A DNA stretch of 62,178 nucleotides, counting the filler, from Kipferlia bialata (taxonomy: Eukaryota), in the NCBI GenBank assembly GCA_003568945.1. It is 4 parts of 4 records of this genome, joined end to end, with 100 filler letters (N's around TTAATTAATTAA, not from the genome) between each part and the next. Parts side by side here need not be neighbours in the genome. Positions count along the whole stretch, not along the records: positions 1 to 16,910 come from BDIP01000563.1; 3 more parts are not named here. One strand, given 5' to 3'. The position numbers and the translations under genes are program-made. Shown here in pieces: positions 1-62,178 of this stretch. The stretch's first letter is position 1. Every line of letters starts with the position of its first letter. The notes under the pieces were generated by a model. That model saw only the letters and a list, made by a program, of their open reading frames with translations, had not been told where the DNA came from and did no database searches.

Positions 1-20
1 TACTATGTAGTAGTATGAAT

Positions 21-1564
21 CAATGCATAAGTACTGGCCAGGGGAGTATGTATTCGTATATGCCACAATGGTGACCCGGAGGGTCACGCTGCACTAGTAT
101 ATATATATACATGGTATGCTATACACATATATACATATGCTGCTATACTTACATACCCTTTGGCTTCCTGGTCTTCCTCTCTGCCCCCCTTGGCTTCCAC
201 TGACACACATATATACACATACACTCTAATTAATAATAGACGTACCCTTTTGCTTCCTGGTCTTCCTCTCTGCATCCCTTGGCTTCCACTGACACATATA
301 TATATGTATATATCCTATATATATATTTATACCTAGAATACTATACATATATGTGTATTCTGTACAAAGACGCACCCTTCTGCTTCCGAGTCTTTCTCTC
401 TGCCTCCCTGGGCTTCCACTGACACAGCATGGTCACAAGGTGCATATGACATACAGAGAGCTGGGGAATAAGGGGGTAGAGAGAGAGAGAGAAGTCAGGT
501 CGGGAAATATCACAGCGTCCATACAGCTGAAGAAAACTAAAATGAAAGAAAGAGGGTATGCATACATCGTACCATAGCCAATAGCACTGCCGGTGTCTCT
601 GGGTGTGTCTGTACATCAGACACTCTGTCATGCACACTGGCCATGTCTAATAGGAGGTCCTCAATGACCTAGGGGATTAGGAATAATAATGAATACATAC
701 AGAGAGAGTATGGATGATATGTACCCATAATGATACATACAATGGTGTATTACTCATGAGCATATCTGACCGAGGTTCTCGAGAGTGTTGAAGATGAAGA
801 GGTAATGAATACATGTCATACCAGAAATATACATAAGATACATAAAGTATACATATAATAATGAGTGTACCTGGCCCAGGTTCTCCAGGGTGTTGAAGAG
901 GTACACATACTTGACGGGCTTCTTCTTATGCAGGCCTGGGGTTACAATTAGTGTATACATACATATTTATAAATACAATATCACTCATATATAGGGTAGG
1001 CTATGAATGTAATTGGGAATATCATGTCTACACTATTACCTTGAGCAGAGAGTGTGTCTCTGTGCATGTCACACATCTCCAGGAGTGCGATACACGCTGT
1101 GACAAAGAGATCCATCTTGTGGGGGGAGGACCTGAGTATGAGTCTCTATATGATTGTAACAAATAGATAGTCTCTATGTCCGTGTAATAAATAGATGATG
1201 AATGCCTTAGAAGGGAGAGAGAGAGATATATGATGTGACAAAGAGGTCCATCTTGTGGGGGGAGGATCTAAGTGTTAGTCTATATGAATATCAATATATT
1301 TATAGGGATACTATAGGTCCTATGTATACCTGACATACATGGGTGATTCTATCTCTGACACACGTAACGTTCACACGTAATACGTACTTATGCAAATGTA
1401 TATTCATAGATATAGAGATAGAGTATTGGCGGGCTAATTAAAATAGTACACATATATACCTGTGGTGTATGGGGAACTCAGTCTCTGACACAAAGTACTC
1501 TGTCTGGCTGTTGTTCTCTAGCTCGGTGCCCAGGCAGGTGTCCATGATGACCTGAAATAAGGGT

Positions 1565-1599
<35 letters not shown>

Positions 1600-4534
1600 A
1601 GCAAGTGTCCATGATGACCTGTGGTTAACGGGTGTAAACATAATCACCTACGCATACAGTATAAATATCAATGTATATATATAGAGAGAGATCAATCAGC
1701 ACCTAACAACTGTCCATAATGACCTATGGAATGTGTGGTACACACAACTTACACAAATACCCATACACATACATATATACCCATACCTCCACGAGTGCCT
1801 CCAGCAGGTGGGTGCCTCTGCCATGTCTGAGGATGGCCTGGGGTGAGATGGATGTAACTATCTATATATGTATATATATATATATATATATATAGACACA
1901 GAGAGAGAGAGAGAGATAGAGAGTACATAGTAACTAGGTGGGTCCCTCTGCCATGTCTGAGGATGGCCTGCGATTAGTTATATATATATAGTTACACACA
2001 TATAGAGGTACGTATATATATATATACTAATGTGCATATGTATGCATCCACGTACCTGCACACATGCCCTAATAGACTCCAGTCCACTGTCACTGCTATC
2101 TCCATCGATGAATGCCAGGAAGGTGTGGATGGTATATATATATATATATATATATATTTATTTATATACTGCACATAGTACCTGCACACATGCTCTTATG
2201 GACTCTAACCCACTATCACTGCTATCTCCATCGATGAATGCCAGGAAGGTGTGGATGGTGGGGGTGCAGATGCGGTGCATGTGGGCCAGGTCCTTGGTAA
2301 GGTACTGATGTCAGTGACTTGTCACAAAGCGTGTTCACACAATCTAATCGTGTAGTATTGTTAGAGTATGGTGCAAATGTGGGCCAGGTCCTTGGTAAGG
2401 TACTGGTGTGAGAGATGACTTGTCACAAATAGTGCAGAAGAAATGTATTAATAATGCGGTGCATGTGGGTTGGGTCCCTGGTAAGGTACTGATGTCAGTC
2501 ACTTGTAGTGACATGTAGTGACAATACATAGTGTATACGTACGAGGATATTGCAATGTATATGGTTAGGTCCCTAGTGAGGTACTAAGGTTAGAACTCGT
2601 GTTGAGACGGTCCAATAGTAGGCCCCTTCCCTGCTGACCTCTGGGTCACAGTGCACCAAGCAGTATAAATACCAATATACAACAGTATATAGCTAGTATA
2701 AGAAAATATATATATATAATATATAATAGTATACCTTAAGTGTACTGGCCCCTTCCCTGCTGACCTCTGGGTCACAGTGCACCAAGAGCGACAGGGTCTG
2801 CTTGATGGCCTCGGGGCAGGTCCTAGAGGGTAAGTATAGGGAAAGTACTGCAATTATCAAGCACTAGATATACATATTTATATGTACTCACTTTGTGACA
2901 TCTCCGTGCACCACCTCCAGGTAGACACAGTCCTCCAGCTGAGACTGCAGGTTCTGGTACAGCTCCTCAGAGGAGGTCGTGACATGGCTTGGGGTTAGAC
3001 TGTTGAGACAGCGATAGTAACACTGGTGAAAGAAGGAAAACTGAGCCAAAGCTACAATTGTGTTTGTACGGAAGTCGTTTGAGACATTGCTTGGTGGTAG
3101 AAGAGAAATTGATACCCTGGTACCTCTCTTCCATTAGGTCTCTGTTCTTGCGCCCTTTCCTCTTGAGTCTGCCAGACCTGGGGGGTAAGATAGCTGCAAA
3201 GAAGAGATATAGAAGAGATATAGAAGAATATTGACTTGTATGTGAAAGGCATCATTATTCTTACTCTCTCATTACAATCATCATATGTTGATGATTACAA
3301 ATTTCTATAAATGCATTTGTACCTAGTTGTCTCCTCCTCCTCCTCGGCCTCCCGCCTCTCTGCCTCAGCAGCCACGAGGGCCCTGGTCTACAAGGGTTAG
3401 TTACAGGATCGAGTACACAATTGAGACAGTAGCAAGTTCTACGCGATGTCATACCTCCACTACAGTCTCGTAGAGGTTATCGAGTACACCCACAGGCACA
3501 GTCAGCAGGAGAGGCAGTTCGTTCAGACCACAGACACGCTTGGAGTTACGGCCTGAACGTAAGCACTATATGACAAATATGTGTATATTTGAGTAAACAC
3601 GAGATGTATAACACATGTATCTGTCTCCTTGGTGGGTCTGGCGACTGACATCTATAAATACTATTCTTATACTTATGATACTACCAATATGTATGTATTA
3701 TATATATACCCTATGTACACACCTGTCTCCCTGGTGCGTCTGGCCACTGTTACATATATATACACAATATATATATATATATACTATACTCTTCAATATA
3801 CACTATCAATACATATATATATATATGTACTATCCATGTACCTGTCTCCCTTGTGCGTCTGGCCACTGGTATCACCTCCTCCTCTCTACCCTCCTTGCCC
3901 CTCTTACTCTTCCTGCCCTTCTTCTTGGGCTGCACGGGCTGAAATGAGTGTGTTGTACATGTACACACACACAATTACAATAATAATTACAAATAGAATA
4001 TGTGTTCAATTACCTGTTGTTGTTCTCTCCTCCAACACATCATACTACATCACTCAAACATGAAAGTATACGTATGCAACCACATACCTCAAACACCCCG
4101 TTCAAGTGCTCCCCGGCCATCAGAGCCGCATTGAGGAGAGACCCAGCCATCTGAGCACACCTAGAGGGTAAGGCATGAGACACACACGCATATATATACA
4201 TAGGTGCACTAGTGTAGCTCTATCCATAGTGTATATGCATTGAGGAGGGACACTGCCACCTGGGCGCTGGGGGTGAGTCATTATATACATATTTACACAT
4301 ATACATGTACGTACTGTTCAGGTGGCAATACCTCTGACACACTGGCCACTAGAATATATATACTAATATACATATTGATATACATATATGTGTATATATG
4401 CATGTATGTATATACACATACGTACTGCTCAGGTGGCAATGCCTCGGAGACACTGGCCAGCAGTACCCTGGCACCCTCGGGATGGATGAGACCGTACTTG
4501 CAGATGGACTAGGAGTGAGAATATATATATAGTA

Positions 4535-4567
<33 letters not shown>

Positions 4568-4775
4568 AGAGAAACACGATGATATCAACTACCCACCTTG
4601 AGCTTATTCACTATAAAAAACTATGGACGAGGACTCAGAATAATCGCACACAATATTGACCACGATATGATAACAACATATAATATATATATAATATATA
4701 CATATAATATGTAGTGCATATCCCCACCTTAACCAGCCTGGACGAGGACTTGAACTTCTTGCAATACTAAACTAT

Positions 4776-4819
<44 letters not shown>

Positions 4820-5602
4820 CTACCATTACTATACTATGATATGTATATCTGTATAGTTCAGGAATGACTCCCACCTTGACCAGCCTGGACGATGACTTGA
4901 ACTTCTTGCCATCCTGGGGTTAGGAATACAGATATACCATATATATATATATATATATATATAACAGTTTCATGATACTGATACTGATACTTGAACTCCT
5001 TGCCATCCTTGGGGGTGAGACACGTAGATATACCATATATATATATATAACATCCTGGGGGTGAGACACGTCAACTGATAGAGACATGTATACACACTTA
5101 CAGCTTCATACGCAATTGACACCACGGGGTGAGGTAGGCAGATGGAATAAGAGGAAGGATTGTATATATATTCAAATGCATGTATGTACCCACCATACAA
5201 ATATTTGACATGTAAACATATGAAAGCCATTGATGAACTGAATCTTCGAAAGTGTGTGTGTTCTAATACTTAAGAAAGACATGAAAAGAAATAGAAATAA
5301 GAATTGTGTATTGAAAATAGAATTAAAACTATTCTTTTACACTTACCGCAGTCTTGTCGTACACCAGTCCCGGTATGAGAAGGGCAACAAGGGCCTTACG
5401 CAGCTCGGAGTTGCGCCTGATACATTAGAGAGAGAGAGAGAGAGAGAGGATGGTTGGCTAAGGGCAACAAGGGCCTTACGCAGCTCGGAGTTGCGCCTGA
5501 CACATCAGAGAGACTGTCTTCATGCCGCTATGCTGACATTGGATATGGTAGGTTCGTAGAACGCTGATCTGTACCTGTTCTCGTACAGACATGCTATATA
5601 CC

Positions 5603-5635
<33 letters not shown>

Positions 5636-8600
5636 CATACTGATCTGTACCTGTTCTCTTACAGACAGCTCAGCAGGTCATTGACAGATAAGAGTCTTTG
5701 AATACTTATGAATAGATAGTATATAGTCATTTATCCTCTCTCTATATATAGAAAGATACAATGACCCACCTGTTCTCGTACAGACAGCTCAGCAGGTCAT
5801 TGACAGAGACCAGCTCACCCAGGGAGTATCCCTAGGGTTAGTGTATGTAAGTGATATATACAACATACACACATAAATGGAATGCATTATACTCTATGAA
5901 AGAGACCAGCTCACCCAGGGAGTAGCCCTATGGTAAGGGATGATATATGATATTCAATACACACTATATACACATATATGGAATGAAATATAGAGACCAG
6001 CTCACCCAGGGAGTAGCACTAGGGTTAGCCAGAGCATAAGATACTATACACATCACAATTTCGGAAGGTACATGAGAAGACACCCACCTTGGAGTATCAT
6101 CATTATATATATGTATATATATGTAGTGTGCATCTATACCTTGGAGTACTCCTCCAGCAGTCTCACATAGGCCATGGAGACCTCGGGAGACCTGTCCCTG
6201 GTATAAGGGAGGTAAGAGAGAGGATAGCAGATTCAACATAGTATTATATAGGCAAATGCAGAGATGCAGAGAGCTGGGTACAATTATACATACCGATCCC
6301 CATCTCACTATACATATATGTGAGAATATCTATACTACGTACTGCAGAGCCGTTGCCATGACCGTGCTCTTGACTGCCATGAGGTGGGTCTTGGTCAGTT
6401 CTCTGGGGATTAGAACCGCTCAGTTAGTATATAGTTACACTTGTAAATAGTCTGTGATGTATATAATGTAGATACCATAGAAAACAACCGGAAGATCATG
6501 CATAAATACACTAACCTACTGAAATAGTTTCCAAGGAGTGTCGTGACGGTATCCAGAGAACAATAGCATACAGCTAGTATACACACAGAAAGAGAGGGCT
6601 ATATATACCTGCTGAGAGGGTTACCAAGGAGTGTTGTGATGGAGTCCAGGGATAATATATACTGTAAGCCATTAGAAATGTACCATAGCAATCCCAACAA
6701 ACGTGTATACACATGCCTATTACCTACTAAGAGGGTTTCCAAGGAGTGTCGTGATGGAGTCCAGGGACAGACGGCGGACAGGGGCAGAGGACCTAGGGTT
6801 GAGACTACTAATGGGTTGAGAGACGGAAACAAGAATTGAAGGAGGGACAAATGAAGTGGGAGACCAACAGAACAATAATGCTGAATATATATATATATAC
6901 GTAGAGAGAGAGAGACAGTACCTGTCAACGGTCAGTGTGGTCACAAGCTGCTTGAGCACCTTCTGCTGGGGGGTCAGATACAAAGGAATACAATCATATG
7001 TACACATACAAAACACTGTACACATATATATGTACATATGTGGGCTGCTTGAGCACCTTCTGCTGGGGGGTCAGACAACAAAGGATACGAAATAGTAAAC
7101 TTATGAGCAAACGGATACCTTCCCATTATCGAGTGAGTCCCAGAACAGGGAGAGATCCCATCCTACACAATCCCACTAACACACACTCACACTAAATAGT
7201 AATACATATATACAACATACCTTCCCGTTGTCGAGAGAGTCCCAGAAGAGGGAGAGAGGCCTCCCGATGCCACCGGCCATGACAGCACGGACCTGGTATT
7301 AGGGGTGTAGAGGGAGAGAGAAAGAAGGTAGAGAGAGAGAGACCACACAATGGGGTATTAGGGGTCCAGGTGAGCCATGAGAACAAGACAGTGTAGTGTA
7401 TAGTCAGGCTATAAAAGTGCATGTACCCGCAAATGATAATAATGTAGCGTATATGTATACCTTGGCTGCGCTGTCCTGCATGAGTGTCAGCACCATGGAT
7501 GTCTGCTTGACAAGGGATACAGGGGTGGGGACTGAGATGAGAGGTACATAGAGAGAGAGAGGGAGGGAGAGAGAGAGAGAGCCATGGATGTCTGCTTGAC
7601 AAGTGAGACAGGGGTGGAGACTGGTGGGAGATATATGCATTATATATCATACATATATACATATACATATTATACCTTCTGCCAGGGGTATGATGGAGTA
7701 ATGGCAAGACACATGGTATATATACATAATTATTAGCCATATACTTTATACTCTATCCTCACCTTCTGCCAGGGGTATGATGGGGTATGCCTAACAACGG
7801 AGTATATCCACTCATACCCTATCAATAAAATAGAACATATACTATATACGCTGCAGTCGTACCTTCTGCCAGGGGTATGATGGGGTATGCCTAACAACGG
7901 AGTATACACTCATATACTATATACATAAGAATATACACTGTGTATGGCGATATATATCACTCGTACCTCTGCCAGGGGTATGATGGGGAATTGCAAGACA
8001 CTTGGTATGTACAAAATAATAAGAAGCCATAAACACTACATCACCCCTACCTTCTGCCAGGGGTATGATGGGGTAGGCCTCGCACAGCAGCATGGCACAC
8101 CTGGGGGTGAGGTATAGACAAACACACACACATATATATATATATATCCTAATACTATGGGGAGAGGGAGAGAGAGATAATGCCTCGCACAGGAGCATGG
8201 CACACCTGGGGTGAGGTATACCAACAGCAGAGTACATATACACACACACATATATATATGTGTGTGTATCCTAATACTATGGAAAGAGGGAGAGAGAGAA
8301 AATGCCTCGCACAGCAGCATGGCACACCTGGGGGTGAGAGAGAGATATATATATATAATGGAGAGAGGAAGAGAGATAAAGAATGTGAGAGAGACCGACA
8401 CTATACATACAAAACTGTACTGTGCCTAGCCCTAATCATTGGATTGACAGCTGCGTGTACCATCAGCAGGGCAGAATCTCTCTCTCTCTCTATATATATA
8501 TACATATGTAAGTATATAGAGACATAAACATACAATATACCTTGCCCTAATCATTGGATTAACGGCCGTGTGTGCCATCAGCAGGGCAGTCTCTCTCTCT

Positions 8601-8787
8601 CTTAATATATACATATATATAACATTCATTATAATATACCTAGCTCTAATCATTGGATTAACAGCTGTGTGTGCCATCAGCAGGGCAGGCCCATAGAACA
8701 GGATGTTGTGGAACTGGTTCGAGATCTGGGGTCAGAGTAAATGTGTTATTATATATATATATATAATATGTATATACTATACACAGA

Positions 8788-8826
<39 letters not shown>

Positions 8827-9415
8827 ACCATAGAACAGGATGTTGTGGAACTGGCTGGAAATTTGAGGTCAGTATATTTGCCCCCATGGTATATGTGTAT
8901 ATATCACAGTTGCTTTGACAAAAGATGCATGTGCACATTCTACTAACTCACCAAAGATCCTGTCCTTGACTTGCCAGCCTCTGTCCTGACCCTCTCCCCG
9001 TGGATGAGTCTCTCTCACCCTCTCTCTCTCTATATATATATAATATATACATATATATAAGTACTCTCATATACTCACCAATGACCCAGTTCTTGACTTC
9101 CCGGCCTCTGTCCTCACTCTCTCCCCGTGGATCAGTCTCTTCAATAGGTCGGCACTTCTGACACAGACCTTGGCACTACCGCTAGAGTCAGAGATTATGT
9201 GCATACACAAATATATATATATATATATATGGATAAGTCTCTTGAGCAGATCGGCACTCCTCACACACACCTTGGCACTGCCACTGGGGGGTTAGGGTGT
9301 CTATATATAGATACTATCTATATATATGTATTATATATATATATATATAGAGAGAGAGAGATAATATAGCACTCCTCACACACCTTGGCACTACCACTGG
9401 GGTAAGAGGTTATGT

Positions 9416-9449
<34 letters not shown>

Positions 9450-10923
9450 GGATGAGTCTCTTGAGGAGGTCGGTACTCTTCAGACACACCTTGGCACTGG
9501 GGTTAGAGTATATAAATATAAATATAATAATATATTAATAATTATTACTATATATTATTTCGACATATTATATTATGTTATATTACTACATTGACCAGCG
9601 CATAGAGGGCCAGGTATGTGCATAGTGTTAGACAAGAATATGTATGGTGTCAGGCTTTACATAGTGTATGCACTATACACTCACCGTAGCACTGACTGCA
9701 GCAGAGTGACTGTCAACTCCTTGGCAGCAGCCTGGGTCTCCTCCTAGGGGTCAGATGGGTGTATGTAGAATATGTAAAAATAGTTGATGTATACAGTGAA
9801 TATAGGTATATATACATTGTCTCAGTATATACCTGCGACAGTGCGTGGTTTGTGCTCAGACTGAGGACATGCTTCAGGGCAGGGATGATGGCCTGGATGT
9901 GAGGTAAGAGTAGCTTCGTCAAGTACAGAGACACACAATATCATTACATCTGTGTATATATGCTGAGGACATGCTTCAGGGCAGGGACAATGGCCTGACG
10001 TAAGGAGAGAGTATACAGATGAGATATATAGATGATAGTCATATACATATATGTGATGCTGAGGACATGCTTCAGGGCTGGGACGATGGCCTGGGGTGAG
10101 GGTACTGCATATACAATAAGAATATTCAATATATACACAAACTATATACAGACACTACATGCTTCAGGGCCAATGGCCTAGGTTGAGGGTAAGCGTATAT
10201 ACTATAATGCATGGTGACCCGTCAATCCTCATACTTGTACAGAATGGACATACAAATCTTACCCCAATGCTAGTCTTGTTGACATTTGCCACACCAGGGC
10301 CCTCTCTCTCTTCTTCTTTTCTCTCTCTCCCTACGTGTATAGATACACCATATACACCACACTTACCCCAATGCTAGTCTTGTTGACATCTGGTGACACC
10401 AGGGCCATCCTCATGTCAACGCCAACAGAGCCTGATGTAAACAGTAATATAGATAAATATTGTGCATATATATATACTGGTAATGTATTATGCTATGTAC
10501 AGGGCCATTCGCATCTCAACGCCAACAGAGCCTGGAGCAAACATACACTATACACAAGAATTAGGAGCATATACAAATGAATACAAACCACAAGAGAGAT
10601 TGTATAGAAGAGCCATCCTCATATCAACCCTGACAGAGCTTGATGTCAATAGTATATGTACTACAATAAGTAGGAGAATATGTACCATGTAGCTCGAACA
10701 CCAGCTGTGTCCCCTTCATTTCATTTACATTAATATCATTAATATATATATCAAGAGTAAACAATATGTATAGAATTACTATATTTACTATAGAGAGTCT
10801 ACCTGGCATCATGAACAGTTCATACACCAGCTGCGTCCCCTGCTTGGTCCTGGTGACATCGGGTCTGATCAGGGTGTAGAAGCCAAAGACGGTCTTGGAT
10901 CTTTCCCTAGAGAGAGTTCTGAT
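21..10923 (-). CDS. NCAPG2: Condensin II complex subunit G2 (CAP-G2/NCAPG2)-like HEAT-repeat protein; multi-exon, 5' end missing (before or in the gap at 11351), terminal exon uncertain
   Basis: Manually spliced GT-AG exons give ...ILFYGPALLMAHTAVNPMIRARCAMLLCEAYPIIPLAE...LTLMQDSAAKVRAVMAGGIGRPLSLFWDSLDNGKQKVLKQLVTTLTVDRSSAPVRRLSLDSITTLLGNPLSR...DRSPEVSMAYVRLLEEYSK. This is collinear with the recalled CAP-G2 core (LYxPILWRxLxxxNxxVRxNAxxLFxEAFP...LLxDxxPxVR...WE...LAxDxSSxxVR...LDN.LSH...HDxSEKVRVAF). Matched from memory, not by search. Confidence 0.7.
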
Positions 10924-11828
10924 CTAGGGTAAGAGAGAGAGAGAAAGAGAGAGAGAGTCTGATGAGGGTGTAGAAGCCAAAGGCAGTCTTGAACCTCTCA
11001 CGAGAGAGGGTTCTAATCTAGGGTAAGAGAGAGAGAGGCAGAGAGAGAGAGAGAGAGAGGTGATAAAGACGACGTCAGATGACTGACGTGACAGGAACCA
11101 TATATAGTATATACATAATGTTCATAACAGTGGAAGGAGAGGGCTGAATGGGAGAGGGGGAGAGAGAGAGGGGGGAAGGAGAGGGAGGGGAAGAAGCCCA
11201 ATACAAGATGGGGATGAGAGAGTTGAAAAGGTGAGAGAATAGGGAGAGAGAGAGAGACAAAGACATCTACAGAGAGAAGACACAACATGATGTCGTGAGG
11301 AGGAGAACGGGGGGGGGGGGGGGGGACTATCGACTATTTTACATGAGTCCNNNNNNNNNNNNNNNNNNNNNNNNNNNNNNNNNNNNNNNNNNNNNNNNNN
11401 NNNNNNNNNNNNNNNNNNNNNNNNNNNNNNNNNNNNNNNNNNNNNNNNNNNNNNNNNNNNNNNNNNNNNNNNNNNNNNNNNNNNNNNNNNNNNNNNNNNN
11501 NNNNNNNNNNNNNNNNNNNNNNNNNNNNNNNNNNNNNNNNNNNNNNNNNNNNNNNNNNNNNNNNNNNNNNNNNNNNNNNNNNNNNNNNNNNNNNNNNNNN
11601 NNNNNNNNNNNNNNNNNNNNNNNNNNNNNNNNNNNNNNNNNNNNNNNNNNNNNNNNNNNNNNNNNNNNNNNNNNNNNNNNNNNNNNNNNNNNNNNNNNNN
11701 NNNNNNNNNNNNNNNNNNNNNNNNNNNNNNNNNNNNNNNTTTTTCCCCCCCCTTTTTTCCCCCCCCCCCCCCCCCCCCCCCCCTTCCTCCACTCTGGTAA
11801 CTCTCCTCTACCCTTCCCTACCCCTCAG

Positions 11829-13202
11829 ACCGTCCCCGTCCCCATAGGCGATGGGCCTGAGGACCCCATGGGCCACATCACAACGGACGAGAGAGGCATC
11901 CCCGTCGGAGGGTCCACCTCTTACAGGGCACTCGACGGGTCGATATTTACACATGGTACGTGACGCATATACTGACACCACCTAGAGTATCACTATTCCT
12001 TTGCACTCTATCTTCCTTTTCTCCCCCTTCTGACCCCAGACCTAGCCACCTCCCGGGAGGCCATGGATCTTGACTACTTTGTAGATCTCATGGGGTTCTT
12101 TGTACACGCAGAGGAGTTTGCGGGGTATTGCAGGTAATTATGTCGCTTACCTCTCTACCCCCATCTATCCCTCTGCCTCACCCTAGGGATCAGCTGTGCT
12201 CTGGATCTGGGGGTCTCAAGGCAGTCAGGGCCAGGTGCTATGATGACAGGGTCCACCGCAAGTACTGGTACGTACAGTGCATACTACCAGTACCTAGTGT
12301 CTACATATCCCCCAACCTCTATACATATCTTTACCTATATACACCCCACCCCAGGTACCATGCGGATGCCTTTGCCGAGGAGGTCCAGAAGGTATGGGAC
12401 CGGGTGGTATCTGAGTTTGACCCCTCCAAGGAGGAGCCGATCAAGACAAAGCTGAGAAAGAGGGTGCTTGTCCTATTGGAGAGGCACACCAAGTGGATGC
12501 GGCAGCTGGATCAGTACATCACAGGGTGGGTACAGAGTTTCACAAAGTCTCTCTGTCTCTATATACTAGGATTGTAACGACCCCTCACCCCCCAGGTCCC
12601 ATGAGATGCGCATCTGTCAGAAGGAATGCATGGATCTGTCCGAGGTCTGCTCTCTACTGTCCGGGGTATGCTGCTAGTGTCACTATTTAGACCTCTTCTT
12701 CCTATCATCACAGACACAGAGCATTCTGTGTTTCGGTGGGATGTCTACAGCGGTGTTTGGTTGCAATCGTAATATGTATGCTTCTACCATCTCTCCATTC
12801 ACTCCAGCGACTGGTAGAGATGAACAGTGATATGGAACCGGCCGTGCTGGCCCGTCTCAACGTAAGTGGACAGTGTTCACTGACTCATACACATTGATAT
12901 GTGTATGCGTATATGTGTCGTGAGTGTCTGACCCCCTAGGCCATGCTGCCCCAGTATGACCAGTATATGGTGATACTCATGGGGGAGGTGGATACCCTGC
13001 TCTCAAAGCAGCAGAGGGCCAAGAACAGACGCACCGGCAAGGACGTCAAGGTGAGAGATGGTTATATTGAGGAGAGTCCACCTATAGTCATGCGCAATTA
13101 CACTAGAGAGCCATTCTATCGCCGATTCGTGGTGAGGTTGTTGTGTACAATGTTGATATGTATCTCTGGTACTCCGTATAACCCCAGGTATCCAAGCTGT
13201 GA
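11829..13202 (+). CDS. Hypothetical protein, 5'-partial, about 8 short exons
   Basis: Exons starting at about 11829, 12040, 12187, 12355, 12596, 12808, 12940 and 13188, with cTnACcccAG-type acceptors and GT donors, splice in frame (TVPVPIGDGPEDP...HRKYWYHADAFAEEVQKVWDRVV...GKDVKVSKL*). No family recognised. Confidence 0.7.
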
Positions 13203-13573
13203 CCAGGATATATCCTTGAAGAATCGCAATCGAGTGCAACAGCCTCACATACCACGGATGAATACGTTGGGGCAGGACCTCCTCTTCTGTGTGTGACACA
13301 GACACTCAGTATAGAAGTGGAAGAGGATCCATAAGAAGTACTAGACCTAGTAAAAGGGATTCAGAATCCATTATATTCCTGGATTACCGGCCCCCATGCA
13401 AAATTGGACTCCATATTTACTTCACACCCAGTGTCACACTGACAGTGTGGACCACACTGAGGACTGTCCTGCATCCCTTGTCCAAAAACCTACGGTCATG
13501 AAACGCAAGTGTGTTGCAGACTTTGTGATGTGTGGAAATGATACAAGTGTGACACTGTTCTGTGTCTCTCTCG

Positions 13574-13962
13574 ATGTCAATTCGCCGCTACCAGCCTGGC
13601 GACGAGGAGGACTGTCTCTCTGTGTGGGAAAACTCTACGCGTCTCGCACATGGAGCCTTCTTCTCCGAAGAGTTCATAGCGAAGGAGCGAATCAACCATG
13701 CGACGTTCTACCTCCCCAAACTTGACACCTGGGTCTATGTCGACGACGGACACGCTGTGGGGTTTATGGTGCTGATAGGGAACGAGGTGGGGGGCCTCTT
13801 TGTACACGGGAGCCATCACGGTAAGGGGTATGGGAGAGCCCTTGTCGATAAGGCCAGAGACATGCACGGCAATCTAGAGGTCGAAGTGTTTGAAAACAAC
13901 CCAATTGGCAGGCGGTTCTACGATCGGTACGCCGCTTCCTCCCTTATATATATATATATCTG

Positions 13963-13996
<34 letters not shown>

Positions 13997-14273
13997 ATGA
14001 TTCATACTTTGAATATTCATAGACATAATATTGACTCTTAGATATATCTCCACTGTGTTATGGACCCTCCAGGTATGGCTATCTAGTGCATAGTATGTAC
14101 ACCTGCCGATTCATTTCTCTGCATTTGGCCTGCTCTGACCTGTATTGACCTGTATTGACCTGTGTTGACCCTCCAGGTATGGCTTCGTCTCCCGGGATGG
14201 GCCGGGTAATGTGCACAGGCACGAGGAGACGCGGGAGAATCTGCTCAGGCTCTATTACACGGCCCCCAAGTGA
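13574..14273 (+). CDS. GNAT-family N-acetyltransferase of bacterial YjaB/YiaC type; two exons (13574-13926, 14177-14273)
   Basis: MSIRRYQPGDEEDCLSVWENSTRLAHGAFF...AVGFMVLIGNEVGGLFVHGSHHGKGYGRALV...LEVEVFENNPIGRRFYDR|YGF. Contains the acetyl-CoA binding motif (xxGxGxG) and the N..A/G..FY...GF motif, with the intron splitting FYDR/YGF. Confidence 0.9.
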
Positions 14274-14820
14274 AGGTGGAGTGAATCATGATGTTGCCAA
14301 TGGGACCTAGAATCTAACCAATAGACATGCAGAGCGTCTCTTTTGCAATGCAGCCTACATATAGGATTATTGTAAGATGCAATGAATGATTCATTATGGA
14401 TCTCTCAGAAAGGTATGTATATCATTGATATACATACCTCTCTAGTTGATATTATCAATAGCGAGAGAGAAAGGTCACCTTAATGAGTGTGTTTGGTAGG
14501 TCCTCGCCTCTATCAACCGATACGGTATCGGTTACCGATACCGCACCTCAAGGAGGAGAGAGAGAGCGAGTTATACACTTTCATCACGTTGTTATAAACG
14601 TTAGTGTGTAATATATCAGTGGTCACAGGGCATGTGGACTCTACAGTGTAGTCTACACTGTAGACTCTACGGTGTAGAGTGCGGGGAACTCCTCAAGAGA
14701 AGCCATCCCCAAACACCTACTGTTGACCCAAAGCTCACTCACTGTATACCCAGCTACTTCAACCTGCATTGACTGTCTCTCTTTTCGCACTATCTAGTGT
14801 CGAGATACAGACTAGTGGGA

Positions 14821-15749
14821 ATGTCCTCACCCAAGCAGCCCCTCTCTCCCACTGAGTGTGACTCGTCAGAGGACTCACATGCCGAGGACTACCTCAGTGC
14901 AGTGAGTAGCGGTATCTCTACAGTTGAGGAGTACTTCCAAGGCATTGAGGACCTGGCTGTTACCTTATCTGGCCTGGTTACTCCAACCAAGCTTGACCCT
15001 ACCGCCCTCAGCCAGATAGAGGGTGTGCTCACTGCCCTGACGGAGATGAGGGCCGGTGGCAAGGAGACAGTCCGCACAGTGGAGCAGTATATTACAGTGT
15101 CCAGTAGAGGTACAATGGACTCCAACAGGAGACAGAGGCTCGATTACCTGGTGCAGAGACTCAGAGCCGTCAGCCGCAAGTTCTCCTCGAGCATTGACAA
15201 TGCGGAGAGGGTGGCCAGGGGGTTGGTGCCCAGGATCCAGGCTGTACACAACATACTCCTCATCCCCACCCTTCTGTTAGAGGCCCTAGTCTCTAGGCCC
15301 CAGAGACTGTGTCACTGGGTGTGACCCCAGCCGACAAGGACACCCTCACAAGGTATCACTTTGCATATTTAATGGTCGTGTGTTTCGTTAACTCTTATTC
15401 TATACTTCTCATTCCGTCTTCTCCCAGGTGTGCACGGGCCCTTTCCTCTGAGGGGGAGGTCCCCCAGGCAGACCTGATAGCCATGGCCAAGGCGGGTAAA
15501 GTGTATGGATGGGTAACCTCTGCCAACATGAAGGTGATTGGACCAATCATTGGTGCCTATCTGGGCAAGAAGGAGACCTACCAAGTGCACAGGGTTCCCC
15601 TGAGTGAGTATACCCTTGAGCAGGTGGGTAAGGTGGCTGCCACGCTCAAGGATGAATACCTTGGCTCAGTGGTGATGAGTGTGGCAGGGGACATGGACAC
15701 CCAGTGGCACAGACTGTGCCCCCCAGACAGTGACAAGGAAGACCTATAG
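14821..15749 (+). CDS. Hypothetical protein, probably 3 exons
   Basis: Long GC-rich ORF from ATG 14821, a frame change consistent with a short intron ending near 15295 (ctctag|gcc), a second intron 15353-15427, and a stop at 15747-15749. First donor position uncertain. Confidence 0.6.
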
Positions 15750-16860
15750 GCGGGAAAGCCTTTGGAGACCACTTGGAACGAGCTAAGAGAGAACGGTTTG
15801 GAGGGTGTCAATCTCTCCTATTCCCTTTCACTCCTCAGTAACTTACTGAGTCGTTAAGCCAAGTTGTAGTGTTAGTGCAAGGTTGTCTGATTTTACAACT
15901 TTCAAATCCCTCAGACACTAGAGACTCATCGAGTAGACATCTATTCTGTAGCTCTTGCAAAGGGGTCATCGTTGTTGTGTCACTGATCTATGACCTATGT
16001 AATAATACTTACTCTCCCTCATCCTAATATGGTGTGGTTGCTATCTCGCCACAATGGGTAGTCCCTTTGACCCCCGGTTCTCTCTCTGGGGAAGGGAAGG
16101 GTATGGTGGTGAACCAGGACTTCTCTGTCTCTTAGACATCATATACTGTGATGCCCGCATTTCTACCAGGCATACGTGAGATCAGGTAAAACACTTGACA
16201 CAGCGGGGTACCAAGTTGGTACTACCACAGTACCTAGTGTTATTCTCTATGATAAACGTATATTCTGTCTCTCCGGAGCTCATCTCATAGCCATTTCCCC
16301 GTGAGAGTGAGAGATACAGAGGGGAGAGACTGAGACAGGAGGCAGAGGCCAAGAAGGCAGAGGCTGCGCACTCAACAGGCAGAGGATGCTGGAGAATGGG
16401 GAAGCAAAACAAGAGAAAGGCAAATACGACAAGGAAGGCAGGGGGGACAAGAAGTGAGGGAATCTAAATGCGGTCTGTCATGCGTCTTACTAGTAATGTA
16501 GTGAATCTCCGTAGGATACCACTTCTATGAACACATACATTGTCAACGCGGTCTCTTGTGTTAAACTTCCAAACAAAAACACACAAGGGTTTAGGAGCAC
16601 CTAGCACTGCATATCTGTATCTCTTTAGTCCCAGTGTTAGGGTGGGATTGAACATGAAGGGAGCCAAGAGGAGAGATATCAAGGCGCAGGCTGGTAAGAA
16701 GTCCAACAAGGGAGCCGCAAAGTGAGTGAGTTTGTATTGACTTGTATATAGTCAATCCCAGTATGATGTATCATCTGTGTGTACATGTTGAAGCGCATGG
16801 CTGTATCAGCATGTCTACACTCGCATGAGACTCTGTATGAAAGCATTTTACCCTGTTATC

Positions 16861-16910
<50 letters not shown>

Positions 16911-16954
16911 NNNNNNNNNNNNNNNNNNNNNNNNNNNNNNNNNNNNNNNNNNNN

Positions 16955-16966
16955 TTAATTAATTAA
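16955..16966. other. Artificial contig linker (TTAATTAATTAA within N runs)
   Basis: Identical 12-mer with stops in all six frames, embedded in Ns and repeated at 33937 and 45267. Confidence 0.95.
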
Positions 16967-17010
16967 NNNNNNNNNNNNNNNNNNNNNNNNNNNNNNNNNN
17001 NNNNNNNNNN

Positions 17011-17065
<55 letters not shown>

Positions 17066-17335
17066 AGATGGGGCGCCAACATACAACATACACGGACACC
17101 TAATTCGGGAAAAGGCAGCCAATTGACCAGATGAAGGAGATACTATGTGGGAACAAGAGATTGGCATTAACATGATACCAAACACACACCGACACGAGAG
17201 AGAGAGAGAGTGGGGGATACTCATGTATGATACCTCAGCACTCCTGTAGAAGAGAGAGAGAGAGAGATATCCCAAGAGAATGAGAGAGTAGCAGTATACT
17301 CTAAGAGAGAGAGGGTATATACACATACTGGTTAC

Positions 17336-17377
17336 CTCAGGCTCCGGCACTCCACCCCTCTCACCATCCTTCTCCAT
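17336..17377 (-). CDS. Possible first exon of a gene divergent from DNAAF3 (runs off the contig end)
   Basis: ATG...MEKDGERGGVPEPE followed by a gtaacc donor, with a possible 10-nt micro-exon (cag|gagtgctgag|gtatca) near 17236-17246. Confidence 0.3.
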
Positions 17378-17680
17378 GACTCTACCCTTCACTGTCTCTC
17401 ACTCAGTGTGACTTGATGGTATTGACACTCAGGAGAGTCGGTGAATGGCACAGAGTCACTGTGTAAGAGACAGTCACTGACTTGGACTACTCAGCATTGG
17501 TGTTTTTGTCTAATCAGAGAAGAAGGGTGCAGGGTGTCAGACTCATGCTGTTATGCCGCACTCTCTTCTACACCATACACACTGCGTGTATCTGCATACA
17601 ACTGCACATATCTGCACTATATAGGTAGATAGGGACCCTTTATACCGCTAAGCCGGAGAGAGAGAGAGAGAGAGAGAGAG

Positions 17681-18120
17681 ATGCAGGGACAGTCCCAGGC
17701 GCAGTCCTATGGGAACAAGCAGTACTGGGGGCTGGGGTCTCCCATTGAGCTGAGGGAGAAGGCAACGTCAGTCGGGGCTGGAGACAAGGTACGTGTGAAG
17801 TATAGGACGCACTCAAATGTTTCATACATATATACATGCATACATGTTACTGAATAGTGTCTTGATTGATTGGCGAGCATATATGTATATACATATGCTC
17901 GGGGGCAGGGGGTAAGGTACTCTTGTGACTCGTGTGTGCATTTACATACATGTGTGTGTGTGTGGAGTGATACCACATATGACTCCACGTGAGTCCGTCC
18001 CTCTGTGCTCTCTCTCTCTCTCTCTCTTTCTCTCTCCATGGGTCATTATGTCTCTGTTTCCTTGTGTGGTACCTCGTAAGAATAGCAGTCGCCAGGGGCA
18101 GACTGATGCCACGTGGTGGA

Positions 18121-18159
<39 letters not shown>

Positions 18160-18404
18160 TCTACACTCACTATTAGGCTGACCGTGATTATTCTGATATG
18201 TATATGATACTGATACTGACCTCATTCTCTCTCTCTCTCTATGTGTGTGTCAATCTCCTCACTATAGGCTGACCGTGATGTCCTGATGTGTGAGACCAGT
18301 GACTTGAGGCACCTCCTTGGGAACCTATCTCTGTTCAGGTACTCTCTCTCTCTCCCCTAACCCTCTTATGTCAGAAATGTGTTGGACTGTGGCAGTGGTG
18401 TCAG

Positions 18405-18441
<37 letters not shown>

Positions 18442-21068
18442 GTACACCCTTATGTCAGGAGTACCTTGGACTGTGGCAGTGGGGTCAGCCTGACATTCCT
18501 GGAGCAGAAGCCAGGTATCATATCATATGCATTTATATATGTGTTAGTATATATATATATATGTGTGTATACATACATATATATATATATATATGTGTGT
18601 GTGTGTATAGATAATCCTGGAGCAAGCCAGGTGCATTATCGTAATAATCATGGGACCGGATCATATACTGCTGTTTGCGCTCACTGTCAGACACCCTTGA
18701 GAGTGATCATTGACACTCTGTATTGAATGCATTCTGTTACATCTAGTATTATAGTATATGTACTGTTTGGGTTAAAGTATATGTACTCACTGCCAGACAC
18801 CCTTGTGAGAGTGGCCATTGATACTCTACATATCTAGTACTCAAGTTCCTTAAAAATTGTATGAGTATAGTATCCTCTATATATACCAGTTGGATATGTT
18901 CTATCTAACTCCCAGACACCCTTGTGAGAGTGGCCATTGAGCTTGCATTCCTCATGGACATTGCCAGGTACTATATATGTATATATATATACATATATGT
19001 GTACAGTGTATTAATATAGATATATACATTGAGCTGGCATTCCTCATGGACATAGCAAGGTATAGTAAGAGTATATTTATGTATATGCACTGTATCATAT
19101 CATATCATAGCATATTGGTCCAATGGGAAGGGTCCCTCTTCGCTCTTGAGTAACTTCCCTCTACCCTAATTGACACATATCCTACATCCTTACTTCTCTC
19201 CTTCTACACCCTAGGGTGAAGGTCATATATCCTACACCCAAACCTCTCCCTCTTCATTCACTTCACCCTTAATGTCAGGGAGGAGAACACCCGTGCCAAG
19301 CTGTCCCTCTGTGAGTCACTGCTGGAGGTATATACTCTCTCTCTCTCTCTCTCTCTCAACCTAATTGCACTCCAAGTACAGCCCTCTCTCTCCCTCTCTA
19401 TCTCTCCCTCTAGCCCCTAATTCTCAGGTCCACTCCAACATCCGTCTGACACACACTGCACTGGGGGACCTAGCAAGGGTCTGCAAGGTATTCATACACT
19501 TACATATATATATGTGTATATGCATGTGATACAGAGAAGGTATCATTATTAGTATTAGTGTATTGTTCACTGCACTGGGGGACCTGGCAAGGGTGTGCAA
19601 GGTACATAGTAGAGTATTTGTATTATAGTGTACTATATATACTATGTATTCAATTTTGAGTGTACATGGTGGTATATACACTGGCCAGGGTGTGCAAGGT
19701 ATGCACTATATACCATATGAATAGTGTAAATATATCGCACATCATTTCTATCTATATTCTCCCCCAGGGCCTTGCCGACTTCTGTGGGGATGGGGGTTAC
19801 TAGAAGAAGCATATATATATATATACATATACACATATATATAATTATGTATGTGTGTTTCAATATGATACTCATCTTCAGGGCCTTGCCGACTACTTCT
19901 GTGGGGGTGGGGATATATCACCCATATATAGATATATATATAGAGATATATAGAGATATATATAGATATAGTGTCAATGTACTCATCCTCAGGGCTGATA
20001 ACAGTTGTATTCTTGTTTATATATATACCGATATTTATCGATATCCTTACCCCCAGGGCCTTGCTGACTACTTCTGTGGCGATAGGGATATATCAGCCAT
20101 ATATGTATATATATATGCATGTGTTAATTGTATATGGATATCTTTATATATAGCTCTCTCTAACTGCTAGGGCCTTGCCGACTACTTCTGTGGCGATGGT
20201 GGTTATTAGAAGAAGCAAATATTGATTGTTATATATGTACATTGTTGATATATATATTATCAATACCAGTGTACTCACCCAGGGCCTTGCCGACTACTTC
20301 TGTGGCGATGGTGGTGAGCAGTATGCATTCCTCGGACTCAAGAGGTATGTGTGTGTTCAATGACAGTATCAGTATCAGTTCTTCTGTATATGTTGAATAT
20401 CCAAACATTTGTATATGCTGTACTATGTACAAAATATATTGTATAGTGCAGTGTCCAGTATGCATCTCCTCGGACTCAAGAGGTGCGGATAGATTGTAAT
20501 GACATATATACACAAGGACTATTGTATTATGTAGATGGGTGAGCAGTATACATTCCTCGGACTCAATAGGTATATATGTACAATGGCGTAATCTACATTT
20601 GTTCATATATGTGAGTAATCTGGGACCGTCCCTATGCCCGTCAGTTCTTTCTCTACTCTCTCTCTCTCTCTCTCTCTGTCTCCCATTCTTTCTTTCTCTC
20701 TATGTGTATACATACATTGTTTCTCATACCAGACTCAAGATGCTTGACAAGGCAGACAGCCTCCATGCCCTATTATACTCTCTCTCTCTCTCTCTGTATA
20801 CATATATGGATATATGAATATACATATCTTACACTAGACTCAAGATGCGTGACAAGGACAGCCTCCACGCCCTGTGCTCCATGTACAGACAGGCCATCAG
20901 TGGCACAGAGACTGCATGGTGTGTGTTTACATAATACTCAGGCAGAGACGGCGTGGTGTGTGAACGTATACATATATACATATATACTATACTATATTTA
21001 TACACGTAATATGAGTAGTTTATGTATATATACATGCCCTGTGCTCCATGAACAGACATATACTCCAT

Positions 21069-21109
<41 letters not shown>

Positions 21110-21906
21110 CCCTAGGGATGAGAGGCAGCGTGCACAGATGGAGGAGAGATACGACGCAAGGTACAATGAGTAATTAATATGTACAATAATAGTATTGACA
21201 ATGATAATAATCATTGTTGTGTATGTATTTATATCTACATGCTCACTGGTAGAGGGAATGTCTACTCCTAGGACTACCACATGAGACATATTCACAAGTA
21301 TCTACGCTTCTTTCACATATTTGATTTGTGTTAAAATCATGAATGATATTTAGTACTCACAACCAGGGAGAACGTCTACTCCTGGGACTACCACATGAGG
21401 CTCCTCCCTCTCCTGCCCCATGTGCCAGACCTGTTCTACGTGTCATTCAGGTATAGAGAGAGAGAGAGAGAGTAATGCTATTAGTATTGAATATGATATA
21501 TGTGACACACTACGTGTCATTCAGGTATGAGGGACTATATGTGTTACGTATTGATTAGTATACTATTCGGATATTCATTGGTATGTATTGTAGTACAGTG
21601 ACTGTATTACTAATGGAGGGCATTGATTTGTCTATAGAATGTGTTAATGATACGGTATGTCACATGTTTGTTAATTATCTAACCCCTCAGGAGCTCTGGC
21701 CTTGCCTTCCTGGGTGACTACACTCAGCCACCAGCAGCATTCCTACAGGGTACGACATATGTATATAGAAGAGTACATACATATATATATGTATACATGT
21801 CCTTCTATTTATATATGATGACTACACTCAGCCATATGCTACTATATATACATGTCACTATGTATCCATCAACGCCCCTGAGGAGTGGAGGACCCTGGAT
21901 GAGGAG

Positions 21907-21937
<31 letters not shown>

Positions 21938-23545
21938 CTAAATGATACATTAGTAGTCTATCTAACCTAGCTATTAATGCCCCTGAGGAGTGGCGGAGCC
22001 TGGAGGAGGAGAGAGAGGGAGAGGCAGAGGGAGAGGGAGAGGGAGATGGCAAGGAGCGGCGACAGGGGTTCACCAGGAGACAGAAGGTCACTCCTGAGAG
22101 CAGGTATGGTATATATGTATATATAGTATAGATACAAATGATATATATATGTATATATGTGTATATATGTATGTATATATATAGAGGACAGGGGTTCACC
22201 AGGAGACAGAAGGTGACACCGGAGAGCAGGTATAGTGTTATATACACACACACACATATATATATATATAGAAGTTTTAGAAGGGGACACCGGAGAGCAG
22301 GTATAGTGTATGTTGATGTACTCTGACCACCCAACTATGTATACAAACCTCATCAACTGTATATGGTGTATGCAGCCTATATATGTATATGTATGTGGCC
22401 TCTGACCCCTCAGATACCATGCCAGCAATGGCAACCCCACCCTGTTTGGTGTGAACTGCAAGCACTTGAAGTATGAGGTAACGCCATAGATCCACACTGA
22501 TACATTAATACTTTTGTATATCCGTTATTGTTGTATATTGTTACAAGAGATCCCACCCTGTTTGGATGGAACTGCAAGCACCTCAAGTATGAGGTAATGA
22601 TACATTTACATTGTATACACTACAACAAAATGACCTGTGGAGACCCCCCCCCCTCTCTCTCTCCCCCCCTTCCTCTTACACTAGGGCGATGTGACCACTG
22701 GTCCCTTCCTCTCTCTCTCTCTCTCCCTTCCTCTAACACTAGGGCGATGTTACCACCGGCCCCTTCCTCAGCTATCTCTCTTTCTCTCTCTCTGCCCCCC
22801 TTCCTCTTACACTAGGGCGATGTAACCACTGGTCCCTTCCTCAGCTACGGCCTCATCCCATACCCATACGTGCCAGACAAGATCAAGAAGGTGATATATA
22901 TATATATATATATCTATGCATCTATATTTGTAGCTTATATATATATATATATATTAATAGGACTAGTATAGCTACGGCCTCATCCCATACCCATACGTGC
23001 CAGACAAGATCAAGAAGGTATTTATATATGTGTATATAACTATATAGCTATACGCGTCAGACTAGATCAAGAGGGTGGGAGAGATACATATATGCTACAC
23101 GTATAGTAATATCAATGATGATAGATGAACTAGAGTTGCCATCAGACGCATTGCTTTATCTCTATCTCTAGACCCTTATTCTAGGCCCTCTCTGAGTTCC
23201 GATGCCATCTCTCTCTCTCTCTTTCTCTCTCTCTCTACCCCCTTATTCCAGGCCCTCTCTGAGTTCAGATGCCAGCGCAACCCAGTCACACCGGAGCCAG
23301 TGCACCACTCAGGTATGTGTGTCTCTCTCTTTACACATAAACACTTAGATAGAAGAAAGGGGAGAGTGTGTGAGTGTGAGAGAGAGAACAGCTGAAAACA
23401 CAAAACAAATATGATATCCGGTGTCAGAGTATGGGAAATATATGGACTATGTCTAAACTCTGGACGTCCTTGCTATCTCCCTCACTGAATACTTTTTATG
23501 CCCTGGGGATTTTTTACACCCAGGTGATGTGGCCCTTGTCAATGC

Positions 23546-23590
<45 letters not shown>

Positions 23591-23915
23591 ACACCCTTTT
23601 ACACCCAGGCGATGTTGCCCTTGTCAATGCATACTATGCAGCACAGAGGGTGTCGGATCTGGTGGCAAAGGTGTGTGTTCATATCTTGCTCTGTGTATCT
23701 CTAAGTGCTGACCTCCTTTGCCCCTATCTCTGGACAGATCTCTCTCTATATGTGTAGTCATTGACCCAAAGACCTAAGTATGTGTTTCTCTGTGGAGGTT
23801 TATCTAGGTCCTTACCACTCTATCTCCTCTGTCTCTCTCTCACTATATATATATATATAATTATACGTTATATCACTTACCGTAGGGCATGTCCATTGAC
23901 CTGGTCTGTGGCCTC
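17681..23915 (+). CDS. DNAAF3: Dynein axonemal assembly factor 3 (DNAAF3/PF22) homologue; multi-exon, 3' end truncated at a poly-C junction
   Basis: Spliced product MQGQSQAQSYGNKQYWGLGSPIELR...SDLRHLLGNL...LKMRDKDSL...WDERQRAQMEERYDARENVYSWDYHMRL...FRSSGLAF...GDVTTGPFLSYGL...GDVALVN. It matches the recalled DNAAF3 motifs G..WWG.SPA.DL, LK.RERD, WD.R.R...RYD.R....DWD..M.L, TG.AF and GDI.TGPF..FG. Confidence 0.9.
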
Positions 23916-24042
23916 CATCTTCTCCCCCCCCCCCCCCCCCCCCCCCTCTTTCCGCCCCAATCTATTTCAAATTACTACTAGCACAGTCTCTCTATCTACA
24001 TAGGAAATATTCTCCACTCTGTATTATACCCACCCACCCCAG

Positions 24043-26573
24043 GTTGCGTCTCTACAGGCCGACTACGGAGATCTGCTGAAGCGGTTTGAGTCCATCCGCG
24101 ACAACCATGGGCGGACCCTGGCCAGGCTGAAGAGTGTGACTGAGGAGCTGGGGAGGGCCAAGGGGGAGAGGGGGGGAGAGAGGCGGGGAGGGGACGCCGA
24201 GGGGGAGCTGGCTGAGATGCGTGTGATAGTGGACAGCCTGAGGAGTGAGAGGGCTGCCTTAGAGGAGGAGTCTGCCAGACACACAGCTGCTGCCATGGAT
24301 CTTGCCACACAACTAGACAAGGCCAGGGACAGACTGACCAGGGGGGAGAGGTGGGGGGTTCTCCTATATGTTGGAGTGAGAAACATACAATACATGCTAG
24401 TTATCTATCAGTGTATGTATAGACTGTCGTCTGACCCCAGGGACTCCATGGAGCAGGCTGAGCGTAACAGGCTGGAGAGAGCGGGACTGGAGGCCGAGAT
24501 ACAGGACCTGCGGCGAAGGCTGAGTGCTGCGGAGGCACAGGGACAGCAGTCACAGGTGGGGACATATACATGTGTATACAGATATGACAATACAGGTGGA
24601 TTGGAGAATACAGGTGTGTGAATATTGTCATGGATGTTTCATTTCCCTCTGTTTGCAACTCCTTCTGACCCCAGGTTGACACTGGCAAGCTCCTTGCCCT
24701 GAGTGCTGCCCACACCGTGGAGTCTCTGCAGGCTGACCTGGTCTCTGCCCAGTCCAGGGAGGAGGAGGGTGCTAGGGTGAGGGCAGACCTAGAGGCAGAG
24801 GTGGCCACCCTCAAGGCACGGGCATCTGAGGCTGAGGCCAGGGTGGAGAGTCAAGCTGAGTCCATCAGCAGTCTGGAGACACAGAGAGAGAGAGACCAGG
24901 CACGACTGGCTGCCCTAGAGACAGAGGTCTCAGAGGCATGCACAGAGAGGGAGGCCGCCCTTGCCAAGGGGCTAGGCCTGCAGACACAGCTCGATGAGGC
25001 CAAGGCCAGGGTGGAGGAGTATAGGGAGGCAGGGGATGCCCTGCGTGCACAGCTAGGGGAGGCCCAGATGGGGGCAGACGCGGCCAAGGGGAAGCTGGTG
25101 GCGGCAGAGAGGGAGGTGGAGACCATGAAGATCAGGGAGACTGAGAGAGAGAGGGCGATGGAGAGGGAGAGAGAAAGCATGGCAGAGAGAGAGAGAGACA
25201 TGCGGCAGCGGCAGGACGAGCTGAGCCGGCGTGGGTCTGTGTCAGGTGGGATGATGGGTATGGGCATGATGGGACAGGGTAGACAGAGCACAGAGACACC
25301 CCCAGGCATGGGTATGGGTATGGGTGCTGGCAGTGAGAGACCCCCCCAGTCGAGGCTGACGCCTGACATCCCCTTCCAGATGCAGGAGAGGGGCAGGAGG
25401 GGGGCAGAGAGGCATATGCCCCACCAGTTCATGCTGAAGAGCGGTGAGGCAGACTCGATGGCCCTGTCCCCTGTGATGGAGGCACCCAACTCCAAGACAC
25501 CTGCCCAGAGGGACATTGGGGCCTGGGGGCAGCCCCCCTCCCGCCCCATGTCCTCTGTGCAACCACCCTCTGCCAGGCTAGGCGGTATGGGCATGGGTGC
25601 ATGGGACGTGTCAGAGACCTCACAGGCTGGCACACCCGTTGGGTCAGTGCCCCCTAGGTCAGCGTCCATCAGGGCTGCCACACCCCTCTCTGCCTTTGCA
25701 GACAGTGCCAAGGCCATACCCCAGCAGGTGGTGCGGCCACCGGTGGTCGAGAGCATTCCCTTATGCCCTTGTAGTGCCGTGTCAGTGCTGTTTGAGCCCT
25801 CCGCTGCCTCTGCGTCCCATGCGTCCCACTACCTCTCGCTGGACTTCTTCAGCCTCCCCCCCTTGGTGTCTGCCCTGGGTCTGCCCCCTAGGAGGTGGTC
25901 GGTGGTGTCGACACCTGTCCCGCTATCCCCTCTCTTCCTGCTGTACCTCAGGGAGAGTGCTGCTGTCCTGACTGCGTGTGTGCCCTCTCCCTCTGGCACT
26001 GTGAGGGTGTCCTGCCCCATACCCCTGCTGGGGCTGCTCTCCAACCCCTCAGTCTCCCACCCTGTGTCACTGGTTGATAGGGCATGCGGTCTCTCTCTGG
26101 AGGGGACCCTCACCCTGTCTGTCACCCCTAGGGTGGGCCAGGGCGTGGTGGCTGTATTACTGCCACCCCTTCCTCCTTCCCCCTTGATGCTATCGCTGGG
26201 GGTGCAGAGGGTGAGGTCGAGGCCTGGCAAGCAGTCCTGCGGGCTAGGGCCTGAGTGTGCCGGTGTGGCCACCCTGCTAGGGTCTGTGGAGGGTAGGATG
26301 GGCCAGGGCGAGGGGTCCACCATATCCATCAGGGAGCGGTATGACCCCCACTCCAGACTGGGGTTGATATCGGGGTCTGTCCCCTTTGTCTCCCTGTCCA
26401 TCTCTCTGCCCAATGGTGACACTGCCTCTGCCAGGGTAGACAGACTGGGCTGGGACGAGCTGTGCTTGGTGACTGGGCCAAGCCAGCAGGGCATCACCTT
26501 GACTGTGGCCCTGGCTGTACGGGGGGAGGAGGTGGGAGACGCAGATATAGCTATACGGCTGGAGAACGGCTGA
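24043..26573 (+). CDS. Coiled-coil protein with C-terminal C2-like region, RPGRIP1L/MKS5 (fantom)-like; 5'-partial; exons about 24043-24350, 24441-24555, 24675-26573
   Basis: Long heptad-rich E/A/R region, then a low-complexity linker, then YLSLDFFSLPPLVS...LFLLYLRESAAVLT...IPLLGLL...GTLTLSV. The last part resembles the RPGRIP1-family C2 pattern (DF.....T...FL.YL....L.L...I.L..LL...GTL). Family assignment from memory. Confidence 0.5.
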
Positions 26574-26672
26574 TGTACAAATAGAAGTTCCAATTCATTG
26601 TCGTAGATATAGTATTGTATATGTATATCTATAGTCAGAGCCTCACAACAATGTCTACTATAGTACACGGCT

Positions 26673-29214
26673 CTATTTGTTGTGGCTCCTGCCTCTGCCG
26701 TATGCCACAGCTGAGTGGCTGCGTCTGAGCCCAGACCGCGACCCCACCCTGGACCCCCCCTGGCTGGCACCTCTAGAGACAGGTGCAGGGGGAGGGAGGG
26801 CACTCCCATCCACAGGTGGGGGGAGGGTATCAAGAGAGAGACAGGCACTGAGGGTGGTGGAGGCCTCCTCCTCTCCCATCGACCCTACACCCTTAACTAG
26901 GGGCCTGACATTGGCCAGGAGGGCAGACCGGGAGGACAGGCCCCTGATGCCCTGCATCTGTCTCTGGATATCTGCCTCCGTACTGTCAACGGCGTCTGAC
27001 ACACACTCATGAACCACCCACTCACACACAGCGTGGGAGGCAGACCCCTCCTGCTGCACTGCAGCCACTCCCTCTGCCACTATCCCAGCCACTATAGACG
27101 ACGCATACTCCGCCACCTCGGCATCAGCACCGGCACTGTCCCCGTATATACCTGTCTGGGTGAGTCTCGGGACATCCGCCTCCCCCCTCCTCACCAGCAG
27201 GTGCTTGGCCAGGCCGGCTGTCGTGTGGGGCCGGACAGTAAGGGAGACTGGGGGGGAGGGCACGCGTCGACGCACATGAGAAGCGACCCTGAGGGTGAGG
27301 ACTGTAATCCATTCAAACAATGTAATCAAGTAGAGAGTGATGGTGATATACTAACACACACACACACATTAATATATATGTATACCTGTGTCTGCCTGCC
27401 AATGTCTGTGCCCTCTTGCCCGGCTGCCCAGGTGCCTCTGAGGCTGTGGTCTGGCCCATGTCCCTGGGGGGTCAGGGTTGACTCATTCACAATATCTACA
27501 CGATAATGTACGATACTCAACTAAACCCATCTGGTACCTCAGCAGGTTGTGCCTGGCCTCGGCCTCTGGGACATCTGGGCTAGACCCCAGGGGTGCAGTG
27601 GATATGACTGGGTGCAGTCTCTCGGGGCGCCTGAGGGCTAGGGCCAGAGCACTCATGCCGTTGTGCTGGCCAAGGACACTACTGCTCCTGGGGTCAGTGA
27701 ATATACACAAATATATACACTGCCAATGCGTATATGGCTATGGTGTTAGAAGCAGACATGCTAACCTAGCTGCTGTTGTAGGGCCTAGTGGTGGCTGCCC
27801 CCCACTCATCCTAGACACCGATGGGGATGTGGCCCCAGACACAGTGGGGGAGAGGGAGGGGGAGTGCACCAGCACATTGGGTATGGAGGGCAGGGCCATG
27901 GGGCCGGGGGTGCCCCCTCCCCCTCCCCCGTGCTCTATGGCTATGGGCCCTACTGTTATTGACAGAGCCTCTGGGGCATCCGCCCTCCCTACCCTCATGC
28001 TGCGCTGTCTGGACATCTGCCTGGACACCACTGCGCTTCTGTCCATGTGTCCCTCCCCTATGCCACCCCCCACGGCCCTTGTGATGGCATGCTGGTCACC
28101 GGCACCCCTCATGTACCTGGGGTGTCAGGTATGTATGAATATATATACGGACTACCCATTAGTATTGGTGTATTCTCACTGAATACACATACCTCTGGGA
28201 TGCCAGCACGTGCTGGGTACGGGCCCTGGCGGCACTCTCGCTCTGCCTGTCCCTGGTGGCCAGACCGTTCAGCACATCCCGTCTCACTCGACACAGACGC
28301 CTCATGTGTACGGACCTACGCCTGAACTCCTGAAGGGTGAGGGGGAGAGAGATGCAATAATAGAAGACATTGGCCACTTCCAAACCTTGCAAAGATCGGC
28401 ACACCCCTGCCTCTGTGTGGCAGCCTGTCTCCTAGATGACACGCCCTGCTTGTCGAGACATGCAATGTGGCGGCAGAGACGGTGGTACCTAGGTGGTGAG
28501 TAAGGGAGGAGTACTCAGTTAGGTATTCATGTATCAGTTAATAAGAGCGCACTATCCATACTACCTGACAGACAGTGCCCTGTTATGGGCTGTGCACATG
28601 TGCTCACTTCGTTCCCCGGCTCTCTTAGCCCTGTGGTAAGATATGTCTCTTCACTTATAGAGTGTAGTATATACACTGTCACTGTGAGTATCATGGTACC
28701 TTATCCCGAGCACCCTGTGTCTGGTGGCCTCTGCCTTGGACAGGGACCGGAGCACCTTCTCCTGGTGTTCGTCCATGCTCTGTGCCGCAGACACCCTGAC
28801 CTCCTCCCTCAGTCTGTGCACGAGAGAGGTGACCTGGCGGTACACGGCAGCAGCACCATCCCACTGAGGGTGAGGGGGGGGGGGGGGCAGCAGGGGTAAG
28901 CAACAGCATAGAGTGAATACAGAGTCCAAATTAGTGGTAGGATATATATATGTCACTCGCTGCAACCAAGAGAAACATGGTAGCCACTACTATATAATGT
29001 CATGGACACTCAGTTCCTCGTTCCACAGATTCTCAATCCACACTCCCACGCTCAAGAGTTATATTACCTCCCCTTCCTCCATCCTGGCATGGTACAGAGC
29101 AGTCAGAGCCACGAGCCTAGCTGCATCGTCAGTGAGAGTGTCCTCCTCATAGGGGGACACAGACCCAGCCACCGACTTCGGAGACAGAGACGGGTGCAGC
29201 GTATGTGCAAACAT
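26673..29214 (-). CDS. Hypothetical multi-exon protein (partly coiled-coil)
   Basis: ATG at 29214 (MFAHTLHPSLSPK...ARMEEGE), followed by GC-rich exons with canonical donors and acceptors (WDGAAAVYRQVTSLVHRLREEVR..., EFRRRSVHMRRL..., final exon ...GRGRSHNK* ending at 26673). Convergent with the RPGRIP1L-like gene. Confidence 0.7.
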
Positions 29215-29517
29215 CTCTACTGAGCGTTCAGTATCGGAACCAGAAAGGCCCCAGACGCACCACTGGCTCGCTCCAGCCTGACTTAGCAGAGGGTAGCAAA
29301 TATGTGTGTCTCTCAGAGACTCTCTGAAACAACAAACACACTATAAACCCTTTGTCAACTTGCACACAAAAATAGGGGTTTTGATTCTCCACACTGATTT
29401 CTTACTTCACTCCATATACTTCCATCTGTGCCACGCACTCCAAGGAGCAGGTATAATGCCTCAAATTCATCGTGTGTGATACAAGTGTGTATACGTGTTC
29501 CCACCTCAGGGCCGAGC

Positions 29518-31008
29518 ATGCCCTGCCAGACCCAGTGTGCGGTGTCTGTATCTGAGGTCAGCGGGGAGAGAGTGGACACGGCTGAGACCGATGGAGCTAT
29601 AGACAAGTACGAGTATGCGTGCTCGTTTGGCACTGTGAGTGTGGTACGGGACTCGTATGAAGACACCGCAAGAGTTGACACTCACACGTCGGGTGGCCTG
29701 CCAGCGACCCGCTTGGACACGTGGTCTGATGTCAGTCCAGCCTCCCTGGTCCGCGTGGGGGGTTATCTGGTGGGAAGAACAGACGGTGAGTCTCTCGTGG
29801 CATATATGCAAAGAGAGAGTGTATGCAGTCTCTATACCGGGATTATGCGTACAGGTTCAGTTAATGTTAACTATTGAGATCAGTATAGTGGCTATATTTG
29901 TGGTGTGCTCCTCCCTATTAAACACATAGCGGTAAGTGTTGATACTGATTCACTCTGAAGGTATTGTTGCAGATTCAATTTCATGTTTGAATATATAGAC
30001 GGCGACAGTATTCTGTGTTCATCTCTCACTGTATCCCATGCGTTCTTTCAGTCATAGTTGCTCTCTCTTCGGAGGCCCCTAATCACAGGAGATGAAGGCC
30101 TTCCGAGCTTCCACTCGTACCCCCTGGACACGTGGGAGGGGGATGTGTCGGCTGGGAGGGACCTGGGTCAGCCCCCCTGTGGGTCGCAGTCCCTAGATGT
30201 CGATGTCGATGTTTGGTGGCACCCTATTGTGTCCCTTGGTGGCTGTGCTCTGGTACTGAAGGACGAGGACCCAGGGAGTGGACTGGGGGTAACAAGGGCG
30301 TGGCTACTCAACCCAGAGGCAGGGGTAGGCACGCGAGTGTGGACCGAGCTGCCGACCAGCCCCAAGGTATGTACCCCGTAGTAATATATACTAGTATCTG
30401 GTAATAGCGACACAGTATGGAACGTTCTATACCCCTCTGAGCTTGTGTGTGCTCTACTAGACTAGATATCATATTCACAGTGTCAATGTCTCGTAGCCGA
30501 TCATAAGGGACCCACTGACACACAGAGACTGCTTGGGGCATGTTCGGGGGTGCTTGGAGACACCGCGTACTTCCCAGGGTTTGACGATAATGGCATTACC
30601 ATGACTACCTATCACCGAGAGCGTGGGTGGCAGCAGGATATCACCGTTAGGCAACCAGACTGGGGTGTATACGGTGGAGATTCCCTGGTGGCTGTGGGTA
30701 GGTTCATGGTATACATTGGGTGCCAGGTTGATAAAACAGTGTGGGAGATGAGGTTCAAGCTGATAGCCTATGACACAATATCGGGAGAGACAGAGGTCTG
30801 GCACGAGTTGGGCCAGGGTATACCCGTGGCTGAGGGGTCGTGTTCCAACCCACGGCTGTTACATGTCTCTGGAAACACAGCGATTATCACGGCCTATATC
30901 CCGTGTGGCATGGCCCTCGAGGTTGTGTTTGATGAGTCCATGATATATCCCGACCACAGTATGGAGTATGCATACAACGTGGGACGGAGAGGCACACCCA
31001 CAGAGTAG
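29518..31008 (+). CDS. Kelch-like beta-propeller protein; 3 exons (about 29518-29785, 30088-30366, 30525-31008)
   Basis: Blade-like repeats: SLVRVGGYLVG, IVSLGGCALVL, RAWLLNP...WTELP, GVLGDTAYF, LVAVGRFMVYIG, AYDTISGETEVW. The start may lie upstream (possible intron 29451-29509). Confidence 0.6.
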
Positions 31009-32326
31009 AGTCTCTATTTTCGGACCGAGAGTGTGTGTCTTCCTGGGAGTGATGAAACACTGGGAGGAGGTGGGACGTTCCCACTGGGAACCCGGCGCGA
31101 TGGGAATAACGTACCCGTGCGGCCGTCTTAGTCCCTATGGTAATTGTCCAAGCTATGGTGTCCCTTGGGATACCTGGCAGCCACGTGCCCTGGAGGATAT
31201 GCGTCAGGAATTTAGCTTGGAGGATGCAATGGCGCAGCCACCAGCTATGTGACGCCTCACTAGGTGTCATACTCTATGTGACACAGAGTCTCTATGTCAG
31301 ATATACACTAACAAGTATTTCTATTTACTATCTTCCAATCAGTGGTAATCTTGTGAAGATCTATTCATCTATGCAATACAGTCGCCCTACTCCATTCATA
31401 CACTACGCGCGTTTGTAGTAATAAGCCCTGACCGTGCACCCATCCGACTGAATCCCACGATATACGATACTGGACACCAGGATGAATTCTGATCGGAATT
31501 GGAGAATAGTCACGGTGTCCGGGACACTGTCCCTTGCTCGCCGAGATGTACTGTTGTTTGGCGATCGTACGCCAGGACTGACTGGAACTACTCCTCAGCT
31601 GCAGCTGAGTGGTGCATATGTCATTGTAGTCGTTAGAGTCTAATGTGAATAGCTTTGACACGACATTGCAGTATGCGATGCCCAAGTGAAAGACACGTAT
31701 CAGCATCTCTGATTACATACATATATGCATATGTATGCCCTCACCCTATACGCCCGGGGTCTCATGGTTAGGTGGTGTGTGATCAACAGGGTGTGGAGTG
31801 GAGGCTATAGAGGTACGGGTATTCCTCTACACGGTGACTTCTCTCAAGTACACAACACACTCCCAATCACCTCACCCAGGCCTTTGACCTCGAGGGCTAC
31901 TCCTACAAGGGAGGGGAGGACGACACCCCTGTCTTCAGCAGGAGCATGGTGCCCCTCAAGAGTTCTAAGACGAAGGGCAGGAGGTAGAGATAGCGATAGA
32001 GCAGGGCATCCTGGCATCAGTCCAATACCACGAATGTTTGATTCACAGCTATTATACCCACCGAGTTTTGCGGCTGAATAGACAGGTAATGAGTTAAAGA
32101 GCGTATTCCACTGTTGTGCATCAAGAAGTGATGGGTGCCGGAATCCCTACACGATACAGACAACTCAAGGTTTTTGCTCCGCTGAAAGGGTCAAGATCAG
32201 GATCTAGCGGTGTACGTCTCTTGCAGGAGTGTTGGTGGCCTGACCTTTCTATCATTCCTTGTACGTAACTGTACGGCAATTGTGGTTTGTATTTAGTGCT
32301 GTCTTGGGTATTGTGAAGTGTCTTTG

Positions 32327-32364
<38 letters not shown>

Positions 32365-32384
32365 ACCCTCCCCCCCCCCCCCCC

Positions 32385-32421
<37 letters not shown>

Positions 32422-32434
32422 ATGCCCACCCCAG

Positions 32435-33547
32435 ATTCTGACCAACGTGTCTGCCTACCACTGCATGGACTGTCACAAGGAGCAGGTACACAATATGTAT
32501 ACAATGAGTAGGTACAATGCCGTGTATATTCATTGAGCAGGTACACGATATATGTGTATACTGTGTTATATACTATGTTCCGCTATGGTTGTGTATACAG
32601 TGCTCGACTGATACTAGGAGCAGATTGGGTCAGGTGGATATATATTTATATATACTGGGAATGTATCATGTGTGTATATGTAATATATATGGATATATAT
32701 CTATGGATACTGACACGTATAGTGTTTGGAGGGTGTCAGTCATCATACATGGAGTGTGAGTATGTTGTGTGTTTGAAATGGGACAACACGATGTGTATAC
32801 TGTTTACATATGATATGAGACCAGTGGGACTCTGTGATTGTACCCCTGGGTCAAGGACAAACAAGCTATGAGGTTATATCCAGAAGACAGAGGGTACACA
32901 TATATACACCACTATCCTCAGTGCATTGTGTGGCATGGTATGTGTGTATGCATATATACCCATACCTACACCGCTGCCCCTGACCCCAGTCCATTGTATA
33001 CATATCCATACCTGACCCCAGTCCATTGTCTGCGAGGAGTGCTGGAACCCTGAGGAGCATGTGGGCCACAGGGTCAACCTGTGCGCCGTGCATGGTGAGA
33101 CGCTTGATATGGCTGCTGAGACCTGCCATATATATATATATTTGTGGCATCTGCAACACGTATATATATGCTTGGGTGGTGGATAGGATACATTTTGGCC
33201 GATGTACCCTGTTGACCATATTGTCACATACATATAGTGTCCGTATGTCACCTACGTGTAGATACATGTGTCACATGGAGTCTATGTATGCTCTCTCCTA
33301 CGTATATAGTGTGGACTCTTGTCTTACAAGTCCTGACACTACTAGTACTAGCTGTGTGTCCTCCACGTATCCTTGTACTCACTCTTAGGATATATTCATA
33401 TGACATCCATCAACCCCCACCCCCGTTCATCTCTGGAACACCCATAGACACCCTAGTGTATATATCAGCATGCCCCCCCCCCCCTGACCCCAGGCATGTG
33501 TGACTGTGGCGCCAAGGTGGTCAGAAACCCATGCCACCGGCACCCAG
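32435..33547 (+). CDS. UBR-box (N-recognin) zinc-finger fragment, probably part of a UBR E3 ligase; partial at both ends
   Basis: Three exons splice to ILTNVSAYHCMDCHKEQ-SIVCEECWNPEEHVGHRVNLCAVH-GMCDCGAKVVRNPCHRHP, the Y.C..C...C..C.....H.GH......G.CDCG.......C..H pattern of zf-UBR. Confidence 0.85.
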
Positions 33548-33842
33548 GTATAGTTATTATATGGGTATGGTTATTATATGGGTGTGGTTATGGGCACTGG
33601 ATGCATGTTGTATATGTGGGTTTCTCTCTATATCCTGAGTTCAGTTGTATTTATGCATGTTTTTGAATATATAAGTGACTCAAGTACTATTTACACCTGC
33701 ATCCCGTTATATATAATAGTGTATATGATATTGCATGATATGGGCATATGTAGCTGATCATTGGCTACCCTTCATGAGTCCTTGTAGTGTGTTCCATTAG
33801 AAGTGAGTGACTGGAAATGGAATGACCAATATTGTGAGATCT

Positions 33843-33892
<50 letters not shown>

Positions 33893-33936
33893 NNNNNNNN
33901 NNNNNNNNNNNNNNNNNNNNNNNNNNNNNNNNNNNN

Positions 33937-33948
33937 TTAATTAATTAA
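33937..33948. other. Artificial contig linker (TTAATTAATTAA)
   Basis: Same six-frame-stop spacer flanked by Ns. Confidence 0.95.
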
Positions 33949-34213
33949 NNNNNNNNNNNNNNNNNNNNNNNNNNNNNNNNNNNNNNNNNNNNTCGATATC
34001 CACAATGATATCAGTGAATGATATCATTGTGATGATATCCGATATCCTGTGAACTATACTCGAACTCTTTCACGTCCACTGGTTCAACGACTGAAATTCC
34101 AACATTTACTGTAAATACACCAGAATACACAAAACTATAACGGAAACACCAAGACTAAAGGCTCCCGATGTCTCAAATCCTAAGAAAGACATAAGCAGGC
34201 AGCACTACAGACC

Positions 34214-45092
<10,879 letters not shown>

Positions 45093-45266
45093 CTGGGGGT
45101 AAGAGAGTGTATGTACATATATAGTAGTGAGGGAGAGATATACATATACAGTGAAAAGGTATGAGGGGGGGGGGGGGGCAAGGAATATCAAAGGGCATAA
45201 TATGGCCCCAAATACTAAGTGANNNNNNNNNNNNNNNNNNNNNNNNNNNNNNNNNNNNNNNNNNNN

Positions 45267-45278
45267 TTAATTAATTAA
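45267..45278. other. Artificial contig linker (TTAATTAATTAA)
   Basis: Same six-frame-stop spacer flanked by Ns. Confidence 0.95.
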
Positions 45279-45322
45279 NNNNNNNNNNNNNNNNNNNNNN
45301 NNNNNNNNNNNNNNNNNNNNNN

Positions 45323-45377
<55 letters not shown>

Positions 45378-45394
45378 GATACAATCTCACTCAG

Positions 45395-45911
45395 GTACCA
45401 CGACCACTTCATCGACTCCGACAAGGGCAGATTCAAGGACTGGATGGTGATAGTCATGGAGTACTGTGACGGTAAGTAAATGTTCTATTGTATTTATATA
45501 TGGAGTACTGTGACGGTGAGTTCAGCTAGATACCCCCCCTACCCTTCCCCCCTCCCCTCTCCCCCCAAAAAATAGAGAGTCTTTCAACTCTGTTATATCA
45601 CATAGGATTACTAACATGCCAACATAAATGGAGTTTGCAGTGAATTCAACACTCGCCTCCCACCCCCACACATACTTACTCTCTTTCCTTCGTTTGTCAA
45701 TCAACCTCACTTCATATCTTGTCATTCTCTCTCTCCATTATTCTCTCTCTTTGTCTCTCTCTCCTTCTCTCTCTCTGTATCTCATACCCCCCCCCCCGCC
45801 CCCTTCAACCACAGTCGCTCGCTCTCATATTATTTATCAACCTTCTCTCATTCCCCTGCCATAGCCGACTAAACTCAGGCCTCAGTCTTCTGCAGGTCTC
45901 TCTCTCTCTTT

Positions 45912-45948
<37 letters not shown>

Positions 45949-46014
45949 TCTCTAAACTCAGGCATCAGTCTTCTGCAGGTCTCTGCACCATACCAACCAG
46001 TCACACAGGTAACT

Positions 46015-46045
<31 letters not shown>

Positions 46046-46917
46046 TTATATATCTATATATACACACATTATACCTCTTATCTATACTATACTTCATAAC
46101 GAGTCACGCACGACATACTCATTCATGTATATTTTACTTACGAATCAGTCACAGAGCTAATCTTTCTCTCTGTCTCTCGCTCTCCTTGTATATATAGTAT
46201 AGAGTCTCAGTAGTAGTATATAATAAATACCATTATAATAATTTCTAAAATTGTAATAATATATAGAAGTATTAATTGTATAGATTCTCTGAAGTATCGC
46301 CCATATAGCAACACCCATTGAATACCTGCCCCCCCCCCCCTTTCCAGTATATCACTATTCTCACACATATTTCACGTAGTTCTCCTCTCTCTCTTGCTCA
46401 TACTCTCCCTAAGTACCTATTATCCTTACCATTGTTCTCCTTTTCCTTTTGCTTCTCCTATTTATACTTGCATATATTTATTTGTAGTTATGTTTCATAC
46501 ACACATGTATATACATTTATATATACACATATTTATACTTTAATTATTATATATTTCTGAGTATTATTTAGATACCCTTATCCTTATCCTCCAGGCAGAG
46601 ATTGAGAGGTCCTATCCTCACCTACTCCCTGGGAAGAGTCTTGACCACCTGCTGGTCATGGCAGAGCAGGTGTTGTAAATATCCATAATATACAATAACT
46701 CAGTATATTTGACTTCAATGTATATACTGTAATTTTATACTATTACTCTGTATGGTCTATCTATGAGGCTTGACCACCTGCTGGTCATGGCAGAGCAGGT
46801 AATATATGTATATATACATATATATATGTATATGAATTCATATTATCACTATTTCTGTACATACTGTGTATACTCCCTGGGAAGAGTATTGACCACCTGC
46901 TGGTCATGGCAGAGCAG

Positions 46918-46953
<36 letters not shown>

Positions 46954-49900
46954 CCCGTCTCTCTTTCTGTACCTATTTCTATGTCTATGTTATTGTAGGT
47001 GCATTACTGTTTTCAAAAGCATTCTCTATTTACTCCATATAGAGCAGGTAATGTATGATGCTTTCTCTTACTGTTATATTTGAATACCGTGTACTCTGTA
47101 CATGTACATATATTGCCTTTACGCATTCATACTACTTCTAGATACGTACTTTTCCTTAACACTATTTACATATGCATATGTGTTGTAGTGTACATGTATT
47201 GATGATGAAATTGATGTGTCTTTCCACTCTCATTCTTAGATTCTGAAAGGCCTTTCTGAGCTGCACAGAAACAACATAGCCCACAGGGATATCAAGGTAC
47301 ACGAGTATATTCCTATTCATGTTTTGAGTAATACATACCCCTTGTAGTAAATATAACAACACAGAATAGAACACATCTATATTTTTCCACTACTTCATCG
47401 TATAGGTATGTCTGTTCCGACCAGTATTCTGCTGTCTCTCTGTGTGTATCCACGGTATATCTATGTACTGTTTGTTTATGTCGTACATCTATTTGTTGTC
47501 TTAGCCTGCCAACCTCATGCTATTCTCTCTCTCCAGCTCTCTTTTCCTCTCTCTCTCCCTCTCTGTCTATATATGTATATATATATGCATGTGTGAATAC
47601 ATACATATATGACTAACTCTCAGCCTGCCAACATCATGGTATTCTCCCCCTCTCTTTTCCTCTCTCTCTCTCTATATATTGACATATGTATACATGTGTT
47701 TATACATATACCACTAACCCTCAGCCCGCCAACATCATGGTGTGCAAGGTGCCTGGATCAGATGTACCATGCTGCAAGCTGATAGACCTTGGCCTCAGTA
47801 GGCTGTTCAAGCCTGACGAGGTATATACATTAACTATATTGTATGGAATAATTCATGTTTCTCTTTCTTATTCTTTCGCTCTCTCTTTATAGTTTACCAT
47901 AGATATATATATATATATACATGTTTATACGTGACAAGGTATATATCTGTCATATATACATTTGTGTGTCTTTAATAACCCAATTTGGCATTTTTGGTCC
48001 AAATTACATGTGGCCCTACATACTGTCACTATAGAGTCATATATTACCACAGGGCAGCTCCATAACTCATTATATACATATATAATACTTAATGTTAATA
48101 TGGTAATATATAGATATTACATATATGTGAATATTGGTACCTCTACATGGGTGTACAATTATGTATATTACATAACAATCTATGTAGTCTCTTACCACAG
48201 TCCATGATCAGTAGCTTTATATTATATATTGTTAATAAATATTAATTAATTATAATTAATTTGTATTATTAATAATGTGTATATATATGCATTAATACAG
48301 TCCATAAGAATTTATGAATACGTATATATATTCCACCTGTGTCTAACCCCAGTCCATGATCAGTAGCTTTGCCGACGTGTCCCCTCTCTACAGCGCCCCA
48401 GAGGTACATATGTATATACATATAGTTACAGCGGACGCGTATATATAAATATATAAATACATATGCATATACCTACATATACTAACACACATATATGTGT
48501 GTGTCTACAGCGCCCCAGATGTACATGTAGTGTGACTGTATATATGTGTATGCAGCAGAAGCCTTATTATATGCGTTAGTCACATATAGTGTGTGACTGT
48601 GTATATGCGCATACAGCAGATGCCATCACAATACAATGTATGCTTGTCTCTTGCATTCACTAACTCCTTAGAAGTTCACTGGTGGCTATACCCTTTCCGT
48701 TGACATATGGGCACTGGGAATCACTCTGTCTCAGGTATGAATCATACCTTATATCATACTATATGATATAAATACATATATGTGATATACCTACATACAT
48801 ATATGTGATATACATACATACATATATGTGATATATATACATATGCTGTATATACATATATAGGGGATCACTCTGTCTCAGGTATGATATTTATATACAT
48901 ATATCAATGTATAGACGTGGAAGTATTACTACATACATCCATAAAGGGTTCCAAAACTACATCAATTAATTATTACACCCTTTGCATATCTCGAATTTCA
49001 ATAACCTATTTTGGAGTGATTATGCCCGAATAGTTTATCTTTGTATGTCTACAAATGGGCCCTGGGCACAATATGTCATGTATGGCATGGTAATATATGC
49101 ATTTAGTAACTATCTCTGACCCCTAGCTGTGCACCTCCAAGTGTGTGTTACACAAGGGCACTGCGGACCACTATGTTACACCATCATATATAATAATTAC
49201 AAATAATTCTAAGTGCATTGCTTTTTCCTCTGACTCCTAGCTCTGCACCCCCAAGTGTGTGTTGGACTACCCACAGTCTCTGTCGGCAGTCAGAAACCGT
49301 CTCATGAGAGGGGATCCTAGGTATTAAGGGTCTAGAGAGACAGAGACAGAGAGAGAGAGAAATTTATATATATTCACCGTCTTGTGAGAGGGGATCATAG
49401 GTGAGCTCTGGATGCACCTTTCTAAATGGGTCTTGATTGTATCTACTTATACTGTAGGCATTAAACGTTCTCTCTACTTTCACACACACATATATATATA
49501 TTGTCTGTCGTCAGTCAGAAACTGGTGTGCCCTTTTGTGGTAGGACCTAAAGTAACATATATATATATACTATTTACATATACACATACATAATGATACT
49601 AAGCATGTGTTCATCCTTCGATACCATATCATACCCACTAACCTTAACCACTAGAATTCTGCAGCATATACATATATGTATATATCTACATACTAGGCCT
49701 AGTATGTTATTATGAATGTGTTTATACATTTTTGTGTCTACTGTCACGATACCCACTAACTTCAGGCGTCTTACTGATCTGGAGACGGGTGTCCCAGGCC
49801 TCGCCAGAGTGATCAACAGTATGCTGGAGGTACTTATGTACATATATATATATATACATCTCTTCGGATACGTTCTATATATTCCATAGTCGTACACACA

Positions 49901-52090
49901 CTTGAATAGTGTGATCAACAGCATGCTGGAGGTAATGATGTATATCGCGACAAGTATTGGTTTCATGACACCTCTATATACCAATATACCAATAATAATA
50001 CATATGAATATATACTACACATACATACATATTAATACATATGTATGTACTACATACATGCATTGATATCCATCTGACACAGCGCGACACGGAACGTCGT
50101 CCCACCGCCCCCCAAGCATTGGACATGATACGATCCGTACATGCGCACCAACTGCGGTGTGGTTCAATTGACACTGTCCCCCTCTCTCTCTCCCGCCCGT
50201 CCATTCCCAGCTTGACAGATGCCATAGACGCCTCTATGGCAGTGAGTGAGGCTGAAAACGCGAGAGAGGAGAGAGAGACTCTCCTCAGCAGTCTCAACCC
50301 TAGCCTGGATAGCCAACGCCCCACGCCACCTCAGGAACCATCTTCGAAGAAGGAAGGGCGTGTGTATGAGCCTAGCACCTCGTTCTACACCTCGGTCTCC
50401 AACATATCTGGCTTCCTGACCGGTAGCTACATCCACACCTTCAAGGAAGAGACAGACACCCTGCTCCAGGCCGTGCTCTTCCTCGATGACCCTGTTGCAT
50501 CCAAGTGCCTAGACACCTCTGAGGTATGTCATAATAGACACACTTGTCTATATAGTGATTATACTTCAACATACATCCAAGTGCGTCGACACATCTGAGG
50601 TGAGTCAGATATTGCAGATATATATATATATGTTATACAATATTTACTATTGTTTGTTGTCATTCATTCTTCGAGGGTCCCGTTTGTAATTACTTGGTAT
50701 TTACTAGGGAGTGATGGTTTCTTAATGTGTGTAGCGCGTTGTGATTTATCTACCTATAACCTGCTCTTTGTATCGGGAGATATTGTATAGTTTGTGTTAT
50801 ACACTTCTCCTCATTTTAGGTCGAGGGTGCAGACCGTCTCACTGTGAGGGAGTTTATGCTGGAGAACCTCAGCGATGAGGCAGGCGAGCTCTTCGAGGAG
50901 ACCTTCTCCAGCGAGACAGTCCTCGCACTAGCGACTCGCAACCCCTCAGCAGAGTCAGACACTCTCCCTCTCCTCTTCATTGCTTTGAATGCCATTAGGA
51001 AGCAGAAGGAGGAGTGTACATACCCCACACTGGGCTACTACATGCTCTTTGCTGCTCTCTTCGAGGGTGCTACCCCTCAGATCGAGGCAGCTCTCGATGA
51101 TCTTGGGGAGGAGTCGGAAGAGGCTCATGTGCACCTCAGCGTCAGGGACCTGACCCTCTCTACCGTAGCCATCTCTCTCATGGTGCTGCTACTCTGCGAT
51201 GTCCGGGTGGATGACCTACCCGATGACAGGTCTCTCCCCTCATGTCTCTCCTTTGTCAAGCAGTGCGCCGCAGAGCTGGTGCTAACAGACACCTACTCTG
51301 CAGCCCGTGAGCACGTAGCGGCAACCACATACTGGAAGAATGTGAAGGCTGTGGTCAGGAACTACGCGAAGGACAGGGGCCCTCCAAACAAGCGCTGTGT
51401 CTGGAGACCCACATTTGAGAGAGAGAAGCCTCACCCAGACATACTGAACCTCTTGGGATTCGAGGGAAGATCCCCGCAGCAGCTAGTGGAGGACATACCT
51501 GGTGTGGACTCGCACCCCATCATGAAGGCCGCTGTCACTGAGGCCTGTGAGTATCTCTGTGAGTATGGGGCAGGCGAGGATGACAATCCCTTCCCCAAGC
51601 CATCAACAGACCCAAGGTATGTATGTATTCAATGTATATATTATATATATATATATATATAGGATATAATTATGATACTGAGCCAAGCCATCCACAGACC
51701 CTAGGTAAGCCTTAATACAGTTCAGTTATTATATGTGCTTGTGGCTGTAATGAGTGAGAACTAATCATTATAGTATTTCTATGATATATAGAATATATTT
51801 GACTATGACTCTGACAAACCCTGCGTAGATTCAAAAATAGTACAGTTACGAATATTCTATATGATAATTGATCGTACATTTCGTAACCCCAGTGGACGCG
51901 TACCACCAATTCTTTTGGTTATTGATACATATTACATATAGTATACTATATACTACTATATACTAAGCTCAGTGGACGCGTACCACCTAGGGTCGGAGAC
52001 AAGAAGAAGACACATCCTTTTACACCCAGCAGAGTGTACGGGTTCTGTCTGCTGCTCAGAATGATCATCCACTACCCAGATATCGAGTGA
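45395..52090 (+). CDS. Ser/Thr protein kinase (NEK-like) with long unique C-terminal extension; 5'-partial
   Basis: Exons encode IVMEYCD, ILKGLSELHRNNIAHRDIK-PANIMV...KLIDLGLSR, SPLYSAPE, YTLSVDIWALGITLSQ, INSMLE-RDTERRPTAPQAL, then large exons at about 50082-50523 and 50820-51616 and a last exon ending YPDIE* at 52090. Confidence 0.9.
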
Positions 52091-52499
52091 TATGCTAATC
52101 TCGACAAGTATTACATAGAGTGATATGCTAAGTACTATTTGACGGCATTTGTATTGTACTCTAGGAGTGGTGGTAACGGTCTATTACCACCACTTTATTA
52201 CTAGCCTAATAGATATTGTAGTATTAGTTACCTGTTTTCGTGACTTAATCGTAATCTTTGTATTTTATGGTCACTTCGGAGGCGAAGACTGTTTCTTAGT
52301 CGACAAATAGCTTAGCACCTCTCTGCTTGCATAGTCTAACAATGTAATAATTAGTCGCCAATAGAAATTACGTACCAATTTGTGAGGGAGACGGCCATGT
52401 ACTATAGAGAAATAGGTCTTAGTACTACAATCTATGAACCAAAAACCTAGCGCTCTACAGAATAGTCCCTACAGGTTCACAATCCATGTAATAGAGACT

Positions 52500-52970
52500 G
52501 ACTTCTAGTTGCTCTGACCTGGATTAGCTGCCCGTGCAAATATCGTCACAGAGTGAGACTCCTAGACTGGGACTTTAAGTAGTTGTGACCTAATATAACC
52601 AACTCTCAATGAGTTGGACATCTAGTTGTTCTACCCTGGGCTAGCTGCCCACGCATACATGACAACATATTTCCTACTCTTACTGTAAAGGTCTCTTAGA
52701 GAGTTATACATCTAGCTGTTCTGCCCCTGACTAGCTGCCCATGCACTAGCACATGTCCTTTCATTTCCTCAATGACCGCGTTCTAATCAGACACTAAATG
52801 ATACACTATATGGATTTCTAGCTGTTCTGCCCCTGACTAGCTGCCCATGCACTGGTACATGTACCCTTTCATTTCATCAATGATCGTGTTCTAATCAGAT
52901 ACTAAATGATACACTATATGGACATCTAGTTGTTCTGCCCCTGACTAGCTGCCCATGCACTGGTACATGT
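52500..52970. repeat. Degenerate tandem array (about 5 copies, period about 90-115 bp) containing the stop-codon end of the minus-strand kinase
   Basis: tctag(t/c)tg(t/c)tct..cc.t..ctagctgccc recurs at about 52505, 52620, 52711, 52817 and 52925. The last three units share a near-identical approximately 107-bp body. Confidence 0.85.
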
Positions 52971-55900
52971 CTCCCTGAGCATGTCGATGTAGGAGTCATC
53001 GACAAAGCCATGCACTAGCACAGGGACGGGGCACTCTGTGGCAGCCTAGCAGTTAGTATATACAACCTTAACATTACAGTATATAGGATGTATACACTGT
53101 GTACTTCGATTGTTGCAGCAATAACTATACAGTAAAATAGTAATCATAGAGTTACTGACCCAGTCTGTGACCCCGACTCTGACGAAGAATAGAATAACCA
53201 TTGTAACATTATGATAGTTACATATGGTACTATTATATAATAAATATTATATATTGTAACTATTTATACGTATAGTCATATACTAACTCACCCAGTCTGT
53301 GACCCCGACTCTTGCAAAGACAGACAGCAGGTGCTTGTGGACTCTGTCGAGATCAACCTCTTCCACCTTGGGTTAACACACATATATATCTATATGTGTG
53401 TATATACAATACAGTATTGATATCACCTTGCACATTGGGTTAGATGTTATACAAATGTGTAGAGTCTACACTGTAGCCTATATCTTGTACATGCCACGAT
53501 CTTAGCGGGATGGTAAATAATGTTGTTAAGTATACATACTAACTCTCTTAAACTATACTCGGTAATATACATTCACAGGTCCTTCCTCTGGCCTCCCCTA
53601 GGTATACCTTGTACATCACAACTACATTGATGGGGTCGCACATATACATACAGTCATTCATATACCACTAAAACCACATAGACATGTAATGTGTATCTAT
53701 ACATGTACCTTGTACATCACAACTGCCTTGATCGGGTTACAGTCATCTAGAGTGGCTGGCTCAAACTGGTCGAGCTCCGTGAAGAGCTGAATCACATCAC
53801 CCCTGAGTTTCAGACGTACATGTCACTACATATTGGTATAGTATAGTATAGTATTAATTACATACTATAGATATATACTATATAGCTAAGTGCGTAAGAT
53901 AATACAACGAATGAGAGTAATACATATGTTTTGAAATGTGTATGTATACTAACATAGTGGGTCTGAGTCGGTGAAGACCTGGATCACATCGCCTCTGGGT
54001 TATGAGAATGAGCTTAAAAAATATATATACATTAAATAGAATATATATATATATACATATAGCATATATATGAAAAATATCTATATAATCATAGTAGTGA
54101 TCCAATTCTGTGAAGAGCTGGATCACGTCTCCCCTGAGTGTCGTGTGTTAGATATAATAACAAAAAACATATACAAACATGGAAGTATTGCATAGAATAA
54201 CTATATACACATAGAAACACTAATCATTACTATTATGAATAGAAATATATACAACATTTATGTATACCTGTATATATTTATATATATATACTATATGTGT
54301 TGTAGAACTGTGTGTATACCTATGAGTGGTGCATACACCCTTCTGAGATGTATATATATATATACCTATTAATACTGATGAATGCAATATTAAATGTCGC
54401 CACACCTACTATTACTACTATACTTCAATATATATATAGAATTATATACATGTATGTATATGTATACCTGTGAGTGGTGCATACCCCTGACCGAGAGGTA
54501 AGTACAACGTATGTGAACTCAGAGGGGTCGGCCCAGGTCGCCTGGGTTAGTTGTATAGCAAAGGACCTATATGTATAGATTACTTATACCAGTTGATTAT
54601 TTGATTAATTACACGACTGCTTGATTCATAGCATAATTGACTGATTGTACCTTGATGATGGAGTCCGTCTCCTTCTGCAGAGCCATATCAGAGATATGGT
54701 GATTGATTACGATATTAATGGATTGATTTATTACATGATAGATTGATTACGAAATTAATGAATTGATTTATTACATGATAGATTGATTACCTTAATGATG
54801 GAGTCCAGTTCCTTCTGCAGGTCTATATCAGCCCCAGGCCCATAGACATGGTTGATGTACGATAGCTTGGACGGCTTGCTCTGCACTGCGTGTAAGCATA
54901 TATATACAAAGTGATTCAGTAATTGATTCAATAATTGTTTCCATAATTGATTTCATAATTGATTCTCTATACCTGTGGCGGGTGACGCCCTCTTGCTCCT
55001 ACGTGTGCGTCTTCCCCTAGGTGCAGAGCGAGATACAGCAGCTGGAGGGGTAGAACGGGGGGCCGGGTTCTTACTCAGGCGCTCCTGGGCTTCCTGCAGC
55101 AGCCTCTGCTCCTCAGCGTGTGCCTGGGTTAACTCGCGTATCTAGACTGGTAGACCATAGAATAGCAGTGTTAATAGAATGATCATGCTGAAATAGCTAA
55201 CTATTCACACTACTCATAATACGTGTATACATGGATATATGTGCACACAACGAACCTGACTGAGGGCACATCCAAAGTATGCATACTTACCATGGTATAA
55301 CACAAATGATATATACCTAATTACAGATATATAAATGTATCTATGTCTATACCAATTGTTGAAACATACCTGACTGAGGGCAGATCCAAAGAAGGCATAC
55401 TTGTTGGGACCAGACCCAAAGAGGTGGGTGAGCCTAGGGGGTTAGTCTTACAAGGGGTGTAAACACCACTTGGCGCTTTGTATTTCTGATAATCATTATG
55501 TAGTAGATATGTCCATCACTTTGAATCCTCGGCCAGACCCAAAGAGGTGGGTGAGCCTGAGGGGTTAGACATAGAGGGAGTGAATATATATGTGCATATA
55601 TATAAATAGAGAGGTACATAGAATGGCAATCAAAGATGTAGAGGGGATATCCAGGTGATAAGAGAGAAGAAGGGTGTGTATACATTATGTTGCTACTGAA
55701 TATGACGCTGAGTATCAAGATTTCCACTTACTTTGAGTCCAGGTCACCAGTGACTCGAGAGCTATAGAAATGAAATTGTCAAATATTACACTTAAAGTAC
55801 AATTAATACCAGTAATACACATAATAATACATCTTACTTTGAGTCCTGGTAAACTAGGGACTCGAGTACCTTAAATATGTATGTGTGGTATACTTAGTAC

Positions 55901-58900
55901 ATATGCTACTTGATTGATTCACATACTTTGAGTCTTCGTCCACCAGTGACTCCAGTACCTATAATAATGGTTCAACTAACAAGTCCTATACTAAAAGCAA
56001 CTTCCTAGAAATACTAAGATGGTAAAGATAATAGACACTAACTATAATAGTAAGAAAGAATTTGTAACTCACTTTGAGTCCTGGTCCACTAGTGACTCGA
56101 GCACATCCTTGGGTATCTTGTCAATCATCTGTCTGTGGTGAATCTGGAGTGAGATAACTCGCATACGTATGACTATTGTATATATACATATGTTGAACCA
56201 ACCGTACTACATCACAAGTATACGATCAATTTAGAAGCATTATCTGAGAGTACTATTCTCACCATTCTTCTCTCGCTCTGTACCGCACGGATCATCTCCA
56301 GTAGCTGAGAGGCTGACGGGCGAATCTCAGGATTGCACTGGAGTAAGATGGTACACATATAAAAATTCTGTTATCCTTCTGAATACAGTTACAGTCAGTA
56401 TCCGTAGAGAATCCATTGGTTTGTACATATACCTATGTGGTTTTTGTATATATGTTTATATACCTCCAGTATGTTGGTGATCACATTATTCAAACGTGTG
56501 TAAGACTGTGAAATATATAGTATGTACCGTAAGATGTATACATCTTTACCTCCAGTATGTATGCAGATACTGGAAATGTAATAATTAGTCTTACTTACAC
56601 AAGTCCTAAATGTGCTTGCGATTATATACCAATGAAGTTGAACACATTGATTCAATGAGTACCACTATGTATTCTAATTATATACTGATTATTCACGTAT
56701 AGATGTATATATGTGCTTGTATACACCTACCTCCAGCATGCTGTTGATCACATTGGCTAGTCCAGGGATACCCGTCTCCTCATCAGTCAGACGCCTAGGT
56801 TTAGTAGGTATTGTGACAGTAGACATAAAAATACATAAACACATTCATAATAACATACTAGGCCTAGTATGTAGATATTTACATATATGTAAATTCTGCA
56901 GAATTCTAGTGGTTAAGGTTAGTGGGTATGATGTGGTATGATGTGGTATTGAAGAATTAACATATGCCTAGTATTATAAGAGGCCAAGGGTTACTGTGGC
57001 TGTTATAGTATATAAACTTATAGGATGGAAAATAGCATCTGATGATAATTATGTATATGTATATGTGTATGGTATATATATGTATGTTACTGTAGGTCCA
57101 CCCACATGAGTCGGTTTCCGACTGCCGACAGCTCATATAAAGCAATTAATATATGCGTGTGTGTTTATAGAGAGAACGTTTAAGGCCTACAGTATAAGTA
57201 GATACAATCAAGTTAGAAAGGTGTATATAGAACTCACCACACCGGTCAGACGCCTAGGGTTACACTAAGAGGCAAATACTCGAATATATACACATATAGA
57301 TATGCATGTACACATATCCAGAAAGAGAGGATAGAACCATACAAGAGATGGTATTTCCTAGTAAGAAAGCAAAACATGATAGTTAGTCTATAAATTGGAG
57401 TCTATCGTCATCTTTCTCTGACGCTGGATGTCGGTAAGGTCATCATAAATAACATATATACACACATATATAAAGAGGGGATAAATACTCCATAGTCCAA
57501 CAGTTAGACTCCAACTATATCTATTTCATACATCTATATTCCATCTATACTACACTTAATTTCATATATTAAGACTGACCTGATCTTACCCTCAGCTCAG
57601 CCTATAATACAATATAGTACAATATAATAGACAATACATATAGTCACACCTGACCCTCCCCTCGTCAAGGGTGTCGATGAGGCCATATAGGCTACCTGGG
57701 TCACCAAGTACACAGTCAGCAGTGATGATCTATGAATTAGTACTATTAGTATATATATAGAGAGAGAGAGACAGAGCAAGTACACAGTCAGTAGTGATGA
57801 TCTTTGTATTAGTNNNNNNNNNNNNNNNNNNNNNNNNNNNNNNNNNNNNNNNNNNNNNNNNNNNNNNNNNNNNNNNNNNNNGTATATATATAGAGAGAGA
57901 GAGACAGAGTAAGTACACAGTCAGTAGTGATGATCTGGGGTTAGACTCAACTTCATTCTGAAATAACTCATGGACTCTCATATGATATTCAGTTATGTCG
58001 TATTGTGATATGGTGTCATACCTGGGTCAGGGTTATGCCCAGTGCCCATATGTCGATGCCTGTGTCATACCCATCGGGGTGGATGTCCTGGAACTTCTGG
58101 GGGGTTAGATACATCAATATGTACACTATATACCTCATAAATAGATAAAACAATGTATATATATAAAATATATATATAAATATGAAATATATGTTATAAA
58201 TAAATACATAATAGATAAATTATTATATATATGTATATCTGTATATTTAATAGTTGTGTCACCGAATCAAGTGCTAGAAATACATATACATACACATACA
58301 TATGTCGTATTCATGGTATGTTGAGTCGAGCGTCTGCTCAGCTGCGGTTATACATGCATCTTTGTAGCACTTTGTATATCACTCCTCAGGTGCACTGAAT
58401 ATGGGGGACATTCTATAGTAAAAATTCTATAGTATACAGTACATTCAGTGTATTTTTCATATGCAGTGTATATGCATATTCAGTATAGTATATACACTCA
58501 TCATACCTCAGGTGCACTGAATATGGGAGACACACTGTCATGGGTCATGGCAACACTCTGAAGAGTGAGGAATATATTCAATTAATTAATATACATCCAG
58601 TACGCTAATAGAAATACTATATATGTACTTCGTGTCAATTGAAACTCTGTCATGGGTCATGGCAACACTCTGAAGGGTCAGTAGAATATAATAATAATAA
58701 TTTATATATATATATTAATATTATATAAAATGTATATATATATATATGCATTGATTGGTTCTGTCATGGGTCATGGCAACACTCTGAAGAGTGAGGGAGA
58801 GTAAGATGTTAGAATATGAGCAAAATATGATATATATACTGATACCGATACCCTGTCAAGGGTCATTGCCATACTCTTAGGGTCTGGAAGGGTATAGTCG

Positions 58901-60281
58901 AGTATATGATTGAAATACAATCATATGTATTGAAGTTGAATTGAATATGTACATGTAATAATTTGTTATGTCATTGCCACACTCTGAATAGTCAGGAGAA
59001 TAATTCTAAAATATATACAAATCTGCAAAAATGTATATATACTAATTATTAGCTAATTGAGTACATGAATCTTAGCGAAGAGTCAGGAGGGACACAGTCT
59101 AACACAGGTCAAATATATATGTTACATATATATAGTCTTAAAAATTCTGAGTACTAGGTAATGAACACTTAACCGATAGTATGACCCCTTATCAGAAACA
59201 GGCATACATACCTCCCCCTCATATAGGCGTCTGCACAGGCCTAGGTCTATCAGCTTACAGCATGGGATGTCACAGCCAGGGACCTTGCAAACCATGATGT
59301 TGGCGGGCTGGGCGTGAGAGGAATGTATATACACACATATTTACCTGAAGAAAATTGTGTATATACGTATATATACTATTATGTATTTGTATATTGATGT
59401 ATACTTTGATGTCCCTGTGGATGATACCCAGGCTGTGAAGTCTCTCTCTCTCTCTATATGTATATATGCCATACAATTTATCTCCTTAATACTCCTAAAC
59501 ATAATGTATATGTACGTATATTATTGTGGATACCTTGATGTCCCTGTGGATTATACCCAGACTGTGGAGTCTCTCTCTCTCTATTTAAGTACATATACAT
59601 AACTACAGAGTATACTCACTGATACTTCTATATATATTACTATGTATTTGTATATATATGAGTACATACCTTGATGTCCCTGTGGATGATGTTCAGGCTG
59701 TGCAGTCTCTCTAGACCCATCAGCATCTGGTGTGAGTGAATTATATACACACATATACACATATATATGTATAGTTACAGTGTACCCATCAGCATCTGAT
59801 GTCACCTATATATATACATATACTATACATTATATAATGTAATATGTATATGATATATAATATATAGACTGTGCAGTCTGTCCAGACCCATCAGCATCTG
59901 GGGTTAGTTATACCTATACATATATATGTATATATACACACACACACATATATTTTTATATATACATATATAAATGTATGTACTAGACCCATCAGCATCT
60001 GGGATAAGAGTATACTCTATACATGAAAGAACACACACACACACATATATATACAAATATATATATATGAATATATATATATATGAATATATATATGAAT
60101 ATATATATGAATATATATATAAATATATATATATACCTGTTCAATCATGACAAGCAGGCCAGGCAGACTCCTCCCAGGGCGGAGGTGACTGGGATGAGTA
60201 TTGATACTATATAAATACACAATACATAACATACACTACTAGAAATATCGACCATTGTACCATAAACACATACATAAATAC

Positions 60282-60315
<34 letters not shown>

Positions 60316-62059
60316 GTAACTATAGTATAGTTACTATATGTAGTAAATATATTTACATGAAAAGTATAATATATTTACTGCTGATACCTAAACTCCAAGT
60401 CAATGAGGGTCTCTCTGTCTTTCCCTTCAAATTTCTTACTGTAGGTGGAGAGTGCCCTCAGGGACGGTCCTTGAATTAAGGGTTTAATTACCACAAGAAA
60501 AGAGGTTCAATAATTATTAATTATATAATAACTTTATATATATATATGGATATATGGATATATATATGGATACATGGAGGAGAGTTCCCCCAGGTACTGT
60601 TCTAATATAAGAGGGTTTAACAACCACTAGATGAAAACATATGTAGAAAACAACCTCTATTCATACATATATATATTGAGAGAGAGAGAGAGAGAGTGCC
60701 CTCACTCATATACTGTATATATAAATACAATATAACATTTGCTTACCGTCACAGTACTCCATGACTATCACCATGCAACCCTTGAATTCGCCCGCGTCGG
60801 AGGCGATGAAGTGGTCGTGGTATCTTGTATATGAGCAAAAATGTATTGATGTATATTCAAATTGGATGGAGGGGGGGAGGGGGGAGTGTGAGTCAACAAG
60901 AATTACACTGAGGTTGTACATTGGTTATATATCATGCTTTAACGCAACATCCAGATGACCAATAGAGGGAGAGAGAAGAGAGAGAGAGAGTCAAGGTGGT
61001 GTGTATAGTTATATCCATATCCATACCTCACGACATAGATATGAGAGGGAGAGAGATTAGAGAGTTACAAGAGAGAGAGAGAGAGAGGAGAGAGCGAGCG
61101 AGAGAGAGAGTTGAGGATGTTGAGGTGGTACAAACACTTGATTTCGGCAATACCTCATGACATGAGGGGACTTGTCAAATCTACTGAGAAACAAGCATGG
61201 TTGAGGTTAATTAATTATATATAGAATAATACATGAACATAGTGTGTTACATACATATACATACCTCACGACATGGGAGACTTGGCCCAGTTCAGATTGT
61301 CAAACAATACCTCACGATACTATGCTGCTTCAACTAATGTGTATATACATATAGTATATATATAGATATATAGTATATACATATAGTGTATATATATACA
61401 TAGAGAGCTTACCTCACGACATGGGGGGACTTGGCCCTGTTTAGTAATGTGTTGATATATATATATAGAGAGAGAGAGAGAGAGTTATATATATATATAA
61501 AGAGAGAGAGAGAGAGAGAGAGCTTACCTCACGACATGGGGGGACTTGGCCCTGTTGAGTGCGGAGAGCTCACGTGGAAGGTACTTGAACACAGTCTAAC
61601 ATTAGTATTAGTATTAGTAATGAATATATATAGAGAGAGAGGGGGGGTGGGAGACAACCTCACGGGGAAGATAACCGCACACAGTCTAGCATTAGTAATA
61701 TATATATATTGAGAGAGAGGGGGAGAGAGTCACGTTAGAGACAATGCAGGATATTGAGTACAAAACGACAATTGCATATGTCACAGTGACTGTCCATATT
61801 ATTTATATGCCTTTATGTATGTATGTATGGCTTTATACCTGCCGGTTTGCCTCTTTGATAGTGTACATGTCACCCCCATGATTCCAATATATACATATTT
61901 ACATATATATATACATCTATTTACACATCAATATATACTTATTACCTATATATATACATGTGAATAGAGAAGTCGACATACCTGCCTCTTTAACTCGTCG
62001 ATAAGGGTGAAGTCGATAGTCTTTGCAGCTAGGATCTGGCCAGTGTTAATATCTCTGAT
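52926..62059 (-). CDS. Ser/Thr protein kinase (NEK-like), paralogue of the upstream kinase with a different C-terminal extension; 5'-partial
   Basis: IRDINTGQILAAKTID, LPRELSALNRAKSPHVVR-YHDHF...IVMEYCD, MLMGLERLHSLNIIHRDIK-PANIMVCKVPGCDIPCCKLIDLGLCR, SPIFSAPE, YDTGIDIWALGITLTQ, INSMLE-CNPEIRPSASQLL. Ends ...AWAASQGQNN* at 52926. Confidence 0.9.
54695..54790. repeat. 40-bp tandem repeat (about 2.3 copies) in a kinase intron
   Basis: gattgattacga(t/a)attaatg(g/a)attgatttattacatgata repeated. Confidence 0.8.
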
Positions 62060-62062
62060 CTG

Positions 62063-62119
<57 letters not shown>

Positions 62120-62178
62120 TATACACCCTTGCAGGGCATGCTGGGGGGAGAGGGAGAGGGAGAGAGAGAGAGAGAGAG

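What the first reader, a model, noticed from the sequence alone, without database searches (positions are those of the whole stretch)
148..11020. Polarised echo architecture around nearly every exon of the NCAPG2-like gene
Upstream echoes keep branch point, AG and exon start but no donor (e.g. 9993 and 10091 before 9893; 10959-11017 before 10923; 8207 and 8328 before 8100). Downstream echoes keep exon end and GT but no acceptor (7675, 7762, 7862, 7966 after 8050; 8427 and 8540 after 8640; 6609 after 6725; about 158 and 246 after 376). Only one copy has both sites. The synonymous bias recurs: 8540 vs 8640 has 4 silent and 0 replacement changes, 6609 vs 6725 has 4 and 0, and 10959-11017 vs the exon has about 7 and 2. 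Because each intron carries several decoy donors and acceptors, splicing probably needs strict exon definition (inference).
Basis: partly seen in the sequence, partly recalled or inferred. Interest (0 to 1): 0.8.

Follow-up and report, generated by a model that had tools for sequence, protein, structure and literature searches.

The report
Exon-edge echoes fill Kipferlia introns
In this free-living protist (Kipferlia bialata) the long introns are built from same-strand partial copies of the neighbouring exon edge, each with a spare splice site as strong as the real one, and the nearest copies differ from the real exon almost only by silent codon changes, which likely means they were copied from a second, diverged working copy of the gene.

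Summary
The gene lies on the minus strand: 31 exons reproduce a Kipferlia bialata protein exactly, and a spliced contig confirms the exons in 1-4360. I found 44 echoes in the flanking introns, against 0 in each of three controls. All 22 upstream echoes start at the exon start. 21 of 22 downstream echoes reach the exon end. 36 of 44 keep AG or GT. 22 of 31 exons have an echo, not "nearly every" one.

Echoes account for intron length: 0 of 10 introns under 150 nt carry one, 17 of 17 of 250 nt or more do. Decoy sites score like real sites. A second gene in the window (CHD-like, 56 exons) repeats the pattern.

The synonymous bias holds and is stronger than reported. For echoes nearest the exon, pN/pS is 0.06. 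Third-position changes avoid amino-acid replacements, so the filter follows the genetic code. Outer echoes decay neutrally.

Best reading: local duplications of about 100 nt across exon-intron junctions, tolerated because the site pair closest across the exon is spliced (inferred). The nearest echoes likely derive from a diverged functional homologous copy (inferred, untested). I found no description of this in print.

The parts
376..10923 (-). Condensin-II G2-like gene (KIPB_003079, partial), 31 exons. Exon coordinates: 10803-10923, 10367-10431, 9833-9892, 9685-9743, 9079-9181, 8640-8725, 8051-8100, 7461-7531, 7221-7292, 6922-6965, 6724-6792, 6343-6402, 6140-6197, 5770-5831, 5347-5416, 4875-4913, 4426-4508, 4088-4160, 3842-3938, 3455-3552, 3323-3387, 3124-3177, 2892-2987, 2735-2822, 2182-2304, 1787-1837, 1460-1551, 1040-1131, 871-935, 573-668, 376-460.
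   Evidence: Exact translation to P0001. Exon 1 extended by open frame and acceptor. Spliced X2 contig in 1-4360. Family: PDB 9f5w_G condensin-2 G2 at E=1.3e-5; atlas clusters with PF12422 at 0.97; no Pfam hit.
10957..11037 (-). Acceptor-side echo of exon 1: branch point, AG and the first 61 nt of the exon
   Evidence: 7 silent and 3 replacement differences
10500..10654 (-). Two acceptor-side echoes of exon 2 (10500-10534, 10612-10654)
9963..10301 (-). Intron 2: donor-side echo of exon 2 (10258-10301), then acceptor-side echoes of exon 3 (10059-10094, 9963-9997)
9230..9498 (-). Three acceptor-side echoes of exon 5 (9449-9498, 9377-9415, 9230-9279)
8824..9013 (-). Intron 5: donor-side echo of exon 5 (8946-9013; 9 differences, all silent), then acceptor-side echo of exon 6 (8824-8872)
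8182..8589 (-). Intron 6: donor-side echoes of exon 6 (8534-8589, 8425-8474), then acceptor-side echoes of exon 7 (8304-8338, 8182-8220)
7582..7988 (-). Intron 7: four donor-side echoes of exon 7 (7956-7988, 7860-7892, 7761-7792, 7673-7700), then acceptor-side echo of exon 8 (7582-7623)
7044..7155 (-). Intron 9: donor-side echo of exon 9 (7115-7155) and acceptor-side echo of exon 10 (7044-7075). Together they enclose an intron-sized 56-nt inner segment.
6514..6652 (-). Two donor-side echoes of exon 11 (6606-6652 with 4 silent/0 replacement; 6514-6556 with 2/5)
5897..6028 (-). Two acceptor-side echoes of exon 14 (5992-6028, 5897-5934)
5460..5688 (-). Intron 14: donor-side echoes of exon 14 (5649-5688, 5573-5591), then acceptor-side echo of exon 15 (5460-5513)
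4723..5013 (-). Acceptor-side echo of exon 16 (4989-5013) and donor-side echo of exon 16 (4723-4762)
4299..4348 (-). Donor-side echo of exon 17
   Evidence: The X2 contig passes from 4160 to the real exon (its loose letters match the window from 4426 on), not to this echo.
3614..3749 (-). Two donor-side echoes of exon 19 (3721-3749, 3614-3647)
   Evidence: The X2 joint 3551->3841 skips both.
2377..2660 (-). Intron 24: internal-block echo of exon 24 (2621-2660, 40/40 identical, no donor aligned), then acceptor-side echoes of exon 25 (2454-2506, 2377-2425)
   Evidence: The X2 contig is continuous from 2304 to 2735.
1936..2133 (-). Intron 25: donor-side echo of exon 25 (2052-2133, 7 silent/0 replacement), then acceptor-side echo of exon 26 (1936-1970)
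1601..1621 (-). Acceptor-side echo of exon 27
1234..1285 (-). Acceptor-side echo of exon 28
   Evidence: The X2 joint 1129->1458 skips it.
756..794 (-). Donor-side echo of exon 29 (GT lost)
   Evidence: The X2 joint 666->869 skips it.
155..296 (-). Two donor-side echoes of exon 31 (238-296, 155-207)
34217..45198 (-). Second gene used as a replicate, outside the finding: CHD-like (KIPB_003633/005426), 56 exons, 15 echoes of the same kind

Best explanation
The long introns of this Kipferlia bialata gene hold same-strand partial copies of the adjoining exon edge with its splice site. These copies likely arose by local duplications of about 100 nt across single exon-intron junctions. They would be tolerated because the spliceosome is predicted to use the acceptor-donor pair that lies closest across the exon.

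Shown:
- the echoes, their polarity and their order in each intron (donor decoys first, acceptor decoys last);
- that they account for intron length;
- that the decoys score like real sites;
- that the assembled transcript uses the outermost sites.

Also shown: echoes nearest the exon differ from it as two working coding copies would. Their changes are silent, follow the genetic code, and show no drift towards A+T. Outer echoes carry replacement changes at the neutral share.

Inferred:
1. A duplication that takes in one junction leaves the reading frame intact. One that takes in a whole exon or a whole intron makes a false exon and is lost. Only polar echoes therefore survive.
2. The nearest echoes were likely copied from, or left behind by, a diverged functional homologous copy (another allele or genome copy). 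This would happen when a break was repaired by copying past the exon border and the ends were then joined without annealing. The lineage is reported to lack classical end joining.
3. Older echoes are pushed outward and decay.
For: - Architecture: 44 echoes against 0/0/0 in controls. Polarity is 43 of 44 in gene 1 and 15 of 15 in gene 2. Donor decoys come before acceptor decoys in 31 of 31 echo-bearing introns, including 8 of 8 that hold both kinds. Spacers are 43-112 nt.
- Near repeat pairs in the whole window: 116 direct against 3 inverted, median spacing 118 nt. 78 of 96 ungapped pairs share a splice-like site.
- Intron length: gene 1 has echoes in 0 of 10 introns under 150 nt and 17 of 17 of 250 nt or more, rho 0.89. 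Gene 2 has 0 of 31 under 100 nt and 10 of 11 of 150-250 nt, rho 0.71.
- Decoy strength. The transcript contig uses real sites across at least 6 echo-bearing introns.
- Coding-type divergence: unique differences are 83 silent/35 replacement in gene 1 against 24% expected (P=6e-26), and 13/1 in gene 2.
- By rank: 41 nearest echoes give 84/16, pN/pS 0.06. 18 outer echoes give 29/22, pN/pS 0.24. Fisher P=6e-4.
- Third-position changes in nearest echoes are 79 silent/5 replacement, against 33% expected replacement (P=2.6e-9).
- Three-branch counts: exon branch 17/2, near-echo branch 14/2, far-echo branch 7/23 (pairs in arrays of three or more overlap).
- Silent changes run G/C to A/T 32 times and the reverse 30 times, although introns are 39% G+C and third positions 72%.
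- Decoy acceptors keep a YTNAY..AG motif although their sequence differs from the real one.
- Spacers are barely more alike than unrelated ones: 0.65 against 0.57.
- Metamonads lack Ku70/Ku80 and DNA-PKcs (PMC8516963, passages).
Against: - No diverged second copy was found. P0001's cluster has one member. The four CHD-like records are about 100% identical. The metagenome scan found no relative.
- DNA contigs showed one variant letter in 4360 nt at 95% likeness. A copy under 95% alike would not have been laid.
- About 18% third-position divergence is very high for alleles of one species.
- Model-free codon periodicity is clear only in gene 1. Contig B gives P=0.18; contigs D+E give P=0.019.
- Exon definition is unusual for a genome of short introns and is not tested here.
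- The evidence rests on two genes, one draft assembly and contig-level RNA only.
Confidence: 0.55

Rival explanations
1. Plain tandem duplication from the same chromosome or sister chromatid, followed by neutral decay. The silent-change bias would come from a side effect, such as selection against echo variants that can be copied into the exon by conversion or unequal exchange.
For: The geometry alone gives the polarity. Several echoes are 100% identical to the exon. Outer echoes do decay neutrally: the far branch shows 7 silent/23 replacement.
Against: - Neutral echoes predict about 39% silent differences and pN/pS of about 0.5. Nearest echoes show 84% silent and pN/pS 0.06.
- The near-echo branch itself is 14 silent/2 replacement.
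- By my own estimate (inference, no call), transfer frequent enough to be selected would also erase the 18% silent divergence, unless Ne x mutation rate exceeds about 0.15.
Confidence: 0.15
2. The echoes are selected RNA elements. They would be decoy half-exons that recruit splicing factors, or that allow stepwise (nested) removal of long introns.
For: Decoy sites stay as strong as real ones, and nearest decoys are stronger than outer ones. Branch-point motifs are kept despite sequence change. Innermost decoy pairs enclose intron-sized segments of 55-172 nt in 8 introns. Echo introns are somewhat more structured than shuffles (median z -0.67 vs +0.07, P=0.002).
Against: - An RNA-level role does not explain a filter that follows the genetic code.
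- 23 of 31 echo-bearing introns hold only one kind of decoy, so nested splicing cannot work there.
- Predicted folds do not bring the real sites closer than in shuffles (P=0.18).
- Short introns without echoes are the majority, so no minimum intron length is needed.
Confidence: 0.12
3. The echoes are translated, as alternative exon ends or in-frame insertions, and are therefore kept by selection on the protein.
For: The divergence is of coding type. A few units are in frame and free of stops, such as the 99-nt unit after exon 6.
Against: Use of a decoy would be in frame in 17 of 44 cases, and both in frame and stop-free in only 5 of 44. Only one copy per exon has both sites. The X2 contigs cover no echo-only bin in 1-4360, although contigs drop rare forms.
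Confidence: 0.04
4. Assembly artefact: pieces of a second haplotype were wrongly strung in tandem.
For: It would explain allele-like silent differences. The assembly is fragmented and redundant, with the same CHD-like protein on several contigs.
Against: - Separately built contigs of run X1 bridge echoes and real exons without a difference: 176-1556, 2230-2650 and 2757-3749. The run may be the assembly's own sample.
- The echoes sit next to spacer sequence, not next to the exon body.
- There are up to four copies per array.
- The order of decoys is not what two bubble arms placed in series would give.
Confidence: 0.03
5. Traces of intron birth: either tandem duplication of an AGGT-containing exon segment, or introner or transposon insertion.
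For: Tandem duplication is a known route to new introns (PMC3265369, PMC4974935; listing and start of abstract).
Against: - That route puts a copy of the downstream exon start at the intron's 5' end, and a copy of the upstream exon end at its 3' end. The order here is the reverse, and the echoes carry intron signals.
- Echoes match only the adjacent exon: 0 hits in non-adjacent introns, and a few short matches between contigs.
- No terminal repeats were seen.
Confidence: 0.03

Closest known systems
Human F7 intron 7 minisatellite (37-bp VNTR whose first unit spans the exon 7 donor; PMC1557585, abstract read)
   Same: Tandem units that start in the exon end. The authentic donor is followed by functional but silent pseudo-donors of the same sequence. 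The most upstream site is chosen.
   Different: F7 is one locus with 37-bp units on the donor side only. Here two thirds of the exons of one gene, and several other genes, carry units of about 75-130 nt on both the donor and the acceptor side. On the acceptor side the LAST site must be chosen, which 5'-to-3' scanning does not explain. The nearest units also show coding-type divergence.
Intron gain by tandem duplication of an exon segment (PMC3265369, PMC4974935, PMC2891723; listing and start of abstracts)
   Same: A local tandem duplication yields duplicated splice signals, and the mRNA is restored by splicing.
   Different: Those events create an intron from exon sequence. Here existing introns are lengthened, the echoes carry branch point/AG or GT plus intron bases, and the order of the copies is the opposite.
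Introns of diplomonads and parabasalids with a branch point fused to the 3' splice site and pairing inside long introns (PMC6679479, passages)
   Same: The acceptor consensus here also has a branch-like YTNAY a few bases before CCCCAG. K. bialata has a reduced spliceosome, with 87 of 174 proteins found.
   Different: No exon-edge repeats are described there. The predicted folds here do not shorten the donor-acceptor path.
Polar, inter-allelic unit transfer at human minisatellites (recalled from the literature of the 1990s, from no call)
   Same: New units copied from the other allele enter at one end of an array. This would give echoes their allele-like silent differences.
   Different: Not tested here. 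No second allele is in hand.

Membership tests
Junction-spanning minisatellite (F7 IVS7 type) | Head-to-tail same-strand units, with the first unit overlapping the exon edge | tested here: met
   same-strand arrays of 1-4 echoes beside the real edge, spacing about 75-130 nt, 116 direct against 3 inverted near pairs.
Junction-spanning minisatellite (F7 IVS7 type) | Pseudo-sites of full strength that stay silent | tested here: inconclusive
   Strength is met. The assembled X2 contig uses the real sites at all 8 listed joints. Contigs cannot show rare use.
Junction-spanning minisatellite (F7 IVS7 type) | Units nearly identical over their whole length; unit number varies between individuals | tested here: not met
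   Whole-unit identity is not met: spacer identity is 0.65 against 0.57 for unrelated spacers. Variation between individuals is not testable with one genome.
Intron gain by tandem duplication of an AGGT segment | The intron's 5' part copies the downstream exon start and its 3' part copies the upstream exon end | tested here: not met
   the order is the reverse in 31 of 31 introns. The echoes include intron signals.
Introner / transposon-derived introns | Near-identical copies spread over many unrelated introns | tested here: not met
   0 hits of exon-edge blocks in non-adjacent introns. Only a few short matches between the window's contigs.
Recursive splice sites | Juxtaposed AG|GT, so that a 5' site is rebuilt after the first step | tested here: not met
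   8 of 30 real exon starts begin with GT (my count from the printed list). The echoes copy these starts.
Tandemly duplicated alternative (mutually exclusive) exons | Each copy has both an acceptor and a donor | tested here: not met
   echoes keep one site only. The inner ends carry no regular splice signal.
Condensin-II subunit G2 (identity of the gene) | Match to PF12422 or to a solved G2 subunit | tested here: inconclusive
   No Pfam family at E<=0.01. PDB 9f5w_G 'Condensin-2 complex subunit G2' at E=1.3e-5 over 157 residues. Atlas clusters with PF12422 at 0.97.

The most novel reading that the evidence does not exclude
The echoes nearest each exon are fresh captures from a deeply diverged second working genome copy (hybrid or hyperdiverse ancestry). 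On this reading, Kipferlia's long introns are a scar record of homolog-templated break repair in a lineage without classical end joining. Its reduced spliceosome must then pick sites by pairing across the exon, although its basic introns are only 50-100 nt long.
Probability: 0.3. Interest if true: 0.85.

Novelty: new variant of a known kind. Interest (0 to 1): 0.75.

Why it matters
Single loci with a repeat that spans a splice junction are known. A genome in which this is the usual way introns grow is not, to my searches.

If the pattern holds genome-wide, it gives three things:
- A natural experiment on splice-site choice. There would be hundreds or thousands of full-strength decoy donors and acceptors in fixed order, in an organism with about half the usual spliceosomal proteins.
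- A concrete mutational route for intron lengthening.
- An unexpected record of a second coding lineage, or of protein-level selection, inside introns. This bears on ploidy, sex or hybrid ancestry in a poorly known protist group.

Tried and rejected
- RNA evidence. The look-up of sequencing runs listed no holder on record as RNA. X2 is 'RNA?' by the tool's guess.
- Laying reads. Contigs could then be laid only on 1-4360, so decoy use and the upper two thirds of the gene remain untested by RNA.
- Other sources. No whole genome is held. Earlier-findings look-ups were empty. The metagenome scan found no relative. Rfam gave 0 matches.
- Diverged copy inside the window. P0004 does not map to 17011-33892. 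P0002, P0003 and P0004 are about 100% identical. The only paralogous pair, the kinase-like genes on contigs D and E, matches at 81-89% in 3 exon pieces, none of them at an echo array.
- Bridging of the real sites by RNA structure: not supported.
- Echoes of one exon meeting at its midpoint: suggested by gene 1, not repeated in gene 2. It follows from echo length and exon length.
- Translation of echoes: rejected on frame and stop counts.
- Mini-exon reading: the inner ends carry no regular AG or GT.
- Gene conversion, unequal exchange and a codon-usage shift as causes of the silent bias: rejected. The grounds are the three-branch counts, the lack of direction in the changes, and a rough population-genetic estimate of my own.
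- Third replicate. P0005 covers only 6 exons at 22967-26570. It was not analysed further.
Full report
**What is there.** The stretch is part of a minus-strand, intron-rich gene of the free-living metamonad Kipferlia bialata.
- The exon at 2182-2304 is 100% identical to P0001, 'KIPB_003079, partial'. A 31-exon model with GT..AG introns translates to P0001 letter for letter.
- I extended exon 1 to 10803-10923 by its open frame and acceptor.
- A 3700-letter contig of run X2 joins the exons of 1-4360 at CT..AC borders. X2 is RNA by the tool's guess and comes from the same sample as the DNA run. Eight joints are listed. The contig's loose letters after 4160 match the window from 4426 on, which is the real exon 17 and not the echo at 4299-4348.
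- DNA contigs of run X1 bridge echoes and real exons without a difference (176-1556, 2230-2650, 2757-3749). That run may be the assembly's own sample.
- The protein is condensin-II G2-like by a PDB match (E=1.3e-5) and by language-model neighbours. It has no Pfam hit.

**The echoes.** Each exon +-20 nt was aligned to its two flanking introns.
- This gave 44 echoes, 22 on each side. Reversed queries gave 0, reverse-complement queries gave 0, and non-adjacent introns gave 0.
- All 22 upstream echoes start at the exon start, usually with the branch point and AG. 21 of 22 downstream echoes end at the exon end, usually with GT.
- 36 of 44 keep the dinucleotide.
- 22 of 31 exons and 19 of 30 introns are affected.
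- Every intron with echoes reads, in gene direction: real donor, spacer, [exon end + GT] repeated, an inner segment, [AG + exon start] repeated, spacer, real acceptor. Spacers are 43-112 nt. The order holds in 31 of 31 introns of two genes.
- Echoes account for intron length.

**Generality.**
- In the whole window, near repeat pairs are 116 direct against 3 inverted, with median spacing 118 nt.
- 78 of 96 ungapped pairs share a splice-like site on the strand of the local gene.
- A second gene was mapped exactly: CHD-like, 56 exons, 34217-45198. It has 15 echoes against 0 in the control, with polarity 15 of 15.

**Splice-site choice.**
- Position-weight scores built from 86 real sites put decoy donors level with real ones (8.6 vs 8.4 bits, P=0.94). 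Decoy acceptors are a little lower (8.5 vs 10.7, P=0.03).
- 21 of 27 decoy donors and 25 of 32 decoy acceptors exceed the real sites' 10th percentile.
- Decoy acceptors lie upstream of the real acceptor and decoy donors lie downstream of the real donor. The real pair is therefore the closest pair across the exon, while decoy pairs are closer across the intron.
- Pairing across the exon is thus the simplest rule that yields the observed mRNA. This is inference. Only contig-level RNA on 1-4360 was available.
- Predicted RNA folds do not bring the real sites together.

**The silent-change bias.**
- Differences between echo and exon are 83 silent/35 replacement (unique sites) in gene 1, against 24% silent expected (P=6e-26). 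In gene 2 they are 13/1.
- A neutral echo beside a constrained exon predicts about 39% silent. That figure is my own estimate.
- The bias depends on rank. The 41 nearest echoes give 84/16 (pS 0.254, pN 0.015, ratio 0.06). The 18 outer echoes give 29/22 (ratio 0.24). Fisher P=6e-4.
- In arrays with two or more echoes, the unrooted branches carry 17/2 (exon), 14/2 (near echo) and 7/23 (far echo) (some sites are counted in more than one pair).
- Of the third-position changes in nearest echoes, 79 are silent and 5 are not, against 33% expected replacement (P=2.6e-9). The filter therefore follows the genetic code.
- The changes have no direction: 32 G/C to A/T against 30 the other way, although introns are 39% G+C.
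- Spacers of the same units are barely more alike than unrelated ones (0.65 vs 0.57). Decoy acceptors keep the motif but not the sequence.
- Third-position divergence of nearest echoes is 0.183, with only mild over-dispersion (X2 53.2 on 40 df, P=0.10).
- The nearest echo thus looks like a piece of a second working copy of the gene. The outer echoes look like dead copies.

**Explanation.**
- The architecture follows from local duplications that take in one junction. Duplications holding a whole exon, or a whole intron with both exon edges, would make a false exon and be removed. This is inference.
- The coding-type divergence cannot come from neutral decay. My estimate also excludes conversion or unequal exchange, unless diversity is near saturation. 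Translation of echoes is excluded as well: a decoy would be in frame and stop-free in only 5 of 44 cases.
- I therefore favour capture from a diverged functional homologous copy during break repair that copies past the exon border and is closed by end joining.
- This fits the reported lack of Ku and DNA-PKcs in metamonads (PMC8516963, passages).
- It also fits a mirror-image junction mark. (TC)n follows the inner end of 14 of 32 upstream echoes, where (GA)n is never seen. (GA)n precedes the inner end of 7 of 27 downstream echoes, where (TC)n is never seen. (GA)n is almost absent from echo-free introns.
- No such second copy was found, so this step is open.

**Known or new.**
- The genome paper reports 124,912 GU-AG introns. 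In the passages that match 'intron', 'repeat', 'tandem' or 'splice' it says nothing about exon-edge repeats, and 'tandem' occurs 0 times.
- Full-text searches found no description.
- The closest case is the human F7 intron 7 minisatellite (abstract).

Noticed in passing
window 16911-17010, 33893-33992, 45223-45322, 57814-57881: The window is several assembly contigs set end to end, separated by N runs, mostly in pairs. Pieces 1-16910 and 33993-45222 have exactly the contig lengths on record for P0001 (16910) and P0003 (11230). Neighbourhood across these gaps therefore means nothing.
   Followed up: partly
window 34217-45198 (-): The same CHD-like protein is on record under four K. bialata locus tags, on contigs of 19956, 11230 and 16879 nt. 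The sequences are about 100% identical (1 difference in 1573 residues between two of them). This points to assembly redundancy or very recent duplicates.
   Followed up: partly
all real acceptors of both genes, e.g. window 8101-8112, 6966-6977: The acceptor consensus is ..YTNAY..CCCCAG|G, with the branch-like motif only a few bases before AG. This resembles the fused branch point/3' site of diplomonads and parabasalids.
   Followed up: partly
inner ends of echoes, e.g. window 8790-8823, 8590-8600, 5425-5447: There is a mirror-image microsatellite mark. In gene direction, (TC)n then (TA)n follow upstream echoes, and (TA)n then (GA)n precede downstream echoes. (GA)n on the coding strand occurs once in 54 echo-free introns and 12 times in 31 echo-bearing introns.
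   Followed up: partly
window 47688-47820 (+) and 59212-59344 (-): Two paralogous kinase-like genes lie on different contigs. Their exon pieces are 81-89% identical, and both have echo arrays of their own.
   Followed up: no
window 10150-10190 and 4236-4270: Weaker, partly deleted further echoes fell below my score threshold: a third upstream echo of exon 3, and a possible upstream echo of exon 18. The count of 44 is therefore a lower bound.
   Followed up: no
window 11291-11340, gap 11351-11739: A G run lies at the contig edge before an N gap. The annotated protein is partial, and the 5' exons of the gene may lie beyond the gap. The 3' exons lie beyond the window's left edge: the X2 contig has about 1000 more letters there.
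   Followed up: no
window 24043-26570 (+): The G+C-rich stretch (about 60%) is the long last exon region of another partial gene (P0005, KIPB_005610). It has exons of 309 and 1899 nt, unlike the short exons elsewhere in the window.
   Followed up: no

Follow-up and report, generated by a model that had tools for sequence, protein, structure and literature searches.

Half-exon copies in the introns of Kipferlia bialata as a likely record of displaced alleles

Partial copies of exons, each consisting of a splice site and the adjoining part of the exon, accompany about half of the exons examined in a 62,178-nucleotide stretch of DNA from Kipferlia bialata (assembly GCA_003568945.1), referred to here as the window. 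These copies, which we call echoes, are real and duplicate splice junctions in tandem. They are pervasive in the window and are skipped by the main mRNA where RNA was checked, and a description of them is apparently lacking in the literature. As far as tested, they do not currently serve any system of splicing or rearrangement. Echoes are likely to be halves of once-working alleles, left in the intron when a very different haplotype supplied today's exon, and their arrays most likely record, within introns, alleles that were displaced. Judging from sequence comparison, we lean towards an origin by recombination, unequal or aborted, between haplotypes whose silent sites differ by about 25-30%, which would have created or renewed the echoes as duplications of splice junctions.

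Kipferlia bialata is a fornicate, and a reduced spliceosome is described in the accessible part of PMC6679479. Linkers of the form N44-TTAATTAATTAA-N44 at 16911-17010, 33893-33992 and 45223-45322 mark the window as a set of separate scaffolds and not a single stretch of chromosome. Six gene models, comprising 128 curated exons, were built by coordinates (genes A to E, with E as two pieces; Table 1). The chains of genes A, B and C are stop-free over 782, 479 and 1510 codons. The exons of gene A within 573-3938 are confirmed by an RNA contig, and the gene is putatively Condensin-II-G2-like, going by a motif. Four short exons of gene B, used to look for its family, gave no Pfam match. Gene C is kept in frame only with a predicted GC donor at 40497/40496 (- strand). 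The model of gene D is consistent with protein P0001, and its long exon (50820-51614) matches NCBI KIPB_003096 of K. bialata at 100% identity; the end of its last exon was not placed at a donor, and only the upstream echo was counted for that exon. Further intron-containing genes lie outside the models at about 11.8-13.2, 26.5-29.3 and 29.4-33.6 kb.

Table 1. Positions of the modelled genes and of the exon of gene A examined in detail, with its echoes
Feature	Position	Strand	Description
Gene A	157..11017	-	31 exons modelled; 23 with echoes, 49 matches; inner-echo dN/dS 0.076
Working exon of gene A (focal exon)	9079..9181	-	103 nt, phase 2, reads GSAKVCVRSADLLKRLIHGERVRTEAGKSRTGSL
Innermost 5' echo of focal exon	9229..9283	-	own branch-point/AG acceptor; 18 codons; ends in (AT)n
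Second 5' echo of focal exon	9369..9396	-	acceptor, 28 nt, 2-nt deletion
Outermost 5' echo of focal exon	9449..9498	-	first 6 nt gone; 3 replacement codons
3' echo of focal exon	8952..9013	-	20 codons, own GTGAGT donor, (AT)n(AG)n before it
Spacer, inner 5' echo to focal exon	9182..9228	-	(AT)n, then working acceptor
Gene B	18268..24555	+	17 exons modelled; 12 with echoes, 26 matches
Gene C, CHD-type remodeller (chromo, SNF2, helicase C)	34583..45092	-	10 of 53 exons with echoes, 14 matches
Gene D, protein kinase	46595..52088	+	9 of 10 exons with echoes
Gene E, putative kinase paralogous to D	53292..61685	-	11 of 17 exons with echoes; modelled as two hand-built pieces flanking a gap

Each exon was compared with its two adjacent introns by an ungapped, codon-blind search, which is blind to echoes with indels and to those with fewer than 13 net matches. 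The search returned 130 matches at 65 of the 128 exons (adjacent introns, 63,088 bases), whereas unrelated introns totalling 266,789 bases gave 3 at the same score threshold. The 16 matches without an anchor at an exon end were excluded from most counts, leaving 114 anchored echoes. Their polarity is strict. Upstream matches are anchored at the exon start in 56 of 62 cases, carrying the acceptor and the 5' part, and 0 of 62 are 3'-anchored; downstream matches are anchored at the exon end in 58 of 68 cases, carrying the 3' part and the donor. Where an intron has both kinds, the 3' echoes precede the 5' echoes (16/16). The splice dinucleotides are retained in 51/56 (AG) and 53/58 (GT) of the anchored echoes. 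Inner echoes have a median period of 107 nt, and echo periods showed no frame-keeping preference (remainders mod 3 of 41/39/34). Introns with echoes are 3.5 times longer than those without (medians of 321 and 91 nt) because they carry them. Echo density is uneven among genes (compare A and C in Table 1), and 5' and 3' echoes co-occur significantly across all genes (p 0.008) and not inside gene groups. In a self-comparison of the window, the stretches at 11.1-18.0 kb and 23.6-35.0 kb were free of local repeat pairs. The intron-containing genes at 11840-13200 (+) and 26500-29300 (-) likewise have none, making echo density strongly gene-dependent.

The ends of echoes often touch microsatellites. 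A (CT)n run follows 13 of the 56 5' echoes (background 5%) and an (AG)n run precedes 6 of the 58 3' echoes (background 0.8%), the two being strand-mirrored, as at 8541-8612 and 8790-8825; sense-strand (AG)n runs in echo-free introns number 0/12. This mirrored junction mark suits a break-repair origin, and selection on splice signals could also shape it.

The original prediction concerned one exon of gene A, in the 31-exon stop-free chain with AG/GT ends, and described it as flanked by a copy of its 5' half with its own AG and a copy of its 3' half with a GTGAGT donor. This layout was confirmed as described. The silent-only divergence claimed for it is exact: 9 of 18 codons differ in the innermost 5' echo, with 0 replacements, and 9 of 20 in the 3' echo, all 18 changes being synonymous, which has a probability of about 4e-8 even if only the exon is constrained (silent share 0.39). 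Two further upstream copies, missed earlier, lie within the range then considered (8952..9500). The codons of the second 5' echo agree with those of the inner echo and not with those of the exon. The outermost has the replacements V>L, R>K and A>T, and shares with the inner echo a common free end, RLIH followed by (AT)n; the spacer beside the exon also reads as similar to the one behind the outermost echo. Since these two copies carry replacements, a 6-nt loss and a deletion, echoes do decay. The idea that the two halves overlapping at RLIH spell a single recoded exon did not hold, as the Leu codon in the overlap is CTG in the exon, CTT in the 5' copy and CTC in the 3' copy, so that there is no clean split. 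The focal pair (pS about 0.6) is in the upper tail of a window-wide class of echoes with a mean pS of 0.27.

The dN/dS of intronic exon-end copies, the measure proposed for judging the original prediction, was computed for the window's 128 exons and came to 0.149 (pS 0.264, pN 0.047), well away from about 1, and to 0.157 when unanchored matches were added. In the 114 anchored echoes (1132 codons), differences at codon positions 1, 2 and 3 number 60, 48 and 225. The nonsynonymous share of 122/333 compares with the 0.62 that a dead copy next to a constrained exon should show (p 1e-20), and the silent share of changed codons, 185/293 (0.63), with 0.32-0.39 simulated for a dead copy with the same detection. 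The bias is stronger close to the exon: dN/dS is 0.117 in innermost echoes (dS 0.33, dN 0.039) versus 0.236 in outer ones (Fisher p 0.005; p 0.0009 within multi-echo arrays). Transversions are few at twofold sites (13/401, versus 80/499 at fourfold sites), and therefore the constraint acts on amino acids. The same counts rule out third-position hypermutation as the source of the silent bias; GC bias was ruled out by changes in the GC and AT directions (65 vs 61), and error-prone copying filtered by selection was ruled out on probability.

For exons with at least 2 echoes on one side, a three-way comparison (280 codon comparisons) assigned private changes to each lineage. Silent and replacement changes number 14/3 in the exon, 19/4 in the inner echo and 14/25 in the outer echoes. 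The inner echo therefore diverged from both of its neighbours while coding, and the star-like pattern of private changes points to several working versions, with 8 of the 280 codons showing three different synonymous states. Outer echoes have since decayed. Stops are found inside 5 of 114 echoes, 2 of these 5 being innermost. The earlier claim that echoes are or were used as coding sequence thus divides: past constraint is upheld by the private changes of inner echoes and by the retained AG and GT, and current use is not supported, an RNA contig skipping 11 of 11 echoes in 573-3938.

Per-echo pS ranges continuously from 0 to 0.67 without two peaks, and shows only mild overdispersion (chi2 104, df 75). 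The intron flanks of echoes are homologous, at 44-64% identity beside the splice site, and are far more diverged than the exonic part. Near-identical flanks were found for 5/56 of the 5' echoes and 0/58 of the 3' echoes, and flank identity is uncorrelated with pS. A 78-nt 3' echo at 2056-2133 is a mosaic tract, with 14 exact codons at its free end and 12 codons with 6 silent changes on its splice side.

Two working half-exons can diverge silently only in different chromosomes, because one gene uses one of them. As a rough estimate from the dS and dN of inner echoes, the donors would have been about 0.25-0.3 apart at silent sites and the echoes would be much younger than that divergence. Among the routes listed in the original prediction, the retention of divergent allelic copies fits best, echoes having been constrained while they diverged. 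Haplotypes about 25-30% apart at silent sites would have good homology in exons only, and pairing would occur mainly there. A break or crossover in an exon would be repaired on the other haplotype by either of two routes. The first would be one-ended invasion, copying past the splice site for about 80-140 nt, and then end joining, which would yield a single echo of the polarity seen, with diverged flanks and a short spacer. The second would be unequal exchange between an existing echo and an exon, demoting a working half-exon while the old free end stays. The old half-exon and its old splice site would be shoved into the intron, splicing would settle on the two sites that enclose a whole exon, and neutral decay of the echo would follow. 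Repeated rounds would give arrays with a common free end, in which the youngest and cleanest copy adjoins the exon.

Successive echoes have a common free end in 12 of 32 cases (3.2 expected), and 6 of 10 arrays of this kind have homologous yet diverged spacers. In inner echoes, silent and replacement changes number 63/11 in the splice-site half versus 37/22 in the free half (p 0.004); this gradient survives trimming of 2 or 3 codons (p 0.04 and 0.002), and in outer echoes it was sought and is absent (p 1.0). The common free ends, diverged spacers and splice-side gradient fit unequal echo-exon exchange, and the gradient is as expected if inner echoes join part of a newly demoted exon to part of an older echo. 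One-ended invasion, unequal crossover and later exon-limited conversion are not separable with the data of one genome.

The recombinase Dmc1 tolerates mismatches. In the part of PMC8516963 available to us, metamonads are described as lacking NHEJ, and fornicates as lacking Rad51A and having two Dmc1 paralogs; meiotic genes are conserved in Metamonada, and neither sex nor parasex has been observed directly. A precedent for recombination between such divergent partners is the fungus Schizophyllum commune, in which crossovers between haplotypes 14% apart fall in exons (PMC4209137, in part) and synonymous-site diversity is 0.20 (PMC4576712, in part). The diversity needed in Kipferlia exceeds that figure, so that one has to assume either cryptic lineages that hybridised or a population of record-level diversity. 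Several observations stand against displaced alleles. The overdispersion of pS is below that of a single non-recombining coalescent, and recombination would have only a short substrate in 30-60 nt of about 90% identity. Neither the DNA-like contigs listed for 1-4350 nor two metagenome scans for a relative or second strain yielded a donor allele. The scan with one exon of gene B gave 593 pattern matches and that with P0001 gave 36, with 0 confirmed in either; the P0001 cluster has 1 member.

Read evidence came from two sets of contigs from one sample, aligned to window positions 1-4350. One, X1, is DNA-like, may underlie the window and is thus not independent of it; the other, X2, was taken as RNA by guess and from its spliced contig. 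The contigs of both sets lose rare variants.

Echoes might instead be kept for use. One such account, which we consider unlikely though the least so among the alternatives, is a genome-wide conveyor belt, on which half-exons, each with its splice site, would move into introns all the time and now and then return to coding use, selection keeping the innermost echoes protein-true as replacement cassettes; every intron would then archive past alleles in order, some of them still live, in a lineage that has neither NHEJ nor Rad51. A related account, to which we also give little weight, needs no outside alleles: echoes would be selected in-cis backup cassettes, with exon breaks mended by echo-exon annealing or exchange, an echo half promoted to coding often enough to purge replacements, and roles turning over. 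The retained splice dinucleotides, the clean inner echoes, their slightly conservative replacement changes (BLOSUM p 0.04) and the lack of NHEJ (PMC8516963, in part) all suit such cassettes. However, exchange that purges replacements would also wipe out silent differences or the echo itself, and the mean pS implies, by our estimate, exchange at only a few times the mutation rate. The near-neutral private changes of outer echoes and the stops, two of them in innermost echoes, also argue against cassettes, as does the lack of any echo-to-exon joint among the X1 joints listed in 1-4350, from which rare variants would be lost.

A single ancient allopolyploid or hybrid event, followed by homeologous recombination and loss of one subgenome, would leave echoes as scraps of that subgenome. 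It would produce silent-only divergence and diverged flanks in one step, with no standing hyperdiversity needed. In several arrays, however, private silent changes occur on all three sequences, and the three-state codons likewise call for more than two versions; the continuous spread of pS is also at odds with one event. We regard this explanation as improbable.

That echoes reach mRNA by alternative or non-canonical splicing at the overlap, a route raised in the original prediction, appears very improbable. Echoes do retain splice sites and reading, and the RNA contig covers 573-3938 and not the focal exon, rare variants being lost from such contigs. In X2, a single 3700-nt spliced contig has 1017 nt over 573-3938, which equals the sum of 12 modelled exons of gene A. 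It shows 0 other letters in the 8 pieces listed, has GT-AG joints over echo-bearing introns, uses full exons throughout and passes over all 11 echo matches; there is no depth in echo-only bins. An echo plus its spacer is in frame and stop-free in only 3/41 and 4/41 inner cases, and many exons are echoed on a single side. Where an exon has both halves, they abut or overlap (-3 to 13 nt) in 7/20 cases, versus 5.2-5.3 expected under three nulls (p 0.24-0.25), which rules out abutting halves as a rule. Pointer-like rearrangement, another of the routes raised, is likewise not supported by these counts, and no echo-to-exon joint is among the X1 joints listed in 1-4350, though rare variants would be lost there.

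Ordinary junction duplication between sister chromatids, followed by neutral decay with the silent excess coming from the exon alone, would account for polarity, skipping, the outer echoes and the few arrays with near-identical flanks. It predicts the simulated silent share given above and about 76% replacements among inner-private changes, whereas 0.63 and 4/23 were observed. It is rejected for the inner echoes of the window (p below 1e-8), and as a general explanation we think it more improbable still than use in mRNA.

Least credible of all, to the point of being nearly negligible, is an assembly artefact in which haplotypes or strains were joined in tandem at microsatellites, the refutation foreseen in the original prediction: echo ends do often lie at microsatellites and X1 may be the data behind the window, but X1 contigs of 1.0-1.4 kb span echo arrays with 0 other letters, 0 gaps and an even depth of 360-447 (a single one covers 176-1556), of the words sampled from 1400-11340 X1 contains 0.95, the X1 contigs listed for 1-4350 include no second divergent form of the exons, the RNA contig confirms echo-containing introns of 202 and 328 nt, and polarity is strict.

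The main texts of the open literature searched gave no account of echoes of this kind, whether for Kipferlia or as a class in general, and the strings 'duplicat', 'allel' and 'heterozyg' have 0 occurrences in the main text of the Kipferlia genome paper (PMC5874029). The closest parallel in structure is human CBS c.844_845ins68, a tandem copy of an intron/exon junction in which splicing goes to the distal site and removes the upstream copy, leaving a normal mRNA; gene conversion between the copies has been proposed (PMC2630376, accessible part). Echoes resemble it in being a splice site and adjoining exon part in tandem (56/62 and 58/68) and in being spliced out of a normal mRNA (11/11 in 573-3938 of gene A). 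They differ from a copy born identical and then decaying neutrally, given the 19/4 inner-private changes and near-identical flanks in only 5/114. The CBS case, as described there, is one near-identical 68-bp polymorphism, whereas in Kipferlia about half of the exons are affected, on both sides and in arrays, with a 26% silent-site difference and few replacements.

Heterogeneous duplications such as that of mosquito ace-1 place two alleles of one locus in tandem on one chromosome (PMC6121789, accessible part). The star-like silent divergence in Kipferlia suggests that its tandem copies may derive from different alleles. At ace-1, however, whole working genes are kept by overdominance and both copies are functional, whereas echoes are half-exons with a period of about 100 nt that are absent from the RNA contig, the outer ones decaying. 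In mouse germ lines, tandem duplications and haplotype switches can arise at meiotic breaks through inter-homolog end joining and aborted gap repair (10.1101/2020.06.23.168138); in the part of that report available to us these events are rare, kb-scale and not anchored to exons, with no accumulation shown, in contrast to echoes. A 10-11 nt periodicity, sought in echo periods for comparison with that system, was absent. Schizophyllum commune shares with the displaced-allele reading the recombination of very divergent haplotypes where exons stay similar; its diversity is measured, and half-exon relics are unreported in the accessible parts of PMC4209137 and PMC4576712, whereas that of Kipferlia would be higher and is deduced from the echoes.

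Mutually exclusive tandem exons and the scrambled genes of ciliates also contain duplicate coding pieces under constraint, and ciliate pointers are short repeats at the ends of pieces. Unlike mutually exclusive exons, echoes do not have an acceptor and a donor each: 0/62 upstream matches reach the exon end, and the single downstream match that spans both exon ends (1/68) has no AG at the homologous place. Full mutually exclusive copies that were later halved were ruled out by polarity. Unlike pointers, overlap between halves is no rule, and no rearranged joint is among the X1 joints listed in 1-4350, where rare variants would be lost.

If the displaced-allele reading is true, one genome stores a sample of its past alleles beside about half of its exons. 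No population sample would then be needed to read how diverse its silent sites are, how divergent lineages have recombined and in which order exons were replaced. The reading would also supply indirect genomic evidence that sex or hybridisation takes place in a free-living metamonad, a group in which neither has been seen, as far as the accessible part of PMC8516963 goes, and the divergence involved would exceed that reported for Schizophyllum (PMC4576712, in part). On this reading, echoes show a way for splice sites and intron ends to turn over while intron positions stay fixed. They also pose a question of splice-site choice, with up to four intact acceptors or donors passed over.

Some smaller features of the window were noted. 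The kinase paralogs D (49400-49861, +) and E (57238-56701, -) have one intron in common at 76-82% identity, their other introns being unalignable, which suggests local exchange between the paralogs; the common intron includes a decayed echo with indels, as in neutral decay of an old echo. Sequences at 57749-57803 and 57882-57936, flanking an N gap, are 98% identical and may be an unmerged overlap and no echo. Non-coding tandem repeats at 52500-52970, at most 93-94% identical, have a period of about 105 nt, in the size class of echo periods. Finally, a short gene at 13576-14275 (+), which we take to resemble a GNAT acetyltransferase, has one intron, in which a short acceptor junction is duplicated, near 14070 and near 14177.
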